From Vicinamibacteria bacterium (lineage in GTDB: Bacteria > Acidobacteriota > Vicinamibacteria > Marinacidobacterales > Marinacidobacteraceae): a stretch of DNA of 64,000 bases. The stretch is from contig OZ244068.1 of NCBI GenBank assembly GCA_965215615.1, forward strand, positions 1,648,223-1,712,222, read 5' to 3'. The notes under the pieces were generated by a model that saw only the letters and a list, made by a program, of their open reading frames with translations, made no database searches and was not told the origin of the DNA. This document shows, piece by piece, positions 1 to 64,000 of this stretch (positions within the stretch are counted from its first letter, which is position 1; every line of letters starts with the position of its first letter). Both the position numbers and the translations under genes were made by a program.

Positions 1-294
1 AAATTGGATGCGGATTTCTTCTCGGGCCGCTGGTCCCGGTTGACCGATCGCCAACGGGATCTACTGTCCGTGGTTGCTCACCTCGACCACCAGGACGGCG
101 AATTCAGTGTCCGGGACATCGTTCGGGCATCCGCCGAATTGCCGAGGCCGTTCAGCGCGAGCCACATCAACCAGATGCTCCTGAGTCTCGCCGGACAGGG
201 TCTGGTGTTCAAGAACCGTCACGGCAGCTACTCGTTCGCGGTTCCCCTGCTCGATGCTTTCATCCGAAGACGGACAGGCCCGGAGGGGGCATAG
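1..294 (+). CDS. C-terminal fragment of an ATPase with a winged-helix domain (partial at window start)
   Basis: Open frame from base 1; the tail '...LTDRQRDLLSVVAHL...FSVRDI...GLVFKNRHGSYSFAVPLL' resembles C-terminal wHTH domains of AAA/ORC-like ATPases; no start codon inside the window. Confidence 0.35.
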   Translation, partial: KLDADFFSGRWSRLTDRQRDLLSVVAHLDHQDGEFSVRDIVRASAELPRPFSASHINQMLLSLAGQGLVFKNRHGSYSFAVPLLDAFIRRRTGPEGA

Positions 295-1797
295 TCAGCG
301 GGCCCAGTCGAAGCTCCGCTCCACCGCGCGCCGCCAGTCGGCGAGCCGGGCTTCGCGGTCGCTTTCCGGCATCTTCGGCTCGAAACGGGCATCTTCGGCG
401 AGCGCCGCGCCGAGATCGGCTCCGGACTCCCAGAACCCCACCGCGAGTCCGGCCGCCACCGCCGCGCCGAGCGCCGTCGTCTCGCGCTGGAGCGGCCGGG
501 CCACCGGAACCCCGAGGATGTCTGCCTGGAATCCCAGCAGCAGGTCGGAGACGGTCATCCCGCCGTCCACCCGGAGCTCGGAAATGGTCTGGCCGGAGTC
601 CTGACGCATGGCCTCGAGCACCTCGGCGACCTGGAAGGCGGTGGACTCGAGGGCGGCCCGCGCGATGTGCCGCCGGTCGGCGAAGCGGGTGAGCCCGCAG
701 ATCGTCCCCCGGGCATCCGGCCGCCACCACGGCGCGAAAAGGCCGGAAAACGCGGGAACGATGTACACGCCGCCGCTATCCGGAACCTCGAGCGCGAGCC
801 GCTCGACACCGGCGGCGGTTTCCGCGAAGCCGAGCTGGTCACGGAGCCACTGGACGAGCGAACCCGCCACCGCGACCGCTCCTTCGAGCGCGTATTCGAC
901 CCCGTTCCGGTCCGCGAAGGCCACGGTGGTGAGCATCCCGGATCGGGAGGGAACCGGCCGGGTTCCGGTGTGGAGCAACAGGAACGCCCCGGTCCCGTAG
1001 GTGCACTTCGCCTCTCCCGGCCGCCGGCATTGCTGGCCGAGGAGCGCTGCCTGCTGGTCTCCGATCATTCCGGTGATCGGGATTTCCGCTCCGAACGGGC
1101 CGTCCTTGCGGGTGTGGCCGAAGGCTTCCGGGTGCGACGACGGAAGGATCTCCGGCAGCATCCGCTCGGGAACCTCGAGCGCCGCCAGGAGTTCGGGATC
1201 CCACCGGCAGCCATCGAGCGCCATCATCTGGGTCCGGCTCGCGTTGGTCGCATCGGTGCGGTGGTCGCGGTCTCCGGTGAGACAGGCGAGGATCCACGAA
1301 TCCACCGTGCCGAAGACGGCGCGCCCTTCCCCCGCCCGTTCGCGGAGTCCGGGCGTGTTGTCGAGCAGCCACCGCAGCTTCGGCCCCGAGAAATAGGTCG
1401 CGGGAGGAAGCCCGGTGCGCTTGCGAAGCCGCTCCTCGCCGACCGTTTCGCCGAACTGCTCGGCGAGCCCCCGGGTCCTCGTGTCCTGCCAGACGATCGC
1501 CGGGGCGAGGGGCGCTCCGGTTTCGGGGTCCCAGACCACGGCCGTCTCGCGCTGGTTGGTGATCCCGACCGCCGCCACGTCCTTCCCGGCGAGCCCGGAC
1601 TTCCCGAGTGCCCGCGAAACGGTCTCGAAAACCCGGTCGCGGATCTCGGCCGGATCGTGCTCGACGAGGCCGCGGTCCGGCGTGAACTGGCGGTGTTCGC
1701 GCTGGGCAGAGCCCACCACCCGTCCCTTTCGATCGAAGAGCAGGCAGCGGCTGCTGGTGGTCCCCTGGTCCACCGCCGCGATGACTCGTTCTGACAC
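295..1797 (-). CDS. glpK: glycerol kinase (FGGY family)
   Basis: Protein has 'VIAAVDQGTTSSRCLLFD', 'GTGAFLL' and full-length similarity to GlpK; likely GTG start at 1795-1797 preceded by GGAGG; the ATG 66 nt further upstream would add a non-conserved extension. Confidence 0.9.
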   Translation of the reverse strand: MSERVIAAVDQGTTSSRCLLFDRKGRVVGSAQREHRQFTPDRGLVEHDPAEIRDRVFETVSRALGKSGLAGKDVAAVGITNQRETAVVWDPETGAPLAPAIVWQDTRTRGLAEQFGETVGEERLRKRTGLPPATYFSGPKLRWLLDNTPGLRERAGEGRAVFGTVDSWILACLTGDRDHRTDATNASRTQMMALDGCRWDPELLAALEVPERMLPEILPSSHPEAFGHTRKDGPFGAEIPITGMIGDQQAALLGQQCRRPGEAKCTYGTGAFLLLHTGTRPVPSRSGMLTTVAFADRNGVEYALEGAVAVAGSLVQWLRDQLGFAETAAGVERLALEVPDSGGVYIVPAFSGLFAPWWRPDARGTICGLTRFADRRHIARAALESTAFQVAEVLEAMRQDSGQTISELRVDGGMTVSDLLLGFQADILGVPVARPLQRETTALGAAVAAGLAVGFWESGADLGAALAEDARFEPKMPESDREARLADWRRAVERSFDWAR

Positions 1798-1885
1798 CTT
1801 CGCCTCCTCGCGCCGAAACGCCTTCCGGTATTCTCTCCGCCCGCCAACCGATTTCCCCCCCAAGGAAATTTCTCAAGAAGATTTC

Positions 1886-3229
1886 ATGAAGATCGGCCGC
1901 CTTCTCGCTGCGCCCCTGCTGTTCGCCTCGCTCGCCTCGCTTGCCCCCGCCCAGCCGAGCGTCCTCCCGATGCGGGAGCGGGCAGCGCTCGTGGATCGCT
2001 GGCTCGACATCCGCTTCGAGACGGTGCTGCCGGAAATCATGCGGCGCGAAGGGGTGGATCTGTGGATCGTGGCGGCCCGCGAATACAACGAGGATCCGGT
2101 GATCCGGACCATGCTCCCCTACACCTGGCTCGCCGCCCGGCGGCGCACGGTGCTGATGTTCCATGACCTTGGAATGGAAGAAGGAGTCGAGCGGCTCGCG
2201 GTGGCCCGCTACGACATCGGCGGCATCCCGCGGGCCTGGGATCCCGATTCGGAGCCCGATCAATGGGGCCGGGTCGCGGAGCTCATCCGCGAACGGGATC
2301 CGGAGGTGATCGGGATCAACTGGTCCGAGGACTTCGGGCTCGCCGACGGTTTCACCGCGAGCGAGAACGCGGCGTTCCGGGAAGCGCTCGGGCCAGAACT
2401 CGCGGGCCGGGTGAAGCCGGTGGAGCGGCTCGCCATCGCCTGGCTCGAAACCCGGACCCCGGAGGAGATGGAGGTCTATCCGGGAGTGGTGCGGCTTGCC
2501 CGCTGGATCCTCTCGCGGGGGCTCTCCGGCGAAGTCATCCAGCCGGGGGCAACCACCACCGACGATGTCTCGTGGTGGTACCGGGAGAAAATCCGGGAAC
2601 TCAAGCTCCAGGCGTGGTTCCAGCCGGGCGTCTCGGTGCAGCGGCACGAAACCCAGGCCGTCGAGCTACGCGAGGACTACTCGGGGCGTCCGCCGCCGAA
2701 CACCATCCTCCCCGGTGACCTGATCCACGTGGACCTCGGGATCACCTACCTGCGGCTCAACACCGACACCCAGATGAATGCCTACGTGCTGCGGCCCGGC
2801 GAGACCGACGCTCCGGAAGGACTCCGCGAAGCGTTCGCAATCGGAAACCGGCTCCAGGACATCCTCACCGACGAGTTCGTCAGCGGCCGCACCGGGAACG
2901 AGATTCTCGGGGCGGCGCTCGAACAGGCGAGCCTCGAAGGAATCCGGGCTTCCATCTACACCCACCCGATCGGCTACCACGGCCACGGAGCCGGCCCCAC
3001 CATCGGCCTCTGGGATCGCCAGGAAGGCGTCCCCGGCAAGGGCGACTACCCGCTCTTCCCGATGACCGCCCACGCGATCGAGTTGAACGCGCGGGTTCCG
3101 GTCCCCGAGTGGGACGACCAGGAAGTCCGGATCGCTCTCGAAGAGGATGCCTTCTTCGACGGCGAAAGCACCTGGTACATCGATCCCCGCGCCGAACGGT
3201 TGCTGCTCATCCCCCGCCAGGAGAACTAG
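1886..3229 (+). CDS. secreted M24-family metallopeptidase (Xaa-Pro aminopeptidase/prolidase-like)
   Basis: ATG at 1886 gives signal peptide MKIGRLLAAPLLFASLASLAPA; creatinase/prolidase N-domain; metal-ligand region 'HPIGYHGHGAGPTIGLWD'; the upstream part of the track ORF is a non-coding extension. Confidence 0.8.
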   Translation: MKIGRLLAAPLLFASLASLAPAQPSVLPMRERAALVDRWLDIRFETVLPEIMRREGVDLWIVAAREYNEDPVIRTMLPYTWLAARRRTVLMFHDLGMEEGVERLAVARYDIGGIPRAWDPDSEPDQWGRVAELIRERDPEVIGINWSEDFGLADGFTASENAAFREALGPELAGRVKPVERLAIAWLETRTPEEMEVYPGVVRLARWILSRGLSGEVIQPGATTTDDVSWWYREKIRELKLQAWFQPGVSVQRHETQAVELREDYSGRPPPNTILPGDLIHVDLGITYLRLNTDTQMNAYVLRPGETDAPEGLREAFAIGNRLQDILTDEFVSGRTGNEILGAALEQASLEGIRASIYTHPIGYHGHGAGPTIGLWDRQEGVPGKGDYPLFPMTAHAIELNARVPVPEWDDQEVRIALEEDAFFDGESTWYIDPRAERLLLIPRQEN

Positions 3230-3234
3230 AAACA

Positions 3235-5192
3235 TGAATCAGGCATTGTCCCTGTCAGAAGTCTTCGACAAGCGGCTTTTCCGCATCCCCGACTACCAGC
3301 GTGGATATTCCTGGCGAGAGAAGCAACTCGAACAGTTCTGGGACGACCTCGTCTCCATGGGGGACCGACGCCACTACGCCGGTGTCCTCACCGTCCGCGC
3401 CGTATCCGTTGACAGTCCCAAATCACAGGAACACTGGCTTTGCCACGATCACAGTTATCGGTGCTACCACGTCGTGGACGGCCAGCAGCGCCTGACCAGT
3501 ATCGTTCTGCTCGTCGCAGCGATCGTTCACCACTTCCGGCCTTACGCTGATGGAAGTGACCCCCAGGTTGTCGGCACTCTCATGACGAGCAATCTCGAAG
3601 ATACATTTCTCTATCGCATTCATCCTGAAGGCGACATGGAGACGAATATCGTCAACTATGCCGTAGATGGCTCTCTCTGTCAGGTTCTTCATTCCTGTCT
3701 TCGATCCACAAGAATTGACGCATCTATTCGTAATGAAGCATCCAATCTGTACACGCGAAATCTTGTCTTCGCCCGCGAATTTTTCATTTCGCGCCTGAAA
3801 GATCTCGTACAGCAACAGGGGCCCGATGCCATCGGCCTGTTTTATCATCGGTTGACTCAAAATCTGTTCTTCAACATGTACGAGATTGAGGATGAATTCG
3901 ATGTCCATATCTCGTTCGAGACGATGAACAATCGTGGGTTGTCGCTTTCGACTCTTGACCTGGTCAAGAATCGCTTGATGTATCTGACTAATCTGTTTCA
4001 CCCCGGGAAGGAGCAAACTGCGGCCCGGCACACACTCCTCACCCATGTCAAGGACAATTGGCAGAAAATCTACGACGAATTGGGACACCACCCCACACAG
4101 CAACTGAATGAGGATTCGTTTCTTCGCGACCATTGGATCGCATACTTCGGGAAATCAGGTAGCGAGAATGAATGCGCCCGCTTTCTGCTCGAGGAGCGAT
4201 TCACAAAAGCAGCCGTTCATGGCTCATCGCCATCGATCTCCCCGGGTGACATTCACGATTACGTAGTTGACCTCGGAACATCTGTACGTCACTGGGTCTC
4301 GACCCATTTCCCAGAAAAAGTCCACAACACTCCTCTGCGAGCGGAACTCGAAAGACTCCAGCGAATGGGTGTGGGCTCTTTGCGGCCCCTCGTGATGGAG
4401 ATCCTGGGTCATCGAGATGATCTGCTTGCCGGAGAGGCGATACGAACAGTGGAGCGCTTCCGCTTCCTTGCATTTGCGATGGCGGGTCGGCGATCCGACT
4501 ACGGAAAGGCAGAGTTCCATAGGTTGGCTCACGCAATTCACAGTGACCAGAAGGAGCTGCGGGATGCGATCGACCAGATCCAGGCATGGACAACCGAGAG
4601 TGCCGAAAGTGTTGATCTGTTGGCAAATCGCTTCGCAGGAATTCTGACCAAAAACAGCGGCCAACTGGATTACTACCAATGGTCTGGCCTCAAACATCTA
4701 CTCTACGAATACGAACGATTCCTGGCAAGAGAGGATGGACCGGAGAAGGTAACCTGGCAAAAAATCGTCACGAACAGCGAAACAACGATATCCATCGAAC
4801 ACATTGCGCCGCAGACACCCACCCCCTACTGGGAGCAAAAAATTCCAGACGAGTACGAGGCATGGGCACAACAGCTGGGCAACCTCGTTCTCTTGGCCAA
4901 ACCGATCAATTCGGCATTGCAGAATCGACCCTTTGAGGAAAAGAAGAACGCCACGTGGGACAAGAGCGGCAAGGTCGCCCGCGTGGGATACAGCACCGGG
5001 AGCTATTCCGAGCTGGAAGTTGCCAGAGAGACCGAATGGAATGCGGATTCGATCCGCAGGCGTGGGTTGCGAATTCTCGAGTTCATGGCCGAACACTGGT
5101 CCATTCCCTTCTCGGATGCCCACAAGCAGCAGCTCGTCTCTCCGACCCCGAAGCGGCAGGTCCCAATATCGGATCCACTCGATTTCGAGTAG
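3235..5192 (+). CDS. DUF262 (ParB/GmrSD N-terminal, DGQQR) plus DUF1524 (HNH-like) nuclease, GmrSD-like type IV restriction protein
   Basis: Motifs 'IPDYQRGYSWREKQLEQFWDDL', 'VVDGQQRLTS', C-terminal 'IEHIAPQ'; AGGAGA SD 10 nt before the ATG; gene GC ~48% against ~70% in flanks. Confidence 0.8.
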
Positions 5193-5248
5193 CAAACCGG
5201 CGGCGAGAGATCAAGCGATAACCCGCGGCGTTCCGAGCGCGAAATCCC

Positions 5249-6319
5249 ATGCGGCGCTCCGATTTCCTCGCCGGGGTCGGGCTCGCGGCCGGGGTATCCC
5301 TCCTCGCGACCTTCGGGGCCGACTGGATCGCCGAGTCGCTGCTCGGCCTCTCGGGAAACCCGATCAGTGCCGTCGTGCTGGCCATCGTTCTCGGCATGGC
5401 CATCTCGAATGGAACCGGCTGGGCCCGCTCCGGTGCTTCGGGGCTTCGGTTCTGCTCCACCACCATCCTCCGGCTCGGCATCGTGCTGCTCGGCTTTCGG
5501 CTCAGCCTGCTCGCCGCCGGCCGCTTCACCCTTGCGGCCCTTCCCTTCGTCCTTTTTGCGATCGCGGCGGGGATTTCCGTGGTGCGGCTTTTCGGGTCGC
5601 GCTTCGGACTCTCCCGAACCCTCGCCGGGCTGATCGCGATCGGGACCAGCATCTGCGGTGCCACCGCCATCGTCGCGACCGCTCCCCTGCTCCGCGCCCG
5701 CGATTCCGAAGTGGGTTATGCGGTCACCTGCGTCACCGTGTTCGGCATCGCCGCGATGTTCGGCTATCCGATCCTCGCACACGCGATCTTCCCCGCCGAA
5801 CCGCAGCTCGCCGGGCTCTTCCTCGGAGCCTCCATCCACGAAACTGCCCAGGTCGCCGGCGCGGGAGTGATGTACGAAACCCGATACGGCGCGCCGGAAG
5901 CGCTCGACGTGGCCACCGTCACCAAACTGGTCCGGAATCTATCCATGCTGGCGCTGATCCCGCTGGTGGGCATCCTGTTCGCCGGCAAACGGGGCGAGAA
6001 CTCTCCCTCCTGGCTGCGGATGATCCCGTGGTTCGTCGTCGGCTTCGCGGCCTGCTCGGCGCTCCGGACCCTCGGAGATCACCTGTTCCCCGGCGCTGCG
6101 GCGTGGGAGCAGATGGTCTCGTTCTTCCGTCACGCTGCCGAAACCTGCCTGCTGCTCGCGATGGCCGGAGTGGGCCTTCAGTCGAGCTTCGTCGGCCTCC
6201 GGCGCATCGGCTTCCGCCCCTTCGCCTTCGGACTTCTCACCGCCCTCGTGACAGGCGCGGTCAGCCTGAGCCTGATTACGGCGTTCGGAGAATCAACCCT
6301 CGCCTTCTTCGGCGACTGA
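5249..6319 (+). CDS. YeiH/UPF0324-family inner-membrane protein (putative sulfate exporter family)
   Basis: Polytopic membrane protein, glycine-rich helices, typical YeiH length and N-terminus. Confidence 0.7.
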   Translation: MRRSDFLAGVGLAAGVSLLATFGADWIAESLLGLSGNPISAVVLAIVLGMAISNGTGWARSGASGLRFCSTTILRLGIVLLGFRLSLLAAGRFTLAALPFVLFAIAAGISVVRLFGSRFGLSRTLAGLIAIGTSICGATAIVATAPLLRARDSEVGYAVTCVTVFGIAAMFGYPILAHAIFPAEPQLAGLFLGASIHETAQVAGAGVMYETRYGAPEALDVATVTKLVRNLSMLALIPLVGILFAGKRGENSPSWLRMIPWFVVGFAACSALRTLGDHLFPGAAAWEQMVSFFRHAAETCLLLAMAGVGLQSSFVGLRRIGFRPFAFGLLTALVTGAVSLSLITAFGESTLAFFGD

Positions 6320-6748
6320 CATCAGCGAACCTGTCTCCCATGGGTTGTGGAGTCCAATCCCCAACCCCTCGAAATCACCGACGTTGCGCGTCACCACCGT
6401 CAACCCGCCCAGGCGGGCGATCGCGGCGATCTGGCAGTCGATCGGATCCGGATGAAGGCCGCGGGCGCGCCGCATGGCCGCCATCTCTGCGTAAACACAG
6501 GCCGCTTCGCGATCAAAGGGCAGGACGCGGTCGCCGAAAGCTCTCCGTAGCATCCCCTCCATGCGGGAGAACAGCGCTTCGCGCCGATGTCCCACCGGCA
6601 GGATCGCGACAGCGTAGCGGAGCTCTGCCTCGCTCACAGCAGACAGGAAAAGTTCTTCAGGAACCTGGGCGGCGATCCATGATTCGACAGTGCGCGCCGG
6701 TTCCAGACGCATCAATTCGGACACCACGTTCGTGTCCAGCAGAAACAC
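6293..6748 (-). CDS. vapC: PIN-domain toxin VapC
   Basis: 'MFLLDTNVVSEL...' N-terminus with conserved D; ~150 aa; directly downstream of an RHH antitoxin gene. Confidence 0.8.
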   Translation of the reverse strand: MFLLDTNVVSELMRLEPARTVESWIAAQVPEELFLSAVSEAELRYAVAILPVGHRREALFSRMEGMLRRAFGDRVLPFDREAACVYAEMAAMRRARGLHPDPIDCQIAAIARLGGLTVVTRNVGDFEGLGIGLHNPWETGSLMSVAEEGEG

Positions 6749-6759
6749 GTGGCTCTCGA

Positions 6760-7008
6760 TCAGTCGAAGGAGGGTGGCTCGCGGGAGCCGCCCCGCGGCG
6801 GCAGCTCCAGTTCCACGCCATTCTCCGGGCCGAAGTACGACCGAATGATGCTCGCAAGGTCACGACCAGCCGGCTCCGGGGCCACTGCGCCACCGAGAAT
6901 CCGGCGGGCTTCCTCTTCCATGGATCGGCCGTTGACGGCGGCACGAACCCGCAAGCGGGCTTTCACTTCGTCGTCGAGTTTGCGGATCGTGATACTCGCC
7001 ACGGTCAT
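6760..7008 (-). CDS. vapB: RHH (FitA/StbC-like) antitoxin VapB
   Basis: 'MTVASITIRKLDDEVKARLRVRAAVNGRSMEEEARRIL'; ATG at 7008; 11-nt gap to vapC. Confidence 0.7.
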   Translation of the reverse strand: MTVASITIRKLDDEVKARLRVRAAVNGRSMEEEARRILGGAVAPEPAGRDLASIIRSYFGPENGVELELPPRGGSREPPSFD

Positions 7009-7052
7009 CCTCCTGTTTTGATGGCATCGCAATCCTTTCGATTGTAACGCCA

Positions 7053-7676
7053 TCAATCTTCGGCGATGGCCTCGGTGCCGAGCAACTCGCCGACGAGGCG
7101 GCGCGCCCGCTCTTCGGTCTCCGGGAGCGAGCCGGAAGTGTCCACCAGATCGTCCGCTGCCGCCATCTTGGCGGCCACCGGCATCTGCGCCGCAATCCGG
7201 GCCCGGGCTTCGGCCTCGGTGAGGGAAGAGCGGGCGAGCAGACGCTCGATCTGCTGCTCCGGCGGGCAGTGGGCCACCACCAACCGGTCGTAGGTTTTCG
7301 CGCTTCCGGTTTCGACCATGAGCGCCGCCTCCACCCCGGCCGCCGCCGCGCCTGCGGCCGACCGCTGCTCGAGGAACTCCTGAATCGCGCGGCGCACCTC
7401 CGGGTGCACGATCCGGTTCAGCCGCTCGCGGGCCGCGGGGTCCGAAAACACGATCCCTCCGAGCTTCGAACGATCCACGCCGCCGGTCGAATCCCGGACA
7501 TCTCCGAACTCGCGCCCGAACTCCTGGACGATCGCTTGGATCAGCTCGCCGCCCGGCGCGAGAAAGTCGTGGGTCAGCCGGTCGGCATCCAGCATCGGGA
7601 TGCCGGCGCGCTCGAAGACCCGGCGAACGACCGATTTCCCCGACGCGATCCCCCCGGTCAGGCCGATCCGAAGCAT
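7053..7676 (-). CDS. coaE: dephospho-CoA kinase
   Basis: 'IGLTGGIASGKS' P-loop and full-length CoaE similarity. Confidence 0.9.
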   Translation of the reverse strand: MLRIGLTGGIASGKSVVRRVFERAGIPMLDADRLTHDFLAPGGELIQAIVQEFGREFGDVRDSTGGVDRSKLGGIVFSDPAARERLNRIVHPEVRRAIQEFLEQRSAAGAAAAGVEAALMVETGSAKTYDRLVVAHCPPEQQIERLLARSSLTEAEARARIAAQMPVAAKMAAADDLVDTSGSLPETEERARRLVGELLGTEAIAED

Positions 7677-7689
7677 CCGCGCTTTCCGG

Positions 7690-8616
7690 TCAGTCGCCGG
7701 CCTTTCGCCGCGCCTCGGCGAGCTCGATGGTGTTCTTCAGGAGCATGGCGATGGTCAGCGGGCCGACTCCCCCGGGGACCGGGGTGTAGGCAGAGGAAAG
7801 CTCGCGCATGAAGTGAGGATGCGCGTCGCCGACCAGCGCGTTCCCGTTCCGGCCAAACCGCTCGAGCCGCTTCGGTTCGGAACGGAAGAAATCGGCGGCG
7901 AGGGCCGGATCGGTGATGCGGTTCATCCCGACATCCACCACCACCGCTCCCGACCGGATGCTTTCCTCCCCTGCGAGCCCGGTCCGGCCGGTCGCAAGCA
8001 GCAGGATGTCGGCCTCCCGGCAGGCCGCCGGAAGATCGGCCGTCCGGGAATGACAGATGGTGACCGTCGCGTGAGCGTGGAGCAGCATCAAGGCGAGCGG
8101 CTTGCCGACGATGTCGCTCCGACCGACCACCACCGCGCGCTTTCCCTTGAGGTCCACGCCTTCCCGGTGGAACATTTCGAGAATGCCCGCCGGAGTGCAG
8201 GGGCGCGGCCCCGGCTGGTTCGCGACCAGTCGTCCCACGTTTTCCGGGTGGAAGCCGTCCACATCCTTGTCCGGCCGGATGCGGGCGAGGAAACGACCGG
8301 CATCGAGTCCCTCCGGCAGCGGCAACTGGAGCAGGATCCCGTCCACCGCGTCGTCCTCGTTCAGCTCGTCCAGCAGATCGCCGAGTTCCCCGGCAGTGGT
8401 TTCCGCCGGCCGCCGGTGGATCGTGGAGTGGAATCCGGCTTCGGTCGAGGCCCGGCCCTTGCCCCGCACATAGATCGCGGAAGCCGGGTCGTCCCCGACC
8501 AGGACCACCGCGAGTCCCGGAGGCCGGCCCTCCCGCGCGAAATCCCGCGCCGACTCCGCCGCTTCGGCCCGGATCGCGGCGGCGATCCGTTTTCCGTCCA
8601 GAATGCGTCCCGGCAT
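7690..8616 (-). CDS. folD: bifunctional methylenetetrahydrofolate dehydrogenase/cyclohydrolase
   Basis: 308-aa protein 'MPGRILDGKRIAAAIRAE...YVRGK...PGGVGPLTIAML'; ATG (cat) at 8614-8616; the longer track ORF is an upstream extension. Confidence 0.9.
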   Translation of the reverse strand: MPGRILDGKRIAAAIRAEAAESARDFAREGRPPGLAVVLVGDDPASAIYVRGKGRASTEAGFHSTIHRRPAETTAGELGDLLDELNEDDAVDGILLQLPLPEGLDAGRFLARIRPDKDVDGFHPENVGRLVANQPGPRPCTPAGILEMFHREGVDLKGKRAVVVGRSDIVGKPLALMLLHAHATVTICHSRTADLPAACREADILLLATGRTGLAGEESIRSGAVVVDVGMNRITDPALAADFFRSEPKRLERFGRNGNALVGDAHPHFMRELSSAYTPVPGGVGPLTIAMLLKNTIELAEARRKAGD

Positions 8617-8621
8617 CTCCC

Positions 8622-9329
8622 TCACCCCTTCCCGGTTTCTTCCCGGGCAGCGCGCAGCAGAACCCGCGCCGATTCCCGAGCCCTCGCGGGGCTCGTCATA
8701 TCGATCGCCGAAACGACCGCAAACGCGTCGGCTCCCGACGCGATCACTTCGGCGGCCCGCCTTCCCCGGATACCGCCGATCGCAACCAGCGACCGCCCTC
8801 CGGTTTCGCGGGTCGCGGCGCGCACTCCTTCGAGACCGACCACCGGCTCCGGGTTCGCCTTCGACCCGGTGGGAAAGACCGGGCCGATCGCCAGATAGTC
8901 GCAAGGTGCGGGGCGCGCTTTTTCCAGCTCGGCGAGGGAATGGGTGGACAAACCGAGAACCCGGCGGTCGCCGAGGAACTGCCGGGCGCGGCCGGCAGAG
9001 AGATCGTCCTGGCCGATGTGCGCGCCACCCGCGCCGGAAAGCAGCGCGATATCCACCCGGTCGTTCACGAGGAGCGTGACCCCTGCTCCGGCGGTGCCCC
9101 GGACACCCGCGCGAACCCAGTGCAGGAACTCCCTCGCGGACATGTTCTTGGCCCGGAGCTGCGCGACCCGGATCGAGAGATCGGCAAGGGCCCGGAACAA
9201 GGGGCCGGGGTCGGGGTCGCCGTGGACTTCCGCATCGAGAATCGGGTAGAGCGGCGCGCCGGGCCACCTTCCGGATCCGGCGCGATCACCCCATCCGCTC
9301 GAGGATTCCGGTGTCGAATCCGCCAGCAA
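8622..9329 (-). CDS. thiE: thiamine-phosphate synthase
   Basis: 'LYPILD', 'AHIGQDDL', 'AIGPVFPTGSK' motifs; start uncertain (ATG at 9329 overlaps accC 3' end by 44 nt). Confidence 0.75.
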   Translation of the reverse strand: MLADSTPESSSGWGDRAGSGRWPGAPLYPILDAEVHGDPDPGPLFRALADLSIRVAQLRAKNMSAREFLHWVRAGVRGTAGAGVTLLVNDRVDIALLSGAGGAHIGQDDLSAGRARQFLGDRRVLGLSTHSLAELEKARPAPCDYLAIGPVFPTGSKANPEPVVGLEGVRAATRETGGRSLVAIGGIRGRRAAEVIASGADAFAVVSAIDMTSPARARESARVLLRAAREETGKG

Positions 9330-10620
9330 CGAATTCCTCGTTCTCCAGCACCCGGAGGTGGAAAGGAAGGGTGGTGTGGACTCCCTCGATCACCATCTCA
9401 CGGAGCGCCCGGCGCATGCGCGCCACCGCCATCTCGCGATTCTCTCCGTGCGCGATGACCTTGGCCAGCAGCGAGTCGTACCACGGAGGCACGTCGGCAC
9501 CGGCGTGGAATGCGGTGTCCACCCGGATGCCCGGCCCGCCGGGGCTGTGGAATTCCCGGATGCGCCCCGGTGAAGGGGCGAAGGTCTCCGGGTGTTCGGC
9601 GTTGATGCGGCACTCGACGGCCGCCCCCGAAGGAGCGAACTCCTCGCCGGCGAACGAGAGAGGCTCTCCGGCGGCTACCAGGATCTGCTCCCGCACCAGA
9701 TCCTTTCCGGTCACCATCTCGGTCACCGGATGCTCGACCTGGATCCGGACGTTCATCTCGCTGAAGTAGAAGTTGCCTTCGGGATCCATCAGGAACTCGA
9801 CCGTCCCGGCGTTCCGGTAGGAGACCGCCTCGGCTGCCCGGACGGCCGCCTCGCCCAGCTCTTCGCGGAGCTTCGCGGAAATCCCGGGGGCCGGCGATTC
9901 CTCCACGAGCTTCTGGTGGCGACGCTGGACCGAACAATCCCGCTCGCCGAGATGGGTGGTGTTTCCGTGAGCATCGGCGAACACCTGCACCTCGACGTGG
10001 CGGACGCTCTGAAGGAAGCGCTCGAGGTAGAGAGCGCCGTCTCCGAAAGCCGCCTGCGCCTCGCTCGAAGCGGACTGGAAAGCAGCTTCGAGCTCCGGGA
10101 GCTCCCGGACGATCCGCATGCCGCGCCCACCACCGCCGAACGATGCCTTGAGCAACACCGGAAAGCCCACGTCCCGGGCGATGCGGGCTGCTTCCTCGGG
10201 GCTCGCAATGGGTTCCTCCACGCCGGGAAGCACCGGAACCCCGGCATCGCGCATGACCCGGCGGGCGAGCGCCTTGTCCCCCATGGTGCGAATCGCCTCC
10301 GGCCCCGGCCCGATGAAGGTCACCCGGCAGCTTTCGCACACTTCGGCGAGCGCCGCGCTCTCGGCCAGAAAGCCGTAGCCCGGATGGATGGCATCGGCAC
10401 CCGCGATCTCGGCAGCGGTGAGGATGCGGGGGACATCCAGATAGCTTTCCTTCGGTGCCGGAGGGCCGATGCAGATCGCCTCGTCGGCGAGGCGCGTCGG
10501 CAGGGAACCCGAATCGGCCGACGAATGAACGACCACCGTCTGGATCCCGAGGTCACGGCAGGCCGCGAGAATCCGGACCGCGATCTCTCCCCGGTTCGCG
10601 ATCAGAACCTTGTGGAACAT
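9286..10620 (-). CDS. accC: acetyl-CoA carboxylase biotin carboxylase subunit
   Basis: 'MFHKVLIANRGEIAVRI...' ATP-grasp biotin carboxylase, full length 444 aa. Confidence 0.95.
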   Translation of the reverse strand: MFHKVLIANRGEIAVRILAACRDLGIQTVVVHSSADSGSLPTRLADEAICIGPPAPKESYLDVPRILTAAEIAGADAIHPGYGFLAESAALAEVCESCRVTFIGPGPEAIRTMGDKALARRVMRDAGVPVLPGVEEPIASPEEAARIARDVGFPVLLKASFGGGGRGMRIVRELPELEAAFQSASSEAQAAFGDGALYLERFLQSVRHVEVQVFADAHGNTTHLGERDCSVQRRHQKLVEESPAPGISAKLREELGEAAVRAAEAVSYRNAGTVEFLMDPEGNFYFSEMNVRIQVEHPVTEMVTGKDLVREQILVAAGEPLSFAGEEFAPSGAAVECRINAEHPETFAPSPGRIREFHSPGGPGIRVDTAFHAGADVPPWYDSLLAKVIAHGENREMAVARMRRALREMVIEGVHTTLPFHLRVLENEEFVAGGFDTGILERMG

Positions 10621-10651
10621 CGGCTGGCGAACGTGGCCCTTCCGGGGCGAA

Positions 10652-11119
10652 TCAGCCCGGACGGATCGTGAGAAGGCGATCTCCGAACTGGACCGGCGAT
10701 CCGTCCTCGCAGGCGATCCCGACCACCTCGCCCGCGCATTCGGCGACGATGTTGTTCATCAGCTTCATGGCTTCGATGATGCAGAGCACCTGGCCTTCCT
10801 CGACCCGGTCTCCGGGCGCGACGAACGGGTCCGCATCGGGGCGGGGGCGCCGGTAGAAGGTGCCCACCATCGGTGCCTCGACGACGACGAGCCCGGCATC
10901 CTGATCCGATTCCGGAGGAGCGGGGGCGGGATCTGCGGGACTTCCCGAAGCGAGCGGAGGCGCGGATGCGGGGCCGAACACCGCCGCGGGAGCGCTCCGG
11001 GAGACCCGGACCCGGGCATCCCCGAGGCGGATTTCCACCTCGTGGAAACCACTCTCGCCAAGGCGCTCGACCGCTTCGAGCAGTTCGGGGAGAGTGGGAC
11101 CGGAAGGAGACGGGGACAC
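10652..11119 (-). CDS. accB: biotin carboxyl carrier protein
   Basis: Biotinyl motif 'EAMKLMN'; proline/alanine linker; immediately upstream of accC. Confidence 0.9.
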   Translation of the reverse strand: MSPSPSGPTLPELLEAVERLGESGFHEVEIRLGDARVRVSRSAPAAVFGPASAPPLASGSPADPAPAPPESDQDAGLVVVEAPMVGTFYRRPRPDADPFVAPGDRVEEGQVLCIIEAMKLMNNIVAECAGEVVGIACEDGSPVQFGDRLLTIRPG

Positions 11120-11170
11120 GGCAGCGCGGGGAACGGTACCACAGACAAACCGCCTCTTCCCGAACGGAAA

Positions 11171-12928
11171 TCAGCCCTCCCGAACCTCTTCTCCGGCCGG
11201 ATTCCGAAGGCGCGGCGTGAGAAAAATGATCAGCTCTTCCTCCCGCTCACGCGACCCGGAAGACCGGAAGAGCCTCCCCAGCAGCGGGATGCGATGGAGG
11301 AAGGGAACGCGCTGTTGGTCTTCCGATTCCTGGGTAACGAACACGCCCCCCAGAACCGTCGTCTGCCCGTCCACGACCCGGACCCGGGTGGTCGCCTGCT
11401 GGGTCAGGATGCTCGGGATTCCCCCGACCGCCTGCCCGAAGTCGAGGGTGTCGTTGTTGACCGCGAGATCCAGCAGGATGGTCCCGTCGGGGCCGATCTC
11501 GGGCGTGACGGTGAGCTCGAGCACCGCATCCTGGAATTGGACGGTCACCGTGTTGTTGGCCACCACCTGGACCGGGAAGGTGACTCCCTGCTTGATGGTC
11601 GCCGGACGGGCGTTCTGGGCCACGATGCGCGGCGCCGAAAGGATCCGGAGATCGCCACGCCGCTCGGCGGCGGTGAGCGCCAGATCGATGCGATCCACTC
11701 CGGGAATGGCACCGAGCGCGATCCCGAGCGCCCCGGTCGGCCTCCCGACAGCCGGGAGGTTCACCGCGTATCCCGGCCTGCTTCCGTCCGGTGCCGCAGG
11801 CGGGAGCAGGCCCCCTTCCGCTCCTTCGGTGAACCCGGACGTTCCGGAGGCTCCGAGCGCGCCACCGTCCACCCGGGCTTCTCCCCCGGAGCCGCCGCGG
11901 ATCACTTCCCCGCCCCACTGGATTCCGAGGCTGCGGCTCTCGGACCGGGTGGTCAGAACGATCCGCGCCTCGATTTCGACCCCCGGGACCGCCACGTCGA
12001 GAGCCGAGATCATGTCTTCCAGCGCTTCCATCCTCCCTTCCACTTCGCGAATCAGAAGAACACCGGTCCGGGCATCCGCGATCAGGGAGCCCCGCTCGCT
12101 CAGCCGTTCGGCGAGCAGATCCCGGACCTGCTCCGGAGAGACGTGCGCGAGCCGTCTCACCCGGCTCAGGAGGGCACCGGCCAACTCCTGCTCTTCCTCC
12201 TGCCGGGCGCGCTCGATTTCTTCGGCGGAAAGCTCGGAGAGCGTCCCGACCCGCAGCACGGTTCCCTCGAGAGTCCAGCCGAGCCCGCGCGAGCGAAGGA
12301 TCACATCGAGAGCCTGATCCCAGGGAGTTTCGGTGAGACGAAGGCTGATCCGCCCGGCGACCGTGGGCTGGAGCACGAAGTCGAGCCCGCTCACCTCCCC
12401 GAGCACCCGGAGCACGTCCCGGATGTCGGCATCCCGAAAATCGAGCGTGACCCGCTCCGCCTCCAGCTCTTCCATCTCCTGCTGCTCGATTTCCTTCTCT
12501 TCCTCCGGGGCCGGTGATTCTCCCGGCGGTTCCTCCAGCGGTTCGGGCGGGGCCGGAACATCCCCGGATGCCGAGGCGCAAGCGATTTCGAGACCGCCCG
12601 AGGCTTCGTCGAAATCACATCGGACCCCGGAGCTCAGTTCGAGCACGAGTTCGGCCTGCCCGTCCCCGGCGACGCGGATCCGCACGCTCCGGATCTCGGC
12701 AGTCCCGACTTCCCAGACACCCCGGACCGCGCCGATGTCCACCCGGCCGAGCCCGAGCGTCATCCGCTCGCTTCCCCGCAGGATGCTCACCGGCGACAAC
12801 GGGCCATCGGCGAGCAACCGCACCCGGGTGATTTCCAGATCGCGGCGCAACTCCACTGCGGTGACCGGAAGAAGCGGAGCTTCGGTCTGTGCTCCGAACG
12901 AACAGGCAAAAAGGACCGCGAGAATCAT
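11171..12928 (-). CDS. pilQ: type IV pilus secretin PilQ
   Basis: Signal peptide; AMIN-like N-domain; C-terminal secretin domain '...VPFLHRIPLLGRLF...LIIFLTPRL'; 4-nt overlap with the upstream pil gene. Confidence 0.85.
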   Translation of the reverse strand: MILAVLFACSFGAQTEAPLLPVTAVELRRDLEITRVRLLADGPLSPVSILRGSERMTLGLGRVDIGAVRGVWEVGTAEIRSVRIRVAGDGQAELVLELSSGVRCDFDEASGGLEIACASASGDVPAPPEPLEEPPGESPAPEEEKEIEQQEMEELEAERVTLDFRDADIRDVLRVLGEVSGLDFVLQPTVAGRISLRLTETPWDQALDVILRSRGLGWTLEGTVLRVGTLSELSAEEIERARQEEEQELAGALLSRVRRLAHVSPEQVRDLLAERLSERGSLIADARTGVLLIREVEGRMEALEDMISALDVAVPGVEIEARIVLTTRSESRSLGIQWGGEVIRGGSGGEARVDGGALGASGTSGFTEGAEGGLLPPAAPDGSRPGYAVNLPAVGRPTGALGIALGAIPGVDRIDLALTAAERRGDLRILSAPRIVAQNARPATIKQGVTFPVQVVANNTVTVQFQDAVLELTVTPEIGPDGTILLDLAVNNDTLDFGQAVGGIPSILTQQATTRVRVVDGQTTVLGGVFVTQESEDQQRVPFLHRIPLLGRLFRSSGSREREEELIIFLTPRLRNPAGEEVREG

Positions 12929-13323
12929 GGCGGAGCGCCCTCTTCGGCGGGGAGCGCGAGGGGAATCTGCAGCTCGTTTTCGGGGTCCGACCGAAGCACG
13001 AAAAAGACCCCTTCCCGATCGACCCCGGAAACGATGCCGTCCATCAGGGAATCACCAGGGCGTGCGACGAACCCGTCCCCACGGGGGGATTCGAGCACCG
13101 CCAGCCCGTCCCTCGGGATATCCCCGCGGACCAGCACTCCCCGGACACGGATCTCCGAAATCAGCCAGCCGGCGAGACCCGCCGGGCGCTCGGCATCGAT
13201 CGGAGCCGGCGGCGGCCGGAAGGGATCCCGTCCTTCCTCCCGTCTTTCCTGGGCGATTCCCGGAGAAGCCATGAGCAAGGCTGCTCCGGGGATCGAGGTG
13301 ACGATCCACCGGAAAACCATCAC
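12925..13323 (-). CDS. pilP: pilus assembly lipoprotein PilP-like
   Basis: Small signal-peptide protein in the pilO-pilQ position, translationally coupled (4-nt overlaps). Confidence 0.55.
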   Translation of the reverse strand: MMVFRWIVTSIPGAALLMASPGIAQERREEGRDPFRPPPAPIDAERPAGLAGWLISEIRVRGVLVRGDIPRDGLAVLESPRGDGFVARPGDSLMDGIVSGVDREGVFFVLRSDPENELQIPLALPAEEGAPP

Positions 13324-13901
13324 CGCCCCTCGTCAGCAGGTTCGGGCATAACCGATTCCGGGCCGATCACCACCGCGACGAATCGCCCGGAAAGCGCTCC
13401 GCCGGGCTCCGCGGGGGCCGAGAGCTCGAAGTCATCGATCACGATCGCCTTGCCGAACCCGGCGACTCTCTCGAAGAACCGAACGAAATCGAAGTAGTTG
13501 CCCTCCGCTTCCACCGCGGCCGAACGAGCCGTGAAGGGCCCCATCGAGAACGCCGGTTCCGGGGCGAACCGGCGCATGCGGAGGCCTTCCTCGGTGGCGG
13601 CGGCCGCCAGCGAATCCAGCAGATCCTGCGCTTGTTGGCCGGCGCTCAGAACCCCGCGAAGGATCTCGACCTGACGTGCCTGGCGGTCGAGGTCGGCGCG
13701 CGCCACTTCGGCCACCTTCCGATCTCCGTCGCCCCCGCTCGCTTCCGCCGAGCGCAGGTCGTCACCAAGCCGGGCCACCCGGCTCTCTTCCGCGAGAAGC
13801 GCCGCCTGCTTCGCGGGTCGCACGAAAAGGCGGAAGCCGAACTGAATCCCGAGCGCGATGACCAGAAAAGGGAGGATCCACCGCAGGGTGGACGCGGTCA
13901 T
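13320..13901 (-). CDS. pilO: type IV pilus assembly protein PilO
   Basis: 193-aa protein with one N-terminal TM helix then a coiled coil; ATG at 13899-13901; the track ORF is a 5' extension. Confidence 0.65.
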   Translation of the reverse strand: MTASTLRWILPFLVIALGIQFGFRLFVRPAKQAALLAEESRVARLGDDLRSAEASGGDGDRKVAEVARADLDRQARQVEILRGVLSAGQQAQDLLDSLAAAATEEGLRMRRFAPEPAFSMGPFTARSAAVEAEGNYFDFVRFFERVAGFGKAIVIDDFELSAPAEPGGALSGRFVAVVIGPESVMPEPADEGR

Positions 13902-14578
13902 GACCCCTCCCCGTCGCCGCCGAGCGCCGCGATCAGGGCGACGAGCGGTTCGGGTTCGCGCGAGTTGAACCGGAGCGCACCCGCGAGCGAGAAGCGGTGA
14001 TCCCCCAACATCGTGGCCCGAACGTCTCCTCCCCCTCCGCGTTCGACGTACTGGAGAGTCAACGTCCGGACCCGATCCATCCCGGCGAACCGCTCCGCGG
14101 CGCTCCGGGCCGCACCGGTGGACCCGGTCCGTCCGGTAATCACGAGCTCGTCTCCCCGGCGGCTCAGGTTCTCGAGAACGACCCCGTCTCCGATTTCGAG
14201 CGCGAGCTCCCGGAGCAGATCGGGGAGCACGTAGCGCTCCTCGTCCCAGCGCTCGAGACGGCCGGACACGATGTGCAGCCGTTCGAGATGTCTTCGATCC
14301 TCCGCAATCTGGCTGGCGAGTCCCTCGAGATCGGCGATCCGCGTCTCGATCTGGCCGGCGACGGCGGATTCGGCCCGATGGCGGGTGTCGAGGCGGCGCG
14401 CGTCGGTGATCGCGACCAGGGTGGAGAGCGCGACGAGCCCGGTGCCAGCGAGAAGCGGCAACGCCGCGCCCCGGACCCTCCATGGACGGGCGGACTTCTG
14501 AAGGAGGCCTTCTTCCGGAAGCAGGTTCAGGCCGCGCCGGGGGCGAGCGATGGCAGACGGGCGGGTTTCGCGTTTCAT
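13898..14578 (-). CDS. pilN: type IV pilus assembly protein PilN
   Basis: 'MKRETRPSAIARPRRGLNLLPEE' PilN-type N-terminus with TM helix; ATG at 14576-14578; overlaps pilM stop by 4 nt. Confidence 0.65.
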   Translation of the reverse strand: MKRETRPSAIARPRRGLNLLPEEGLLQKSARPWRVRGAALPLLAGTGLVALSTLVAITDARRLDTRHRAESAVAGQIETRIADLEGLASQIAEDRRHLERLHIVSGRLERWDEERYVLPDLLRELALEIGDGVVLENLSRRGDELVITGRTGSTGAARSAAERFAGMDRVRTLTLQYVERGGGGDVRATMLGDHRFSLAGALRFNSREPEPLVALIAALGGDGEGS

Positions 14579-15540
14579 GACGAGTCCTCTAGATGGTTCT
14601 TGGCGAGTCCGGCCGCAAATGCGAGCGCCGGATCCCGACGTTCGGAATCGAAAAAGCCGATCGGATCGAGAACGGCTGGCTCTCCACGGGCAAGCGGCCG
14701 GAGCACTTCGTGGATTTCCTTCTGCCCCGCCCCGCCGCCACTCAGACGCACGGAACACGGCGGAGCGAGTCCGGCCTCGGCCAGCGCTTCCGCGAGCGCA
14801 GCAGCGACGCGCTTCCCGAGCGGGGATTCGGAGAAAGCCTCCTCGGAGCCGGTGCCCACGCCCCCACCCGGAGCCTGGACGCTCGCCGCCAGATCGGCCC
14901 AGGGCACCGCATCCCCGCCCGGAGACGGCGATACGAAGCGGAATACGTGGACCGCCGCGTGGGAAGCGCCCACTTCGACGATCGAGATCGGTTGCTCCCC
15001 GACCGCCCGGGAGTCGCCGAGCCGGTTCTCGAGCTCCCAGGCGGCGAGCAGGCCGTACGGTTCGATCTCCACCCGTCGGGGCGCGAGACCGGCTCGCGCG
15101 ACCGCCCGTCCGTGGCTCAGAACCAGATCACGGCGCGCCGCGCCAAAAACGACGCACCTGCCGCCCTCGCCGTTCCACGCCCGACCCCGCTCGAAATCGA
15201 ACAGCAAATCCTGCATGTGAAACGGGATGTGCCGGGCCGCTTCGGCCTCGACCGCCTGCCGCAAGGAGCCTTCCTCCCCGGCGGAGCCTTCCGGCAGGAC
15301 GAGACGCTTGACCAGGTACGCCCTGCCGCCGACTCCCACCGAAGCCGTCCGGCTCCGGACTCCCAACCTGCCGACGAGGCGCTCCAGGGCATCGCCGGCG
15401 GCTTCCCCATCGAGTACCGCGCCTTCCCGCACCACCCCCGAAGGAAGCGGCTCGCTCCCGGCAGCAACCAGGCGGATTTCGGTCCGCTCCCGGGCGAGCG
15501 CCACCAGCTTCACCGAGGACGCACCGAAGTCCACGCCCAC
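14575..15540 (-). CDS. pilM: type IV pilus assembly ATPase-like protein PilM (actin-like)
   Basis: 'GVDFGASSVKLVAL' PilM/FtsA-like N-terminus; start uncertain (GTG at 15538-15540 just below the conserved 80-nt element, or ATG at 15618 inside it). Confidence 0.75.
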   Translation of the reverse strand: MGVDFGASSVKLVALARERTEIRLVAAGSEPLPSGVVREGAVLDGEAAGDALERLVGRLGVRSRTASVGVGGRAYLVKRLVLPEGSAGEEGSLRQAVEAEAARHIPFHMQDLLFDFERGRAWNGEGGRCVVFGAARRDLVLSHGRAVARAGLAPRRVEIEPYGLLAAWELENRLGDSRAVGEQPISIVEVGASHAAVHVFRFVSPSPGGDAVPWADLAASVQAPGGGVGTGSEEAFSESPLGKRVAAALAEALAEAGLAPPCSVRLSGGGAGQKEIHEVLRPLARGEPAVLDPIGFFDSERRDPALAFAAGLAKNHLEDSS

Positions 15541-15562
15541 CCCGAACTCGGGGCGGGACCAA

Positions 15563-15641
15563 CTGATTCGATCGGGGAACACACTTACATTGACGCAACA
15601 GCGCCCTTTTTGTCCCACCTGGGGTCCAAAATGTGGAAAAC
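15563..15641 (-). repeat. conserved ~80-nt intergenic element, copy A (inverted relative to copy B at 47215..47294)
   Basis: Reverse complement 'gttttccacattttggaccccaggtgggacaaaaagggcgctgttgcgtcaatgtaagtgtgttccccgatcgaatcag' matches 47215..47294 at ~90% identity; both copies follow a '...ATVRW' stop. Confidence 0.8.
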
Positions 15642-15660
15642 TTCTACCCCGCCCGCGCCC

Positions 15661-15985
15661 TCACCAGCGTACGGTGGCCTCGATCCCGAAGATGTGCACA
15701 CCGGGGCCAGGGGCTCCCCCTCGCGGCGGGCCGAACGCGAGGTCGGACGCCATCGGCGGACTCTGACAACTGTGTTTCTGCCCGCTACCTGCCTCAATGC
15801 GATGTCCACCGCCGAGATCACGTAGCCTTCGCGATTGGCCCCGGTGGTGCATTTCGTCGCAATTTCAGCGGGAGTACCGAGCCTTCCGTTTTCCTCTCAC
15901 CAGCGTCGTCTGCGCTTCGGCACCGGGAGCGAGGCCGAGCAGCAGCGGCAGGAAGAGAGGCACACGAAGAGAGGCACACAAAAAC
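15661..15985 (-). pseudogene. degraded paralog of the giant autotransporter-like gene (signal-peptide end fused to C-terminal beta-barrel tail)
   Basis: Minus strand encodes '...LAPGAEAQTT' (17/18-nt match to 'gccgaagcgcagacgac' at the signal-peptide end of 34409..47212). In another frame it encodes '...ASDLAFG...GVHIFGIEATVRW*', ~80% nt identity to the last ~100 nt of the giant gene; broken frames; the ~12-kb interior is missing. Confidence 0.55.
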
Positions 15986-16148
15986 GGGCGCGCCACCACG
16001 CGCGAGACGCGGGAACAACGCCTCAACCCGCCCGTTGTTGTTTCGTTGTTGGTTGGAGGGGGGCTGCACGATGTCCTGCCACCTCGTCGTTCCGGGCGAT
16101 AACGCAACCCGCAGTCATTTCGGCTGGCTTTCCGCCGTATTTCCCCTG

Positions 16149-16177
16149 TTGACCGTCGGGAGAGCCACGCCTATACT
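16149..16177 (+). promoter_or_regulatory. sigma70-type promoter candidate for rplM-rpsI
   Basis: TTGACC (16149-16154), 17-nt spacer, TATACT (16172-16177), ~100 nt upstream of the rplM ATG. Confidence 0.45.
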
Positions 16178-16276
16178 CCCGTCTCCCTTTGCGGGCGGCG
16201 GCCCCGGAGTTCGTTTCCGGTGACTGCGCCCGTCTTTTTTTGCAGGCGGATCCGAACCGCGTTTCCTTCCTCGTGC

Positions 16277-16735
16277 ATGCCTCGAACTGAATCCACCACC
16301 TTCCTGAAGGCGGGGGATGTGTCGCGTCGCTGGTACATCGTGGATGCGGATGGCCAGGTTCTCGGCAGGCTCGCCGCGCGGGTCGCCCGGGTTCTCTCCG
16401 GGAAACACAAGGCCGCCTGGACACCCTTTCTCGACTGTGGAGACCACGTCGTCGTCCTGAACGCGGCGCGGGTTCGTCTGAGCGGCAGAAAGGACGAACA
16501 GAAGATCTACTACCGGCAGAGCGGGCGTCCCGGAGGGCTGAAATCGGCAACCGCCGCCCAGGTCCGGGCGCGGCGGCCGGAGCGGCTCGTGGAAAGCGCG
16601 GTGCGCGGCATGCTGCCCAAGGGATCCCTCGGACGGAGCCAGTTCATGAAATTGAAGGTCTATGCGGGTGACCGGCATCCGCACGCGGCGCAGCAGCCCT
16701 CCCCGTTGCCGGCCGTCCTCGAGGCGCGCTCCTGA
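16277..16735 (+). CDS. rplM: 50S ribosomal protein L13
   Basis: 'RRWYIVDADGQVLGRLA...' L13 signature; ATG at 16277; stop overlaps the rpsI start (TGATG). Confidence 0.9.
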   Translation: MPRTESTTFLKAGDVSRRWYIVDADGQVLGRLAARVARVLSGKHKAAWTPFLDCGDHVVVLNAARVRLSGRKDEQKIYYRQSGRPGGLKSATAAQVRARRPERLVESAVRGMLPKGSLGRSQFMKLKVYAGDRHPHAAQQPSPLPAVLEARS

Positions 16736-17127
16736 TGTCGGCGCCTCTCGCCTACGGAACCGGGAAACGCAAGTGCTCCGTCGCCAAGGTCTTCCTCCGC
16801 GAAGGTAGCGGCGAGATCCGGATCAACCAGCGCCCGCTCGCCGACTACTTTCCCCGCTCCACCTACCAGGGGTGGGTCACCCAGCCTCTTCAGGCGACCG
16901 ATCGGACGGCCCGGTTCGACGTGGATGCCCGGGTCATGGGCGGCGGTCTCTCCGGCCAGGCCGCAGCCGTGAGGCTCGGCATCGCCCGTGCTCTCAGCGC
17001 GGGCGAGAGCGGGCTGCGGCCCGAGCTGAAACGCAGGGGGTTCCTGACGCGCGACGCAAGGCGCAAGGAACGCAAGAAGTACGGCCAGCCCGGTGCCCGC
17101 AAGCGGTTCCAGTACTCGAAGCGCTAG
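16735..17127 (+). CDS. rpsI: 30S ribosomal protein S9
   Basis: 'YGTGKRK...' and C-terminal '[10 protein letters not shown]' typical of S9. Confidence 0.9.
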
Positions 17128-17134
17128 ATCCCTC

Positions 17135-18046
17135 GTGTCCGAGACCACCATCAGCATGCGGGATCTGCTCGAGGCAGGTCTCCACTTCGGACACGAGACC
17201 AAGTGGTGGAACCCGAGGATGCGGCCGTATATCTACGGGACGCGCAGCGGTATCCACATCCTGGATCTCAACCAGACGCTCCCCATGTTCCGGGACGCGC
17301 TGCACTTCATCTCCCGTCTCGGGGCCGAAGGGAAGACGATCCTGTTCGTGGGAACGAAGCGCCAGGCCCAGGAAGTGATCGCGTCGGAAGCGAGCCGGGT
17401 GGACGCTTTCTACGTGAACCACCGGTGGCTCGGCGGCCTCCTCACCAACTTCAAGACGATCCGCAAGAGCATCGCGCGTTTCCAGGAGCTTCGGGACATC
17501 ACCGACAATGCGGATCCCGGTGGCTTCTCGAACAAGGCCCGGTCGCGACTCGACAAGCGCCGCCGCCGGCTCGAAAAGACGCTCGCCGGGATCGAGAAGA
17601 TGGAGCGGCTGCCGGATGCGATCTGCATCGTCGATCCGAAGAACGAAATGATCGCGGTGCACGAGGCGCGAAAGCTCGGGATTCCGATCATCGCCATCGT
17701 GGATTCGGACTGCGACCCGGATCTCATCGACTACATCATCCCCGGCAATGACGACGCGCTGCGCGCCATCCGCCTGTTCGCCTCCCGCGTCGCGAGTGCC
17801 TTCGAGGAAGGCCGCCGCCTTTACGGCAGCGTCGAGACCGAAGATTTCGCCGAACCGGTAGCGGAAACTCCTGACGCGCTCGAAGAGAACGGGGCCGAAG
17901 CGAGCCAGGAGACTTCCCCTAACCCGGAAGACCCTAACCCGGAAGAGCCCGTTGAAACCGCTGTCGAGACTCCCGAAGAAGCCGAAACACCGCCCCCCGA
18001 ACCGGAATTTCCCGCCGACTCCTCCTCCGACCCTTCGTCCGCCTGA
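17135..18046 (+). CDS. rpsB: 30S ribosomal protein S2
   Basis: '[14 protein letters not shown]'; probable GTG start at 17135 (the ATG at 17156 would cut off conserved N-terminal residues); acidic C-terminal tail. Confidence 0.85.
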
Positions 18047-18103
18047 AGGGCGACGGACGGACGGGCGAAACCCACGAAAAACCCATCGAGGATGTGACTT
18101 GAA

Positions 18104-18736
18104 ATGCCCGCCATCTCCGCCCAACAGGTCAAGAATCTCCGCGACCGGACCGGTGCCGGGTTCGCCGACTGCAAAAAGGCGCTCACCGAGGCCGGCGGCG
18201 ACTTCGACAAGGCCATCCGCCTGCTCCGCGAAAAGGGGGTGGCCGCCGCCGAAAAGCGTGCCGGCCGGCGCGCGAGCGAGGGGCTGATCCACTCCTACAT
18301 CCACGATGGCCGCATCGGCGTCATGGTGGAACTCTCCTGCGAGACGGATTTCGTCGCCCGCAACCAGACCTTCCGCCAACTCGCGAACGATGTTGCGATC
18401 CACATCGCGAGCAACTACCCGGCGCCGGCGCGCTGGGTGCGTCGGGAGGATGTGCCGGAATCGGTGCTGGATTCGGAGAAGGAGCTCATCCACACCCAGA
18501 TCGCGAACGACCCGAAGAACGCGAAGAAACCCCCGCAGGTCGTCGAGCGGATCGTCAGCGGGAAGCTGGATCGCTTCCTGTCGGAGCGAGTGCTGCTGGA
18601 TCAGCCCTGGGCGCTCGACGACAGCAAGGACATGAAGGTTCGGGATCGGGTGCTCGAAGCCGCGCAGGCCATCAAGGAGAACATCCAGATCCGCCGGTTC
18701 ATCCGATTCGAACGGGGCGAGGAATCAGGCGGCTGA
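18104..18736 (+). CDS. tsf: elongation factor Ts (short form)
   Basis: 'ISAQQVKNLRDRTGAGFADCKKALTEAGGDFDKAIRLLREKG' UBA-like N-terminus of EF-Ts. Confidence 0.9.
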   Translation: MPAISAQQVKNLRDRTGAGFADCKKALTEAGGDFDKAIRLLREKGVAAAEKRAGRRASEGLIHSYIHDGRIGVMVELSCETDFVARNQTFRQLANDVAIHIASNYPAPARWVRREDVPESVLDSEKELIHTQIANDPKNAKKPPQVVERIVSGKLDRFLSERVLLDQPWALDDSKDMKVRDRVLEAAQAIKENIQIRRFIRFERGEESGG

Positions 18737-18750
18737 CCGGAGCATCCCGG

Positions 18751-19467
18751 GTGAGCAGGCAGGCGGAGGATCGCCCCCGGCGGGTTCTGCTCAAGATGAG
18801 CGGGCAGGCTCTCGGAGGAGAGGAAGCCGGCGTTTCGGTGGAAGCGGTGGAGGCGATGGCCCGGCGGATCGCCGCGGTGCGCGCAAGCGGGATCGAGGCC
18901 GCCTGCGTGATCGGCGGCGGCAACATCTTCCGTGGACTGTCTCCCCGAACACGCGGGATGGATCGGGTCACCGCCGATTCCATGGGGATGCTCGCGACCC
19001 TGATCAACGCCCTCGCCCTCCAGGAGAGGCTCGAACTCCTCGGGTGCGATACGCGCCTGATGTCGGCCATCACCGTGCGACAGGTCGCCGAACCCTTCAT
19101 CCTGCGGCGCGCCCTGCGCCACCTCGAAAAGGGACGCATCGTTCTGTTCGCCGCCGGGACCGGCAGCCCGTACTTCTCCACCGACACCGCCGCCGCCCTC
19201 CGTGCCGCGGAAATCCGCGCTTCGGTTCTCATCAAGGCGACCCGGGTGCGGGGGGTGTTCACGAGCGACCCGGAAAAGGATGACGATGCCCGCCAGATCC
19301 GGCAGATCAGTCACCTCGAAGCCATCCGGCAAAAGCTCCGCTTCATGGATACCACCGCGATTTCTCTCTGCATGGAGAACGACATGCCCATCGTGATCTG
19401 CCATCAGGACGATCTCGAGCGCGCTGCGGCGGGGGAAGAAGTGGGGACCCGGGTCGGGAACCCATAG
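18751..19467 (+). CDS. pyrH: UMP kinase
   Basis: 'RVLLKMSGQALGGE' amino-acid kinase fold, PyrH length. Confidence 0.9.
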   Translation: MSRQAEDRPRRVLLKMSGQALGGEEAGVSVEAVEAMARRIAAVRASGIEAACVIGGGNIFRGLSPRTRGMDRVTADSMGMLATLINALALQERLELLGCDTRLMSAITVRQVAEPFILRRALRHLEKGRIVLFAAGTGSPYFSTDTAAALRAAEIRASVLIKATRVRGVFTSDPEKDDDARQIRQISHLEAIRQKLRFMDTTAISLCMENDMPIVICHQDDLERAAAGEEVGTRVGNP

Positions 19468-19478
19468 ACTTTCCGGAC

Positions 19479-20036
19479 ATGAACCACGAAGTCCTCGACG
19501 ACGTATCCCGTCGCATGTCCCGGACGGTCGAGAATCTGGAGAACGAGCTCGCGAGCATCCGGACCGGACGCGCCTCGGTGACGCTCCTCGACCCGGTTCG
19601 GGTGGAGTACTACGGCCAGATGGTTCCGTTGAATCAGGTGGCCACGCTCAAGACCCCGGATGCGCAGACCCTCACCGTGCAGCCGTGGGAACGCCAGATG
19701 CTCGGCCCGGTGGATCGCGCCATCCGCGCCGCCAACCTGGATCTGAACCCGGGTTCGGACGGCGAAATGCTCCGGATTCCCATCCCGCCGCTGAGCCAGG
19801 AGCGCCGCAAGCAGCTCTCGCGGAGCATCACCCGGATGGCCGAGGAGCACCGGAACGCGCTGCGCCAGATCCGTCGCGACGCGAACCAGAAGATCAAGAA
19901 ACTCGCGAAATCAGGCGAACTCTCCGAGGATCTCGGGCACGATCTCGAAGCGGAAGTTCAGAAATGCACCGACCGCCACGGCAAGCAGCTCTCCGAGCTC
20001 GCTACCAAAAAGACGGAGAGCATCCTCACGATCTGA
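19479..20036 (+). CDS. frr: ribosome recycling factor
   Basis: 185-aa protein with 'LASIRTGRA' and 'IRRDANQKIKKL' motifs. Confidence 0.9.
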   Translation: MNHEVLDDVSRRMSRTVENLENELASIRTGRASVTLLDPVRVEYYGQMVPLNQVATLKTPDAQTLTVQPWERQMLGPVDRAIRAANLDLNPGSDGEMLRIPIPPLSQERRKQLSRSITRMAEEHRNALRQIRRDANQKIKKLAKSGELSEDLGHDLEAEVQKCTDRHGKQLSELATKKTESILTI

Positions 20037-21368
20037 TCAGAACCCGGCAGCTTCCCGGAACGACTCCTTCCGGTCGAGGCGACGCAGGGTTTCGAGCATG
20101 ACCCGGGCACCTTGCGCCACCTGGCCGGCCTCGGTGAACTCGAGCGGGGAATGGCTGATCCCGTCGCGGCTCGGAACGAAGATCATCCCGATCGGCGCGA
20201 ACGCCGCGATGGACTGGGCATCGTGGCCCGCCCCGGAGGGCATCCGCCGCTGCGGATAGCCGAGATCCCGGGCCGATGCGGAAAGCAGCTCGAGGATCCC
20301 GGGATCGCAGGGAGCCGCCCGGCTCAGGTAGTACGGCTCGAAGTGGATGCTCGTGCCGTTCCTCTCCGCGATCCGGGCGCCGAGCTCCCGGTACCGGTCG
20401 TACATCTGCTGGATGACTTCCATGCTCAGATCGCGGATTTCGAGCGTCAGTTCGACTTCGCCGGGAATCACGTTGGCCGCCCCCGGATGCGCCTCCAGCC
20501 AGCCGACTGTGGCCACCTGGTGGCCCTCCCGGGCGAGCGTCTCGTCGTGGACCGCGGCGATGAAGCGGCCCGCCGTGACCATCGGATCCCTCCGCCGGGC
20601 CATCGCGGTGGTTCCGGCGTGGTTCGCGAAGCCGCGGATCGTCACCAGGAACCGCCGGATGCCGACGATGCCCTCCACGATCCCGATCGGGATACCCGAT
20701 TCGTGGAGGGTCGGGCTCTGCTCGATGTGGAGCTCGAGGAAAGCGTGATAGGCGCCCTGCGGGAGCGCCGCCTCGGTGATGCGCCCGGGGTCGCCTCCGA
20801 CGCGGGCGAGCGCCTCTCCGAGGGAGAAGCCTCCATACACTTCCCGGTCCATTTCTTCCGCGGACACTTCGCCGGCGAGCGCCCGGCTCCCGGTCTTGCC
20901 GTTCTCCTCGTTGAAGAAGACCACGACCTCGAAGGGGTGGCGCAGGCCGGAGCTTTCCCGAAGCGCCCGGGCGCACTCGAGAGCGGCCACCGATCCGGCC
21001 ACCCCGTCGAAGTTGCCGCCGTCCGGAACCGAATCGAGGTGCGAACCGGCGACCAGCGGCCGGAGCCCCGGCACCGAGCCCGGAATCGAGCCGATGAGAT
21101 TCCCGGCGAGATCCACCCGAACCGCCATGCCGGCCTCCTGCATCCAGGAGGCGAAGAGTTCCCGGGAGGCCCGATCCGCATCGCTCCCCGCGGTGCGGGA
21201 AACGCCGCCTTCCGGGGTCGCTCCGTGGCGGGCGAGCGCCTCGATCGCCGCCGCGACGCGGGACTCCGGAATGAGTTCCTGGATGGATCCCGCTTCCGCC
21301 GCCCGCATCATCACCCCTGCCCCGGCCGCGGCTCCGAGCCATTCCCTGCGCGTCAGTCCGGATTCCAT
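20037..21368 (-). CDS. M20-family Zn-dependent amidohydrolase (allantoate amidohydrolase / N-carbamoyl-L-amino-acid hydrolase family), Tat-exported
   Basis: Tat motif 'TRREWLGAAAGAG'; M20 metal-binding and dimerisation-domain similarity across 443 aa. Confidence 0.75.
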   Translation of the reverse strand: MESGLTRREWLGAAAGAGVMMRAAEAGSIQELIPESRVAAAIEALARHGATPEGGVSRTAGSDADRASRELFASWMQEAGMAVRVDLAGNLIGSIPGSVPGLRPLVAGSHLDSVPDGGNFDGVAGSVAALECARALRESSGLRHPFEVVVFFNEENGKTGSRALAGEVSAEEMDREVYGGFSLGEALARVGGDPGRITEAALPQGAYHAFLELHIEQSPTLHESGIPIGIVEGIVGIRRFLVTIRGFANHAGTTAMARRRDPMVTAGRFIAAVHDETLAREGHQVATVGWLEAHPGAANVIPGEVELTLEIRDLSMEVIQQMYDRYRELGARIAERNGTSIHFEPYYLSRAAPCDPGILELLSASARDLGYPQRRMPSGAGHDAQSIAAFAPIGMIFVPSRDGISHSPLEFTEAGQVAQGARVMLETLRRLDRKESFREAAGF

Positions 21369-21418
21369 CGGAGTCAGTCTATGCGGTGCCGAGCAATGGC
21401 GCGAGCCGGAGAATTCCC

Positions 21419-21605
21419 TTAACAGGCTGTGGATAAACTGGCGTGAGCACCGAGACGGGTGAGGCGCCCGGCTGACAAGGCGCGTGAATGAGCAATAGCA
21501 GCGCTATTTCGAGCGAATCGCAACGAAGAGCGAGCCTCCAGGCGAGCGTTCAGACGGGATGCATCGCTCGTCGAATGCCGCGTTAGTTTTTCCACAGCCT
21601 GTTAA
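21419..21605. repeat. 187-bp element bounded by 20-bp terminal inverted repeats (ttaacaggctgtggataaac ... gtttttccacagcctgttaa); MITE-like or large regulatory palindrome
   Basis: Arms at 21419-21438 and 21586-21605 match 19/20 as reverse complements; each arm carries a TTAA tetranucleotide at its outer edge; lies in the divergent intergenic region. Confidence 0.5.
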
Positions 21606-21640
21606 CCTAGTCAGGTATCAACCCCTTGGAGGCGTTTTTC

Positions 21641-23236
21641 ATGAACAGGTTCCTCGTTCCCCTCGTCGGGATCCTCGCCTTCGCCGCGTCGTCGTTCGGC
21701 CAGTCCCGACTCGGCACCGTGCATTTCCCGAACTCCGGCGCCGAAGAAGCGCAGGAGGCTTTCCAGCGCGGCATCGCCGCTCTCCACAGCTTCTGGTACG
21801 AAGAAGCCGCCGAGGCTTTCCGGAACGCCCAGGAGATCGATCCCGACTTCGCGCTCGCCTACTGGGGCGAGGCCCTGAGTCACAACCATCCGCTCTGGTC
21901 GGAGCAGGACATCAGCGCGGCGCGCGAGGTGCTGCGGCGCTTCGGCGACACCCGCGCCGAAAGGCTCCGGAAGACTCCCACCGAACGCGAGCGGATGTAC
22001 ATGGAAACGGTCGAGGTTCTCTACGGCGCGGGGGACAAGTACGAGCGGGATGAGCTCTACCACGAAGCGCTCGCCCGTCTGGTGGATGCCCATCCGGAGG
22101 ACAACGAAGCACAGGCCTTCAAAGCGCTCTCGTACCTGGGCCTCGTCCGGCGGGGCGAGCCGGGGTTCCACCGCCAGATGAGGGCGGGGGCCATCGCTAC
22201 CCGGCTCTTTCAGGAAGAGCCGAATCATCCGGGAGCGGCGCACTACGTGATCCACTCGTTCGATGATCCGGAACACGCTCCGCTGGCTCTCGATGCCGCG
22301 AACCGCTACGCCGAGATCGCTCCCGAAGCCCACCACGCCCAGCACATGCCGTCCCACATCTTCTTGCAGCACGGCATGTGGAACCGGGTCTCCCGCTCCA
22401 ACCAGGTGGCCTACGACGCCTCGGTGAAATGGGTGAAGGAGAAGAACCTCTCGATCACCAAGCACGACTTCCACAGCCTCGAGTGGAAGGCTTACGCCGA
22501 TCTCCAGCGCGGCCAGTACCAGGCCTCCGCGGAGGCCATCCGCGAAGTCGAGGAGTCCGCCGACACCACCGACGAGCTCCGCCTTCGCCGCCTCGCCGCC
22601 TCGATGGCGGCCCGGCACGCCATCGAGACCGGCCGCTTCGACGAGATCCGGATGCCGGGAGAGGAAGTGGACACCAGCCGGTACAACTCGACGGCGAACG
22701 TGCTGCTCGCGGTGGGAATGAAGGCATTTGCGATGGCGGATGCCGACCTGGCCGACGGGGCGGCGATGCGGCTCCGGAAGCTCGCCGAAGCGCGCGATGC
22801 GGAGGGCGAGAGCTACCAGGCCGACTCGGTGCGCATCATGCAGCACGGGATCGAAGCGCTGGCCGCCAGCGTGCGCGGGGATACCGAAGCGGCGCTCGAA
22901 CACGCGAGGATGGCCACCGACATCGAAGAGACGCAGGATCCGCCTTCCGGTCCGACCTACCCGATGAAGCCGTCCCACGAGCTGCGGGGTGAGCTGCTGC
23001 TCGCCGCCGGACAGTACGAAGAAGCGATCACCGTCCTCGAAGAGGGGCTTTCCCGCACGCCGAACCGATCCCTTTCGCTGCTGGCGCTCGCCCGCGCCCG
23101 GGCCGGGTTCGGCGATACCACGGGCGCGAACGCCGCCTACGCCACCCTCCAGACCTTCCTGAACGAAGCGGACAGCGATGTTCCCTTCCTCGACGAGGTC
23201 CGGCGCCACGCGGCACCGATGACCGACCAGCAGTAG
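21641..23236 (+). CDS. secreted TPR-like repeat protein (hypothetical)
   Basis: GGAGG 9 nt upstream of the ATG at 21641; signal peptide MNRFLVPLVGILAFAASSFG; helical repeat-rich 531-aa protein. Confidence 0.6.
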   Translation: MNRFLVPLVGILAFAASSFGQSRLGTVHFPNSGAEEAQEAFQRGIAALHSFWYEEAAEAFRNAQEIDPDFALAYWGEALSHNHPLWSEQDISAAREVLRRFGDTRAERLRKTPTERERMYMETVEVLYGAGDKYERDELYHEALARLVDAHPEDNEAQAFKALSYLGLVRRGEPGFHRQMRAGAIATRLFQEEPNHPGAAHYVIHSFDDPEHAPLALDAANRYAEIAPEAHHAQHMPSHIFLQHGMWNRVSRSNQVAYDASVKWVKEKNLSITKHDFHSLEWKAYADLQRGQYQASAEAIREVEESADTTDELRLRRLAASMAARHAIETGRFDEIRMPGEEVDTSRYNSTANVLLAVGMKAFAMADADLADGAAMRLRKLAEARDAEGESYQADSVRIMQHGIEALAASVRGDTEAALEHARMATDIEETQDPPSGPTYPMKPSHELRGELLLAAGQYEEAITVLEEGLSRTPNRSLSLLALARARAGFGDTTGANAAYATLQTFLNEADSDVPFLDEVRRHAAPMTDQQ

Positions 23237-23291
23237 CCGCCGGATCGGGCTTCCCTCCCTCCACCCTCACCGGGCTGGAGGGAGCGCGAGG

Positions 23292-24395
23292 TCACTCGAA
23301 GGACGGCGCGATATCCACGAAAGCTCCCGGATGGGAGAGCCGGATCTCGAATCCGGGGCCGAGTCGGATCGGCTCGCGGAACGCGTATTTCTCGACCCAG
23401 TCAGAATCCTCACGACGGATCCGCAGGAGGGGGGTCGTCGTTCCGTCCGGGCTCGCGAGTTCCGCGGAAAAGGCCGAACCCGGCGGCGGCATCAGCGCGA
23501 GAAGCACACCGGGGCCGGGGCGGAGAACCGGGCCGTCCGCGGGAAGCACCGTGATCGGAGCGTCGGCATCTTCGGGAGCCGGAAGGAGAACCACTTCCGG
23601 ACGATCCTCGAAGCCGGTTCCTTCGGTCTCGAAGCCCTTGCGATACTCGAGCAGCAGGAAGAGCCGCTCCTCCCGCCCCAGCGGGTCGAAGGTTCCGGCA
23701 GGGCGACGACGGACCTCCTGCCCCACGACCCAGGTGTAGAGCGGCTCACCCTCGCAGCCCGACCGATAGAGCCCCGACCGGTAGAGCCCCGACCGGTAAA
23801 GCACTGCCCGACGGAGCACCGGAGCCGCTTCGCCGGGCCGCAACTCGAAACCACCGGCTCCCGAAAGCGGCTCCCTCCCGTCGAGAACCAGCGGAACGCA
23901 GGTGGAAAGCTCCGAGAGCTCTTCGGAGATTTCGATCGGCGCAGCGGGCCGGGCCCGAACGGACCCCGGAATCATGCCGTCTGAAGGAGTTTCCGGTTGC
24001 TCCGGACCGGACTCCGGACGGGACTCCGGACGGGGCCCCTCGGGGGCGAGGCCGATCGCCCAATCCACCAGCATGTCGGTCTCCCGGTCGTCGAGCGTCC
24101 GGGCGTGGGCGAAAGCACCGATCCCGTCTTCGGGAAGCCACGGCGGCATCCGACGATGGAGCACCTGCCGGGCGATGGAGTTGGACCAGGACACCGCCTC
24201 CGCGTACCGCATCAGGTTCACCGGGGCCGGGCCGACTCCCGAATGACAGGACGCGCAGTGCTTTTGGAGAAGAGGGCGAATCTCTTCGTAGTAGGTGTAG
24301 CGGGAGAGTTCGGGTTCGTGCGCCCGCGCCTCGGGCGGGTTCCTTGCAGGGAACACGCAAAACAGCCCAGCCGCCAAAAGAAGGAGGAGCCTCAC
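23292..24395 (-). CDS. secreted protein with a c-type cytochrome-like CxxCH motif (hypothetical)
   Basis: Signal peptide; 'CASCHSG' heme-binding-type motif; contains 3x tandem 'LYRSG' encoded by three 15-bp repeats. Confidence 0.55.
   Translation of the reverse strand: MRLLLLLAAGLFCVFPARNPPEARAHEPELSRYTYYEEIRPLLQKHCASCHSGVGPAPVNLMRYAEAVSWSNSIARQVLHRRMPPWLPEDGIGAFAHARTLDDRETDMLVDWAIGLAPEGPRPESRPESGPEQPETPSDGMIPGSVRARPAAPIEISEELSELSTCVPLVLDGREPLSGAGGFELRPGEAAPVLRRAVLYRSGLYRSGLYRSGCEGEPLYTWVVGQEVRRRPAGTFDPLGREERLFLLLEYRKGFETEGTGFEDRPEVVLLPAPEDADAPITVLPADGPVLRPGPGVLLALMPPPGSAFSAELASPDGTTTPLLRIRREDSDWVEKYAFREPIRLGPGFEIRLSHPGAFVDIAPSFE
23758..23802. repeat. three tandem 15-bp repeats (cccgaccgRtaRagc) inside the CxxCH protein gene
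   Basis: Direct reading: units at 23758-23772, 23773-23787 and 23788-23802; they encode LYRSGLYRSGLYRSG on the minus strand. Confidence 0.85.
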
Positions 24396-25465
24396 CGATC
24401 TCCTCCCGGCAACCCCTGCATCCCCTCGGCAAAGATTTCATAGGCTTCGAGCACGCGCACCCGGTCGCCTTCGTCCCCGTAGAGATCGAGAAGCCAGGCG
24501 CCGCGGATGAGAGTCTTGAGCGCCGGCCACGGACGACCCGGAACCTGTTCGCCCCAGGCGAGCGCGAGCGATTTGGCTTCGAGCGCCGGGATGAAGAGAT
24601 CGGCCCAGCGGCCATCCGCGATCAATCGCTGGACGCGGACATCACGCTTGCGGATCTCCGCCAGAATCTCGTCGGCGCTCCCCGGAATCCGGAGCTCGGG
24701 AAGCGCGGAGGGGGGCACTTCCCGGCCCAGTTCGGCGAGCTCCGCCTCCGAGAGGAACACGAAGTCGAAGCGGTCGGAGGCATCGCGGCCGGGGAAGGTC
24801 ACGAACGCCGTGAAGGAGGAGCGCTCGGACCGGTCCCGGCCGACCTCTGCCCCGAGAAAGCCATCCGCCTCGGGAGCGGCATCGAGCGGGGCCGGCTCGC
24901 CGAGCGGGGCACCCATCCCGTCCGCTTCCACCACCTCGGCGGCGAAGAGCCGCGGATCGATCGGGCGAGTGAAGCTGTCGTAGAAATAGAGGCGGAACTG
25001 GCCGTCCTCGAGAGTTCCCTCCAGGTGATGCACTCCGTCCGGCGCCATGAACAGGACACCGCCGTGACGCGGGTTGTGGTCGCCATGTTCGGCAACCCGG
25101 GTCTCCATCGCCGCCGGAGATCCGTCGGAACAGACACCGGGTTCGACCTGCTCCTCGGCGGAGTCGCCGGAGCAGATCCAGACGACCTCGCGGGTGGTGG
25201 GAACGAGAGGCTCCCCGGTTTTCGGACAGGGGCCCGGCTCTTCGGCGACGAACCCTTCTTCCTCCCCGAGACAGACGTAGCGGGTGACGAGCGTCCGCCT
25301 CACGAGCGCCATGCCGCAAACCGGACAGTCGCCCTCGGCGTGGGACTGGTGGTCGCGGTGCATCGGGCAGAGCCAGACCGTGTATGCATCCGTCAGATTC
25401 TGGGCGGCCGCGGGGAGAGCGACGGAAAAAAGCGCGAGAAGAATCACGCCGATCCGGAGCTTCAT
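24392..25465 (-). CDS. secreted protein with N-terminal heavy-metal-binding domain (CPMH...CPVCGM)
   Basis: Signal peptide; 'WLCPMHRDHQSHAEGDCPVCGMAL' HMBD-type motif plus further Cys/His clusters; 4-nt overlap with the downstream CxxCH gene. Confidence 0.55.
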   Translation of the reverse strand: MKLRIGVILLALFSVALPAAAQNLTDAYTVWLCPMHRDHQSHAEGDCPVCGMALVRRTLVTRYVCLGEEEGFVAEEPGPCPKTGEPLVPTTREVVWICSGDSAEEQVEPGVCSDGSPAAMETRVAEHGDHNPRHGGVLFMAPDGVHHLEGTLEDGQFRLYFYDSFTRPIDPRLFAAEVVEADGMGAPLGEPAPLDAAPEADGFLGAEVGRDRSERSSFTAFVTFPGRDASDRFDFVFLSEAELAELGREVPPSALPELRIPGSADEILAEIRKRDVRVQRLIADGRWADLFIPALEAKSLALAWGEQVPGRPWPALKTLIRGAWLLDLYGDEGDRVRVLEAYEIFAEGMQGLPGGDR

Positions 25466-25476
25466 TCAGGCAGAGT

Positions 25477-25962
25477 CTAAGAGAGGCCGTCCCGCTCGGT
25501 GAGGTTCACCACCGTGGCATCCGTGGCGCGCACCAGGTCCCCGGGGGTCATCAGGATCTCCTCTCCCCAGACCCCGGCACCCACCCCGAGGAGCGGCTCC
25601 CGCATCAGCGCGAGGTCGAGGAAGGTGCGCGTGCCGGGCGACTGCCAACTGAACGGAGGGATCGAACCGACCGCGTAGCCGGTGCATGCCAGAACCTCTT
25701 CGGGGGGTGCGAGCCGGATGTTCCGGTTCCCCATGGCGCGCTTCAACCGGCCGGAAATCACGCTGCGGTCTCCTCCGACCCCGATGAGCGCGAGTTCCCC
25801 CACCCCCGACCGGAAGATCAGGGTCTTGACCATCTGGCTTTCGCGGAACCCGAGCGCACGGGCCACCGAAGCTGCGCCTTTCGGCGTGTCCTCGGGGAAG
25901 ACCCGCCTCTCCCACGGGATGCCCCGCTCGTCGAGAAAGCGGTGCGGCGGAAGCGGGGTCAC
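25477..25962 (-). CDS. ybaK: YbaK/ProX-type aminoacyl-tRNA deacylase domain protein
   Basis: 161 aa with 'MVKTLIF...', 'GYAVGSIPPF' motifs of the YbaK deacylase fold. Confidence 0.75.
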   Translation of the reverse strand: MTPLPPHRFLDERGIPWERRVFPEDTPKGAASVARALGFRESQMVKTLIFRSGVGELALIGVGGDRSVISGRLKRAMGNRNIRLAPPEEVLACTGYAVGSIPPFSWQSPGTRTFLDLALMREPLLGVGAGVWGEEILMTPGDLVRATDATVVNLTERDGLS

Positions 25963-26783
25963 CCGCGCGACTCCCGGGCCATTTGCCGCCCCACCCGGGC
26001 CCCGATCTTCCGCAGCGCGAAGCGCGGCACGAGGCGCGAAACCACCGGAACCAGCCGGGGAAGAAGGCCGGGGTGGATCGTCGCCTTGCCTTTCAGCGCT
26101 CCCCGGTACCCGGCGCGGGCCACCGAGACCGGATCGGCAAGCGCCAGTCGGCGAACCCCCGCGAGCCTCCGGATCCCCGCGGCCCCCAGAAAGGGAGTGT
26201 CCACCGGCCCCGGACAGAGCACGCTCACCGTCACCCCGGTTCCGCGCACCTCTTCGGCGAGCCCCTCGGAGAGGTGCTGCACGAAGGCCTTGGTCGCGGC
26301 ATAGACGGTGAATCCGAGGCCGGGAACGAACGCGGCGGCAGATCCCACGTTCAGGATCCGGCCCCTGCCCCGGCGCAGCATGTCAGGCAAACAGCGACGA
26401 CAGAGCTCGGCGACCGCCGAGACGTTCAGCCCGATCATCGCCTGCTGCCTTTCCGTTTCGACTTCCGGGAACCCGGCGCTGATCCCGAAACCGGCGTTGT
26501 TGACGAGGAAATCCACTTCGAGGTTTCGCCGGGCGATTTCTTCCACGAGTTCCGCCGAAGCCCCCGGGATGCCGAGATCCATCGGGACCGCCCACGCCTC
26601 GATCCCGTATTCGCGGGACAACTCGTTCGCCACCGCTTGGAGCCGGTCCGCACGACGGCTGACGAGGACCAGATCGCGCCCGTCCCTGGCCGCGATCCCG
26701 GCGATCTCCTTGCCGATCCCGGTAGATGCGCCGGTGACGAGCGTGACGAAGCGCGGCTCCCCACTCTCTGCTCCCGTTCGCAT
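25959..26783 (-). CDS. SDR-family oxidoreductase
   Basis: 'VTGASTGIGKEIA' Rossmann motif and 'YAATKAF' catalytic YxxxK. Confidence 0.85.
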   Translation of the reverse strand: MRTGAESGEPRFVTLVTGASTGIGKEIAGIAARDGRDLVLVSRRADRLQAVANELSREYGIEAWAVPMDLGIPGASAELVEEIARRNLEVDFLVNNAGFGISAGFPEVETERQQAMIGLNVSAVAELCRRCLPDMLRRGRGRILNVGSAAAFVPGLGFTVYAATKAFVQHLSEGLAEEVRGTGVTVSVLCPGPVDTPFLGAAGIRRLAGVRRLALADPVSVARAGYRGALKGKATIHPGLLPRLVPVVSRLVPRFALRKIGARVGRQMARESRG

Positions 26784-26853
26784 CTCCTGCCCATTCTACG
26801 GTCCGCCCGACTCTCCTCTCTTCCGCCGTGCGAAAGAATCCACCCTCCGCCCG

Positions 26854-28962
26854 ATGTCCAATCCGCCCCTTCGCGAAGAGCCCGCCCTCGCGCCGAAGGA
26901 GCTCTCGCAGCTCGCCTTCAACGCGCGCGTGCTGCAAGAAGCGCAGGACAAAAGCGTCCCGCTGCTGGAACGGCTTCGTTTCCTCGGAATCTTTTCGAGC
27001 AACCAGGATGAGTACTACCGGGTGCGGGTCGCCACCATCCAGCGGCTGGAGCGGCTCGGTTCGCGTGGCGCGGCTCTCCTCGGTTCGTCGCCCGCCGAAC
27101 TCCTCGAAGCGATCCAGGGGCGCATCCTCGACGATCAGGCCGTCTTTCTCGAAACCTACGAAAAGCTGCTTCGGGAACTCGAAGAGAACGGCATCCACAT
27201 CGTCACCGAAAGCGACCTGAACCGAAGACAACGGCGATTCGTCGCCGAATTCTTCGAGCGGGAAGTGCGGCCCCACCTCACCCCGATTCTCCTTCAGGAA
27301 ACCCCCCGCCGGCTGGTTCTCTCCGAGCGGGACATCTACCTCGGAGTTCGGGTCGAACGGGGCGAAAACCGCGACCCCATCTACGCGATCGTGGATGTCC
27401 CGACCCGGGTCCTGACCCGCTTCGTGCGGCTGCCGACGCAGCGGAAACAATCCGCCTTCATCCTGCTCGAAGACGTCATCCGCTTCGGCCTCGCCGACGT
27501 ATTTTCCGTTTTCGGCCCCGAACGCGCCGAGGGCTTCGTGGTCAAGCTCACCCGCGATGCCGAACTGGATCTCGACGGCCACCCCAAGGAGAGCTACCTG
27601 ACCAAGGTGGAGAAGAGCATCAGCCGGCGAAGGACTGCCGACCTCGTCCGCTTCGTCTATGACGAGAACATGCCGGAAGATCTGCTGCACGCGCTCCGCA
27701 AGAACCTCGACGTGGACGAGAGCACTTCGCTGGTCCCCGGCGGGAGACACCACAACTTCAAGGACTTCATCGATTTTCCCGATCTGGACCCGAACCTGCG
27801 CTACACCCCCGAAGAACCGCTGCCGCTGCCCGACATCGATTCCCGCAAAACCGTCCTGAGCGCGGTCCGGCGCGGGGACATCCTGCTCCACACGCCCTAT
27901 CAGCGTTTTTCCTATCTGATCGATCTCCTCCGCGAGGCGGCGATCGACCCCAAGGTCACCCGGATCGCGGTCACTCTCTATCGGGTCGCCACCAACTCGA
28001 GCATCGTCCGGGCGCTCATCGGGGCGGCGCGGAACGGCAAGCGGGTGACCGCGGTGGTCGAGCTCACCGCCCGCTTCGACGAGGCCGTCAACATCGGGTT
28101 CACCGAACGGCTGGTCCGCGAAGGGGTCCGGGTCGTCTTCGGGCCGGAGGATCTGAAGGTGCACGCCAAGCTCGGCCTGATCGAGCGTCGGGAGCACGGC
28201 CGGAAGGCTCTTTACGGGTTACTCGGCACCGGCAACATGAACGAGAACACCGGAAGGCTCTACACCGACCATTTCCTGCTGACCACCCACCGCGGGCTTT
28301 GCGAGGACATCGCGACGCTGTTCCGGATCATCCGGCATCCGTACGAGGATCGAAGGTTTCGTCATCTGCTGGTCGCCCCCTGGACGCTGCGCTCTTCCAT
28401 CGAAGAACGGATCGAGGCGGAGGCGGAGCGGGCCCGGAACAGGGAACCGGCGTTCATCGATGTGAAGCTGAACAACCTGACCCACCCCGAAACCATGCGC
28501 CGGCTCCTCGCCGCCGCGGAGGCCGGAGTCCGGGTGCGCCTGAACGTGCGCGGCGCACTCGCGCTTCCCACCGAAGAGAAGAGGATCCCCTCCCGCCTGA
28601 AGGCCATCGGTCTCATCGACCGGCGCCTCGAGCATTCCCGCTTCTTCACGTTCGGAAACGGCGGGCAGCCGCTGACCTTTGTCGCTTCCGCCGACTGGAT
28701 GCCCCGCAACTTCGAGCGACGGATCGAAATCGCGTTTCCGGTGTTCGAGCCGCGCCACCAGGAGGCCCTCCGCCAGTACTTCGAAATCCAGTGGGCGGAC
28801 AACACCAAGGCGCGCCTTCACGATCCGCGGGGGCGAAACCGGCGGGTCCGGCGCACCGGACGCGCGCGGCGGGCCCAGTCCGAGCTTCACGACTGGCTTG
28901 CCCGATCTTCCGAAGAGACGAGCGTCGCGGTGAGTCCTTCGCCGGCTTCGAGCCTTTCGTAG
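26854..28962 (+). CDS. ppk: polyphosphate kinase 1
   Basis: 'LERLRFLGIFSSNQDEYYRVR...' PPK N-domain, two PLD-like C-domains; ATG at 26854 (the track ORF starts 546 nt upstream in a non-coding extension). Confidence 0.9.
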   Translation: MSNPPLREEPALAPKELSQLAFNARVLQEAQDKSVPLLERLRFLGIFSSNQDEYYRVRVATIQRLERLGSRGAALLGSSPAELLEAIQGRILDDQAVFLETYEKLLRELEENGIHIVTESDLNRRQRRFVAEFFEREVRPHLTPILLQETPRRLVLSERDIYLGVRVERGENRDPIYAIVDVPTRVLTRFVRLPTQRKQSAFILLEDVIRFGLADVFSVFGPERAEGFVVKLTRDAELDLDGHPKESYLTKVEKSISRRRTADLVRFVYDENMPEDLLHALRKNLDVDESTSLVPGGRHHNFKDFIDFPDLDPNLRYTPEEPLPLPDIDSRKTVLSAVRRGDILLHTPYQRFSYLIDLLREAAIDPKVTRIAVTLYRVATNSSIVRALIGAARNGKRVTAVVELTARFDEAVNIGFTERLVREGVRVVFGPEDLKVHAKLGLIERREHGRKALYGLLGTGNMNENTGRLYTDHFLLTTHRGLCEDIATLFRIIRHPYEDRRFRHLLVAPWTLRSSIEERIEAEAERARNREPAFIDVKLNNLTHPETMRRLLAAAEAGVRVRLNVRGALALPTEEKRIPSRLKAIGLIDRRLEHSRFFTFGNGGQPLTFVASADWMPRNFERRIEIAFPVFEPRHQEALRQYFEIQWADNTKARLHDPRGRNRRVRRTGRARRAQSELHDWLARSSEETSVAVSPSPASSLS

Positions 28963-29918
28963 GCCGTCGCCGCGTCCGGGAACGCCACCCGGAACGACGG
29001 GAGTTCCTCGAGCGGAAGCTCCGCGAGAAGCGACCACGCCACCTCCCGGCGGCGGCCGATGCTCCAGGCCGGCCCGAGCGCCGGGAGATGGCTCACCTGG
29101 CTGGACACGATCCGCAACCGGCCCCGGTGGAACCAGCCGCCGAGATCGAGCGATGCCTTTCCCCCCGCGAGCCAGGAACCGGCGACGAGCTTCCCGTCGC
29201 GCGCCGTGAGGCCGATCGCCGCATCGAGGCCGGCCGGGCTCCCCGAGACTTCGAAGACGAGGTCCGCGCCGTTCGGGTGCTTGCGAGCGAGCGTCCCGAT
29301 CTCTTCCGGAGCGAGCACCGTCCGGGCACCCAGCCCGGCCGAAAGAGCCCGGCGTTCGGGAAGCGGATCCACCGCGACCAGATCGCCGAGCGGAAACCGG
29401 GCGAGCAGGGCCACGAGCGCAAGCCCGAGCATCCCCTGCCCGATCACCACCACCCGGTCTCCCACCCGGGGCGGGCCGTCGAGCAGCAGGTTCACTGCCG
29501 TTTCGCAATAGGGAAAGCGCACCGCGCGCTCGTCGGGGATTCCCGGGGGAACCGGAAGCAGCCCGGCGGGAGCGGCATGAAAGCGCGTTTCATGGGGGAC
29601 GAAGGCGAAGACCGGCCCCTCGGGCACCGACTCCGGGGAAACTCCGGCACCGACCTCCTCGATCTCTCCGAGGGTCGCGTAGCCGTAGCGAAAGGGAAAA
29701 CCGAACCCGCTCCCCCCGAGCGCCTCGATGGATTCATCGCGCACGAGAGACGGGTCCAGATCCCCGCGCCACGCCGCGAGTTCGGTTCCGGTGCTGATCA
29801 GCGCGAGCCGCGAGCGAACCTGAACCCGCTCCCTCGGTGGCGGGGGAAGCTCCTCCCGTCGGATGCCGATTCTTCGCGGCCCCTCGAACCAGACCGAAAG
29901 GCGCTCGCGCGGTGTCAT
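28887..29918 (-). CDS. medium-chain (Zn-dependent alcohol dehydrogenase-like) dehydrogenase/reductase
   Basis: MDR fold with 'VVVIGQGMLGL' nucleotide-binding motif; ATG at 29916-29918; the track ORF carries a 49-codon 5' extension. Confidence 0.7.
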   Translation of the reverse strand: MTPRERLSVWFEGPRRIGIRREELPPPPRERVQVRSRLALISTGTELAAWRGDLDPSLVRDESIEALGGSGFGFPFRYGYATLGEIEEVGAGVSPESVPEGPVFAFVPHETRFHAAPAGLLPVPPGIPDERAVRFPYCETAVNLLLDGPPRVGDRVVVIGQGMLGLALVALLARFPLGDLVAVDPLPERRALSAGLGARTVLAPEEIGTLARKHPNGADLVFEVSGSPAGLDAAIGLTARDGKLVAGSWLAGGKASLDLGGWFHRGRLRIVSSQVSHLPALGPAWSIGRRREVAWSLLAELPLEELPSFRVAFPDAATAYERLEAGEGLTATLVSSEDRASQS

Positions 29919-30679
29919 CGGCTGCGGAAATCCGGGACTCCGGCGACGACCAGATCGTCGTCGAAGCGCTCCCACTGCCAGCGGCGCAGGGAAACCGCGG
30001 CGGCGACCCGCGCGAGGGCCGGCTCTCCCCCGACGAGTCGGGGAGCGACGGTGATCACCGCGCAATCAGCCAGCCGGGCGGCGAAGAGCGAGGTGAGCAC
30101 CCGCCCTCCCCCTTCGACGAGCACCCGCCGGAATCCACGTTGCCAGAGGAGGCGCGCCAAAAGCGTCAGGGGAACCCTGCCGGCCCGATCCACCGGGAAT
30201 CGCAGGACGACGGCTCCCCGCTCCCGGAGCTGCTCTTCGGCCTCGGCGGGGGCATCTTCCGCAGCGGCGACCAAAAGGTTCCGCTTGTCGGGAATCCCCT
30301 TGAAAAGACGCGCTTCGAGCGGCAATCGCAACCGGCTGTCGAGGACGACCGGATCCGGGCTCTGGCCGGATGCCAGCCGGACATCGAGCCTCGGATCGTC
30401 GGAAAGCACCGTCCCGATTCCGACCAGGATGGCGTCGTGCTGGGAACGGAGCCGGTGGGTGAGTTCGAGGGCCGCGGAGCCGCTGAGTCGCAGCGGCTCG
30501 CTCGGGTTGGCGGCGATCGAGCCGTCGAGGCTCTGCGCGTAGGTGACGGTGATGGAGGGACGGCTCGGGCGACGACGACGCGCCCCTCCCACCAGCTCCC
30601 GGACGAGCGCTTCGATCCGGGAAGACGGCACCGCTTCGGAGGCCGGCCTCACTGCGGGTTTTCGGCCGGGTGCCACCAC
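29915..30679 (-). CDS. RibD C-terminal domain (DHFR-like) reductase
   Basis: 'ITVTYAQSLDGSIA...DAILVGIGTVLSDDPRL...RVLVEGGGRVLTSL' typical of 5-amino-6-(5-phosphoribosylamino)uracil reductase-like proteins; start uncertain. Confidence 0.65.
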   Translation of the reverse strand: MVAPGRKPAVRPASEAVPSSRIEALVRELVGGARRRRPSRPSITVTYAQSLDGSIAANPSEPLRLSGSAALELTHRLRSQHDAILVGIGTVLSDDPRLDVRLASGQSPDPVVLDSRLRLPLEARLFKGIPDKRNLLVAAAEDAPAEAEEQLRERGAVVLRFPVDRAGRVPLTLLARLLWQRGFRRVLVEGGGRVLTSLFAARLADCAVITVAPRLVGGEPALARVAAAVSLRRWQWERFDDDLVVAGVPDFRSR

Positions 30680-32868
30680 CCGATGTCGTCGAGCAGGACA
30701 TCACCCGCAACCGTCCCGCCAAAGGAGAACCGGACAGCCCGGACGAACACTTCGGCCTCGGTTCCGGTCAGCTCGCGAAGGGAGATGGCGCGCGCCTGGG
30801 GGATGGGCTCGGTCAGCCGCCGGTACCGCGCCCGGTTCATGCGCGCCGATTTCAGGAAACGCACTTCGAAGGCCGGTTCGGGAGAGGGGACGGCCACCGG
30901 CTGGAAGTCCGTCTCCTCGCAGGGAGTCTCGACGGGGACATCGGCCGGGCAATCGCCTTCGATGAGTTCCACGCTCATCGCGAGCGGAGGCGAGGGTTCG
31001 CCGCCCGTCCGGCCGGGTGTCCAGGTCACCGAGAAAACCAGCTCGTCGCTTCCATCGAGCCGCTGCGGTTCGGGAAACTGCAGTTCGTAGAAGGCCGGGG
31101 AAACGCTTTCGGCGATCCGGAGCCGCACCGCCGAGGTCGCCTGCTTCGAGCCGTCCCGGAACATCACTTCCTCTTCTCCCCATTCGGAAAACCCTTCGGC
31201 CTCGATGCGGATGCCCGGAGCGGTCCCGGAGACGAGATCGAGGTCTTCCTCGAACGTCGCAAGGTACGTGGTCTGTCCGTCCGCGTACTGGTTCTGGTAG
31301 GGAATGTCGGGCAGGAAGAGCATCCCCGCCCGGTAATCCCGGAGAAGCGGAAGCCATTCGGTCTCGCCCAGCAGGGTGACCCGGAGGAAGGCCGCGAGGT
31401 AGGAGCGGGCTACCTGTTGCTGGTCTTCCTCGGAGACGAGCGGTGTCCGGTTCAGATAGAGCGATCCGGGAAGGCCGGAATCCATGCCCCAGGTGCTGTT
31501 GAACTGCCCGTGGTTGCCTCCATGAAGGAGGATGCCCGCTTTCACGCCGTAGGGGATCGCGCCTTCGAGCGGCTCACCGCTGAACCGGACCCGGTGGTAC
31601 TGCCGCAACCCGTGGAAGCTCGGCTCGTCGGTGTCGTAGGAGCCGTGGATCGCGAGGAAATGCTTGTCCTCGAGGAACATCCGCCTCGAGTAGCGGCGAT
31701 CGATCTGGGCGATCGCGACGACGGCACGGATTCCGAATCCGTAGTCGAACTCCATCCCGGCGCGGTCGGGGAAGCGATCCAGATCGTTGAACACCGCCGC
31801 GATCGCCGCGGCTTCTCCGCCGCGGGAGTGGCCGACCAGAGCTACCTGGTCGAGATCGAGGCGCTGGTAGAGCGGGGAATCCGGGTCCATGTCCATCTCC
31901 CGGAGCGCCGCGAGGTGTTCGAGCAGCAAGATGCCGCGGGCGGGCATTTCCCGGCCCCCGAAATCACCGGACCAGGTTCCGTTCAGGAAGTTCGAGTCCA
32001 CGGAGATGCCCACGATCCCCATGCTCGCGAGCATCCCGGTCAGATAGCCGTATCCGTCGTCCGAAAAGTCTTCCATCGCGTGATTGCCGTGGACGATGAG
32101 GGCGACCGGATGCCGTTCCCCGGCCCCGCCTCGCGGCAGGTGCACCCGCCCGTTCACCGGCGCGTCGGAGATTCCGAAACCCCACCACCACTCCCGGTGA
32201 CTCGCGCGGAATCCGGCCCACTCCGGAAGCGCCGGGCCGAGATCCACCGGCTCGGTGCGGATATCGACGCGGGCACCGAACTCCTCGCGATGCGGATCTT
32301 CCCCGCTGCCGTAGGTGAGTGATTCGATCGGGCGGCGGCCCATTCCCGGATCGGCCTGAAGGATCACCGGAGCGCCTTCCCGATCGAGAGGCACCCGCGG
32401 GTACGGATCCGACCCGCTGTCGAAGAGCCACCAGATTCCCGGACCGAGCAGGAGGATGCCCCCGGAGAGGAGCAACCACCCGCCCCGCGTGCCGTAGCCC
32501 CCGTATCGCCCGAAGGACACCGAAAAACCCCAGCCGAGCAGGAAGGGGCCCCCCAGCGCGACGAGCAGGAACCAGAGGAACAACTCGTCCGGAACCCGCA
32601 GCAGATGGTTGCGCAGGAGCACGAGGCCGACCACCGAAGCGAGCGCGACGGCGATGGCGTCCGAACGCAGCCAATCCGCGTCGTGGAGCAGATTCCGGAT
32701 GAGAATCGCCGCGACGACCAGAACGACGATTCCGGCGAGAAGCGCCAGAAACGCCGTCAGGATGCCGAGCGCCCCCGGAGCGAACAGCAGCCCCCCCGTC
32801 ACGTACAGGAGCAGCGCGACGGTCGCCGCCGCCACGCCGCCGCCGCCGAGAACCCTGATGTCTCTCAT
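30649..32868 (-). CDS. membrane-anchored alpha/beta-hydrolase (lipase/esterase-like)
   Basis: Four to five N-terminal TM helices; 'GHSRGG' nucleophile elbow; 739 aa. Confidence 0.6.
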   Translation of the reverse strand: MRDIRVLGGGGVAAATVALLLYVTGGLLFAPGALGILTAFLALLAGIVVLVVAAILIRNLLHDADWLRSDAIAVALASVVGLVLLRNHLLRVPDELFLWFLLVALGGPFLLGWGFSVSFGRYGGYGTRGGWLLLSGGILLLGPGIWWLFDSGSDPYPRVPLDREGAPVILQADPGMGRRPIESLTYGSGEDPHREEFGARVDIRTEPVDLGPALPEWAGFRASHREWWWGFGISDAPVNGRVHLPRGGAGERHPVALIVHGNHAMEDFSDDGYGYLTGMLASMGIVGISVDSNFLNGTWSGDFGGREMPARGILLLEHLAALREMDMDPDSPLYQRLDLDQVALVGHSRGGEAAAIAAVFNDLDRFPDRAGMEFDYGFGIRAVVAIAQIDRRYSRRMFLEDKHFLAIHGSYDTDEPSFHGLRQYHRVRFSGEPLEGAIPYGVKAGILLHGGNHGQFNSTWGMDSGLPGSLYLNRTPLVSEEDQQQVARSYLAAFLRVTLLGETEWLPLLRDYRAGMLFLPDIPYQNQYADGQTTYLATFEEDLDLVSGTAPGIRIEAEGFSEWGEEEVMFRDGSKQATSAVRLRIAESVSPAFYELQFPEPQRLDGSDELVFSVTWTPGRTGGEPSPPLAMSVELIEGDCPADVPVETPCEETDFQPVAVPSPEPAFEVRFLKSARMNRARYRRLTEPIPQARAISLRELTGTEAEVFVRAVRFSFGGTVAGDVLLDDIGWWHPAENPQ

Positions 32869-32898
32869 CCCCGTCAGAGCGAATCCGGCCCGGCCGGA

Positions 32899-33282
32899 TC
32901 AGTCTCCCCTGATGTAATCGTCCGTCCCGTCCAGCCAGTCCTGCCGGGGAGGGGTGAAGATGTCCACGTCGAGAGTGTCTTCGAGCGCAAGCGCCTTGTG
33001 CGGAACCCAGGAAGGCAGCACCAGCACCTCCCCCTCCCGCACGTCGATGGGCGCGGAGTCCTCCGAGTCGATCCAGAAGCGGAGCGCCCCCTTCAGCACC
33101 CAGGTGATCTGCTCGTTCTCGTGGGAATGCATGGGAACCACCGCGCCCTTGTCCAGATGGACGTGCGTGAGCATGGCCCGCTCACCGGTGATGATCCGCC
33201 GTTTTATGGAACTGCTGAGGCGTTCCTTTTCCATCGCTTCCCAGCGAATGAGGCGAACCTCGTTCTTTTTGTTGTCTTTCAT
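32899..33282 (-). CDS. cupin-domain protein
   Basis: 'HSHENEQITWVLKGAL...' cupin motifs. Confidence 0.7.
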   Translation of the reverse strand: MKDNKKNEVRLIRWEAMEKERLSSSIKRRIITGERAMLTHVHLDKGAVVPMHSHENEQITWVLKGALRFWIDSEDSAPIDVREGEVLVLPSWVPHKALALEDTLDVDIFTPPRQDWLDGTDDYIRGD

Positions 33283-33359
33283 GTTGTTCCTTATGACCGC
33301 TCCTTCCGGGCCGCATCATACCGATCTGTCGGGCCGATCTGTCAGGAAGCGGTGGACCA

Positions 33360-33752
33360 TCATCTCCAGTAGCCGGAGAGGATGCCGAGCGCGAGGCCGA
33401 AAACGCCGACCACCGCCGGGAAGACGAGCAGCCCGGCGAAAAGCCGTCCCGGAAGGCCCAGCCGGCCCGGCCAGAAGATGACGAGCGCCTGCGCGCCCAT
33501 CGTCGCGTAGAGGCTTGCGTTCGCGATCTCCGGCCGGGCGCAGAACGGGCAATCGGGATGCCCGGGAGTCTGGATGTTGCAATACGCGATGCCCCCCGCC
33601 CAGAGCGAAACGCAACCACAGTCGTAGATCAGGTCGCAGAGATTGATGAAGAAGATTCCGGCGACCGCCGCCACGACTGCGAAAGCGCCGGCCCGCAGCA
33701 AAAGCCGGGAGAACAGGCCGGGCGGAAACCGCGGGGGCAGATCACTGGTCAC
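33360..33752 (-). CDS. DUF2752-family small membrane protein
   Basis: Cys-rich 'CDLIYDCGCVSLW...CPFCA' with flanking TM helices. Confidence 0.55.
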   Translation of the reverse strand: MTSDLPPRFPPGLFSRLLLRAGAFAVVAAVAGIFFINLCDLIYDCGCVSLWAGGIAYCNIQTPGHPDCPFCARPEIANASLYATMGAQALVIFWPGRLGLPGRLFAGLLVFPAVVGVFGLALGILSGYWR

Positions 33753-33808
33753 GACCCGCCCATTGTACGGAGCCGGAGGGCCGGGTTCACCCGGCTAGAC
33801 TGGCCCGG

Positions 33809-34138
33809 ATGCCCGAAGCTCCTCGCGGGAAGTTCGGTCGCGTGCACCAGCTCGTCCGCCGGATTCCGGCCGGCCGGGTCACGAGCTACGGCCGCCTGGC
33901 CCGCGCGGTCAGCGCCGAAGGACACCCGCTTTCAGCGCGGGAGGCCGGCTGGGCCATGCGGAACTGCCCCGACGGGGTGCCCTGGCACCGGGTGGTGAAC
34001 GCGGCGGGCGAGCTCTCGGCAGAGGCGCGGGGCGGCTGTCCGCAGGGCCTTCAGCGAGCCCTCCTCGAACGCGAACGGGTTTTGTTCGATTCTCGCGGGA
34101 AAGTCCGGATGGATCTCCACCTCTGGGAGCCCGCCTGA
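33809..34138 (+). CDS. atl: alkyltransferase-like protein (MGMT DNA-binding domain without the catalytic Cys; PWHRV)
   Basis: 'TSYGRLA' and 'PWHRVVNAAG' where MGMT has PCHRV; 109 aa. Confidence 0.7.
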   Translation: MPEAPRGKFGRVHQLVRRIPAGRVTSYGRLARAVSAEGHPLSAREAGWAMRNCPDGVPWHRVVNAAGELSAEARGGCPQGLQRALLERERVLFDSRGKVRMDLHLWEPA

Positions 34139-34235
34139 CAGGCTGTGGAAAAACCAACCTGACGCGGCATTCGCCGGGCGGTCGGGCGGTTCCCTGTTAC
34201 CATTCCGCTTGTGGGATGGGTGCCATTGGTGGACC

Positions 34236-34268
34236 GACAATCTCCACCGACAATCCCCACCGACCCGC
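34236..34268 (+). repeat. tandem direct repeats (caccgacaatcYc x2.5) in the 5' region of the giant gene
   Basis: 'gaccgacaatctccaccgacaatccccaccgacc' read directly, ~150 nt upstream of the ATG. Confidence 0.8.
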
Positions 34269-34382
34269 ACGGGAAGAGGACAGAACAGAGTGAGACGAAT
34301 GGACAGACCGGCGGTATGTGCGCCGAACACCCCGCTACGCACTGCCGGGCGGCTCACGGATAGCTCGCAGATAGCCCCTCTT

Positions 34383-34403
34383 CCCCCCCCCCCCCCCCCC
34401 CCC
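34383..34403 (+). repeat. homopolymeric poly-C tract (21 nt) ending 5 nt upstream of the giant gene ATG
   Basis: Direct reading: C run 34383-34403, then 'gaaaa', then ATG at 34409; no SD-like purine run; in-frame TAG 48 nt upstream rules out an earlier start. Confidence 0.95.
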
Positions 34404-34408
34404 GAAAA

Positions 34409-37400
34409 ATGCGCGGTGTAAGGGGCTGGTTTCGTGGGCGGGTAGCCCTGTCATGCAGGAGTCTCCGGGGCGTTCTCGCCGCCGCGCTGCTGTTCGGCAT
34501 CGCCACCGCCGCCGAAGCGCAGACGACCGTCACTTTCGTAAGCAATCTGAATAGCGAAGGCGGAACCGACAATGCTAATACATTTAGAGATCGCCTAGCG
34601 CAATCCTTCACCACGGGTGCCAGCAGTGGCGGCTATCTCCTGTCGTCCGTCGAGATCTACCTCGGTAGAAATGCCTATGTAGGGGGCACCCCTGTGGTCG
34701 TCATCCGTGCGGACAGCAGTGGCGACCCCGGTGATGTCGTAGTCACCCTGACCAATCCGGGAAGCTATCCCGGAAGGCAAGATAGAGATGGGGGCACTGC
34801 CATCTTCACCGCCCCAGCGGGCACGACGCTCGCCGCGAGCACCACCTACTGGGTGGTCATCAACGACGAAGATCGAAGTCTTTTCTGGGCGAGCGCCTAC
34901 AGCAAAAACCACACGACGACGGGACTGCCCGGCTGGAGCATGGGTGGTACAAAGATACGTCGACAGGGTGCTACTAATTGGGCAACTTTTGACGACCTAC
35001 TACCGATGGAACTCAGCGGCACGGTGGTCACTGCCAGCGGCCCCGACGCCCCCGCGAACCTGCAGGCGGTGGTGAGCAGCGGCCAGGTGGAGTTGACATG
35101 GGATGACCCGTCGGACGACACGATCACGAAGTACCAGTACCAGCAGCGGACGCCTCCCAGCACCGGCACCTGGGGAGAGTGGACGGACATTTCGAACAGC
35201 GACGAGGACACCACCGATCACACGGTGACGGGGTTGACGAACGGCACGGAGTACGAGTTCGGGGTGCGTGCAGTGGCGGGGAGCACGAACGGCACGGCGG
35301 CCACGGTGAGCGCGACGCCCGTCGCCCCACCGGCAGCGCCGACGAGCCTGACGGCCAGGGCGGGTGCCACCCAGGTCACGCTGAGCTGGACCGACCCGGG
35401 CAACGCCACGATCACGAAGTACCAGGTGCGTTACGGCGCGGGCCTGACCACCGATTCGGGCTTCAGTTGGGGGACGTGGGCAGACGTTTCGAGCAGCAGC
35501 GCGACCACCACGAGCGCCACGGTGACCGGGCTGACGAACGGCACGGAATACACCTTCGGGGTCCGCGCCGTCGGCCTTTCGGGGGATGGCGCGGAGGCGA
35601 CGGTGTCGGCGACGCCTTTGGCCTCGGGCGCCCCGGCCAAGCCGACGGGCCTGACGGCGACAGCGGGCGGTAGCAGCGTCACCCTGAGCTGGACCGCCCC
35701 GAGCGGCACGATCACGAAGTACCAGGTCCGTCAGGGGACGGGCGATCCGGTCATGTGGGGGGCGTGGGCGGACATCACGGGCACCACGAGCCACACGGTG
35801 ACGGGCCTGACGAACGGCACGGAATACAGCTTTCAGGTGCGCGCGGTGGCGAACACGGTGCTGGGTGCGATGTCGGACACGGCGTCCGCGACGCCGAACG
35901 CCCCGCCGGCGGCGCCCGCCGGCTTGAAGGCCGAGGCGTACCCCGCCGAGATCAGACTGGAGTGGACCGAGCAGACCGACGACACCATCACCGGGTACCA
36001 GTATCAGACCCGCGCCAGAAGCGAAGGCGACTGGGGCGACTGGAGCGGCTGGAGCAATGTGCCCCTCGGCGAAGTCGGCGAGGATGACAAGGTCTTCAGC
36101 TTTTCGGGCAAGAGCTATTACAAGGTGGCCGACCTGACCAACGGCACCGAGTACGGCGTCCGGATCCGGGCGGTGGCCGGAACGGTGCCCGGCGCGGCGT
36201 CGGCCATCGTGACCGGGACTCCGAACGTCCGGCCGCTCGCGCCCACGGGCCTGAGCGCCACGGCGGGCGACGGGCAGGTCAGCCTGACGTGGGACGATCC
36301 CTCGAACGCCGCGATCACCAAATACCAGGTGACTTACGAGGTGGTCGCCACGAGCGTGCCCGCGACGGAGGACGTCCCGGTCAACGGCGCCACCACCAGC
36401 CACACCGTGACGGGCCTGGTGAACGGCACCCTGTACAGCTTCGAACTCGTCCCCTTCGCCGGCACGGTGTCGGGCCCGTCTTCGGGCAAGGTGCGGGCGA
36501 CCCCGACGGCCCCGGCGGGCCTGACGCTGACGCAGCCGGACGACAGGCAGGTGGACGAGGGCGACACCGCGGACACGGCAACCTTCACGGTCGCGCTGAG
36601 GAGCTTGCCGGCCGCGGACGTGATGGTGACGGTGACCGCCCCCGCCGGGCTGGAACTCGACGGCCCGGATGCCGGCGGCGTGTTTGCTTCCAGCGAGGAC
36701 CTCGCCTTCACCACCGCGAACTGGAACAGCGCGCAGACGGTGACGGTGCGCGCCACCGACGACAGCACGGACAGCCCGAGCGGGCGGGAAGAGGTCATCG
36801 CCTGGTCCGCGACCTCGACGGACACCGACTACAGCGGCCTGAAAGGCGATGCGGCCACCGTCACGGTGGTGGACAACGACCCGACGACGGTGACGCTCGC
36901 GGGCGCCGCCGGGGATGTGACCGAGGGCGGGACGAAGGACTTCACCGTCACCCTGGGGCGCGGCCTGGTGAGCGGCGAGAGGCTGGTGGTGCCGCTGACC
37001 TTCGGCACCGGCACCGGCACCGCGACGCGGAACACGGACTACACGGTGGCGTGCCCCTCGCCGCTGCCGGACGGGGCCGGAGTGGTCTGCGCGAACCTGA
37101 ACACCGGAAACGCGGCGTTGACCTTCGCCGGTCCGAGCATGGGGGAGACGTTGAAGGAGGTGACGCTGACGCTGAGTGCGGCGAGCGACAACACGACCGA
37201 AACGGGCGGCGAGACGGTGATCATCGGCCTCGGCACGCTGAACGCGAGTTCGGGGACCGGTCTGGAGGGCGGGGCGAGCGGCACCGACAGCCTGGCGGAC
37301 TTCAAGATCACCGACCCGGACGCGAGTGTGCCGACGGTTGCGATCACCGGGATCCCGGCGAAGATCAACAACACGAACGCGCTGACGGCGACCTTCACCT

Positions 37401-40400
37401 TCTCGGAGGCGGTGACGGGCTTCGAGAAGGCCGACATCACGGTGACGGGCGGCACGGCGGGCACGTTCTCGGCGACGAGCACGACGGTCTATACGCTCGG
37501 GATCACTCCCGACGGCGATGCGAACGTGGTGGTGACGGTGGCGGCGAACAGCGCGACCGACGGCACGAACATGGGCCCGGCGAGCGCGGAGAGTGCGACG
37601 GCCGTGTGGGACGAGACGGCGCCGACGGTCGAGATCACCGGGGTACCCGGCAAGATCAGCAACCGCGATGCGTTCACCGTGACCTTCAGCTTCTCGGAGA
37701 CGGTGACGGGCTTCGACACGGACGATGTCAGCGTCACGAACGGCGACAAGAGCGCGTTCTCGGGCAGCGGCAGCAGCTATACGGTGGTGGTGACCCCGAA
37801 TGCCGACGCGGACGTGACGGTGACGGTGGCCGCGGGCGGCGCAACCGACGGGTTGAACACCGGCCCGGCGAACGCGGTGAGCGCGACGGCCACCTGGGAT
37901 GCGAGCGTGCCGACGGTCGAGATCAGCGGGGTACCGAAGAGGATCACGACCCGCGCCGCGTTCACGGTGACGTTCACCTTCTCGGAGTCGGTGACGGATT
38001 TCGTGACCGGCGATGTCACGGTCACGAACGGCGACAAGAGCTCGTTCACGGGCAGCGGCAGCAGCTATACGGTGGTGGTGACCCCGAATGCCGACGCGGA
38101 CGTGACGGTGACGGTGGATGCGAACTCGGCGACGGACGGCACGAACACCGGCCCGACGGCCGATGTGGTCGCGACCGCGGTGTTCGGCGCGCCGGCGGCG
38201 CCGACCGTGACGGCGACGGCGGGGAACGGTCAGGTCACTCTGAGCTGGACCGACCCGTCCGACGACACGATCACTGAGTACGAGTATCAGCAGCGGGAGG
38301 AGGGCGGCACCTGGCCGAACAGCTGGACGGACATCGCGAACAGCGCGAGTCTCACCGAGTACGCGGTCACCAGCCTGACGAACGGGACGACCTACGAGTT
38401 CCGGGTCCGCGCCGTGTCCGGGACGGTGACCAGCCCGGCCTCGAGCGTCGTGACCGCGACGCCTCTCGCGGCGACCGCCCCCGGCCCGCCGCGGGACCTG
38501 AGGGTCGCGCCGGGCGACGGGCAGGTCGTTCTGAATTGGCGTGTCCCCGGAACCAACGCCGACGCGATCACGAAGTACGAGTTCCGCCAGGGAACGGGCG
38601 ACCCCCTCGCCTGGGGTGCGTGGGGGGACGCCTCCGGCACCACCACGAGCCACACGGTGACGGGCCTGACGAACGGCACGGAATACAGCTTTCAGGTGCG
38701 CGCGGTGGCGAACACGGTGCTGGGTGCGATGTCGGACACCGTGGAAGCGACTCCCAACCCGGTACCGGCCGCCCCGACGAACTTCACGGCCACGAAGGGG
38801 ACAGCCAGCGGCGCTATCGCCCTGAGCTGGACCGCCCCGAGCGGCACGATCACCAGGTATGAATACCGGCTCCGCCCTGTCGGTGGTGACTGGCCACAAA
38901 GCTGGACCCGCTTGACTGTCCTCGTCACCAGCTTCACGGTGGGGAGCCAGACGGACGGCACGGAGTACGAGATCGAACTCCGCGCCGTCAACGATTCGGG
39001 CGCGGGTGCCGCCGCCAGCGCGACCGCGACCCCGTTGGACCCGACCGCCGCGGCGGCGCCGACGAGCTTCACGGCGACGGCGGGGAGCGGTCAGGTCGCT
39101 CTGGCATGGACGGCCCCGAGCGGCACGATCACGAAGTACCAGGTGCGGCAGGGGACGGGCGATCCGGTCGTGTGGGGGGCGTGGGCGGACATCACGGGCA
39201 CCACGAGCCACACGGTGACGAGTCTGACGAACGGCACGGAATACAGCTTCCAGGTGCGTGCGGTGACCGGGACTTCGGTGCTGGGTGCGATGTCGGCGAC
39301 CGCGACGGCGACGCCGACGGCCGCGCCGGGGGTGACGATCTCGGTGACGGACGCGTCGGTGAGCGAGGCCGACCAGACGGACACGGCGACCTTCACGGTG
39401 GTGCTGAACACGGAGCCGTCGTCGGGGCTGGTGGTCGTGAGCGTGGATGCAAGCGGAGCCCCCGGGCTGGAGCTCGACGGCCCGGACGCCCCCACTGCGT
39501 TCAGCAACGCCGAGGTCCTGACGTTCACCACCACGAACTGGAACAGCCCGCGGACGATCAGGGTGCGCGCCACTTCCGAGGCCACGGACAACCCGAGCGG
39601 CCGGGAGGAGACGATCACCTGGACCGCGACTGCGACCGCGGATACCGACTACCAGAACCTGACCGGGGATGCGGCGACGGTCACGGTGGTGGACAACGAC
39701 CCGACGACGGTGACGCTCGCGGGCGCGGCGGGGGATGTGGCCGAGGGGGCGACGAAGACCTTCACGGTGACCCTGGGCCGGGGTCTGGTGGACGGCGAGA
39801 CGCTCGGGGTGCCGCTGGCCTTCACCGGTACCGCGACGCGGGGCACGGACTACATGACGGCGTGCCCGACGACACTTCCGACCGGGGTGACCTGTAACGA
39901 CCTCGACGACACGAGCCTGACCCCGACGGTGACCTTCACGGGGCCGACCTCGGGGGCGACGGCGCGGACGGTGACGCTGACGCTGAGTGCGGCGAGCGAC
40001 AACACGACCGAAACGGGCGGCGAGACGGTGATCATCGGCTTCGGCACGCTGACGGCCACCGGTCTGGAGGGTGGCACGAGCACCACCGACAGCCTGGCGG
40101 ACTTCAAGATCACGGACCCGGACGCGAGTGTGCCGACGGTTGCGATCACCGGGATCCCGGCGAAGATCAACAACACGAATGCGCTGACGGCGACCTTCAC
40201 CTTCTCGGAGGCGGTGACGGGCTTCGAGAAGGCCGACATCGCGGTGACGGGCGGCACGGCGGGCACGTTCTCGGCGACGAGCACGACGGTCTATACGCTC
40301 GGGATCACTCCCGACGGCGACGCGAACGTGGTGGTGACGGTGGCGGCGAACAGCGCGACCGACGGCACGAACATGGGCCCGGCGAGCGCGGAGAGTGCGA

Positions 40401-43400
40401 CGGCCGTGTGGGACGAGACGGCACCGACGGTGGAGATCACCGGGGTACCCGGCAAGATCAGCAACCGCGATGCGTTCACCGCGACCTTCAGCTTCTCGGA
40501 GACGGTGACGGGCTTCGACACGGACGATGTCAGCGTCACGAACGGCGACAAGAGCGCGTTCTCGGGCAGCGGCAGCAGCTATACGGTGGTGGTGACCCCG
40601 AATGCCGACGCGGACGTGACGGTGACGGTGGCCGCGGGCGGCGCAACCGACGGGTTGAACACCGGCCCGGCGAACGCGGTGAGCGCGACGGCCGTGTGGG
40701 ACGAGACGGCGCCGACGGTGGATATCACCGGGATACCGGCGAAGATCAACAACACGAATGCGCTGACGGCGACCTTCACCTTCTCGGAGTCGGTGACGGG
40801 CTTCGCGAAGAGCGACATCACGGTGACGGGCGGCACGGCGGGGGCGTTCGGGGGCAGCGGCACCACCTATACGCTCGCGATCACCCCGACGAGCGGTTCG
40901 AACGTGGTGGTGACGGTGGCTGCGAACAGCGCGACCGACGGCACGAACATGGGCCCGGCGAGCGCGGAGACGGCGACGGCCACCTGGGATGCGAGCGTGC
41001 CGACGGTCGGGATCACCGGGGTGCCGGCGCGGATCAGCGGCACGAGCGACCTGACGGCGACGTTCACCTTCTCGGAGGATGTCACGGGCTTCGTGAAGAA
41101 CGACATCACGGTGACGGGCGGCACGGCGGGCACGTTCACGGAGAGCAGTTCCACGGTCTATACGCTCGTGATCACCCCCGACGGCGACGCGAACGTGGTG
41201 GTGACGGTGACGGCGGACAGCGCGACCGACGGGTTGAACATGGGCCCGGCGAGCGCGGAGACGGCGACGGCGGTGTGGACCGCCCTGGTCTTCAACCCGG
41301 CGGCGGTGACCGTGGTCGAGGAGGCGAGCGCGACCTACACGGTGGAACTCTCGAGCCAGCCCGATGGGAACGTCACGGTGACGGTCTCGGGGGCGAGCGG
41401 GGAGGTGACGTTCGACACCGACTCCACGACGCCGGGCACCCAGACGACGGCGCTGACCTTCACGACGACCACCTGGGACGATGCGCAGACGGTGACGGTG
41501 TTGGCGGCGGCCGACGGCGACACGGCGAACGACAGCGCGACGCTGACGCACACCGCGTCGGGCGGCGGGTACGGCTCGGTGACCGGGGATGTGGAGGTGA
41601 CGGTGACCGACAACGACACGCCGGGTCTCGTCCTCGATCCGACGAGCCTGACGGTGGCGGAGGGCGGCAGCGGCACCTACACGGTGGCGCTCGCGACCCA
41701 GCCGACGGCGAGCGTGACGGTGACGGTCGCGGGGGCGAGCGGCGAGGTGACGTTCGACACCGACGGCGACACGGGCGGCAACCAGAACACGCTGACCTTC
41801 ACGACGAGCGACTGGGGCACGGCGCAGACGGTGACGGTGTCGGCGGGTCAGGACAACGATGCCGACGACGACAGCGCGACGCTGACGCACAGCGCGTCGG
41901 GTGGCGGCTACGGCTCGGTGACCGGGAACGTGGCGGTGACGGTGACCGACGACGACACGGCGAGCGTGGTCACGACAGAACCCGACGCGACGGCGACCGA
42001 GGGCAGCACCACGGACGAGGCGACCTTCACGGTGGCGCTGAACACCCGGCCGTCGAGCGATGTCACGGTGACGGTGACCGCGCCGACGGGTCTGACGCTC
42101 GACGGCCCGGACAGCGCCACCACGTTCACGAGCAGCGAGGGCCTCACCTTCACCAGCACGAACTGGAGCACGGCGCAGACGGTGACGGTGCGCGCGACCG
42201 ACGACAACGATGACAGCCCGATCGGTCGGGAACTGACGGTCACCTACGCCGTGACTTCGTCGGACAGTGGCTACAGCGGCCTGAGCGGGGATGCGGCGAC
42301 GGTCACGGTGGTGGACGACGACCCGACGACGGTGACGCTCGCGGGCACTGCCGGGGATGTCGTGGAGGGCGGGACGAAGACCTTCACGGTCACGCTGGAG
42401 CGCGGCCTCGTGAACGGCGAGACGTTGCCGGTGCCGCTGACCTTCGGCGGGGACGCGACGCGGGGCACGGACTACACGACGGCGTGTCCCACGACACTGC
42501 CGACGGGGGTGACCTGCGCGAACCTCGACTCGGGGACCCCGACGGTGACCTTCACGGGGCCGAGCACGGGGGCGACGGCGACGACGGTGACGCTGACCTT
42601 GACGGCGACGACGGACAACACCGCGGAGGCGGGCGGCGAGTCGGTGGTCATCGGCCTCGGCACGCTGAACGCGAGTTCGGGGACCGGTCTCGGGGGCGGC
42701 GCGAGCGGCACCGACAGCCTGGCGGACTTCGACATCACCGACCCGGACGCGAGCGCGCCGACGCTCGAGATCAGCGGGGTACCGAAGAGGATCACGACCC
42801 GCGCCGCGTTCACGGTGACGTTCACCTTCTCGGAGTCGGTGACGGACTTCGTCACCGGCGATGTCACGGTCACGAACGGCGACAAGAGCTCGTTCACGGG
42901 CAGCGGCAGCAGCTATACGGTGGTGGTGACCCCGAATGCCGACGCGGACGTGACGGTGACGGTGGATGCGGACTCGGCGACGGACGGCACGAACACCGGC
43001 CCGCCGGCCGATGTGGTCGCGACCGCGGTGTTCGGCGCGCCGGCGGCGCCGGCCAGTCTCTCCGCCACGGCGGGCAACGCCGCGGTCACCTTGAGCTGGA
43101 CCGACCCGATGGACGACACGATCACCGGGTACGAGTTCCGTCAGGGTGTCCAGAGTTCGCCCGTCACCTGGGGCAGCTGGACGCCCATCACGAACAGCGA
43201 CAAGGACACCACCTCCCACACGGTGACGGGTTTGACCGACGGCACGGAGTACTACTTCCAGGTCCGCGCGGTGTCCGATGCGGTGATGGGCGAGCCCTCG
43301 GCCGAGGAGAACCGGGACGCGGTGGTAACACCGGTGGCGGTGAACGCGCCGGCGGCGCCGACGGGCCTCGGGGCGACGGCGGGCAACGGCCAGGTGGCCT

Positions 43401-46400
43401 TGAGCTGGACGGCCTCGAGCAGCAACGGCATCACGAAGCACCAGGTGCGCAGCGGATCGGGCGATCCGCTCGTCTGGGGGAGTTGGACGGACATCGCGAA
43501 CAGCGCCAGTATCACGAGCCACACGGTGACGGGGCTGACGAACGGGACGGAGTACAGCTTCCAGGTGCGCGCGGTGGCGACGGCGGTGCTGGGTGTGACG
43601 TCGGACACGGCGGTCGCGACCCCGAGGGGTGCCGCGGGCGTGACGACGACGCAGCCGAGCGACCGGCAAGTGACCGAGGGTGACACTTCGGACACGGCGA
43701 CCTTCACGGTGGAACTCGACACCCAGCCGTCGAGCGATGTCACGCTGACGGTCGAGGCTGTCGCCGGGCTGGAACTCGACGGCCCGGACGGCGCCACCGC
43801 GTTCACGGCGAGCGAGGCGCTGACCTTCACGAGCAGCAACTGGGGCACGGCGCAGACGGTGACGGTGCGCGCCACGGACGACAGTGTTGACAGGCCCAGC
43901 GGGGGCGATCTGACCGTGAGCTACTCGATAGCATCGTCGGACAGTGGCTACAACTTGCTCTTCGGTGTGGCCGCCCTCGTCACCGTCATCGACAACGACC
44001 CGACCGCGGTGACCCTTGCGGGGGCCGCCGGGGACATCACCGAGGGCGAGACGAAGGACTTCACCGTCACGCTGGGCGTGCGCGGTCTGGTGAGCGGCGA
44101 GACGCTCGGGGTGCCGCTGACCTTCACCGGTGGCGCGACGCGGGGCACGGACTACACGACGGCGTGTCCCTCGTCGCTGCCGACCGGGGTGACGTGTAAC
44201 GACCTGAACACGGCGGCGACTCCGACCGTGACCTTCACCGGGCCGAGCACGGGGGAGACGGCGCGGACGGTGACGCTGACGCTGAGTGCGGCGACGGACA
44301 ACACGGCCGAGACGGGCGGCGAGACGGTGATGATCGGCCTCGGCACGCTGACGGCTACCGGTCTGGAGGGCGGGGCGAGCGGCACGGGCAGTCTGGCGGA
44401 CTTCCGGATCACCGACCCGTCGGCGACGGACACGACGGTACCGACGCTTTCGATCTCGGGAGTACCGGGGACGATCAGCACGAGGGCGGCGTTCACGGCG
44501 AACTTCACCTTCAGCGAGTCGGTGACGGACTTCGATACGAACGACATCACGGTGACCGGCGGGAGCAAGGGCACGCTCTCGGGCAGCGGGAGGAGCTACC
44601 GGATGCGGATCACGCCGACCGGCGGGGTGAACGTGGTGGTGACGGTGCGTCGAAATGCGGCGACCGACGGCACGAACCGGGGCCCGGCGGCGGCGGTGTC
44701 GCGGACCGCGACCTGGCGTGCCCCGAGTCCGCCGCCGCAGCAGCCGCCAGCGGAGGAAGACGACGACGATCCGCCTTCTTCCGGTGGTGGCGGCGGTGGT
44801 GGGGGTAGTACCCCGTCCCTCCCCTCGGCTTCTCTGTCCGCCGTCTCGGTGAGCGCGGGGCAGATGGTGATCGAGGGCGGCGAGGCGCTGTTCCGGATCA
44901 CCGCGAGTCCGGTGCCGAGCGACGAGATCACGGTGCGGGTGCGGGTGTCGGCGACGGGCGACTTCGTGGACGGGGTGCAGCTCGGCGAGCGGCTCGTCAC
45001 GCTCTCGGCTTCGGCGCCCACGGCGAGTCTGCGGGTAGCCACCATCGATGACCGCCGGAACGAGGCGGACGGGACGGTGACGGTGACGGTGCTTTCGGGC
45101 GAGGACTACCGCCTGTCGCAGGCCTCGGCCTCGCTCGCGGTCACGGACGACGACACGCCCGCGCTGGTCCTGACTCCGGAGACGCTGACGGTGGACGAGG
45201 GCGGCAGCGGGAACTACCGGGTGGCGCTCGCCACCGAACCCGCCGGCGATGTGACGGTGAGCATCGCGGGCACGGGTGAGGTGACGACGGCGCAGAACAC
45301 GCTGACCTTCACCGCGGGGAACTGGAACGTGGCGCAACCGGTGACAGTGTCGGCGGGGCAGGACGCGGATGCGGCGGACGACCGGGCGAGACTGGATCAC
45401 CGCGCGAGCGGCGGCGGCTACGACTCGGTGACCGGCAGCGTGGCGGTGACCGTCATGGACGACGACACGCCGGGCCTGATCCTGACTCCGGCGGCGCTGA
45501 CGCTGGCGGAAGGCGCGAGCGCGAGCTACACGGTGGCACTCGCCACCGAGCCGACGGGGAACGTGACGGTGAGCATCGCGGGCACGGGCGATGTGACGGT
45601 GGACCGGAGCACGCTGAGCTTCACCGCCCGGAACTGGAGCGCGGCGCAGACGGTGACGCTCTTCGCGGCGCGGGACGAGGATGTGGCGAACGACAGCGCG
45701 ACGCTGGCGCACCACGCACGGGGCGGTGACTACTCATCGGTCACCGGCAGCGTGGAGGTGACGGTGACGGATGCGGGCGCGGCGGTGGTGTCGGCGCATC
45801 TGGCACGGTTCGGCCGGACGGTGGCGGAGCAGGCGCTCGACGGGATCGCGGGAAGGCTGCGGGCGCCGCGCACGGCGGGGATGCAGAAGACGCTCGCAGG
45901 TCCCCGCCTGAACGTTCCGCGCGAAGGAGATACGGCGCAGGGCACGATGCACGCCGAGGCGCGGAGGACCGGCTTCGAGAACGAGTACGAGAGCCAAAAC
46001 CGCGACCTGCTGCACCTCCCGAACGCCCGGGAAATGCTGCTCGGGTCGAGCTTCACGCTCACGACCCAGGAGGCGGAGGGAACCGGGGGCAGCTTCGCCT
46101 TCTGGGGCCGGGCGAGCGCGAACCGCTTCGACGGCGCCACGAACGACGGAGCCACGGCGATCGGCCTCGACGGCGAGGTGCTGACGGGTCTCGTGGGCGC
46201 GGACTATGCGCGGGGCGACTGGCTCTTCGGCCTGGCGCTGACCCACAGCCTCTCCGAGGGGGGCTACACCAGCGAAGGTGCCAGCGGCGGCAAGGTGGAT
46301 GCGTCGCTGACGGCGGCGCTGCCGTATGCGTCGATCCAGGCGAACCCGCGGCTGAAGCTCTGGGGTGCGGGCGGCTACGGCATCGGCGAGGTGACGCTCA

Positions 46401-47212
46401 AGACCGGAGGCGAGAGCCACCGGGCGGACACCGACTGGACGATGGCGGCGGCGGGAATACGGGGAGACCTGCTGGATCCGGCGGGCGGGCCGCTCGCGGT
46501 AGCGGTGATCGGCGACGGACTGTGGACGCGGAGCACATCGGATGAGATCGCCGCGCTTTCGACGGCGGATACCTTCGTGACCCGGCTGCGGCTCGGGGTG
46601 GAGGCCAGCTACGACTTCAACTTCGACGGCATGGGCGATCTCACGCCGCGGGTGGAAGCGGGCGCCCGCCACGACGGGGGCGATGCGGAGACCGGGGCCG
46701 GGATGGATCTCGGTGTCGGAATCAACTGGAAGGCACCGGTCTTCGGATTGAGCCTCGATGTCGCGGGACGGATGCTGATCCTCCACGAGAACGAGGACTT
46801 CGCGGACCGGGGGATTTCGGCGGCGGTGGTCTTCGACCCGAACCCGGAGAGCGAGCGGGGGCCGTCGCTTTCGCTGCGCCAGGCGATCGGCGGGAGCGCC
46901 GACGGGGGGATCGAGGCGCTGTTCGCGACGACGACCCCACTCGGCGACGGCGGGAACATCGGGAGCGGAGCGGGAATGCGACGGACGCTTGAGACCGCGT
47001 ACGGCTTCTCCGCCTTCGGGGGGCGCTTCACGGCGAGTCCGCACGCCGAGGTGGACTTCACGGAGCGGGCGCGGGACTACGCGCTCGGCTGGCGGTTCGT
47101 GCCGCACAAGCTGGCATCGGACCTCGCGTTCGGCATCAAGGCCACCCGCCGGGAAGGCGAGACCCTGGCCCCGGTGCACGTCTTCGGGGTCGAGGCCACC
47201 GTGCGCTGGTGA
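34409..47212 (+). CDS. giant (4267 aa) autotransporter-like surface adhesin with FN3, Ig-like and Calx-beta-like repeat arrays and a C-terminal outer-membrane beta-barrel
   Basis: Single 12,804-nt ORF; signal peptide ending AEAQT; >15 FN3-like modules ('TITKYQVR...GTEYSFQVRAV'); Calx-beta-like 'VTVVDNDPTTVTLAG' modules; Ig-like 'PTVAITGIPAKINN...' modules; last ~450 aa autotransporter-type barrel ending 'VEATVRW'. Confidence 0.9.
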   Translation: MRGVRGWFRGRVALSCRSLRGVLAAALLFGIATAAEAQTTVTFVSNLNSEGGTDNANTFRDRLAQSFTTGASSGGYLLSSVEIYLGRNAYVGGTPVVVIRADSSGDPGDVVVTLTNPGSYPGRQDRDGGTAIFTAPAGTTLAASTTYWVVINDEDRSLFWASAYSKNHTTTGLPGWSMGGTKIRRQGATNWATFDDLLPMELSGTVVTASGPDAPANLQAVVSSGQVELTWDDPSDDTITKYQYQQRTPPSTGTWGEWTDISNSDEDTTDHTVTGLTNGTEYEFGVRAVAGSTNGTAATVSATPVAPPAAPTSLTARAGATQVTLSWTDPGNATITKYQVRYGAGLTTDSGFSWGTWADVSSSSATTTSATVTGLTNGTEYTFGVRAVGLSGDGAEATVSATPLASGAPAKPTGLTATAGGSSVTLSWTAPSGTITKYQVRQGTGDPVMWGAWADITGTTSHTVTGLTNGTEYSFQVRAVANTVLGAMSDTASATPNAPPAAPAGLKAEAYPAEIRLEWTEQTDDTITGYQYQTRARSEGDWGDWSGWSNVPLGEVGEDDKVFSFSGKSYYKVADLTNGTEYGVRIRAVAGTVPGAASAIVTGTPNVRPLAPTGLSATAGDGQVSLTWDDPSNAAITKYQVTYEVVATSVPATEDVPVNGATTSHTVTGLVNGTLYSFELVPFAGTVSGPSSGKVRATPTAPAGLTLTQPDDRQVDEGDTADTATFTVALRSLPAADVMVTVTAPAGLELDGPDAGGVFASSEDLAFTTANWNSAQTVTVRATDDSTDSPSGREEVIAWSATSTDTDYSGLKGDAATVTVVDNDPTTVTLAGAAGDVTEGGTKDFTVTLGRGLVSGERLVVPLTFGTGTGTATRNTDYTVACPSPLPDGAGVVCANLNTGNAALTFAGPSMGETLKEVTLTLSAASDNTTETGGETVIIGLGTLNASSGTGLEGGASGTDSLADFKITDPDASVPTVAITGIPAKINNTNALTATFTFSEAVTGFEKADITVTGGTAGTFSATSTTVYTLGITPDGDANVVVTVAANSATDGTNMGPASAESATAVWDETAPTVEITGVPGKISNRDAFTVTFSFSETVTGFDTDDVSVTNGDKSAFSGSGSSYTVVVTPNADADVTVTVAAGGATDGLNTGPANAVSATATWDASVPTVEISGVPKRITTRAAFTVTFTFSESVTDFVTGDVTVTNGDKSSFTGSGSSYTVVVTPNADADVTVTVDANSATDGTNTGPTADVVATAVFGAPAAPTVTATAGNGQVTLSWTDPSDDTITEYEYQQREEGGTWPNSWTDIANSASLTEYAVTSLTNGTTYEFRVRAVSGTVTSPASSVVTATPLAATAPGPPRDLRVAPGDGQVVLNWRVPGTNADAITKYEFRQGTGDPLAWGAWGDASGTTTSHTVTGLTNGTEYSFQVRAVANTVLGAMSDTVEATPNPVPAAPTNFTATKGTASGAIALSWTAPSGTITRYEYRLRPVGGDWPQSWTRLTVLVTSFTVGSQTDGTEYEIELRAVNDSGAGAAASATATPLDPTAAAAPTSFTATAGSGQVALAWTAPSGTITKYQVRQGTGDPVVWGAWADITGTTSHTVTSLTNGTEYSFQVRAVTGTSVLGAMSATATATPTAAPGVTISVTDASVSEADQTDTATFTVVLNTEPSSGLVVVSVDASGAPGLELDGPDAPTAFSNAEVLTFTTTNWNSPRTIRVRATSEATDNPSGREETITWTATATADTDYQNLTGDAATVTVVDNDPTTVTLAGAAGDVAEGATKTFTVTLGRGLVDGETLGVPLAFTGTATRGTDYMTACPTTLPTGVTCNDLDDTSLTPTVTFTGPTSGATARTVTLTLSAASDNTTETGGETVIIGFGTLTATGLEGGTSTTDSLADFKITDPDASVPTVAITGIPAKINNTNALTATFTFSEAVTGFEKADIAVTGGTAGTFSATSTTVYTLGITPDGDANVVVTVAANSATDGTNMGPASAESATAVWDETAPTVEITGVPGKISNRDAFTATFSFSETVTGFDTDDVSVTNGDKSAFSGSGSSYTVVVTPNADADVTVTVAAGGATDGLNTGPANAVSATAVWDETAPTVDITGIPAKINNTNALTATFTFSESVTGFAKSDITVTGGTAGAFGGSGTTYTLAITPTSGSNVVVTVAANSATDGTNMGPASAETATATWDASVPTVGITGVPARISGTSDLTATFTFSEDVTGFVKNDITVTGGTAGTFTESSSTVYTLVITPDGDANVVVTVTADSATDGLNMGPASAETATAVWTALVFNPAAVTVVEEASATYTVELSSQPDGNVTVTVSGASGEVTFDTDSTTPGTQTTALTFTTTTWDDAQTVTVLAAADGDTANDSATLTHTASGGGYGSVTGDVEVTVTDNDTPGLVLDPTSLTVAEGGSGTYTVALATQPTASVTVTVAGASGEVTFDTDGDTGGNQNTLTFTTSDWGTAQTVTVSAGQDNDADDDSATLTHSASGGGYGSVTGNVAVTVTDDDTASVVTTEPDATATEGSTTDEATFTVALNTRPSSDVTVTVTAPTGLTLDGPDSATTFTSSEGLTFTSTNWSTAQTVTVRATDDNDDSPIGRELTVTYAVTSSDSGYSGLSGDAATVTVVDDDPTTVTLAGTAGDVVEGGTKTFTVTLERGLVNGETLPVPLTFGGDATRGTDYTTACPTTLPTGVTCANLDSGTPTVTFTGPSTGATATTVTLTLTATTDNTAEAGGESVVIGLGTLNASSGTGLGGGASGTDSLADFDITDPDASAPTLEISGVPKRITTRAAFTVTFTFSESVTDFVTGDVTVTNGDKSSFTGSGSSYTVVVTPNADADVTVTVDADSATDGTNTGPPADVVATAVFGAPAAPASLSATAGNAAVTLSWTDPMDDTITGYEFRQGVQSSPVTWGSWTPITNSDKDTTSHTVTGLTDGTEYYFQVRAVSDAVMGEPSAEENRDAVVTPVAVNAPAAPTGLGATAGNGQVALSWTASSSNGITKHQVRSGSGDPLVWGSWTDIANSASITSHTVTGLTNGTEYSFQVRAVATAVLGVTSDTAVATPRGAAGVTTTQPSDRQVTEGDTSDTATFTVELDTQPSSDVTLTVEAVAGLELDGPDGATAFTASEALTFTSSNWGTAQTVTVRATDDSVDRPSGGDLTVSYSIASSDSGYNLLFGVAALVTVIDNDPTAVTLAGAAGDITEGETKDFTVTLGVRGLVSGETLGVPLTFTGGATRGTDYTTACPSSLPTGVTCNDLNTAATPTVTFTGPSTGETARTVTLTLSAATDNTAETGGETVMIGLGTLTATGLEGGASGTGSLADFRITDPSATDTTVPTLSISGVPGTISTRAAFTANFTFSESVTDFDTNDITVTGGSKGTLSGSGRSYRMRITPTGGVNVVVTVRRNAATDGTNRGPAAAVSRTATWRAPSPPPQQPPAEEDDDDPPSSGGGGGGGGSTPSLPSASLSAVSVSAGQMVIEGGEALFRITASPVPSDEITVRVRVSATGDFVDGVQLGERLVTLSASAPTASLRVATIDDRRNEADGTVTVTVLSGEDYRLSQASASLAVTDDDTPALVLTPETLTVDEGGSGNYRVALATEPAGDVTVSIAGTGEVTTAQNTLTFTAGNWNVAQPVTVSAGQDADAADDRARLDHRASGGGYDSVTGSVAVTVMDDDTPGLILTPAALTLAEGASASYTVALATEPTGNVTVSIAGTGDVTVDRSTLSFTARNWSAAQTVTLFAARDEDVANDSATLAHHARGGDYSSVTGSVEVTVTDAGAAVVSAHLARFGRTVAEQALDGIAGRLRAPRTAGMQKTLAGPRLNVPREGDTAQGTMHAEARRTGFENEYESQNRDLLHLPNAREMLLGSSFTLTTQEAEGTGGSFAFWGRASANRFDGATNDGATAIGLDGEVLTGLVGADYARGDWLFGLALTHSLSEGGYTSEGASGGKVDASLTAALPYASIQANPRLKLWGAGGYGIGEVTLKTGGESHRADTDWTMAAAGIRGDLLDPAGGPLAVAVIGDGLWTRSTSDEIAALSTADTFVTRLRLGVEASYDFNFDGMGDLTPRVEAGARHDGGDAETGAGMDLGVGINWKAPVFGLSLDVAGRMLILHENEDFADRGISAAVVFDPNPESERGPSLSLRQAIGGSADGGIEALFATTTPLGDGGNIGSGAGMRRTLETAYGFSAFGGRFTASPHAEVDFTERARDYALGWRFVPHKLASDLAFGIKATRREGETLAPVHVFGVEATVRW

Positions 47213-47214
47213 CA

Positions 47215-47294
47215 GTTTTCCACATTCTGGCCCCCAGGCGGGACAAAACGGGCGCTGTTGCGTCAATGTATGTATGTTCCCCGATCGAATCAGG
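47215..47294 (+). repeat. conserved ~80-nt intergenic element, copy B (pairs with 15563..15641)
   Basis: See copy A; sits 2 nt after the giant gene stop. Confidence 0.8.
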
Positions 47295-47347
47295 CGTGAC
47301 GATGCGGGGCAGGTGGATACGGCTACACTGAACCACGGACCCGTTCG

Positions 47348-47944
47348 ATGACCGACGAAAAAATGACCGACGCAGAGCTGAAAGCGCTGGTTGCTGGCCT
47401 GGCCACGGCGCAGGACCGCACCGATGCCCAGATGGCGAAGACCGATGCCAAGATCGACCGGCTGGTGGACCGAATTGCGGAGACCGAGGTCCTGGTGAGG
47501 GAAACCTCCGTCGAAATCAAAGAGCTGTCGAAAATGTACGGCGGTGCCAGCAACAACCTGGGCGCGGCGGTCGAGGAGTTCTTCTACAACAGCCTCAAGG
47601 CCCATCCGGTTCTCGGTGGGGTGCGCTTCGAATCCGTCGAAAGGAACGTCCCGGGCCGCGACGACAAAACCGGCCAGAAGGACGAGTTCGACCTGCTGCT
47701 CGTGAACGGCAGCGAGGTGTTCGTCGTGGAGGTGAAGCACAGGGCGCACAAGGACGACCTGAAGGACCTGCTGGACGAGAAGGCACCGAACTCCCGGCGG
47801 ATGTTCCCGAAGTACGCCGGCCACCGGCACCGGTTCGCTCTCGCCACGTTCCACATCCATGACGAACTGAAGGAGTCGGCTCTGGAGAAGGGGGTGACCG
47901 TGCTGCAGCGCAAGGGCGACGTGATCGAAACCTCCCCGGCCTGA
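47348..47944 (+). CDS. hypothetical protein: N-terminal coiled coil plus C-terminal PD-(D/E)xK-like nuclease fold
   Basis: N-terminus is a heptad-like K/E/D-rich helix; C-terminal 'DEFDLLLVNGSEVFVVEVKHR' fits a D...E-x-K restriction-endonuclease-like core. Confidence 0.5.
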   Translation: MTDEKMTDAELKALVAGLATAQDRTDAQMAKTDAKIDRLVDRIAETEVLVRETSVEIKELSKMYGGASNNLGAAVEEFFYNSLKAHPVLGGVRFESVERNVPGRDDKTGQKDEFDLLLVNGSEVFVVEVKHRAHKDDLKDLLDEKAPNSRRMFPKYAGHRHRFALATFHIHDELKESALEKGVTVLQRKGDVIETSPA

Positions 47945-48046
47945 AGCGGGGCGAACGGCGCTCGGCAGGCTCTTCGGAGGGTAGCTCAGCCTCCCTCCGC
48001 GCCGCTCCACCCGGGTCACGATGAGCCGCTGCTACTCTCGCGTGCC

Positions 48047-49378
48047 ATGAACCGAACCGGACTCACCAGAAGACAATGGCTCGCCGCCGGAGCGGCCGCC
48101 GCCACCATCCCGCAGACGCTCGGCGCCGCCCCCCGGGCACCGCTCGCGGCTTCACCGATTCCGCTGGTCCGGATCGGTTTCGTCGGGATCGGTGGCATGG
48201 GGTCGGTCCACGTCCGCAATCTTCTCGCCATCGGCAAGGCCATCGGCGGCGTGGAGATTCGGGCGCTTGGCGACATCCGCCGGGAGCATGCCGAGCGCGC
48301 CCGGGAATGGGTACGGGAAGCGGGCGGCCCCGAACCCCGGCTCTACACCCGAGGAGAACGGGATTTCGAGCGCCTCTGCGCCGAAGAGGATCTCGACCTG
48401 ATCTTCACCGCCACCCCCTGGCGCTGGCACGTCCCGGTGATGCTCGCGGCGATGGAAAACGGAAAACACGCGGCCACCGAAGTCCCGGCGGCGACCACCC
48501 TCGACGAATGCTGGCAACTGGTCGAGACCGCCGAGAGCACCGGCCGGCACGCGGTGATGATGGAGAACTGCAACTACGGGCGCTTCGAGATGCTGGTCTT
48601 CCATCTGACCCGGCTCGGCATGTTCGGAGACATCCTCCACGCCGAAGGCGGCTATCTCCACGATCTGCGGTCGGTCAAGTTTTCGGACCGGGGCGAGGGA
48701 CTCTGGCGGCGCGCCCACTCGCGGACCCGGAACGCCAACCTCTACCCCACCCACGGGCTCGGGCCGGTGGCGAACTGCATGGACATCGGGCGCGGCGACC
48801 GCTTCGAATATCTGGTCTCGATGAGCGGCCCTTCGCGGGGGCTTCAGGAATACGCACGGGAGCGCTTCCCCGAAAAAGCCCCCGAGCGACGGGAGCACTT
48901 CCTGCTCGGGGATGTGAACCTGAGCCTCATCCGCACCGCCCGGGGACGCACCATCACCGTCGTCCACGACACGAATCTGCCCCGGCCCTACAGCCGCATC
49001 CATGCGGTGCAGGGGACGAAAGGGATTTTCAACGGGTACCCCAACCGCATCCATCTCGAAGGCCGAAGCCCGGAGCACCAGTGGGAGGATGCCGCCGACT
49101 ACCTCGCCGAGTTCGAGCATCCGCTCTGGCGCGAGGTTGCGGGACCGGGCGAGGAGCTCGGCCACGGACGGATGGATTACCTCGAGGACTACCGGCTGAT
49201 CCGCTGCCTCCAGCAGGGACTGCCCACCGAGATGAACGTTTATGACGCCGCGGCTCTTTCGGTGGTCACCGACCTCTCGGAGCGTTCGGCGGCGGACCGC
49301 AGCCGCCCGGTGGATTTCCCGGACTTCACCCGCGGCGGCTGGCGCAGTTTTCCGAAACTTCCGCTGGTCGCCGCCTGA
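48047..49378 (+). CDS. Tat-exported Gfo/Idh/MocA-family oxidoreductase (GH109-like)
   Basis: 'LTRRQWLAAGAAAA' Tat signal; 'IGFVGIGGMGSVH' Rossmann motif. Confidence 0.8.
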   Translation: MNRTGLTRRQWLAAGAAAATIPQTLGAAPRAPLAASPIPLVRIGFVGIGGMGSVHVRNLLAIGKAIGGVEIRALGDIRREHAERAREWVREAGGPEPRLYTRGERDFERLCAEEDLDLIFTATPWRWHVPVMLAAMENGKHAATEVPAATTLDECWQLVETAESTGRHAVMMENCNYGRFEMLVFHLTRLGMFGDILHAEGGYLHDLRSVKFSDRGEGLWRRAHSRTRNANLYPTHGLGPVANCMDIGRGDRFEYLVSMSGPSRGLQEYARERFPEKAPERREHFLLGDVNLSLIRTARGRTITVVHDTNLPRPYSRIHAVQGTKGIFNGYPNRIHLEGRSPEHQWEDAADYLAEFEHPLWREVAGPGEELGHGRMDYLEDYRLIRCLQQGLPTEMNVYDAAALSVVTDLSERSAADRSRPVDFPDFTRGGWRSFPKLPLVAA

Positions 49379-49381
49379 AAG

Positions 49382-50044
49382 TCACGGCTCTACCCGTCCC
49401 CGACGGACCACCCAGTAACCGCCCCGGAACACTTCGGCGACGTTCGCGATCGCCCCGATCTGGGTCAGCGGATCCCCTTCGACGACCAGGATATCCGCGA
49501 GCTTGCCGACCTCGAGGCTTCCGAGTCGATCGTCCACTCCCAGAACCCGCGCACCGTCGAGCGTGGCCGCCCGAAGCGCTCCGGCTTCGGAAAGACCCGC
49601 CTCGACAAGGGCCTCCAGTTCGAGGACATAGGCCCGCACCACTTCTTCCGGGCTCGCACCGGTCCCTACTCCGGACTCGCGCGGCCCGGGCCCCGGCGCG
49701 AAGACGCGGGGACCGGAAATCCCGCTCTCGACCTCCTCGTCGAAGCGCACCGAAGTGATTCCGGCCCCGAGGAAAGCGACAGGGTCCCCGGATGAGCGTG
49801 CCTCGATATCGATCAGACCCGGCAGCACGGTGTGCCCGGAGACATCCAGCACCATCGCGCCCCGGGGCCATCCGGTTTCTCCCTCGGGCAGGATGGCGAC
49901 GATCCGGCCCCCTTCGAGAACGAGGCTCCCCGGAACGGATTCCGAGCCGGTCCCGTCGAAGAGGAAGCCGTTCCAGAGCACGGTGGTTCGAGGTGGCGGG
50001 AGCCCGGCCTGCACTGCGGCGAGAACCAGCAGGAGGCCAGGCAT
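49382..50044 (-). CDS. amidohydrolase-like protein lacking the catalytic TIM-barrel core (internally deleted paralog or mini-protein)
   Basis: N-terminal beta-sandwich segment '...GHTVLPGLIDIEARSS' (HxH ligands replaced) joined directly to C-terminal segment '...GSLEVGKLADILVVEGDPL...'; only 220 aa; signal peptide present. Confidence 0.5.
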   Translation of the reverse strand: MPGLLLVLAAVQAGLPPPRTTVLWNGFLFDGTGSESVPGSLVLEGGRIVAILPEGETGWPRGAMVLDVSGHTVLPGLIDIEARSSGDPVAFLGAGITSVRFDEEVESGISGPRVFAPGPGPRESGVGTGASPEEVVRAYVLELEALVEAGLSEAGALRAATLDGARVLGVDDRLGSLEVGKLADILVVEGDPLTQIGAIANVAEVFRGGYWVVRRGRVEP

Positions 50045-51766
50045 TCAGGCCTGATGCATCGTCTTTCCGCCCACCACCGTCCGATGGATGGCGATCTCCT
50101 TCAGACGGTCGGGGTCGGATGCGGCGACGTCGTGCGGGTCTTCCTCGAGCATCACGAAATCGGCCACCTTGCCGATCTTGATGCTCCCCTTGATGTTCTC
50201 CTCGAAGGAAGCCCAGGCACCGTGGATCGTGCCGATGCGGATCGCCTCGTCCATCGTCACCTTCTGGTTCCCACCCCAGACCCGGCCCTCCAGATCCTTG
50301 CGGGTGAGCATCGCCTGAAGCGCCATCATCGGCTCGTAGGGCCCCGGAACGTAGTCGGAGGCACCCGCTACCTTGATGTCGTAGTCGAGGAACGAACGGT
50401 GGGCGAACATCCACTTCATCTTCTCCTCGCCGTACTCCACCCACTTGTTCCCGTGGTAATGGACATAGGTCCAGAACGGAGTGGGGATCGAGCCGGAGTC
50501 GTGGATCCGCTGGAGCAGCTCCGGATTCACGAGCGAACAGTGTTCGATCCGGTGGCGGGCATCGCGCGGCGCGTCGCGGAGAACCTTTTCGTAGGCATCG
50601 AGCACGTACTGGATGGTCAGGTCGCCGTTCGCGTGGATCCCGATGTGGAAATCGTGGGCGTGAGAATCCTCCACCGCCTCCATGATCTCCTCGGGGGTCA
50701 TGGTCAGGATGCCGTGATCGTGAGTCCCTTCGTACGGCGTGCTCATGTACATGGTGCGGCCGGAGGCGGAACCGTCGGCCCCGTACTTGATCGCCCCGAG
50801 CCGCAGCCACTCGTCGCCGAAACCCCGATGGATGCCGGCGCTCTTCAAGCCGCGGTGGAGATCGGAATCCGCGGACGCGAAGTAGTACATCCGGTAGCGG
50901 AGCTCGCCGGCCGCATAGGCATCCTCGAGCGCCCGGAGACCGTTCGCGTCGCCGCCGGTCTGGTGCACGCTCGTGATCCCCGCCGCGGTCATGAGCCCCG
51001 ACATGTGCGCGACCCCGGCCTGGTAATCGGCCCGCGAAAAGACCCGGCGCTCGCCCACTCCGTCGAAGACCTCGTCGGCCTTTTCCTCCACGAGGCCGGT
51101 CAGTTCGCCGTTCGCGTCCCGCTCGAAACGGCCGCCCGGCGGGTCGGCGATGTCCCTCGTCACCCCGGCCATCTCGAGCGCCTTCGAGTTGTACCAGTAG
51201 ATGTGGCCGCCCCGGTGCGAGACCCGCACTGGAACCCGGGTCGTCGCCTCGTCCAGATCGTGCCGGTTGATGCGACGGTACTCCCCGTTTTCGTCGGTGA
51301 CCTTGGTGTCGTCGTACTTGAACCCGCGCACCCAGTGCCCCGGCCGGGTATCGGCGGCGGCCGCCCGGATGGCGAGCTTGATGTCCTCGATGGTCCGGAC
51401 ATCGAGGTTTACCTCGAACAGATCCCGCATGCCGTTCGGATGGCAATGGGCATCGATGAAGCCGGGAACCACGGTCATCCCGCCGGCATCCACGACCTCG
51501 GTGGCTGGCCCGGCGAGGTTCATCACGTCCTCGTCGGAGCCCACCGCGACGAACTTGCCGTGGTTCACCGCGAGCGCTTCAGCCCGGTCCATGGTCTCCC
51601 CGCCCTCGCTGTACTCCGAGGTATAGACCCGGGCGTTCCTCACGATCATCTGGGGGCTGACCGACTCCGGAGCACCACAGGCATTCGCGAGACCGGCCGC
51701 CGCGGCGGCGGTTCCGAGCTTCAGGAACTCGGTGCGACTCAATTTGTTATCGAGCAAACGGGACAT
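50045..51766 (-). CDS. amidohydrolase-family protein (YtcJ-like, Amidohydro_3)
   Basis: 'VPGFIDAHCHP', 'HIGIHANGD', 'GKVADFVML' motifs; 573 aa. Confidence 0.8.
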   Translation of the reverse strand: MSRLLDNKLSRTEFLKLGTAAAAAGLANACGAPESVSPQMIVRNARVYTSEYSEGGETMDRAEALAVNHGKFVAVGSDEDVMNLAGPATEVVDAGGMTVVPGFIDAHCHPNGMRDLFEVNLDVRTIEDIKLAIRAAAADTRPGHWVRGFKYDDTKVTDENGEYRRINRHDLDEATTRVPVRVSHRGGHIYWYNSKALEMAGVTRDIADPPGGRFERDANGELTGLVEEKADEVFDGVGERRVFSRADYQAGVAHMSGLMTAAGITSVHQTGGDANGLRALEDAYAAGELRYRMYYFASADSDLHRGLKSAGIHRGFGDEWLRLGAIKYGADGSASGRTMYMSTPYEGTHDHGILTMTPEEIMEAVEDSHAHDFHIGIHANGDLTIQYVLDAYEKVLRDAPRDARHRIEHCSLVNPELLQRIHDSGSIPTPFWTYVHYHGNKWVEYGEEKMKWMFAHRSFLDYDIKVAGASDYVPGPYEPMMALQAMLTRKDLEGRVWGGNQKVTMDEAIRIGTIHGAWASFEENIKGSIKIGKVADFVMLEEDPHDVAASDPDRLKEIAIHRTVVGGKTMHQA

Positions 51767-51768
51767 GG

Positions 51769-54700
51769 TCAGTCCTCCTGATTGGGACGGGGAGTGAGAC
51801 GCGGGGGGCCGCCGGCGCGGAGCTCATCGCCCAGTGGGCCGATGCGGGCACGCACCGCATCCCACGCGGCGATCCGCTCCCCGTACTCGGCGGCGAGCGC
51901 CTCGATGCGGGCAAGGGTTTCCGGTCCGGGGGCCTCGGTGTAGGCATCGAGATTTCGCGCGATCGCCGCCAAACGGGCGAAGAGCGGCCGGGGCCAGGCA
52001 CCGAAACCGGGCCGGCCCTCGTTCCGGGAGAGATTTCGGGCCGCTTCGGTGGCCGCCTCGTGGAATTCGCCGACCCGGGTCTTGAGCTCGCTGTCCGGCT
52101 CTTCGGCGAAGGCCGCGACCAGCGCTTCGGCTTCTTCGGCGGTGGCTTCCGCCTGCTCGTTAGCGCGATGCATCCCGGAAATCATCCCGGCGAGCCGCAG
52201 GAGCGCCGCGTGGTTCGCCCGCCGGTCGGCATCCGAAATCCGGATGCGCGGGTCTTCGGAAACCCGGACGGTCTCCTCGGCGGAGGCCTCGCCGCTCTCG
52301 ATCCGGACCCGGTACTCGCCGGGGAGCGCCCGTGGGCCGGCCGGCGGGCCGCCGAACCCCTGCCCGCCTCCGGGAATCGGCGAGTCGTGACGAAGGTTCC
52401 AGTTCACCCGGTTGAGTCCGGGCTCGAAGTCCGCTTCGAGGGTTCGCACCACCATCCCCCCGGCGTCGCGGACCGTGACCTCAGCCTTGCCGGCGGTGGA
52501 CGCATACACGTGCAGCAGCGCTCCTTCCGGAGGGTTCTCCGCGAGGAAGAACTTGTGACCGGTGTTTCCCTTGTGGTTGTAGATGCGAAAGGCGTGAGCC
52601 TCCCGGATCGGGAAAAGGTGGAGCTCCTTCTCGAAGACCGAGGCATCGAGAGTGGTGAGCGGGGCGATGTCGTCGGCGATCCAGACGCTCCGGCCGTGAG
52701 TGCCGAGAATCAGGTCGTTCTCCCGGGGGTGGATCGCGAGGTCGTCCACCGGGACGGTCGGAATCTGGCCGCCGATCCGGTGCCAGTTCTCTCCCCGGTC
52801 GAGGGTCAGATAGACGCCGAATTCGCCGCCCGTCACCAGGAAGTTCTCGTTCTCGTGGTGCTCGCGGATGACGTTCAGCGCAGCTTCCGGCGGGAGAGCG
52901 GCCGCGAGCGAGCGGAAACTGTCTCCGTAGTCCTCGCTCGCGAACACGTAAGTCGCGTAGTCGTTGTTGCGGTGGCCGTCGAGCGTCACATAGACCCGCG
53001 AAGCCGAATGCGCGGAAGCGACCAGCCGGGTGACATAGGTCTGGTCGGGCACGCCGGGGAGATTCCCGGTCAGGTTTTCCCAGGTTTCGCCGCCGTCCCG
53101 ACTCCGCTGGAGGTTGCCGTCGTCGGCCCCCACATAGATCACCCCCGCTTCCACCGGCGAGACCGCGATGGTCACGATCTGGCCGAAAGTCGAAATCCCG
53201 TCATGGCGGGAGAGGGTGTCCTCGGTCACCGGCGCGCCCATGATCGGCAGTTCATCGCGGTCGAGGCGCTTGGTCAGATCTTCGGTACGGGTCCAGGCAT
53301 CGCCCCGATTCTTCGAGATGAAGAGGCGGTTGCCTCCGTAGAAGACGGTGTCGGGGTCGTGCGGGGAAACCACGATCGGGCTGTTCCAGTCGAAGCGGTA
53401 GCGCTCGCCGTCCGCTTCCGGCTCGGGCCGGATCGTCTTGGTCTCCGAGGTAAGCCGGTTGAGGCGGCGCAGGTTGCCGTTCTGGGATTCGATATAGACG
53501 GTGTCCGGATCGTCCGGAATCACCTGGGTGTAGAAGCCGTCGCCCCCGCCGATCCGGAACCAGTCCTCGTTGCTGATCCCCTGCCGGAAGAGGGTCCGCG
53601 AGGGGCCGGCCCAGCTCCCGTTGTCCTGAAGTCCCCCATAGACGAGGTAGGGAGCGTTCATGTCGTAGCCGATCTCGTAGAACTGGCCGAGCGGGATCGT
53701 GTTCACGAAGTCCCAGCTCCGCCCGCGATCCCACGAGAGATGGATGCCGCCGTCGTTGCCGAGCACCATGTGGTTCGAATCGGCAGGGTTGATCCAGAGC
53801 GCGTGGTGATCCACGTGGATGCGCTGGACCCAGTCGGTATCGAAGGTTCGCCCGCCATCCTGCGAGTAGTGCATCCGGGTTCCCAGCACCCAGATGCGCT
53901 GGTCGTTGTTCGGGTCGATCCGGATCTGACTGTAGTACATCGGCCGCGGGTTGGTGTCGCTCATCCGCTCCCAGGTGAGTCCACGATCCTCCGAGCGGAA
54001 AACGCCGCCTTCGCGGTTTTCGACGATCGCATAGACGACGCGCGGATCGCGGCGATAGACCGCGAGGCCGATCCGGCCGGTGTCGCCTTCGGGGAGGCCG
54101 CCCCCGAGCTTCGTCCAGCTCTCGCCGCCGTCGGTGGTGCGATGGATGCCGCTCCCCGGCCCGCCGCCCGCGAATCCGTAGGCGCGCCGTCGCCGCTGGT
54201 AGAGCGCCGCGTAGAGGATGTCCGGGCTTTCCGGATCCATCGCGATCTCCACCGCTCCGGTGTTCTCGTCCCCGTGAAGCACCCGGTCCCAGCTCGCGCC
54301 GCCGTCGCGGGTCCGATAGACACCCCGCTCGTCGTTCGGCCCCCAGAGATGGCCGAGCGCGGCGACATACACGGTGTCGGGGTCAGCCGGATGGACCAGA
54401 ACCCGGCCGATGTGGTGGGTATCCGCGAGTCCCTTGTGCTCCCAGGTGGTCCCTCCGTCGCCCGACCGATAGACCCCGTTCCCCCACGAACTGCTCTGCC
54501 GGTTCGCGGGCTCCCCGGTCCCCACCCAGACGACCGAGGGATCCGAAGCGGCCACCGCCACCGAGCCGATGGAAGAGACTTCTTCGTTCTGGAACTGCGG
54601 AATCCAGGTCGTGCCGTGGTTCATCGTCTTCCAGAGACCGGCGCTCGCGGTGGCCACCCAGAAGGTCTTCGGATCGGACTCGACGACCGCCAGATCATCG

Positions 54701-54849
54701 ATCCGGCCGCCCATGATGGCCGGGCCGATGTTCCGCCACTCGATCCGGTTCAGGATGGATTCGACCTGCTCGGGGGTCTGCCCTGCCGCCGGAAGCGCCG
54801 GCAACACGAAAGCCACGAAGAGCAGGGCACGTGCGAAAGGAACGTTCAT
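51769..54849 (-). CDS. secreted BNR/Asp-box repeat protein (sortilin/VPS10-like glycoside-hydrolase-type beta-propeller)
   Basis: Signal peptide after the ATG at 54847-54849; multiple 'S.DGG.TW' Asp-box repeats; ~1026 aa. Confidence 0.75.
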   Translation of the reverse strand: MNVPFARALLFVAFVLPALPAAGQTPEQVESILNRIEWRNIGPAIMGGRIDDLAVVESDPKTFWVATASAGLWKTMNHGTTWIPQFQNEEVSSIGSVAVAASDPSVVWVGTGEPANRQSSSWGNGVYRSGDGGTTWEHKGLADTHHIGRVLVHPADPDTVYVAALGHLWGPNDERGVYRTRDGGASWDRVLHGDENTGAVEIAMDPESPDILYAALYQRRRRAYGFAGGGPGSGIHRTTDGGESWTKLGGGLPEGDTGRIGLAVYRRDPRVVYAIVENREGGVFRSEDRGLTWERMSDTNPRPMYYSQIRIDPNNDQRIWVLGTRMHYSQDGGRTFDTDWVQRIHVDHHALWINPADSNHMVLGNDGGIHLSWDRGRSWDFVNTIPLGQFYEIGYDMNAPYLVYGGLQDNGSWAGPSRTLFRQGISNEDWFRIGGGDGFYTQVIPDDPDTVYIESQNGNLRRLNRLTSETKTIRPEPEADGERYRFDWNSPIVVSPHDPDTVFYGGNRLFISKNRGDAWTRTEDLTKRLDRDELPIMGAPVTEDTLSRHDGISTFGQIVTIAVSPVEAGVIYVGADDGNLQRSRDGGETWENLTGNLPGVPDQTYVTRLVASAHSASRVYVTLDGHRNNDYATYVFASEDYGDSFRSLAAALPPEAALNVIREHHENENFLVTGGEFGVYLTLDRGENWHRIGGQIPTVPVDDLAIHPRENDLILGTHGRSVWIADDIAPLTTLDASVFEKELHLFPIREAHAFRIYNHKGNTGHKFFLAENPPEGALLHVYASTAGKAEVTVRDAGGMVVRTLEADFEPGLNRVNWNLRHDSPIPGGGQGFGGPPAGPRALPGEYRVRIESGEASAEETVRVSEDPRIRISDADRRANHAALLRLAGMISGMHRANEQAEATAEEAEALVAAFAEEPDSELKTRVGEFHEAATEAARNLSRNEGRPGFGAWPRPLFARLAAIARNLDAYTEAPGPETLARIEALAAEYGERIAAWDAVRARIGPLGDELRAGGPPRLTPRPNQED

Positions 54850-54907
54850 GGGATTCCTCCTCGTGCGAGCGTACACCACATGGACTCGGGAACCCCGGAG
54901 GCCCGCC

Positions 54908-55168
54908 TTGCGCACCGTGAACCTGCGTTACGCCAAGGCCCACCACTCCCGCCTCGTGCGCGAAGCGGTGAGCGGGCAGCCGTTCGTCATCGCCCGCGCC
55001 GGGAAACCGCTGGTGCGGGTCACGGCCATACCGGAGGAGACCCCGGCGAAGCGACTGATCGGTTGTCTCGACGGGCAGTTCTCGGTTCCCGACGACTTCG
55101 ACACCATGATGGCGGATGAGATCCAGGCGATGTTCGAAGGCAAGCCCAAGGAACCAATCCCGAAATAG
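54908..55168 (+). CDS. Phd/YefM-family antitoxin, orphan upstream copy (TTG start)
   Basis: 'RTVNLRYAKAHHSRLVREAVSGQPFVIARAGKPLVRV...'; ~119 nt identical to copy 2; the ATG is replaced by TTG; no toxin gene follows. Confidence 0.55.
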   Translation: MRTVNLRYAKAHHSRLVREAVSGQPFVIARAGKPLVRVTAIPEETPAKRLIGCLDGQFSVPDDFDTMMADEIQAMFEGKPKEPIPK

Positions 55169-55202
55169 ACTAAGCTGACTGAACTAACCCCGGAGATCCA
55201 CC

Positions 55203-55478
55203 ATGCGCACCGTGAACATGCACCACGCCAAAACCCACCTCTCGCGTCTCGTCCGCGAAGCGGTGAGCGGGCAGCCGTTCGTCATCGCCCGCGCCGGGAA
55301 ACCGCTGGTGCGGGTCACGGCCATACCGGAGGAGACCCCGGCGAAGCGACTGATCGGTTGTCTCGACGGCCAGTTCTCCGTACCGGACGACTTCGACACC
55401 ATGATGGCGGACGAGATTCAGGCGATGTTCGAGGGCAAGTACAAGGGCGTTCTCGATGAGGGACACGAACAGGAGTGA
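55203..55478 (+). CDS. Phd/YefM-family antitoxin (copy 2)
   Basis: 'MRTVNMHHAKTHLSRLVREAVSGQPFVIARAGKPLVRV'; stop overlaps the toxin GTG start (GTGA). Confidence 0.8.
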   Translation: MRTVNMHHAKTHLSRLVREAVSGQPFVIARAGKPLVRVTAIPEETPAKRLIGCLDGQFSVPDDFDTMMADEIQAMFEGKYKGVLDEGHEQE

Positions 55479-55867
55479 AATTTCTTCTCGACACCCACGT
55501 CCTTCTCTGGGCCACGAGCATTCCGGAAAAACGGACCCCGGAACTGCTGGCGCTTCTCGAAGCACCCCGAACGGAGTTGTTTTTCAGTGCGGTATCCATC
55601 TGGGAAGTCGCGATCAAGAACCAGCACCATTCGGGGAACCTCTTTTCTGCCGACACGCTCCGTTCCAGGCTCCTTGAAGTCGGATGCATCGAACTCCCTG
55701 TCACCAGCACCCACGCGGTCGCGATCCGGAACCTCCCTCCGATCCACAAGGATCCATTCGACCGGCTTCTGATCGCCCAGGCTCAGGTAGAAGGAGTCAC
55801 CCTACTGACCGCGGATCGGACCATCGCGCGGTACCCCGGCCCAATCCGCCTGCTCGGGAGGCGCTGA
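55475..55867 (+). CDS. PIN-domain (VapC-family) toxin
   Basis: 'KFLLDTHVLLWA...SIWEVAIK...' PIN acidic residues; GTG start overlapping the antitoxin stop. Confidence 0.8.
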   Translation: MKFLLDTHVLLWATSIPEKRTPELLALLEAPRTELFFSAVSIWEVAIKNQHHSGNLFSADTLRSRLLEVGCIELPVTSTHAVAIRNLPPIHKDPFDRLLIAQAQVEGVTLLTADRTIARYPGPIRLLGRR

Positions 55868-56081
55868 CGCGCGGAGCGTTGCTGATTTCGCCTACGCGAC
55901 GCGGCCTGTCGCGGTGGCCCCGGCTTGATCTGGCGGCAGAGAGGCGGGCCACTCGCTCGGCGATGGCGTGGATGCCATGACGGATCGCCTGACGTTCCTT
56001 GCTGGCGGTCCGCTGCCCGGTGAGGATGAGCCCGGCAAGACTCACCCCGACGGCGAGGATGGCGTAGAACTCGGGGGTCAT
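55797..56081 (-). CDS. possible small membrane protein (hypothetical, weak)
   Basis: ORF with an N-terminal TM helix 'EFYAILAVGVSLAGLILTG'; no clear RBS; overlaps the vapC-like 3' end. Confidence 0.2.
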   Translation of the reverse strand: MTPEFYAILAVGVSLAGLILTGQRTASKERQAIRHGIHAIAERVARLSAARSSRGHRDRPRRVGEISNAPRVSASRAGGLGRGTARWSDPRSVG

Positions 56082-56173
56082 GCGCTGAATCGTACGCCGA
56101 CCCCCCTTTCTGTCAGCACTCGTGAGACACTCGGCCGGATATGGTCAGAACAGTATATCGTCCGCGTCGCCGG

Positions 56174-57679
56174 TCATCGGTCGATGTGCTCTGGGGGCGA
56201 ACCTTTCGGAGGTATCGGAAGAAATCCCTCGTCACCGCTCGTCTGTTCAATACGCCTGTAAATCTCCATCATATTTTCCCCGTAGCGCTTGAGTTGAAGA
56301 TCGCGATCAGCTTGCGCCTCCTGCGATTCGAACTTTTTTTTGACCGACGGAAGTTTCTTCCAATCATCAAGCTCCTTCAGCCCCCCGCGCGTGGCTTCGC
56401 GTACAGCTTCCCACACGATCGGGTTCGTCATGCAGATATTTCTCCAAGGATCTAGTCTCATCTCTTTTCGAATCTCGTCACGTAGTTCTCGCAACGCCTT
56501 TTCTGCTTGAGTGGGATCAAGTCGTTTCTTTTGCTGCCAGTCAACCCGCGCTTTGGCTGACTTCTGTGCCACCCCGGTGTCGCCCGACTCCGCCTTCTGA
56601 CCCGTCTTTCGCACACCGATTCCTTCGGCCGACGTAAGCTTCGCGATGTCCTTGCGCAGACTATCGAGCAGTTCTGCCAGACCGCGTTCGATATGCTCGT
56701 GAACCCTGGCATCGAGCCGACCCATCCGGTCCTTGATTCCAGAATCCAGGCCGTCCAGCCTGGCGCTCCATTCCTTGCGACTCTCGTTCTGCTCCACCGC
56801 ACCTGAGATCTTCCGAAATATGTCTTCGATGCGCTTGTAGATCTTGTGAATCTTTTCGTGTTCTCCGACGACCACAGCCTTGACTTCGTCGTGGACTTTA
56901 CCGACCGTTTTGTGACGCTCTCCAGCAATCAACGCCGCGATCTGATCCGTTATTTCGCTACCTTTCGGCAATTCGTCAAGCGTCTTGATCAGTTCCTGGT
57001 TTTTCTCCTGCCGCTTCTGAAGTTCAACGCGTAATTCCTTCTCGTTCTCCTTCAGCTTGCGAATCGTCTCATCTCGATCTTGAATCTTCTCGAGGAGTTC
57101 TTTGCGGTCGGACTCCGCTCGCTCCCGTTCTTTCGATACAGAACGGGGAGAAGGAAGGTCGTCAACCCTTGCGAGCGCCTCCTGGCACAATTTTTCCAGA
57201 TTTTCGATCTTGTGCTTTTGCGGAAATTCGGGATAGGCCAGGTCCGTCGCATGCAAGATGGCACTGGCCGCAGATCGCAGCATGTGCTTGGTCAGTTGCC
57301 GTGAGTGGTTTGCACAGTTTCGAAGTTCCTGGATATACCAAAAAAGTCGCGAGAGTTCATAGCAGCGACGCTCGATCCATTTCCTATTGATATTGTTGTG
57401 CTTTTCCAGTTTGTCTTCGAACACACCGGGCAATTTCCAGAAGGGCATTCGTCCTTTGGTCGTTTCGATGTCACGGCGCAGGACTTGCAGTGTCTCGAAA
57501 TCCGGGTTCTCTCGTGGATCTCGTACTCTCGGGTTGAAGTTTCGGACACACTTCATTTTGACGAATATATCGACCGTTCTTCGATGAATATCTTCTGCGA
57601 GTTCGATCAGCAGAGTCATATTGTTGGGTTGGAGCAGCTCGTTATAGGCATCTCGGAGCTCCTCGGGTTTCAAGCTCAT
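56174..57679 (-). CDS. 501-aa hypothetical protein: N-terminal HEPN-like domain (Rx4H motif 'RNCANH'), long central coiled coil, C-terminal domain of unknown function
   Basis: GGAGGG SD 7 nt before the ATG at 57677-57679; gene GC ~53% against ~70%; K/E-rich heptad region ~aa 170-330; 'LFWYIQELRNCANHSRQL'. Confidence 0.7.
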   Translation of the reverse strand: MSLKPEELRDAYNELLQPNNMTLLIELAEDIHRRTVDIFVKMKCVRNFNPRVRDPRENPDFETLQVLRRDIETTKGRMPFWKLPGVFEDKLEKHNNINRKWIERRCYELSRLFWYIQELRNCANHSRQLTKHMLRSAASAILHATDLAYPEFPQKHKIENLEKLCQEALARVDDLPSPRSVSKERERAESDRKELLEKIQDRDETIRKLKENEKELRVELQKRQEKNQELIKTLDELPKGSEITDQIAALIAGERHKTVGKVHDEVKAVVVGEHEKIHKIYKRIEDIFRKISGAVEQNESRKEWSARLDGLDSGIKDRMGRLDARVHEHIERGLAELLDSLRKDIAKLTSAEGIGVRKTGQKAESGDTGVAQKSAKARVDWQQKKRLDPTQAEKALRELRDEIRKEMRLDPWRNICMTNPIVWEAVREATRGGLKELDDWKKLPSVKKKFESQEAQADRDLQLKRYGENMMEIYRRIEQTSGDEGFLPIPPKGSPPEHIDR

Positions 57680-57740
57680 CCGCCACCCTCCGAGGTCGTC
57701 AGCAGGGAGCCTTCTTTCACGAGCGCCCCGTAAATTTCCC

Positions 57741-58169
57741 TCATCCTGTCTCTTCGTATTCGTTCAGCATCAACACCGCCTCGCCATGCATGGAGGACGC
57801 GACGGCGTTCGCGAATCGCGAGTCGGCCGTCACTACCTTCGCGCCGACCCGGTGCGCGAGGGCGAGGTACACACAGTCGTACACGGGATGGTCAAGGGAT
57901 AGCGCCAAGCGAACGGCATCCGTGCTGACCGTCTCGTCGCCCGCCCAGCGCACCGGAATGCCAGACAGTTCAGCCATGGCGGTGCTTGCGTGGGCTCGAT
58001 CGATCTCGCCCACCCGCGCCTTGCGCCACAGCGCATTCGCAACCTCGGTCGCCATCAAGCGCGGCGCATGCAGCTCCTGGCCGCTCGCCACCAGTTTTCG
58101 CGCAGCTTCCGAAGTGCGCTCGTCCACCAGCAACTTGACCGCCACGCTGGCATCCATCACGAGACGCAT
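57741..58169 (-). CDS. vapC: PIN-domain toxin VapC
   Basis: 'MRLVMDASVAV...' PIN fold; ATGA overlap with the upstream antitoxin. Confidence 0.8.
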   Translation of the reverse strand: MRLVMDASVAVKLLVDERTSEAARKLVASGQELHAPRLMATEVANALWRKARVGEIDRAHASTAMAELSGIPVRWAGDETVSTDAVRLALSLDHPVYDCVYLALAHRVGAKVVTADSRFANAVASSMHGEAVLMLNEYEETG

Positions 58170-58429
58170 CAGAACCCGTCGCGATGGCCGCGGTCGCGGT
58201 CCTCCCGGATCAGCTCTTCGGCGGGAGTCTGCTTGCTTCCCCTCGTCTTCTCCCGCAGCCGGTCTGATGCCACGAGGAAAGCGGCCCGTTTCCCGGCCAC
58301 GTCGTCGTCGGACGCGCTCTCCAGAATGTGGCGCACCTCACCCTCGAGCGACCGATTGCTCGAGGCGGCGCGACGCTTGAGACGCTCCACGATGTCATCG
58401 CGGAGTTGTCGTACGAGGATCGTCGCCAT
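58169..58429 (-). CDS. vapB: RHH (FitA/StbC-like) antitoxin VapB
   Basis: 'MATILVRQLRDDIVERLKRRAASSNRSLEGEVRHIL'; ATG at 58427-58429. Confidence 0.7.
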   Translation of the reverse strand: MATILVRQLRDDIVERLKRRAASSNRSLEGEVRHILESASDDDVAGKRAAFLVASDRLREKTRGSKQTPAEELIREDRDRGHRDGF

Positions 58430-58504
58430 GGGTTCGTTCCACGAAGCTATCACATGGATAGCGTGCTCCCTGCGCTCGATGGGCGGCGGTCGCACTCACG
58501 CTGC

Positions 58505-61500
58505 CTACTCCGGGATCGTGAGCAGCGAGCCCTCCTTCGCGAGCGAGCCGTCCGCCACCAGCCCGTCGAGCACCTGCCGGAATCGCTCGACAACCGGCTT
58601 CGTCACCCGCTCGAAGCCGAACAGACGCGCCGCCTCCCGGGCCGCAGCTTCCGGCTCGATCCCGTAGCTCACCCGCGCCGCCTGGATCAGCGCGGTCGCG
58701 ATCTCTTCTTTCGCGATCCGCTCCGGCTTGCGGAGGGATGGGGGGAGCTCTCCGCTGCGAACGCGGACTTCCGCAGTCGCGCTCTCTCGCCGCCAGAGGA
58801 ATCCTTCCGCATCCATCCGGCAGAGGCCGCTGCGCTCCGCTTCCGCTACGCCGAGCCGCATCTGCTCGCGGATTCGGGACCCGGTGCGCCCGACACCCGT
58901 CGCCTCGCGGATGCGCAGCAGGACTTCCTCCTCGTGGACCGGACTCTCCACCGCGACCACTTTCCCGATCCAGTCGGCGAACCGGGCGGCCGGCGCCTCG
59001 TGGAGCGGGGTGGCCAGGATGAGAATTCCGAGATCGGCCACTTCGTAGGGGCGGGTGGGCACCGCGACTTCCCGCTCGGCCTCCGGGGCGCGATCGAGCG
59101 GCTTCGCCCGCTGCGGCGGTGCAGGCGGGGCCGGGCCGGTCGTCTCGGAGGCTGCCCGGATAGCCGCCTCCACCTTCTTCATCTCGGTATCCGGGTCGCG
59201 GAACCAGTCGGTGCTCCAGATGCGGTGGATCGTCCAGCCCAGCCCTTCGAGCACCTGCTGGCGGAGCCGGTCGCGATCGCGGGCGGAGCGGGAGCTGTGG
59301 TAGGTCGCGCCGTCACACTCGATCCCGAGGAGGTACCGGCCCGGCTGGCGGGGATCGCGCACCGCCAGATCGATGAAAAAGCCCACCGAGCCGACTTGGT
59401 GCTCCACCTCGAAGCCGAGCGCCCGCACCCGGTCGGCGACCGCTTCCTCGAAGGGAGAATCGGCACCGCGCCCGGTGGTCCGGGGGGTGTCCAGCTTGCC
59501 GGTTTCGGCATATTCGAGGAAGGTCTTGAGCGCGGCGATGCCCCGCGCATCCGAACGCCGCAGATCGAGGTCCGCGCCGGTGAAGTTGCAAAAGACCACC
59601 GAACGCCGCCGCGCCCGGGTGATCAGCACGTTCAGGCGGCGCTCCCCGCCCTCGCGGTTGAGCGGGCCGAAGTTCATCGGCAGGTAGGTTCCTTCGACCT
59701 TGCCGTAGCCGACGCTGATCAGGATCACGTCCCGTTCGTCGCCCTGGACGTTTTCGAGGTTCTTCACGAAGAAGGGCTCTTCCGGGTGCGCGCCGAAGAA
59801 TCCCTCGCCGCCGGATTCCTTCCGTCGCAGGATGTCCACCTCGTCCTCGATGCGCCGCGCCTGGGCGTTGCTGAAGGCGGCGACCCCGAGCGTGAGTCCG
59901 GGTGACTCGCGGGCGTGCTCCATCACCGCCTGCGCGATCCCTTTCGCCTCGGCGATGTTGATCCCCTTGCGTTCGTAGTGGTTTTCGGGGTTCTGGCGGA
60001 AGAGGAGCCCCGCGTCTTTCTTCCCGGCATCGGGGCTCGGGAAAACGATCAACCGATCGTCGTAGAACTCGTGGTTCGAGACCGCGATGAGCGATTCGTG
60101 CCGGCTGCGGTAGTGCCACTTGAGCATCCGCTCCGGCGCACCCTGCGCCGAGAACATCCCGAGGATGCTCTCCATGTCCGCCGTCAGGCTCCCCTCCTCT
60201 TCGTCCTCGTCCACCATCCGGTCGAAGAAGCTGGTGGGCGGGAGCTGCTTGCTGTCGCCGACCACCACCGTCTGCGCGCCGCGAAGAATCGCCCCGAGCG
60301 CGTCCACCGGCCGCACCTGACTCGCCTCGTCGAAAACCACCAGATCGAAGCGGATCGACCCCGGCGGGATGTACTTGGCGATCGAAAGCGGGCTCATCAT
60401 GAAGACCGGCTTGATGCTCTGGATGGCGCGCCCCGCCTCCCGCATGAGACGCCGGACCGGAAGATGGCGGCTCTTCTTCTGGAACTCCCGCTTGAGCACC
60501 CCGAGCTGGCCGCCTCCCTCGTGGCGCGGCAGTCGCTTCCAGTGCTGTTCGGCGATCCGTGCCTGGTTCTCGTGGAATTGCTCGGTATCCAGCTCGCGGA
60601 ACCGCTCGACGACCCCCGCGTGGGTCGCCCCGTCGAACTCGGCGAGCGGGAGGCGATCACGGAACGCGATGTCCAGCCAGCCGCCATAGCAGGCGTGCTC
60701 GAAGCGCGCGGTCAGGTTCCGGGCTGCATCCGCTGAGGAAGCGGCGAGGGCCGCCACCTCGGGGATTCCCTCCTCCGCCCCGCGGTGTTCGTACTGGTTG
60801 AAGCGGACCACATCGAAAGCGGAGTCGGCATCCGCGTGAGCTTCCTGTAGCCAGCCCCCGAGAGCGCCGAAGTTTCGATCCGCGAGCGGCCCCTCGTCAC
60901 CGAGCCGGTCAGGGCGCACTTCGAGAAACTCCTCGAGATCCCCGAGCGCCCGCCCGAATGCCTCTCTGGCGGCATCCGCGGCTTCGGCGGAAGTTTCGAG
61001 CTCAGGGAGGTCGGGCCGGTCGTCGAGAAGGGCGTGGATTTCGGGAGCGATCCGCCCCTCGGCCAGATCCCGGTGAAGCGCCGCGAGCCATTCCGCCGCC
61101 TCGGCGAAACTCCGGTATGTCTCCACCCGGTCCCCGAGACGGAGCCCGGGAAACAGCCGTTCCACGAGGTCGGCAGATTCCGCGACCTCTCGCCGCAGCC
61201 GACGGGCTTCGAGGATCGCGTCGAGGAGCTCGATCTGCTCGGAAACGGCCCCCGTTGCGGTATCGCGGCAGAGCCCGCCCACTTGGCGGCTCGCCTCCCG
61301 GAATCGTCCGGAAAGGAAGCGCCACCACTTGCTACCGACCGTGCGAAGCGTCTGGCGGATAGCCAGCACGTCCTGATCCCAAGCCTCGGGGATCAGAACA
61401 CGGTCGCGCTCTTCGCGGATTTCGGCGTAGCGCCGGGCGGCCTCTGCCACCAGTCCGGCCGGCTCGGAATCGCGATGCCTCGCCCCGAGCAGATCCGGCG

Positions 61501-63196
61501 CTTCCCGGACCCGACGGGCAGTCCGTGCCAGTCGCTCCAGATCCTCCCGCGTCAGCGCGGAAAACCTTTCCTCGCAACCCATCCGGCCGCGGAGTGCTTC
61601 GGAGCCTTCTTCGAGGCGGCGAAGGCTCGCCGTCACGCTCGCGACGAGCTCCCGGAGCCGGGGCGCATCGCTCGGGAGGAAGTTCCGACGGCCCGAGATC
61701 CACCAGCGGTGCCCGCCCGGAAGCCCGATCGTCGCCACCAGGGCCTCGATCTCCCGGACGAGCGCCCGGCGGCGAGCGAAATCCCCGGCAGTCCAGGAAG
61801 CCAGGTTTTCGATCCCGAGCGCGGCCTCTTCCGGATCGAGCCCTTTGGCTCTGAGCGCGGTGATCCGCCCCACGAGGTCGTGGGGAGTCAGCCGGCTCTC
61901 CCCGACCGGAGTGCCCACCGCTTCCGAATAGTCGTTGAGCCGCTCGCGGCTCGCCTCGAGGAGGGCGCGTCGCTCGCCCGTGTCCTGGGTCTTCGGGCAT
62001 CCGAGCGCGAGGGTCCGCTTGAGCTCGTCGAGCACCGCCCGCTTGTTCGTCTGGTGGCTGTGGAGTTCGAGGCACGCCTCCCCCAGATGGACGGAGTCGA
62101 GGCGGCGCTTCACGACCTCGAGCGCGGCCATCTTCTCCGCGACGAACAGGATCGTCTTGCCGCGGGCCAGCGCCTCGCCGATCAGGTTGGTGATCGTCTG
62201 GGACTTGCCGGTTCCGGGCGGCCCCTGGATGACCAGATTGCGTCCGGCCATCGCATCGAGCACCGCGAGCGCCTGCGAGCTGTCGGCATCCACCACCGGA
62301 TGGAGGCCAGCCTCCTCGACATCCCCCGTCCCCTCCCCGCCTGCCTCGAAATCGGGAGGCTCTTCCCGAAAACCCGCCTCGCTGAAGAGCTTCCGGGCGA
62401 CCGGGTGCTCCGAAGGCCCGGCTCCCTCCGGCCAGCTCGCCGGGTCCAGATCCTTGTAGATCAGCAACTTGTTGAAGGAAAAGAAGTCGAGATGGATGTC
62501 GTTCCGCTCGACCGACCAGCCGTTCTGGCTCTCCACCGCGCGTTCGACTTCGGTCAGGTACGTCTCCACGTCCAGCTCGTCTTCGGCCGGCATCCCGGGG
62601 AAACGCACGTCGAAATCGGTTCGCAGCTTGGTTTCGAGCGAGAGATTGGGTTCGATGTCTTCTCCGGTCCAGGAGAGCTTGAAACTCTCGCGACCACCCG
62701 ACCGGACGAGCTGCGCCGGCAGCAGGATCAGAGGGGCGCAGCGGTCGGCTTCGCTCTGATCGGATTCGCGCCAACGGAGCGTTCCGAGGGCGAGGAAGAG
62801 GAAGTTCACCCCCTGCTCTTCGGTCATGAGGCGTGCCTGCCTCGAGGTCTCGCGGAGGCGCAGGTTGAGGTTCGGGAGGGAGAGCGCGGTCTGGAGCTTG
62901 TTGTCGGTGTGCCTCGCGGCAGGTTCCGCATCGTCCGGCGGCTCGGCAAGGATCGCGAGCAGTTCCTCGGGAGCATCCGAGCGGGTTTCTTCCGTGTCTT
63001 CCCCGGGGAGGAAATACATGACGCGCTCCTCGCGGACCAGAATCCGGAACACCTCCCGGGAGAGTTCGTCCACGATCCGAACCCCCCGTCGCCTTCCCGG
63101 ACGGAAGCTCAGTAGCGGGTTGCGAAACGAGAAGTCGAGAACGTCGCGGCGGGAGCCCTCGATGGCGAGCGCGACCGGATCGGCAGCAGAGGACAT
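58505..63196 (-). CDS. 1563-aa DUF4011 / Upf1-DNA2-like SF1 helicase / DUF559 (Vsr-like PD-(D/E)xK) nuclease / DUF3320 fusion protein
   Basis: Walker A 'GPPGTGKSQTI', motif II 'VVFDEASQ', 'VVVGDSKQLPPT', motif VI 'NVLITRARR'; C-terminal 'FFIDLAV...LGIECDGATYHSS' nuclease core. Confidence 0.85.
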   Translation of the reverse strand: MSSAADPVALAIEGSRRDVLDFSFRNPLLSFRPGRRRGVRIVDELSREVFRILVREERVMYFLPGEDTEETRSDAPEELLAILAEPPDDAEPAARHTDNKLQTALSLPNLNLRLRETSRQARLMTEEQGVNFLFLALGTLRWRESDQSEADRCAPLILLPAQLVRSGGRESFKLSWTGEDIEPNLSLETKLRTDFDVRFPGMPAEDELDVETYLTEVERAVESQNGWSVERNDIHLDFFSFNKLLIYKDLDPASWPEGAGPSEHPVARKLFSEAGFREEPPDFEAGGEGTGDVEEAGLHPVVDADSSQALAVLDAMAGRNLVIQGPPGTGKSQTITNLIGEALARGKTILFVAEKMAALEVVKRRLDSVHLGEACLELHSHQTNKRAVLDELKRTLALGCPKTQDTGERRALLEASRERLNDYSEAVGTPVGESRLTPHDLVGRITALRAKGLDPEEAALGIENLASWTAGDFARRRALVREIEALVATIGLPGGHRWWISGRRNFLPSDAPRLRELVASVTASLRRLEEGSEALRGRMGCEERFSALTREDLERLARTARRVREAPDLLGARHRDSEPAGLVAEAARRYAEIREERDRVLIPEAWDQDVLAIRQTLRTVGSKWWRFLSGRFREASRQVGGLCRDTATGAVSEQIELLDAILEARRLRREVAESADLVERLFPGLRLGDRVETYRSFAEAAEWLAALHRDLAEGRIAPEIHALLDDRPDLPELETSAEAADAAREAFGRALGDLEEFLEVRPDRLGDEGPLADRNFGALGGWLQEAHADADSAFDVVRFNQYEHRGAEEGIPEVAALAASSADAARNLTARFEHACYGGWLDIAFRDRLPLAEFDGATHAGVVERFRELDTEQFHENQARIAEQHWKRLPRHEGGGQLGVLKREFQKKSRHLPVRRLMREAGRAIQSIKPVFMMSPLSIAKYIPPGSIRFDLVVFDEASQVRPVDALGAILRGAQTVVVGDSKQLPPTSFFDRMVDEDEEEGSLTADMESILGMFSAQGAPERMLKWHYRSRHESLIAVSNHEFYDDRLIVFPSPDAGKKDAGLLFRQNPENHYERKGINIAEAKGIAQAVMEHARESPGLTLGVAAFSNAQARRIEDEVDILRRKESGGEGFFGAHPEEPFFVKNLENVQGDERDVILISVGYGKVEGTYLPMNFGPLNREGGERRLNVLITRARRRSVVFCNFTGADLDLRRSDARGIAALKTFLEYAETGKLDTPRTTGRGADSPFEEAVADRVRALGFEVEHQVGSVGFFIDLAVRDPRQPGRYLLGIECDGATYHSSRSARDRDRLRQQVLEGLGWTIHRIWSTDWFRDPDTEMKKVEAAIRAASETTGPAPPAPPQRAKPLDRAPEAEREVAVPTRPYEVADLGILILATPLHEAPAARFADWIGKVVAVESPVHEEEVLLRIREATGVGRTGSRIREQMRLGVAEAERSGLCRMDAEGFLWRRESATAEVRVRSGELPPSLRKPERIAKEEIATALIQAARVSYGIEPEAAAREAARLFGFERVTKPVVERFRQVLDGLVADGSLAKEGSLLTIPE

Positions 63197-63200
63197 CCGG

Positions 63201-63971
63201 TCAGGCGCGCGCTTCCACGACGACCGTCACCACGTCCACCTCGTTGTATTGCTGGTGGCGGACCGAGGCCGCATGATGGCGGAGAAGACGCAGGGAAATC
63301 TCCTGCTCGGCGGCGACTCCGGAATCACCGAGTGTCAGGAGCTGGTCCTCGAAGTTCGTTTCCGAAGGGGCCGCGACGAACTCCACTTCCACCGAGCGGG
63401 CATCCCCGCGGGCGGTCACCCGGAGCTTGCGGTCCGCTGTCTTGCGGTCCGCTGTCCCGTCCTCCGGAGCGATCAGCAAAAAGGCTTCCTCCCCGCTCGA
63501 ACGAAGGCGCTCCCGCGAGCGGTCGCTCCACTTCCGCCGCTCGGCCCACCGGACGAGGAATTCATCCAGCCGGGGCATCGCCTTCCGGTCCAGCGCGGCT
63601 TCGAAGCGGACCGCGCGGGGGCCGGTCGCGACCAGAAACAGCATCAACAGCAGGATCACCCCTCCGCCAGCGGTCATCCCGTTGCCGAGCAGGGATTCCC
63701 AGAACTCCCCGAAGCGACCCGGAAAGATGGCTCGCGACTGGAAACCCACACCCACCCAGTACGCGACTCCGACCACCGTCGCGGTTCGGAGATCCATGCC
63801 GTCGCGCGACGCGATGCGGAACCCGACCATGAACAGCACCGCGATCAGCACGAAGGTATAGGCGGCGATGACCGGATCCGGAATCGAGACGACGAGCGCG
63901 GTCGCCTTGGGCATGAACGCGAGCACGAGGAAGGCGATCCCGACGTGGACACCCACGAGCCGCGATGCCAC
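63201..63971 (-). CDS. NCS2/xanthine-uracil-permease-like membrane protein C-terminal part with extra cytoplasmic domain (probably extends beyond the window)
   Basis: TM helices 'VVGVAYWVGVGF...GGGVILLLMLFLVATG' typical of nucleobase permease C-termini; the frame may continue past 64000. Confidence 0.45.
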   Translation of the reverse strand: MASRLVGVHVGIAFLVLAFMPKATALVVSIPDPVIAAYTFVLIAVLFMVGFRIASRDGMDLRTATVVGVAYWVGVGFQSRAIFPGRFGEFWESLLGNGMTAGGGVILLLMLFLVATGPRAVRFEAALDRKAMPRLDEFLVRWAERRKWSDRSRERLRSSGEEAFLLIAPEDGTADRKTADRKLRVTARGDARSVEVEFVAAPSETNFEDQLLTLGDSGVAAEQEISLRLLRHHAASVRHQQYNEVDVVTVVVEARA

Positions 63972-64000
63972 CCCGGTGAGCTCGACGAGCGAAATGCTGG

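What the first reader, a model, noticed from the sequence alone, without database searches (positions are those of the whole stretch)
34383..34411. 21-nt poly-C tract where the ribosome-binding site of a 12.8-kb adhesin gene should be
A run of 21 C (34383-34403) ends 5 nt before the only possible start codon of the 4267-aa autotransporter-like gene. An in-frame TAG lies 48 nt upstream and no other start exists. Homopolymeric tracts of this length are highly mutable by slipped-strand mispairing. This tract is not in the coding sequence, so expansion or contraction would alter 5'UTR length and structure rather than shift the frame. There is no SD-like purine run, so the C-tract itself forms the initiation region. 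A large surface adhesin is the classic target of phase-variable expression, but a tract in the translation-initiation region, and a poly-C in a 70% GC genome, is unusual.
Basis: partly seen in the sequence, partly recalled or inferred. Interest (0 to 1): 0.85.

Follow-up and report, generated by a model that had tools for sequence, protein, structure and literature searches.

The report
Long poly-C run before adhesin gene
A real and statistically extreme run of 21 C sits 5 bases before the true start codon of a horizontally acquired giant surface adhesin in an uncultured marine acidobacterium; it is a good but unproven candidate for a mutable expression switch of a kind well known in pathogens.

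Summary
An in-frame TAG lies 48 nt upstream, with no alternative in-frame start and no Shine-Dalgarno (SD) sequence.

The tract is an extreme outlier. C/G runs of 7 or more are about 8-fold depleted in the window, and C21 has an expectation of about 2e-6.

The gene is a type-Va autotransporter: signal peptide, choice-of-anchor-R head, 11 fn3 domains, 9 Big_12 domains and a C-terminal barrel. The host is a Vicinamibacteria (Acidobacteriota) genome. Three relatives lack the gene between the same flanking genes, so it is a lineage-specific island. Collinear flanks rule out a chimeric join.

The ATG is confirmed by a homologue (L001) that starts identically and has no poly-C.

- Lack of SD is ordinary in this genome.
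- Promoter-spacing mechanisms are excluded by the anatomy.
- Predicted start-site accessibility barely changes with ±3 C.
- No read or strain data could be obtained, so length variation is untested.

Verdict: a plausible contingency locus in an unusual phylum, with the tract in an unusual position. It is a new variant of a known kind.

The parts
34383..34403 (+). Poly-C tract, 21 C (G21 on the template strand)
   Evidence: Expectation about 2e-6 per window, in a genome that otherwise avoids C/G runs.
34404..34408 (+). GAAAA spacer between the tract and the start codon
   Evidence: It leaves no room for a -10 box plus transcription start between the tract and the ATG.
34409..47212 (+). 4267-aa autotransporter adhesin ORF (11 fn3, 9 Big_12 domains)
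   Evidence: GC3 is 0.91. The start is confirmed by homologue P0001/L001.
34409..34519 (+). Predicted Sec signal peptide, MRGVRGWFRGRVALSCRSLRGVLAAALLFGIATAAEA|Q
   Evidence: Read from the translation: R-rich n-region, hydrophobic core, AEA-Q. It is conserved in P0001 and P0135. No signal-peptide predictor was available.
34541..35023 (+). N-terminal choice-of-anchor R domain (aa 45-205)
   Evidence: NCBIfam NF041539, E 6.1e-28, 97.8 bits against a cut-off of 30.
46010..47209 (+). C-terminal autotransporter beta-barrel region, ending ...ATVRW
   Evidence: TIGR01414 gives 18.6 bits against a cut-off of 16. There are 293 homologues at E<=1e-5; several carry PF03797 or the NCBI name 'autotransporter outer membrane beta-barrel domain-containing protein'.
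34361..34363 (+). In-frame TAG that closes the adhesin frame upstream
34299..34421 (+). Out-of-frame upstream ORF (MDRP...PPPPPPPEKCAV*) that reads through the tract and ends 13 nt into the adhesin ORF. It fuses in frame at 22 or 19 C.
   Evidence: GC3 is about 67% (hand count) against 0.91 for the gene. Such overlapping upstream ORFs occur at 10 of 16 genes, so its presence is at chance level.
34352..34373 (.). 11-nt tandem direct repeat GCTCACGGATA/GCTCGCAGATA, 9 nt upstream of the tract
   Evidence: D4, 82% identity. A two-copy family may be chance. It is a possible regulator site, untested.
34233..34264 (.). 13-nt tandem repeat ACCGACAATCCCC x2.5 in the intergenic region
33809..34138 (+). 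Upstream MGMT-family gene, with its own leaderless-type TAGACT box at 33796-33801. It forms the left syntenic flank.
   Evidence: Pfam PF01035, E 8e-19. TAnnnT at -13. Orthologues in L087, L088 and L090.
34139..48046 (.). Lineage-specific interval (leader, adhesin and the NERD-domain gene 47348-47944), absent between MGMT and GH109 in relatives
   Evidence: The blastn synteny breaks at 34134 and resumes at 48047. NERD identified by Pfam.

Best explanation
The C21 run is a genuine simple-sequence repeat in the transcribed 5' leader of a horizontally acquired giant type-Va autotransporter adhesin, in a Vicinamibacteria (Acidobacteriota) genome that is probably associated with a marine host.

At this length the tract should gain and lose C residues at high frequency by slipped-strand mispairing, and probably also by RNA-polymerase slippage. 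A natural population would then be a mixture of tract lengths, and adhesin expression would be heterogeneous. That makes it a contingency locus.

Only 5 nt separate the tract from the conserved ATG. The tract therefore cannot act as a -35/-10 spacer and must work after transcription initiation, as part of the mRNA leader. I propose two components:
- A graded one: the length of a C-rich, G-poor, unstructured leader affects ribosome loading, transcript elongation or stability.
- A discrete one: the tract length modulo 3 decides the fate of ribosomes that start at the upstream ATG 34299 or GTG 34290. At n=21 they stop 13 nt past the adhesin ATG. At n=22 or 19 they read into the adhesin in frame. 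At n=20 or 23 they run 146 nt across its start out of frame.

Shown: the tract, its rarity, the true start, the nature of the gene, its island status and the frame arithmetic. Inferred: hypermutability, transcription of the tract, and any effect on expression.
For: - Tract and flanks.
- Extreme departure from background, with homopolymer avoidance elsewhere. No comparable runs in about 417 kb of other loci or in the syntenic relatives.
- True start codon: P0001 and P0135 begin with the same ATG and leader, with synonymous differences.
- Cargo: a surface adhesin with signal peptide, choice-of-anchor R domain, fn3, Big_12 and autotransporter barrel.
- Promoter-spacer and leaderless models are excluded by the anatomy. 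There is no sigma-70-like site. No TAnnnT lies at -13 to -15, although 5 of 16 other genes have one.
- Frame consequences of +/-1 C.
- The contig is collinear with relatives on both sides of the island, so the junction is not chimeric.
- Precedents for length-variable repeats in transcribed leaders of adhesin or surface genes: uspA1 G(n) (PMC7302503), the tlpB G-repeat (PMC8295292) and the hmw1A 5'UTR repeat (PMC12721329).
Against: - No direct evidence of length polymorphism. No reads and no second strain could be obtained.
- The only related 5' region (L001/L086) has no poly-C. None of four loci with homologous barrels has a homopolymer >=9 within 10 kb. The feature is therefore not recurrent.
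- Predicted accessibility of the start region is almost insensitive to +/-3 C.
- The upstream ORF is statistically unremarkable (10 of 16 genes have one). It has poor codon bias and no well-spaced SD.
- The promoter and transcription start are unknown.
- The exact count of 21, and hence the modulo-3 state, may be a consensus error.
Confidence: 0.45

Rival explanations
1. Non-adaptive repeat. The tract is a recent runaway expansion of a C-rich leader at the edge of a newly acquired island. It is tolerated because it lies outside the coding sequence. It may vary in length, but that variation has no regulatory consequence.
For: The gene is a lineage-specific insertion in a variable interval. The homologue's leader is also low-complexity and C-rich (CACACACGCACACACC) without being a long repeat. 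Predicted start-site accessibility is flat across tract lengths. The feature does not recur in homologous loci.
Against: C/G runs are strongly avoided elsewhere in the window (3 versus 23.9 expected at >=7). That implies selection or mutation bias against them, so a neutral 21-mer should decay quickly. Its position 5 nt from the start codon of a surface adhesin is the classic signature of selected mutability.
Confidence: 0.28
2. Static cis-element, in which the composition of the tract matters rather than its mutability. It could be a C-rich, G-poor leader acting as a Rho loading (rut-like) site that attenuates transcription of a 12.8-kb foreign gene. It could be an unstructured standby platform for SD-independent initiation. 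It could also be a G-quadruplex or i-motif-forming block on the template or coding strand.
For: The 40-nt stretch 34370-34409 is 65% C and 7% G. The region folds less well than all 200 shuffles (z = +2.69), so it is unusually unstructured. The genome largely initiates without SD. From established knowledge, poly(C) is the strongest known activator of Rho, and G runs of 15 or more can form intramolecular quadruplexes.
Against: None of these functions needs a perfect homopolymer, and a mixed C/U/A leader would be far more stable genetically. The homologue does without it.
Confidence: 0.12
3. Consensus or assembly artefact. The run is real low-complexity sequence, but its length is mis-called (long-read homopolymer error) or inflated. 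In the extreme case the join is spurious.
For: Related contigs come from long-read metagenome assemblies (record names). One low-coverage contig (L089, 4x) shows several genes split relative to its 117x twin L090, so indel errors do occur in this data type.
Against: Flanks on both sides of the island are collinear with relatives, so a chimeric join would need two compensating misjoins. The sequence immediately after the tract is the exact conserved start of the gene. Compared window genes have near-orthologous lengths, with no split genes. A length error of +/-1-2 would not remove the feature.
Confidence: 0.08
4. In-frame coding tract in an alternative state. The functional protein starts at ATG 34299 (or GTG 34290), with the tract encoding poly-proline ahead of the signal peptide. 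The 21-C allele in this assembly would be the frameshifted OFF or alternative phase of a classic intragenic switch.
For: The upstream frame is open through the tract and fuses with the ORF at 22 or 19 C.
Against: Homology with P0001 begins exactly at ATG 34409 and not upstream: the local alignment score of 17 is matched by 37% of shuffles. GC3 of the extension is about 67% against 0.91 for the gene, and it uses rare codons (AGA, ATA, CTA, GTA; read). A 37-aa extension would bury the signal peptide. Upstream out-of-frame ORFs are common by chance here.
Confidence: 0.06

Closest known systems
Moraxella catarrhalis uspA1 poly-G tract
   Same: A homopolymeric G/C run lies just upstream of the ORF of an autotransporter-class adhesin. 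Tract length gives graded high or low mRNA levels rather than a frameshift (PMC7302503).
   Different: The uspA1 tract is 8-12 G. From my memory of Lafontaine et al. 2001 (paper not held), it lies about 30 nt upstream of the ORF. Here the tract is 21 C and ends 5 nt from the ATG, occupying the position of a ribosome-binding site. The uspA1 polymorphism has been demonstrated; this one is untested.
Haemophilus influenzae hmw1A/hmw2A 5'UTR heptamer repeats
   Same: A simple-sequence repeat is transcribed as part of the 5'UTR of a large adhesin gene. The pyrimidine-rich repeat pairs with a downstream G-rich region, and the effect on expression is post-transcriptional (PMC12721329). Here the last approximately 7 C plus GAAA can pair with UUUCGUGGGCGGG at 34430-34442 in the MFE fold.
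   Different: The hmw repeat is a heptamer, not a homopolymer. It is a two-partner-secretion adhesin, and it has a long stable hairpin processed by RNase III. Here the predicted structure is weak (z = +2.69) and insensitive to tract length.
Helicobacter pylori tlpB leader G-repeat targeted by the sRNA RepG
   Same: A length-variable homopolymer in an mRNA leader sets translation output gradually (PMC8295292).
   Different: That system needs a complementary C/U-rich sRNA loop. No G-rich partner (no G run >=7) exists in this 64-kb window. That tract is 6-16 G and lies further from the start codon.
Bordetella pertussis fim and Neisseria meningitidis opc/porA promoter tracts
   Same: Poly-C or poly-G runs upstream of surface-protein genes act as contingency loci (established knowledge; the general class is reviewed in PMC11868660, listed).
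   Different: Those tracts set the spacing between promoter elements. Here there is no room for a -10 box and a transcription start between the tract and the conserved ATG, so that mechanism was tested and not met.

Membership tests
Simple-sequence-repeat contingency locus (phase-variable gene) | Repeat tract above the slippage threshold (about 7-9 or more for G/C homopolymers) | tested here: met
   21 C. The next longest C/G run in the window is 7.
Simple-sequence-repeat contingency locus (phase-variable gene) | The tract is placed where length change can alter expression (in the ORF, promoter or leader) of a surface or host-interaction gene | tested here: met
   The tract ends 5 nt before the verified ATG of an autotransporter adhesin. 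+/-1 C changes the frame relations with an upstream ATG.
Simple-sequence-repeat contingency locus (phase-variable gene) | Tract length polymorphic within populations or between strains | not testable with these tools
   No reads. The genome exists in NCBI/ENA (P0136 equals the window's MGMT gene called from an internal GTG) but could not be fetched. No second strain was found.
Simple-sequence-repeat contingency locus (phase-variable gene) | Reversible change of expression with tract length | not testable with these tools
   This needs reporter or expression data. In silico opening energy is nearly flat.
Promoter-spacer type tract (Bordetella fim, Neisseria opc/porA) | Tract lies between the -35/activator site and the -10 box | tested here: not met
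   Only GAAAA separates the tract from the conserved ATG. No sigma-70-like site was found in 33700-34700.
Leaderless gene (TAnnnT box about 12 nt upstream of the start; PMC3160421) | TAnnnT beginning at about -12 to -15 from the ATG | tested here: not met
   Positions -15 to -6 are all C. Five of 16 other genes in the window have the box.
SD-led translation initiation | GGAG/GAGG/AGGA-like motif 5-13 nt upstream of the start | tested here: not met
   None for 34409. Clear SDs were seen at only about 2-3 of 16 confident starts, for example 51766 and 54849.
Type Va (classical) autotransporter | C-terminal outer-membrane beta-barrel translocator domain | tested here: met
   TIGR01414 gives 18.6 bits against a cut-off of 16, a weak direct hit. 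The Pfam PF03797 model did not hit the window protein directly. However, homologues at 43-56% identity over 99% of the query carry PF03797 or the NCBI autotransporter name. The protein has a terminal aromatic residue.
Type Va (classical) autotransporter | N-terminal Sec signal peptide plus a large repetitive passenger | tested here: met
   The signal peptide was read from the sequence and is conserved in P0001. The passenger has 11 fn3 and 9 Big_12 domains. No dedicated signal-peptide predictor was run.

The most novel reading that the evidence does not exclude
The tract is the core of a three-state translational switch with no described equivalent. A leader ORF starts at GTG 34290 or ATG 34299 and reads the C-run as a poly-proline stretch (PPPPPPP). 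Such a stretch stalls ribosomes and depends on EF-P, and it sits directly over the SD-less adhesin start codon.

Tract length modulo 3 would select one of three outcomes:
- Termination and reinitiation at the adhesin ATG (n=21).
- In-frame read-through that gives an N-terminally extended protein (n=22 or 19).
- Occlusion of the start by out-of-frame translation (n=20 or 23).

The untranslated poly-C RNA would serve as a Rho entry site whenever the leader is not covered by ribosomes. This would combine a DNA contingency repeat with a stalling leader peptide and Rho attenuation in one 21-nt element.
Probability: 0.07. Interest if true: 0.8.

Novelty: new variant of a known kind. Interest (0 to 1): 0.5.

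Why it matters
Repeat-driven phase variation is documented almost entirely in cultured pathogens and commensals of animals. My literature searches found nothing for Acidobacteriota or sponge and marine-invertebrate symbionts.

If this tract is length-polymorphic and tunes a 4267-aa adhesin rich in fn3 and Ig-like domains, stochastic surface switching would extend to uncultured environmental symbionts. It would also extend to an organism that mostly initiates translation without SD sequences.

The position of the tract, abutting the start codon where the ribosome-binding site normally lies, would add a leader-level mechanism to the known promoter-spacing and intragenic frameshift types.

The claim is directly testable with the reads that produced the assembly. 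If the tract proves monomorphic, or its length irrelevant, the finding reduces to a curiosity at the edge of an acquired gene.

Tried and rejected
1. Orthologous loci. Scans with the N-terminal 222 aa found no relative in genome contigs or metagenome contigs. A degenerate DNA pattern for the conserved 5' coding region found nothing in metagenomes.

2. Exact look-ups. Look-ups of the adhesin, the GH109 gene and the MGMT gene were not on record. P0136, which is the window's own MGMT gene, could not be located either.

3. Plasmid megablast of 33000-36000: no match.

4. Upstream homology with L001. It is not significant: the score of 17 is reached by 37% of shuffles. I therefore dropped the apparent shared GATAGC motifs and the shared upstream-ORF architecture as evidence.

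5. The upstream ORF as a meaningful feature. I rejected it as statistically notable, because 10 of 16 genes have an out-of-frame ATG-initiated ORF crossing their start.

6. RNA-structure rheostat. The opening energy of -12 to +13 is almost flat for n = 18-24, for three assumed 5' ends.

7. Promoter and terminator scan and Rfam at gathering and E<=1 thresholds: nothing.

8. Recurrence near homologous autotransporter genes. No homopolymer >=9 in L082-L085.

9. Island boundaries and att-like direct repeats. None found. The intergenic regions cannot be aligned to L088.

10. Chimeric join through sequencing poly-G artefacts. Rejected on the collinearity of both flanks and on the exact conservation of the gene start after the tract.
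Full report
**Observation**

The sequence reads ...GATAGCCCCTCTT-C21-GAAAA-ATGCGCGGTG.... The C run occupies 34383-34403 and the ATG is at 34409. The ORF 34409-47212 encodes 4267 aa.
- Its frame is closed by TAG 34361-34363, 48 nt upstream. There is no in-frame ATG, GTG or TTG before GTG 34694.
- No SD-like motif precedes the ATG.
- The window is 66.9% GC with no N, and the tract is the only homopolymer longer than 8.
- C/G runs are strongly under-represented against a first-order Markov model of the window: 3 versus 23.9 expected at >=7, and 1 versus 7.1 at >=8. The longest run in 100 simulations was 14, and the expected number of C21+ runs is about 2e-6.
- About 417 kb of other fetched loci contain no C/G run >=9 apart from one G9. 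The two syntenic relatives L087 and L088 have none above 8.

**What the gene is**

- Pfam finds 11 fn3 and 9 Big_12 domains.
- The first 37 residues look like a Sec signal peptide with a long arginine-rich n-region and an AEA|Q cleavage site.
- Residues 45-205 are a choice-of-anchor R domain (NF041539, 6e-28).
- The last 400 residues end in ...ATVRW. They match TIGR01414 (autotransporter barrel) just above its cut-off, at 18.6 versus 16 bits.
- That C-terminal region has 293 homologues at E<=1e-5. Many come from MAGs of several phyla. Some carry PF03797 or the NCBI name 'autotransporter outer membrane beta-barrel domain-containing protein'.

**Whose genome**

A scan with the polyphosphate kinase gave best matches of 76-77% identity to MAGs named 'Candidatus Marinacidobacterium sp.' and 'Vicinamibacteria bacterium'. 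Other Acidobacteriota MAGs followed at about 62%. Several of these record names, and those of the barrel homologues, suggest sponge or marine-invertebrate metagenomes. That is an inference from names and was not tested.

The window's own genome is present in NCBI/ENA. P0136, on a 3.0-Mb contig, is the window's MGMT gene called from an internal GTG. It could not be fetched, and the adhesin protein itself is not in the protein collection.

**The start codon is real**

The only protein sharing the N-terminus is P0001, with its strain variant P0135. It is a truncated 299-311-aa homologue in an unrelated 58.8%-GC genome (L001, L086).
- It begins MRGVMGWLRGRGAPSCKSLWG..., against MRGVRGWFRGRVALSCRSLRG... 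here.
- At the DNA level, similarity starts exactly at the ATG. It includes five synonymous-only codon differences in the first 25 codons.
- Upstream of the ATG there is no significant similarity: a local score of 17 is reached by 37% of shuffles.
- L001 has GACCACACACGCACACACCGGC before its ATG. That is also C-rich, G-poor and without SD, but it is not a long repeat.

**The gene is an island, and the join is not chimeric**

I recovered the orthologous neighbourhood through the adjacent MGMT gene (33809-34138, PF01035) from three relatives with MGMT at 71-73% identity.

blastn shows collinearity up to 34134 and again from 48047 onward. The GH109 gene and the amidohydrolase are about 84% identical to L088. 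The interval between differs in each genome:
- The window has 13.9 kb: the leader, the adhesin and a NERD-domain gene.
- L088 has a 129-nt x7.6 tandem array.
- L090 has a DAO-like gene and two DUF4013 genes.
- L087 has a different arrangement.

The adhesin is therefore a lineage-specific acquisition in a variable interval. Both flanks return to the same chromosomal context, so a misassembly at the tract is very unlikely. No att-like direct repeats flank the island. The boundaries cannot be mapped because the intergenic DNA is not alignable.

**Translation and transcription signals in this genome**

Of 16 confident starts, only about two or three have a well-placed SD (for example 51766 and 54849). 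Five have TAGACT, TAGAAT or TACTCT beginning 13-15 nt upstream of the ATG. This is the TAnnnT signature of leaderless genes in high-GC bacteria (PMC3160421). At the background rate seen in the same 70-nt upstream stretches, about 0.4 such hits would be expected in that 3-nt position range.

Absence of SD is therefore ordinary here. The adhesin gene is nevertheless neither SD-led nor leaderless-type, because its -15 to -6 positions are all C.
- No sigma-70-like promoter or intrinsic terminator is predicted in 33700-34700, and no Rfam family matches.
- Only GAAAA lies between the tract and the conserved ATG, so the tract cannot be a -35/-10 spacer. That excludes the Bordetella fim and Neisseria opc type of mechanism.
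- The tract must be transcribed from an unknown upstream promoter, or by read-through from the MGMT gene.

**What a length change would do**

- *RNA structure.* The region 34340-34480 folds worse than all 200 shuffles (z = +2.69). Its ensemble is diffuse. The MFE pairs only the last approximately 7 C plus GAAA with UUUCGUGGGCGGG (34430-34442), leaving the AUG in the loop. The energy needed to open -12 to +13 changes by no more than about 0.6 kcal/mol for +/-3 C, for three assumed 5' ends. A pure 'UTR structure' rheostat is therefore not supported.
At n = 21, 18 or 24 this ORF, which encodes PPPPPPP across the tract, stops 13 nt into the adhesin ORF. At n = 22, 19 or 25 it is fused in frame. 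At n = 20, 23 or 17 it runs 146 nt into the gene out of frame. However, the upstream ORF has about 67% GC3 against 0.91 for the gene. It uses rare codons and has no well-spaced SD. Overlapping upstream ORFs of this kind occur at 10 of 16 genes. Its existence is thus at chance level, and I give the frame model only modest weight.
- *Composition.* The stretch 34370-34409 is 65% C and 7% G. This is the kind of RNA that Rho prefers (established knowledge), but that could not be tested here.

**Comparison with known systems**

The closest known cases are length-variable repeats in transcribed leaders of surface-protein genes:
- M. catarrhalis uspA1 G(n), with graded mRNA levels (PMC7302503).
- H. 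influenzae hmw1A heptamers, which form a 5'UTR hairpin with a G-rich region and are processed by RNase III (PMC12721329).
- The H. pylori tlpB G-repeat, read by the sRNA RepG (PMC8295292).

This case differs from all three in four respects:
- Tract length (21).
- Base (C).
- Position (abutting the start codon).
- Host (Acidobacteriota, largely SD-independent).

Searches for phase variation in sponge symbionts or Acidobacteria returned nothing relevant.

**Verdict**

The tract is real, non-random and correctly located. The phase-variation reading is plausible, and I put it at about 0.45 as a functional contingency locus. Its defining properties, length polymorphism and expression change, remain untested.

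The rivals are:
- A non-adaptive expansion at the edge of an acquired island (0.28).
- A static C-rich leader element (0.12).
- A consensus or assembly error (0.08).
- An intragenic switch seen in its OFF phase (0.06).

Novelty: a new variant of a known kind. Interest: 0.5.

Noticed in passing
window 21355-21368(-), 25465-25479(-), 26783-26798(-), 33796-33809(+), 48033-48047(+): Five of 16 confident gene starts have TAGACT, TAGAAT or TACTCT beginning 13-15 nt upstream of the ATG and no SD. This is the signature of leaderless mRNAs. It suggests that this Vicinamibacteria genome relies heavily on leaderless and SD-independent initiation.
   Followed up: partly
L088 10394-11356: In a related genome, the interval that holds the adhesin here (between MGMT and GH109) is filled by a 129-nt tandem repeat of 7.6 copies, 91% matches, C/A-rich. 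A gene caller had annotated a 247-aa 'protein' across it.
   Followed up: partly
L001 10001-10900 and L086 10001-10936: A truncated 299-311-aa copy of the adhesin's N-terminus sits in an unrelated 58.8%-GC genome, next to a PF07798 gene. It has the same ATG and signal peptide, is 58% identical, and has a choice-of-anchor R domain plus one Big_12 domain. This suggests horizontal exchange of adhesin modules between co-habiting bacteria.
   Followed up: partly
L084 2375-21908: A homologue of the autotransporter barrel (P0020) lies between a phage-type integrase and a full F-type tra/trb conjugation gene set. It is therefore probably carried on an integrative conjugative element. A PF07798 gene is nearby, as in L001.
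   Followed up: no
window 34233-34264 and 34352-34373: Two short tandem direct repeats lie in the adhesin's upstream region. One is 13 nt (ACCGACAATCCCC x2.5). The other is 11 nt (GCTCACGGATA/GCTCGCAGATA) and ends 9 nt before the poly-C. They could be regulator binding sites or chance matches.
   Followed up: no
window 37318-38155, 40132-41278, 41333-42086, 45140-45771: There are long in-frame tandem repeats (288, 339 and 312 nt, 77-83% matches) inside the adhesin gene, corresponding to repeated Big_12-type domains. They are likely substrates for recombinational size variation of the passenger.
   Followed up: no
window 35000-45715 (-): A 3571-aa open frame runs antisense to the adhesin gene. 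It is almost certainly a by-product of the very high GC3 (0.91) and repetitive composition of the sense strand, not a gene.
   Followed up: no
L089 versus L090 (4768-6797, 7189-8063, 8054-9238): The same species was assembled at 4x (L089) and at 117x (L090). The low-coverage contig has three genes split into fragments that are intact in the other. This shows indel errors in this type of long-read metagenome assembly, which matters for how far the exact count of 21 C can be trusted.
   Followed up: partly
window 1855-1861: A C7 run (G7 on the gene's strand) lies about 58 nt upstream of the probable GTG start (1797, minus strand) of a gene whose N-terminus (AAVDQGTTSSRCLLFD) looks like a glycerol or FGGY-type sugar kinase. 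It is one of only three C/G runs >=7 in the window.
   Followed up: no

Follow-up and report, generated by a model that had tools for sequence, protein, structure and literature searches.

The 64-kb stretch of DNA that we analysed (the window, ~67% GC, in a genome of ~3.0 Mb) carries a giant adhesin gene at 34409-47212 on the + strand, the strand of every feature described below. The gene encodes 4,267 aa, and its frame is unbroken across 12.8 kb. GC at codon positions 1, 2 and 3 is 0.59, 0.59 and 0.91, and the third-position value marks this as the coding frame; a 3,571-aa antisense ORF was rejected on the same ground as a high-GC artefact. The exact protein is recorded on a 3.0-Mb contig. 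There are no rRNA or tRNA genes within the window, and neither a sigma-70-like promoter nor an intrinsic terminator was found around the adhesin gene. The nearest named matches to a polyphosphate kinase, used for taxonomic placement, are only 44-47% identical and gave no placement. The product of 34409-47212 is a real bacterial protein, probably of the cell surface, with about 34 adhesion-type domains in a string.

A predicted Sec-type signal peptide (aa 1-37, ...ATAAEA|QTT; 34409-34519), recognised by eye from its basic n-region, hydrophobic core and AEA|Q junction and kept in the ortholog of a sister genome, precedes an N-terminal head domain (aa 38-213; 34520-35047), a beta-sandwich of PHR or carbohydrate-binding-module type. 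The passenger continues with five FN3 domains (aa 214-686; 35048-36466), Calx-like pair 1 (types CxA and CxB, aa 700-975; 36506-37333), three Big_12 domains (B1.1-B1.3; 37318-38184), four FN3 domains (aa 1261-1622; 38189-39274), Calx-like pair 2 (39326-40135), four Big_12 domains (B2.1-B2.4; 40120-41274), two CxA-related 'S23' domains (41282-41962; 35-37% identical to CxA in full-length alignment), Calx-like pair 3 (41960-42760), one Big_12 domain (B3.1; 42745-43032), two FN3 domains (43046-43585), Calx-like pair 4 (43631-44434) and a last Big_12 domain (B4.1; 44428-44715). A Pro/Asp/Gly linker containing a run of eight Gly codons (GGTGGTGGCGGCGGTGGTGGGGGT, located at 44783-44806 exactly as an earlier note on this DNA had it) leads to a membrane-proximal stalk of one Calx-beta-like and two S23 domains (44816-45784), which is 88-99% identical in the sister genome and ~95% identical in a related locus, L001. 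Altogether, 11 FN3, 9 Big_12 and 13 Calx-like beta-sandwich domains occupy ~3,750 residues as beads on a string, with no beta-helix. This map bears out the four super-repeats of FN3, Calx-like pair and Ig-like modules that the earlier note had described, and Pfam annotates the first and last of these module types as expected, with fn3 (PF00041) scoring 364 bits over 11 stretches and Big_12 (PF19078) 288 bits over 9, both above the curated Pfam cut-offs.

The proposed Calx-beta likeness is weakly supported, for two of the three domain types compared. By hhalign against genuine Calx-beta domains of the same family, CxA/S23 reached a probability of 74% (79 columns), the post-linker domain 63% and CxB 4%. 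No match to Calx-beta (PF03160) was obtained in the adhesin by hmmscan, even at E<=10; the whole protein and five excised segments gave neither a Calx-beta nor an autotransporter match in Pfam/NCBIfam, and PDB searches with the repeat profiles retrieved neither NCX nor integrin Calx-beta chains, their only matches being chance antibody ones. 'Calx-like' would thus be a fair nickname for the CxA, CxB and S23 modules, which are not established members of Calx-beta. Many passenger domains terminate in acidic D-x-D-type junctions (..VVDNDPT, ..TDDDTP), a composition that suggests Ca2+-stiffened linkers.

Most repeat pairs within the gene are 60-88% identical at the DNA level, and many repeats of 70-90% identity occur besides a few near-identical blocks. 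Three pairs of Big_12 units are 98-99% identical against a background of 70-88%. The ~600-bp near-identity reported earlier between 37282-37884 and 40084-40686 was confirmed at 596 of 603 positions and extends to 37282-37891 versus 40084-40693, where 603 of 610 positions are identical (98.9%; seven mismatches, five of them synonymous) between sharp edges, the copies lying 2.8 kb apart. We read the pair as a recent gene-conversion or duplication tract, with 37282-37891 (B1.1-B1.2) as the likely acceptor and 40084-40693 (B2.1-B2.2) as the likely donor; the latter is taken as the older copy because its identity to its sister-genome ortholog is an ordinary 90-95%. A second repeat, described as ~290 bp, matches at 285 of 290 positions between 37917-38206 and 42765-43054, so that the previous partner coordinates (42770-43045) were slightly off. 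It belongs to a whole Big_12 unit (B1.3; 37897-38206) that differs from a copy 4.8 kb downstream (B3.1; 42745-43054) by 8 mismatches in 310 nt (97-98% identity).

Other parts of the earlier description needed correction. Identity along the duplication between the first two super-repeats had been seen as rising from 5' to 3'; the profile is that of a discrete tract with sharp edges and no slope (~75-83% in the Calx-like part, ~99% in Big_12 units 1-2, then ~70%). To call the FN3 pieces near-identical was an overstatement, since 92-95% over 90-180 nt becomes 84-90% over wider stretches, and no whole unit exceeds 86%. The Calx-like segments, for which 85-90% had been given, reach 83-86.5% in a 300-nt comparison and 75-78% across the whole two-domain unit. 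The repeat matches in 34409-47212 are incompatible with chance.

Blocks of 310-610 bp that are 97-99% identical and 2.8-4.8 kb apart might fool a short-read assembler, and the near-identical blocks, or even the whole module order, could then stem from repeat collapse or chimeric joining, in which case the gene would not be real in this form. We consider such an assembly artefact very unlikely. The gene lies on a 3.0-Mb contig, its 12.8-kb frame is open with a GC3 of 0.91, and the copies of the two repeats are told apart by 7 and 8 differences, most of them synonymous. Furthermore, the 3' 9.3 kb of the gene, donor copy included, is collinear at ~92% with an independently assembled 2.9-Mb sister contig, whose name gives it as circular with 170x coverage. 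Contig names of related records follow the metaMDBG style used for PacBio HiFi reads (PMC12859430), and such reads would span repeats of this size.

The recombination, gene conversion and size variation predicted earlier are supported both by these tracts and by two relatives of other lengths: the protein has 4,267 aa in the window, 5,082 aa in the sister genome and 3,990 aa in a third relative, P0268. The sister ortholog is syntenic, with flanks 95.4-96.8% identical to those of the window. The two genes lose homology at 34524, immediately behind the signal peptide, and become collinear no earlier than 37902, where a Big_12 unit has its border. Their identity forms a mosaic of 94-99% with patches near 69%, and the sister gene contains an internal 4.3-kb duplication at 91% identity. 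P0268 has the same proximal core as the window, and in L001 the likeness to the window is confined to the last 3.1 kb of the adhesin gene and the gene that follows it. The kept core runs from a Calx-like pair through four Big_12, two S23, a Calx-like pair, one Big_12, two FN3, a Calx-like pair and one Big_12 to the linker, stalk and barrel. What differs among the window, sister and P0268 genes is the head domain, the number of distal modules and the length of the Gly tract, which is G8, G7 and G11, respectively; the three head-domain variants are 35-43% identical. The distal half of the fibre, binding head included, thus turns over, and the membrane-proximal half is retained. A scan of JGI metagenome contigs found no close relatives, and a possible second, NERD-linked paralog in the window's genome was not on record.

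The modules recur at 70-99% DNA identity, which lets homologous recombination and gene conversion keep reshuffling the gene in frame, and comparison of the close relatives shows such reshuffling. The repeats could alternatively be relics of old duplications kept under purifying selection, with neither ongoing recombination nor functional size variation, and the divergence of most pairs is what old duplicates should have. This explanation is scarcely credible: protein-level selection cannot yield 98-99% DNA identity at synonymous sites in three pairs of units while neighbouring modules of the same super-repeat stand at 75-78%, and the window, sister and P0268 proteins are hundreds of residues apart in size, their breakpoints falling on module borders. 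Intragenic repeats are ordinary in giant adhesins, and the between-strain length variation that results from them is textbook knowledge; the adhesin described here fits this well-known pattern of large adhesins reshuffled by their own repeats. In the group B streptococcal alpha C protein and staphylococcal SasG/Aap, near-identical intragenic repeats likewise recombine in frame and make length strain-variable. Those proteins are Gram-positive, wall-anchored and built as arrays of a single tandem unit, whereas here several module types move as blocks and the head is swapped as well.

The C-terminus of the protein consists of three parts. A conserved junction helix (..AHLARFGRTVAEQALDGIAGRL..; 45767-45862), modelled by AF2 at pLDDT 80-92 (model residues 2-33), carries a motif that is near-invariant across the family. 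It is followed by a low-confidence linker (45863-46087; pLDDT <50 at model residues 46-89), variable in length across the family and carrying Gly-rich inserts in homologs, and by an autotransporter-type outer-membrane beta-domain of ~374 aa (46088-47209) ending in ..FGVEATVRW, whose last residues (..VEATVRW) read as an aromatic beta-signal. The region also contains a conserved segment, 'AREALLGSSF'. The AF2 model of the whole anchor (residues 3786-4267) has a pLDDT of 76 and consists of a helix and then a beta-meander, to which DSSP assigns 18 strands instead of 12, a figure that is not a closed-barrel count.

The autotransporter barrel that a domain search had been expected to find was reached only indirectly. 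Neither PF03797, TIGR-type autotransporter models nor PDB sequence searches gave a direct match to the adhesin, and the only direct Pfam match of the C-terminal domain was OMP_b-brl (E=0.01). PF03797 is, however, reached at 28-53 bits (cut-off 26) by further homologs and by 5 of 46 aligned family members, a set of rows that includes the window's own, non-matching protein. The matching homologs are 44-58% identical to the window protein and cover only profile positions 1-207 of 255, the beta-domain having ~120-160 extra residues. Their matches support homology of the anchor by transitivity, although its C-terminal third is atypical, and the AF2 beta-meander is compatible with this assignment. 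PDB sequence searches by phmmer/hmmsearch with the C-terminus, the family profile and a PF03797-positive homolog returned no autotransporter; their sole matches, NCX Calx-beta chains, were discarded as due to upstream alignment columns.

The anchor defines a large family. A protein homology search with it gave at least 677 matches at E<=1e-3; of the best 120, one is 96% identical and the others 40-58%. None of the matches listed exceeded ~850 aa, and giant members were found via GTDB loci, exact look-ups and a representative search. Across 2,531 representative clusters (E<=1e-30), the anchor is always C-terminal, in proteins of ~500-7,200 aa. At least 441 anchor loci occur among GTDB species representatives, and where the 5' end was captured the open frames span ~880-3,840 aa, the longest reaching the end of the fetched flank. 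Wherever the source of a relative is named, it is a MAG; at least seven phyla are represented, and the names of several of these MAGs, taken from sponge studies, point to sponges. The family of ~2,500 representative clusters mostly escapes the standard domain models and appears to be a surface-display route for FN3/Calx/Ig arrays across many bacterial phyla, with sponge bacteria in several cases.

Among known systems, type Va autotransporters (AIDA-I, EspP, Hbp, NalP, EstA, BrkA) share several traits with the protein: a Sec signal peptide and an aromatic beta-signal, both recognised here by eye, and no separate transporter partner, as the ORFs scanned across ~26-63 kb of the window include no Omp85/TpsB or ABC/MFP genes. 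The differences are that type Va passengers are a beta-helix or an enzyme, whereas here an FN3/Ig/Calx-like array is carried, a passenger of stable Ig-like domains being unusual for that type; that the window protein is without a PF03797 match; that its beta-domain is ~100 residues longer than the type Va domain; and that a stretch of ~75 low-confidence, probably disordered residues lies between the helix and strand 1, whereas in type Va the helix is threaded through the pore of a 12-stranded barrel and joined to that strand directly. A rival reading is that the barrel tethers the protein without exporting it, the Ig-like passenger reaching the surface by another route and the type Va likeness being one of fold only. 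We regard this as improbable, though less so than an artefact, and favour an autotransporter-type anchor.

Inverse autotransporters (type Ve; intimin, invasin) also combine an outer-membrane barrel, a rod of tandem Ig-like domains and a lectin-like tip. Their barrel is N-terminal and their tip C-terminal, the reverse of the window protein, in which a Pfam scan found no LysM or Big_1 signature. This reading and that of a two-partner-secreted protein were rejected on domain order and gene context. The giant type I-secreted adhesins LapA, SiiE, MpIBP and BapA resemble the protein in their thousands of residues of beta-sandwich modules, acidic Ca2+-type junctions, distal ligand-binding region and repeat-number differences between strains. 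However, they have no Sec signal peptide, a C-terminal RTX/T1SS signal and an adjacent ABC/MFP/TolC operon, whereas the window protein has a signal peptide and a C-terminal barrel; a type I-secreted reading was rejected on these grounds, as no RTX/LapA-type match and no nearby T1SS genes were found.

We therefore think it probable that the product of the gene is a giant fibre on the surface of an uncultured Gram-negative bacterium, with an autotransporter-type anchor, a modular passenger reshuffled by recombination and candidate poly-C control. By analogy with type Va secretion, the signal peptide would direct the protein to the periplasm, and the C-terminal beta-domain would insert into the outer membrane via BAM, guided by its terminal aromatic beta-signal (..VRW), and export or anchor the ~3,750-residue passenger. 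The lectin/CBM-like beta-sandwich head would then sit at the distal tip of the fibre, and would likely serve to attach the bacterium to other cells or to a polymer of the host or matrix. Surface exposure, adhesion and Ca2+ binding are all presumed. Homologous recombination and gene conversion among the repeated modules would reshuffle the fibre in frame, and a poly-C tract beside its start codon may in addition switch expression on and off or grade it.

The domain content matches that of the eukaryote-like adhesion proteins of sponge symbionts (FN3, cadherin, Calx-beta), and relatives of the protein occur in MAGs from sponge studies, which suggests a sponge origin for the window's genome too. 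Genes for such domains are reported to be enriched in sponge MAGs, and the FN3 and cadherin classes to be laterally transferred (PMC8163846; PMC11706023), and few lineages in a sponge MAG survey encode classical secretion systems (PMC8163846). In the literature on sponge-symbiont adhesion-domain proteins, which reports domain counts, we found no description of a common C-terminal anchor or export route. The anchor is relevant to the question of how sponge symbionts, in which classical secretion is scarce (PMC8163846), bring their 'eukaryote-like' proteins to the host interface. More tentatively, the anchor could be an unrecognised subclass of type V secretion, with a core longer by ~120-160 residues, a junction helix 'DPxPAAWLARFGRTVAEQALDGI' and a variable disordered linker, which has spread laterally through at least seven sponge-living phyla as a common export-and-anchor module for 'eukaryote-like' FN3/Calx/cadherin arrays. 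Here, combined with head swapping, module shuffling and a poly-C switch, it might yield a variable host-interface fibre. This broader proposal is a possibility that we put forward with some doubt.

Upstream of the gene lie ~650 nt of non-coding DNA, with the poly-C tract (C21; 34383-34403) at their 3' end, 5 nt short of the ATG. No other homopolymer in the 64-kb window reaches 8 nt. The tract is a candidate slipped-strand expression switch. Long C/G homopolymers likewise lie immediately upstream of surface-protein genes in the Bordetella fim poly-C promoters and in Neisseria opc/porA; the tract described here differs in adjoining the start codon instead of lying within a mapped promoter spacer. 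A C23 tract occupies the same place in the sister genome and a C15 tract lies upstream of the L001 gene, and near-5' C/G tracts occur in only 2 of 57 other family loci. The difference between C21 and C23 is possibly a homopolymer consensus error. The tract offers a testable handle on whether fibre expression is switched within a symbiont population. In the sister genome, the divergent upstream gene of 293 aa was probably called too long: the window matches its first 155 residues in frames that shift, and 33753-34408 is therefore treated as non-coding.

A single very long open reading frame in the window (34409-47212, + strand, 4,267 codons) encodes the giant adhesin. Its GC content at codon positions 1, 2 and 3 is 0.59, 0.59 and 0.91, which identifies the + frame as coding; on this basis a 3,571-codon antisense ORF was rejected, long antisense ORFs being a usual artefact of high GC. 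At its start the protein has a signal peptide of Sec type spanning aa 1-37 (cleavage at ..AEA/QTT). Pfam identified 11 FN3 and 9 Big_12 domains and nothing convincing beyond them, and the segments without a match were resolved by in-house profiles, including three Calx-like types that we call CxA, CxB and S23. A head domain (residues 38-213) is followed by five FN3 domains, a Calx-like pair (CxA plus CxB) and three Big_12 domains; then come four FN3, a Calx-like pair, four Big_12 and two CxA-related S23 domains; then a Calx-like pair, one Big_12, two FN3, another Calx-like pair and one Big_12; and finally a Pro/Asp/Gly8 linker, three further Calx-like domains and the C-terminal 480 residues, here called the anchor. 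This order bears out the four super-repeats proposed in the earlier note, and the Gly8 codon run is present exactly as quoted there.

Self-comparison of the gene gave 52 significant off-diagonal alignments. Both near-identical tracts reported earlier were recovered: 37282-37891 and 40084-40693 show 7 differences in 610 nt, 5 of which are synonymous, with identity dropping sharply on both sides of the block, and 37897-38206 and 42745-43054 differ at 8 of 310. Two other estimates were somewhat too high. The FN3 segments described as near-identical reach 92-95% over 90-180 nt but at most 86% over whole units, and the Calx-like segments, put at 85-90%, measure 83-86.5%. Among the nine Big_12 DNA units, those of the first super-repeat (B1.1-B1.3, 37318-38184) match B2.1, B2.2 (within 40120-41274) and B3.1 (42745-43032), respectively, at 98-99% against a background of 70-88%, whereas identity is only 75-78% for the Calx-like pairs that directly precede them within these super-repeats. 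This contrast makes a recent event (gene conversion or partial duplication), rather than a single old block duplication, the probable source of the pattern. Since B2.1-B2.2 show ordinary identity (90-95%) to their own ortholog in a second, sister genome, B1.1-B1.2 would be the recent copy.

An exact-sequence look-up placed the giant protein on a 3.0-Mb contig and the orthologs of its flanking genes on a 2.9-Mb contig of the sister genome, named circular at 170x. The sister's syntenic ortholog, reconstructed by fetching both sides of the locus, has 5,082 aa. The flanks are 96.8% identical upstream and 95.4% downstream; homology spans the signal peptide as far as 34524, stops there and restarts at 37902, the border of Big_12 units 2 and 3, 11 nt past the end of the 99% tract. 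The interval between these points measures 3.4 kb in the window and 5.9 kb in the sister, where it holds a different head (38% identical), one more Ig-like domain, a true Calx-beta domain and a 4.3-kb duplicate of the central block, the two copies being 91% identical. The collinear 9.3 kb is a mosaic of 94-99% identity with patches of ~69%. A third relative, P0268 (3,990 aa), retains the proximal core and an anchor 96% identical to that of the giant protein, while its FN3 count differs and its head is of a third kind, with 43% and 35% identity to the other two heads. The Gly tract has 8, 7 and 11 residues in the giant protein, the sister and P0268, respectively. L001, a 3x-coverage contig, has in common just the final 3.1 kb of the gene (95%) and the downstream NERD gene (93.5%); the remaining passenger is shorter and different, and the flanks differ too. 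These comparisons show a variable distal part of the fibre and a conserved anchor-proximal part.

We considered whether the repeat blocks reflect assembly collapse. Against this, the reading frame is intact, the differences between repeat copies are mostly synonymous, and the 3' 9.3 kb of the gene is collinear with an independent assembly. The contig names of related records also fit long-read metagenome assemblies like those for sponge holobiont genomes, which used PacBio HiFi reads and metaMDBG (PMC12859430). The recombination and size variation predicted in the earlier note are seen in relatives of 3,990 and 5,082 aa versus 4,267; overall its observation is confirmed and its interpretation supported. 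Size change of a repetitive giant adhesin by recombination is ordinary biology, well documented in the present case, and interest is raised somewhat by an atypical, widespread anchor family, swapped head domains and a poly-C tract.

Calling the repeats Calx-beta-like, as had been done, is reasonable, but membership of that family is not established. With hmmscan, nothing in the giant protein matched Calx-beta, even with the cut-off relaxed to E<=10, and the repeat profiles match no solved Calx-beta domain. Most relatives of the protein carry a genuine Calx-beta domain directly before the anchor, and profile-profile comparison with these gave probabilities of 74% for CxA/S23, 63% for the post-linker domain and 4% for CxB. 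The sequence ..VVDNDPT or ..TDDDTP closes many of the CxA/S23 domains; acidic junctions of this kind bind Ca2+ in other adhesin rods, and those of the giant protein would be of the same type. Nothing in Pfam matches the head, and no more than 13 homologs of it were detectable. Among them is a free-standing, secreted protein of 299 aa (head plus one Big_12; L002, 10001-10900, on a 2.4-Mb MAG contig marked circular), whose head is 58% identical to that of the giant protein.

The anchor itself gave no PF03797 match, only OMP_b-brl at E=0.01, and no match among PDB sequences. A word-indexed search returned at least 677 matches; identity is 40-58% for most of the best 120, all of which have in common a near-invariant junction, DP(M/L)PAAWLARFGRTVAEQALDGI.GR. 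An exhaustive search found 6,479 representative clusters at E<=1e-3, against 2,531 at the stricter E<=1e-30, with the domain always at the extreme C-terminus of host proteins of ~500-7,200 aa. The curated PF03797 threshold was passed by 5 of 46 aligned family members and by other homologs; of the 255 profile positions these matches take in just 1-207, and ~170 more residues follow. An AlphaFold model from the 46-sequence alignment (pLDDT 76) comprises a 32-residue helix, a low-confidence linker and 18 DSSP strands, with confidence of 85-97 in the first ~10 strands and 54-82 in the remainder. It superposes tightly on complete 12-stranded barrels, which suggests that a core of autotransporter type is extended by ~120-160 residues specific to the family. 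With a C-terminal barrel predicted, the outcome named in the earlier note as a refutation, a missing barrel, does not arise, and the autotransporter-like reading stands, as an atypical variant; we found no description of this anchor in the literature. In its likely function the protein is like other giant repeat adhesins; in structure it is closest to type Va autotransporters, with a passenger that is inverse-autotransporter-like or RTX-adhesin-like.

Among GTDB species representatives, the anchor family occurs at no fewer than 441 loci. The best 80 are all from MAGs, of Pseudomonadota, Spirochaetota, Binatia, Nitrospirota, Acidobacteriota, Gemmatimonadota and Thermodesulfobacteriota. Several genomes carry multiple copies, and loci with a captured 5' end have open frames of ~880-3,840 aa, the longest filling the fetched flank. 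Several MAG names match sponge studies (RHO/COS/CAR/SB bins, Ca. Poriferihabitaceae). Enrichment in sponge symbionts has been reported for FN3, cadherin and Calx-beta genes, and lateral transfer for the FN3 and cadherin classes (PMC8163846, PMC11706023).

Upstream of the gene, a C21 homopolymer (34383-34403) ends 5 nt before the ATG and is the sole homopolymer of at least 8 nt in the 64-kb window. The sister has C23 at the same position, a difference that could be a consensus error, and L001 has C15 (5440-5454) upstream of its gene. In both window and sister, a short upstream frame runs through the tract, encoding poly-proline there, and overlaps the ATG. The two genomes differ by 6 nt in the distance to the ATG, so the frame relation is kept, which could be coincidence. 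In sequence the tract resembles homopolymer contingency loci. Of 57 other family loci whose 5' end is complete, only 2 have such tracts near the start, which makes this one a lineage feature; homopolymers of at least 9 nt are otherwise rare (13 in 1.39 Mb of fetched family loci). Very long ones lie beside the gene at a few other family loci, L075 4397-4478 (G46 + C14), L073 5892-5914 (C23) and L069 11658-11681 (C24). The tract belongs to an unusually long non-coding region (33753-34408, ~650 nt), ~92% conserved in the sister, in which we found no Rfam family, sigma-70-like promoter or terminator. A 293-aa gene call over this region in the sister matches the window in three frames and was set aside as probably over-extended.

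Among the ORFs scanned at ~26-63 kb, no transporter genes lie beside the giant gene; the genes around it encode a predicted membrane-anchored hydrolase, a small membrane protein, a NERD-domain protein, GH109 and an amidohydrolase. The hydrolase-like protein (30649-32868, - strand, 739 aa), without a Pfam match, has several N-terminal transmembrane segments before a part that resembles alpha/beta hydrolases and contains the nucleophile motif GHSRGG, and is kept in the sister at 90% identity or more. The small NERD gene (47348-47944; L001 counterpart 12451-13161) directly follows the giant gene, whose 3' end it accompanies in L001 at ~93.5-95% identity despite different flanks. A second NERD protein (296 aa, at least 90% identity) is recorded on the same 3.0-Mb contig. 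Together these suggest a duplicated cassette of adhesin 3' end plus NERD gene, and hence a paralogous adhesin locus elsewhere in the genome.

Two short ORFs at 15661-16107 (- strand) look like collapsed remains of another anchor-family member. One ends in ..ASDLAFG..VHIFGIEATVRW and a stop, which corresponds to the final strands of the giant protein (103 nt of DNA at 79% identity), and the other contains a signal-peptide-like ..LLLGLAPGAEAQTT; the locus is probably what remains, as a pseudogene, of a coding region that was almost entirely deleted. At 56000-58000, GC falls to 0.55 from ~0.67 elsewhere, around a 501-aa ORF (56174-57679, - strand). The corresponding sister interval holds PhdYeFM/PIN toxin-antitoxin genes. 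Collinearity with the sister is broken at ~56100-58494, and the low-GC region may be a strain-specific insertion.

Follow-up and report, generated by a model that had tools for sequence, protein, structure and literature searches.

Why does a toxin-antitoxin operon carry two antitoxin genes in tandem ahead of a single toxin gene, and what might the additional copy do? This question is posed by three consecutive open reading frames (ORFs) on the plus strand of a probably acidobacterial genome, arranged in the order A1, A2, and toxin, which we analyzed within a DNA stretch of 64 kb (hereafter called the window). A2 (55203-55478) encodes a canonical Phd/YefM-type antitoxin of 91 aa from an ATG start codon. 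The toxin gene (55475-55867) starts with GTG and encodes a PIN-domain (VapC-type) protein of 130 aa; the stop codon of A2 and the start codon of the toxin gene overlap by 4 nt (GTGA), and the two genes are translationally coupled. A1 (54908-55168) is an extra Phd/YefM-type antitoxin paralogue of 86 aa, which starts with TTG, ends in KPKEPIPK followed by the stop codon, and is separated from A2 by a spacer of 34 nt. Its upstream neighbor is a divergently oriented gene encoding a sortilin-like (sortilin/BNR-like) protein (51769-54849, minus strand).

A canonical module and an additional antitoxin gene

Both antitoxins pass the Pfam gathering cut-off of PF02604 (31.1 bits for A1 and 32.9 bits for A2, with a cut-off of 29.8) and both are above the threshold of TIGR01552 (21.5 and 24.1 bits, respectively, with a threshold of 20.8). 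The toxin matches PF01850 at 55.6 bits (E = 1e-14; cut-off 23.6), and has no match in NCBIfam. Its acidic residues D6, E44, D93, and D113 are invariant in an alignment with nine orthologues, and the predicted set of catalytic residues is intact. In type II modules, the antitoxin gene is located directly upstream of the toxin gene and coupled to it. A2 occupies precisely this position, and the same antitoxin-toxin order is found at at least 147 related loci, whereas A1 precedes A2 instead. A2 also agrees with the family consensus at every near-invariant position and, judged by its sequence, the A2-toxin pair is a complete canonical module consisting of an operator, a Shine-Dalgarno sequence, an ATG start, a consensus antitoxin, and a coupled toxin.

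Searches of PDB sequences with the antitoxin profile, A2, and the toxin returned no usable structure, the sole match being Phd of phage P1 (E = 1.6). The AF2 model of A2 displays the layout typical of Phd/YefM proteins, i.e. a β-α-β-β N-terminal domain and, behind it, a disordered C-terminal region for toxin binding. The N-terminal domain (β2-5, α6-21, β26-30, and β33-38) is modeled with a pLDDT of ~88-90, residues 41-68 have low confidence, in keeping with a disordered linker, and the helix spanning residues 69-76 is the only C-terminal helix.

A1 is called as a gene in public assemblies, with the exact protein on record (P0004), and its frame contains neither a frameshift nor an internal stop codon. 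A longer version of A1 starting at 54569 was rejected because this stretch is antisense to the sortilin-like gene, and GTG at codon 4 was rejected as a start codon because it would sit 15 nt from the Shine-Dalgarno sequence. Likewise, a read-through fusion of A1 and A2 was dismissed, given that A2 lies in another frame and the offset of 295 nt is not a multiple of 3. No further copy of the antitoxin family is present in the 64-kb window.

A tandem repeat with an identical core

The two antitoxin genes, together with 17 nt of leader, constitute a direct repeat of 261 nt, which aligns without gaps at 91% identity and has a period of 295 nt (54891-55151 vs. 55186-55446). A repeat of this length and identity cannot arise by chance. 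The copies share the leader sequence AACCCCGGAG (54891-54900 and 55186-55195), and their homology stops after codon 81. Within the repeat, an exact run of 116 nt on the plus strand covers codons 18-55 (54959-55074 in A1 and 55254-55369 in A2), while identity outside this tract is 84% (122/145 positions). Sorted by repeat position, 14 of the 23 differences are located in the first 68 positions, none in the following 116, and nine in the last 77; when 23 differences are placed at random, a difference-free run of 116 nt has a p-value of 1.8e-5 (10^6 permutations).

These results can be set against an earlier note on the same DNA, which had described a tandem duplication of a Phd/YefM antitoxin gene and had proposed a pairwise alignment of the copies. 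The alignment bears out the duplication, and both copies pass PF02604. Likewise, the ORF coordinates, the 34-nt spacing, the GTGA overlap, and the shared leader agree with its description, as do the TTG start of A1, its KPKEPIPK terminus, and the lack of a toxin of its own. A frameshift in A1, which the note feared to have missed, is not present. The block of 100% identity is real, but comprises 116 nt rather than the 119 nt given for it (54958-55076), and the value of ~90% stated for the surrounding sequence was too high.

The note had further taken the identical core as a sign of very recent duplication or conversion. Between A1 and A2, synonymous differences amount to 5 of ~12 sites (0.41 per site) in codons 2-17, and to 7 of ~13 sites (0.55 per site) in codons 56-79, and this synonymous divergence of the flanks is as great as that of either copy from orthologues of other genera. 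Given that the flanks are near synonymous saturation and have diverged to the inter-genus level, the duplication is old rather than recent. Selection at the protein level cannot explain the DNA identity of the core, since orthologues differ from the window copies by 7-11 synonymous changes within codons 18-40 alone. In addition, the identical tract takes in the linker IPEETPAKRL, and no part of the family varies more at the protein level. The simplest history that we infer is an old duplication, of which the core (codons 18-55) was later, and recently, homogenized by gene conversion. Conversion is therefore the part of the earlier claim that the data favor, while recent duplication is contradicted by the flanks.

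According to this history, a partial tandem duplication copied the 5' part of a chromosomal Phd/YefM-PIN (VapBC-type) operon, reaching from the leader to approximately codon 81 of the antitoxin. The junction put the last five codons and the stop codon of A1 into what was formerly sequence upstream of the operator, with the stop codon falling into operator box 1, and later gene conversion rendered codons 18-55 identical in A1 and A2. The present structure may have originated from a tandem duplication plus a deletion of ~50 nt upstream of A1, or from a single non-contiguous insertion.

Two assemblies and a single lineage

The same A1-A2-toxin arrangement is present on a contig of a separate assembly (L001; 2.9 Mb, ~170x coverage), which is 99.94% identical to the window over 5,192 nt. 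The three mismatches are all located in the upstream gene, and A1-A2-toxin is identical. L001 is devoid of a 2.4-kb segment of the window (56100-58493), and beyond this segment identity is just 94.8%, one gene there being 5% diverged. Next to the locus is a strain-variable defense region, or defense island; the inserted ORFs of 501 aa and 196 aa gave nothing significant with Pfam or PADLOC.

The A1-A2-toxin locus is known from these two nearly identical genomes only, both of which are metagenome-derived assemblies. This provenance, along with a short tandem repeat containing a 116-nt identical core, could suggest an assembly artefact, which the earlier note had named as one of two findings that would refute its claim, or else a very recent event. 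However, two distinct assemblies, one of them represented by the 2.9-Mb contig, agree on the identical arrangement, and the copies differ from each other at 23 positions and have different ends, which makes a collapsed or expanded repeat very unlikely. The divergence of the flanks, in turn, rules out a recent event, so that we regard this explanation in either form as extremely improbable.

At the protein level, clustering at 90% identity among 15 billion proteins yields a cluster of which A1 and A2 are the sole members, each found on two contigs. For comparison, we considered 161 other loci of the family, of which 79 came from species-representative genomes and 80 from metagenomes, the remaining two being the closest protein relatives. 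At all of these loci (161/161), one antitoxin of this kind precedes a PIN gene, and a second full-length antitoxin copy occurs at none (0/161). Similarly, scanning metagenomes for a DNA pattern in which the C-terminus of one antitoxin leads on to the N-terminus of another revealed no second case. The closest relatives are MAGs labeled Acidobacteria, Vicinamibacteria, and Candidatus Marinacidobacterium. Ten close orthologues are included in the 161 loci, and L002-L008, L024, and L081 have the same divergent sortilin-like neighbor. Given these syntenic orthologues with one antitoxin beside the sortilin-like gene, the module was inherited at this site and the single antitoxin-toxin pair is the ancestral state; and since each of the other 161 loci, syntenic orthologues included, has one antitoxin, the duplication is specific to this lineage. 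By this comparison, the long branch to this organism is where A1-A2-toxin originated. The antitoxin family as a whole is spread widely across phyla.

The predicted operator precedes A2 and is lost upstream of A1

The predicted family operator comprises two boxes, which in the window are located on the plus strand at 55166-55173 (TAGACTAA) and 55180-55187 (TGAACTAA), corresponding to positions -36 and -22 relative to the start of A2. All ten close orthologues (10/10) have the boxes T(A/T)AAACTAA and TGGACTAA fixed at -36 and -22 from the ATG. The double box has a single match in the 64-kb window (55166-55187, before A2), where 0.01 would be expected. At 145 of the 161 family loci, which belong to several phyla, at least two copies of the half-site [AG]ACT[AT]A occur within the 60 nt ahead of the antitoxin; in direct or inverted orientation, these often compose the palindrome GGACTWAGTCC. 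Among 732 control windows from the same loci, 721 contained no half-site, 11 contained one, and none contained two. This family-wide pair of half-sites looks like the antitoxin operator, to which the antitoxin would bind. The stop codon of A1 (TAG, 55166-55168) provides the first three bases of operator box 1. This position of the stop codon inside the operator of the A2-toxin pair had been overlooked in the earlier note, as had the lack of an operator at A1 itself.

No half-site matches are found in the 60 nt upstream of A1. A remnant of operator box 2 is discernible as its left half, TGGACT (54881-54886, plus strand), which aligns with TGGACTAA at -22 and is now followed by CGGG in place of the right half. 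This remnant abuts a conserved element, GAGCGTACACCAC (54867-54879), located in the leader/promoter region of the divergent sortilin-like gene; the same motif is present upstream of the antitoxin in the syntenic loci L003, L005, L007, and L008. Given that the GTACAC core of this motif is positioned 78-82 nt before the ATG in the orthologues, compared to 37 nt from the A1 start in the window, A1 has lost ~45 nt of upstream sequence, operator box 1 among them. The entire gap between A1 and the sortilin-like gene measures 58 nt, compared to roughly 170-370 nt in the orthologues. A1 does possess a Shine-Dalgarno sequence (GGAGG, 54897-54901, plus strand) 6 nt ahead of the TTG, and its leader, GGAGGCCCGCC, is identical to that of the orthologue L005.

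Scanning 54600-56200 for sigma-70 promoters and terminators revealed nothing relevant to A1 or A2. Box 1 (TAAACT/TAGACT) was also considered as a -10 element; there is no conserved -35 element with it, and the boxes were taken as operator only. A structured RNA or attenuator was discarded, given that 54000-58600 has no Rfam match and that the A1-A2 spacer folds no better than shuffled sequences (z = +1.5). Neither a terminator nor a stable RNA structure was detected in this spacer by terminator scanning and folding against shuffled sequences.

A1 has changed in helix α1 and kept the toxin-binding segment

In codons 1-13, every non-synonymous difference between the copies is derived in A1, namely M1 (now TTG), M6L, H7R, H8Y, T11A, and L13H; in A2, the derived changes of these codons are synonymous only. 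M6, H7, T11, and L13, all of them changed in A1, show conservation of at least 90% across the family. In total, A1 departs from the family at five near-invariant residues, which are located within the first two turns of helix α1. No other family member shows the A1 substitutions at invariant residues. When scored with a family HMM of residues 1-40, which was built without the two window copies, A1 reaches 67.4 bits, compared to 81.3 bits for A2 and 76.8-85.0 bits for 26 relatives. The replacement of a conserved hydrophobic residue of helix α1 by L13H could destabilize the A1 fold. In E. coli YefM, this region bears the DNA-contacting basic patch. Two of its residues, R10 and R31, are essential there for operator binding (PMC4803016). 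A1 retains the equivalents of both residues, K10 and R30, while their surroundings are changed. Given the missing upstream half-sites and the substitutions in helix α1, the losses of A1 concern both the operator (in cis) and the conserved α1 surface (in trans).

Beyond this region, the amino acid sequences of A1 and A2 are identical over residues 18-79. Codons 56-79 carry the conserved motif VPDDFDTMxADEIQAMFEGK and differ between A1 and A2 by seven synonymous and zero non-synonymous changes. With A2 under constraint and A1 drifting neutrally, these codons should have accumulated ~16 non-synonymous changes, and even if just one of the seven synonymous changes had occurred on the A1 branch, the expectation would be ~4.7 (P ~0.01); distant outgroups do not allow synonymous changes to be polarized reliably. 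The contrast between synonymous and non-synonymous changes in the two regions (5:5 vs. 7:0) is associated with a Fisher p-value of 0.044. While these counts come from a GC-rich, codon-biased genome and involve ~13 synonymous sites, they argue for protein-level constraint on the toxin-binding segment of A1. The tail is again different: A1 has KPKEPIPK in place of KYKG and the acidic tail conserved in the family, and the absent Y80 and conserved tail may matter for toxin inhibition.

Could A1 be a non-functional relic, poorly expressed or silent, that is slowly decaying while its middle is repeatedly repaired by conversion from A2? Much of the above would fit such a scenario, including the change from ATG to TTG, the loss of the family operator and ~45 nt of upstream sequence, the five changes at near-invariant residues (among them L13H), the outlying HMM score of the N-terminal domain, the lost KYKG/acidic tail, the lack of a promoter for A1 in the scan of 54600-56200, and the conversion tract itself. 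However, the 7:0 ratio in codons 56-79 is found outside the converted core and is very unlikely under neutral drift. Moreover, A1 has retained its Shine-Dalgarno sequence with the same spacing as an orthologue, and the ~48 unconverted codons of A1 are without stop codons or indels despite near-saturated synonymous divergence. We therefore consider a relic, the leading alternative to a functional A1, rather unlikely; if A1 were one, the locus would represent ordinary duplication and decay.

The purely synonymous differences in codons 56-79 are also the pattern expected of two functional alleles. Homologous recombination with a diverged allele of this antitoxin from another strain or species could have supplied one or both flanks of a copy, in which case the flank divergence would record the donor's past as a working antitoxin in single copy, and the duplication might be more recent than it appears. 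Compared at the synonymous sites of codons 2-17, A1 is nearer to L005, L002, and L007 (1-3 differences) than to A2 (5 differences), and the locus adjoins the strain-variable defense region. Yet, these counts are too small to distinguish import from saturation noise, no donor-like sequence exists among the 15 billion proteins (the 90% cluster holding A1 and A2 only), and the substitutions of A1 at invariant residues occur in no other family member. Such a mosaic origin appears quite improbable to us.

A possible role for A1

We favor the interpretation that A1 is an auxiliary antitoxin, which binds the PIN toxin and is free of operator control; we hold this view with belief and doubt in about equal measure. 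A1 would be translated at a low level from its weak TTG start and would still bind the PIN toxin. It would probably pair with A2, given that residues 18-55 are identical, and would no longer be part of operator-dependent autoregulation. In this way, and outside the normal feedback loop, A1 might contribute further toxin-neutralizing capacity or adjust the antitoxin:toxin ratio. The idea of a toxin buffer had been raised in the earlier note, and it is consistent with a protein whose toxin-binding segment is conserved and which lacks the operator as well as the conserved α1 residues. A more specific version, which we deem unlikely, describes A1 as a sub-functionalized, toxin-only binder that acts as a sponge for the PIN toxin outside operator feedback. 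Its dimerization core would be kept matched to A2 by conversion, and A1:A2 heterodimers with one defective DNA-reading head would weaken repression and shift the firing ratio.

The same note had called A1 an orphan, which is appropriate in that A1 is without its own toxin gene, but not in the sense of a separate locus, given that A1 is positioned directly upstream of A2 and the toxin gene. It had also suggested an anti-addiction function, in which A1 would neutralize homologous PIN toxins from plasmids or phages and not the neighboring toxin. Such a role is reportedly known for chromosomal antitoxins, the model being said to go back to Saavedra De Bast and colleagues in 2008. The wide phylum spread of the family suggests mobility, and the locus borders a defense island. 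However, an anti-addiction antitoxin is encoded away from its cognate toxin, whereas a mere 34 nt separate A1 from A2, with the toxin gene directly behind, and the toxin-binding segment of A1 has the same amino acids as A2, which points to tuning toward the resident toxin. We consider anti-addiction to be highly improbable.

If A1 is functional, as we favor, the locus would be a natural experiment in which the two jobs of an antitoxin, toxin blocking and operon repression, have been separated by duplication. It would also provide an example of gene conversion keeping two paralogues compatible while their ends diverge. Should A1 be a toxin-only sponge, neutralization and autoregulation would have been split naturally by duplication inside one VapBC-type operon. 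A1 and A2 further offer a simple pair for mapping the residues of helix α1 that read the GGACTWAGTCC operator.

Comparison with known systems

Our limited search of the literature, which returned SpoIISABC and general reviews only, revealed no VapBC-type or Phd/YefM operon with a tandem full-length antitoxin paralogue of this pattern. Compared to the canonical type II VapBC-like module (Phd/YefM plus PIN), the A2-toxin pair is alike in its palindromic operator, Shine-Dalgarno sequence, PF02604 antitoxin, 4-nt overlap, PF01850 toxin, and acidic residues. The window differs by a second antitoxin paralogue upstream, which is located outside the operator, starts with TTG, and deviates in helix α1 and in its tail, the latter being truncated and replaced.

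A separate regulator is found in three-component type II systems such as paaR-paaA-parE and omega-epsilon-zeta. These systems resemble the present locus in that two small proteins, both encoded ahead of the toxin, divide DNA binding and toxin neutralization between them. Their additional protein, however, is the DNA-binding part, and A1 would be the opposite. Within the same antitoxin family, one independent case (L122 and L155; A'-A-T) has an extra upstream Phd-like gene that encodes the N-terminal domain only and precedes a module of this family. This arrangement is the mirror image of A1, which keeps the toxin-binding segment and in which the DNA-binding helix and operator are degraded. With orphan or solitary antitoxins, A1 shares the lack of its own toxin gene; it differs from them in that it is located 34 nt upstream of a paralogue and toxin, and in that it agrees with the resident antitoxin in the residues for toxin binding.

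A likeness in architecture, and in architecture only, is offered by SpoIISABC of Bacilli, in which one toxin is accompanied by two adjacent small antitoxins, both of which have been reported to bind and neutralize it (PMC4926146, PMC4526809). Both loci combine two adjacent antitoxin genes with one toxin gene, yet the protein families are unrelated (SpoIISA is a membrane toxin) and the gene order is toxin-antitoxin-antitoxin. Furthermore, dual neutralization is experimental for SpoIISABC, while for A1 it is suggested by the conserved toxin-binding segment. Viewed against these systems, the module is an ordinary Phd/YefM-PIN type II system and the locus is a modest evolutionary variant of it, rather than a new kind of system.

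Regulatory sequences upstream of the antitoxin genes

Within the 60 nt upstream of the antitoxin gene in L002-L162, other loci of this antitoxin-PIN family, we identified a candidate operator common to the family. It is built from the half-site [AG]ACT[AT]A and often takes the form of the palindrome GGACTWAGTCC. In some clades the half-sites form direct repeats, in others inverted repeats (for example, GTGGACTAGGTTGGGTTAGTCCAC in Paracoccus), and their positions relative to the antitoxin ATG peak at approximately -38 to -31 and -24 to -19. In the window, the candidate operator is located at 55166-55187.

The extra antitoxin paralogue A1 is separated from the divergent sortilin/BNR-like gene (51769-54849, minus strand) by an intergenic region of just 58 nt (54850-54907), compared to roughly 170-370 nt in the orthologues. 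As a consequence, there must now be an overlap between the sortilin-like gene's promoter and either the leader or the coding sequence of A1; a possible component of this promoter is the conserved element GAGCGTACACCAC.

Additional antitoxin and toxin relatives

L122 and L155, two loci from metagenomes that belong to this antitoxin-PIN family, each carry an extra upstream Phd-like ORF that comprises the N-terminal domain only (L122, 1168-1389; L155, ~1156-1320). These ORFs encode 54-63 aa, are 63% identical to each other, and match PF02604 with E ~1e-5, which falls short of the gathering score. The two loci, both of which adjoin an amino-acid permease gene, represent an independent A'-A-T arrangement.

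The window also contains a second PIN-domain coding region at 6365-6745 (minus strand), a distant relative sharing 33% identity with the toxin (tblastn, E = 4e-5), which presumably encodes another VapC-type toxin. Separately, one ORF in the ORF list, at 34409-47212 (plus strand), is very long, with 4267 aa.

The region downstream of the toxin gene

Convergent with the PIN gene, and overlapping its 3' end by 71 nt, is a minus-strand ORF of 94 aa with a hydrophobic segment at the N-terminus (55797-56081). No Pfam family was found for this ORF. It is 100% conserved in L001, the contig of another assembly with the same A1-A2-toxin arrangement, and the equivalent position in L081, an orthologous locus with the same sortilin-like neighbor, is occupied by a minus-strand gene of 104 aa.

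What looks like a strain-specific insertion follows directly downstream of the TA module: a 2.4-kb segment (56100-58493) with a GC content of 51-58%, compared to ~67% in its surroundings, is present in the window and missing in L001, while the two assemblies are otherwise 99.94% identical. The segment contains a coiled coil-rich ORF of 501 aa (56174-57679, minus strand) and an ORF of 196 aa (57790-58380, plus strand), neither of which yielded a significant family in Pfam or PADLOC.

Next lies a gene for a 1563-aa helicase (58505-63196, minus strand) with the domains DUF4011/AAA_11/AAA_12/MTES_1575/DUF3320. Its identity to the L001 counterpart is only 94.8%, as opposed to 99.94% for the 5 kb to its left, and the TA module therefore adjoins a fast-diverging defense locus. 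The helicase provides a full-length match to the PADLOC candidate defense protein PDC-S37 (1809 bits) and also matches Hhe.
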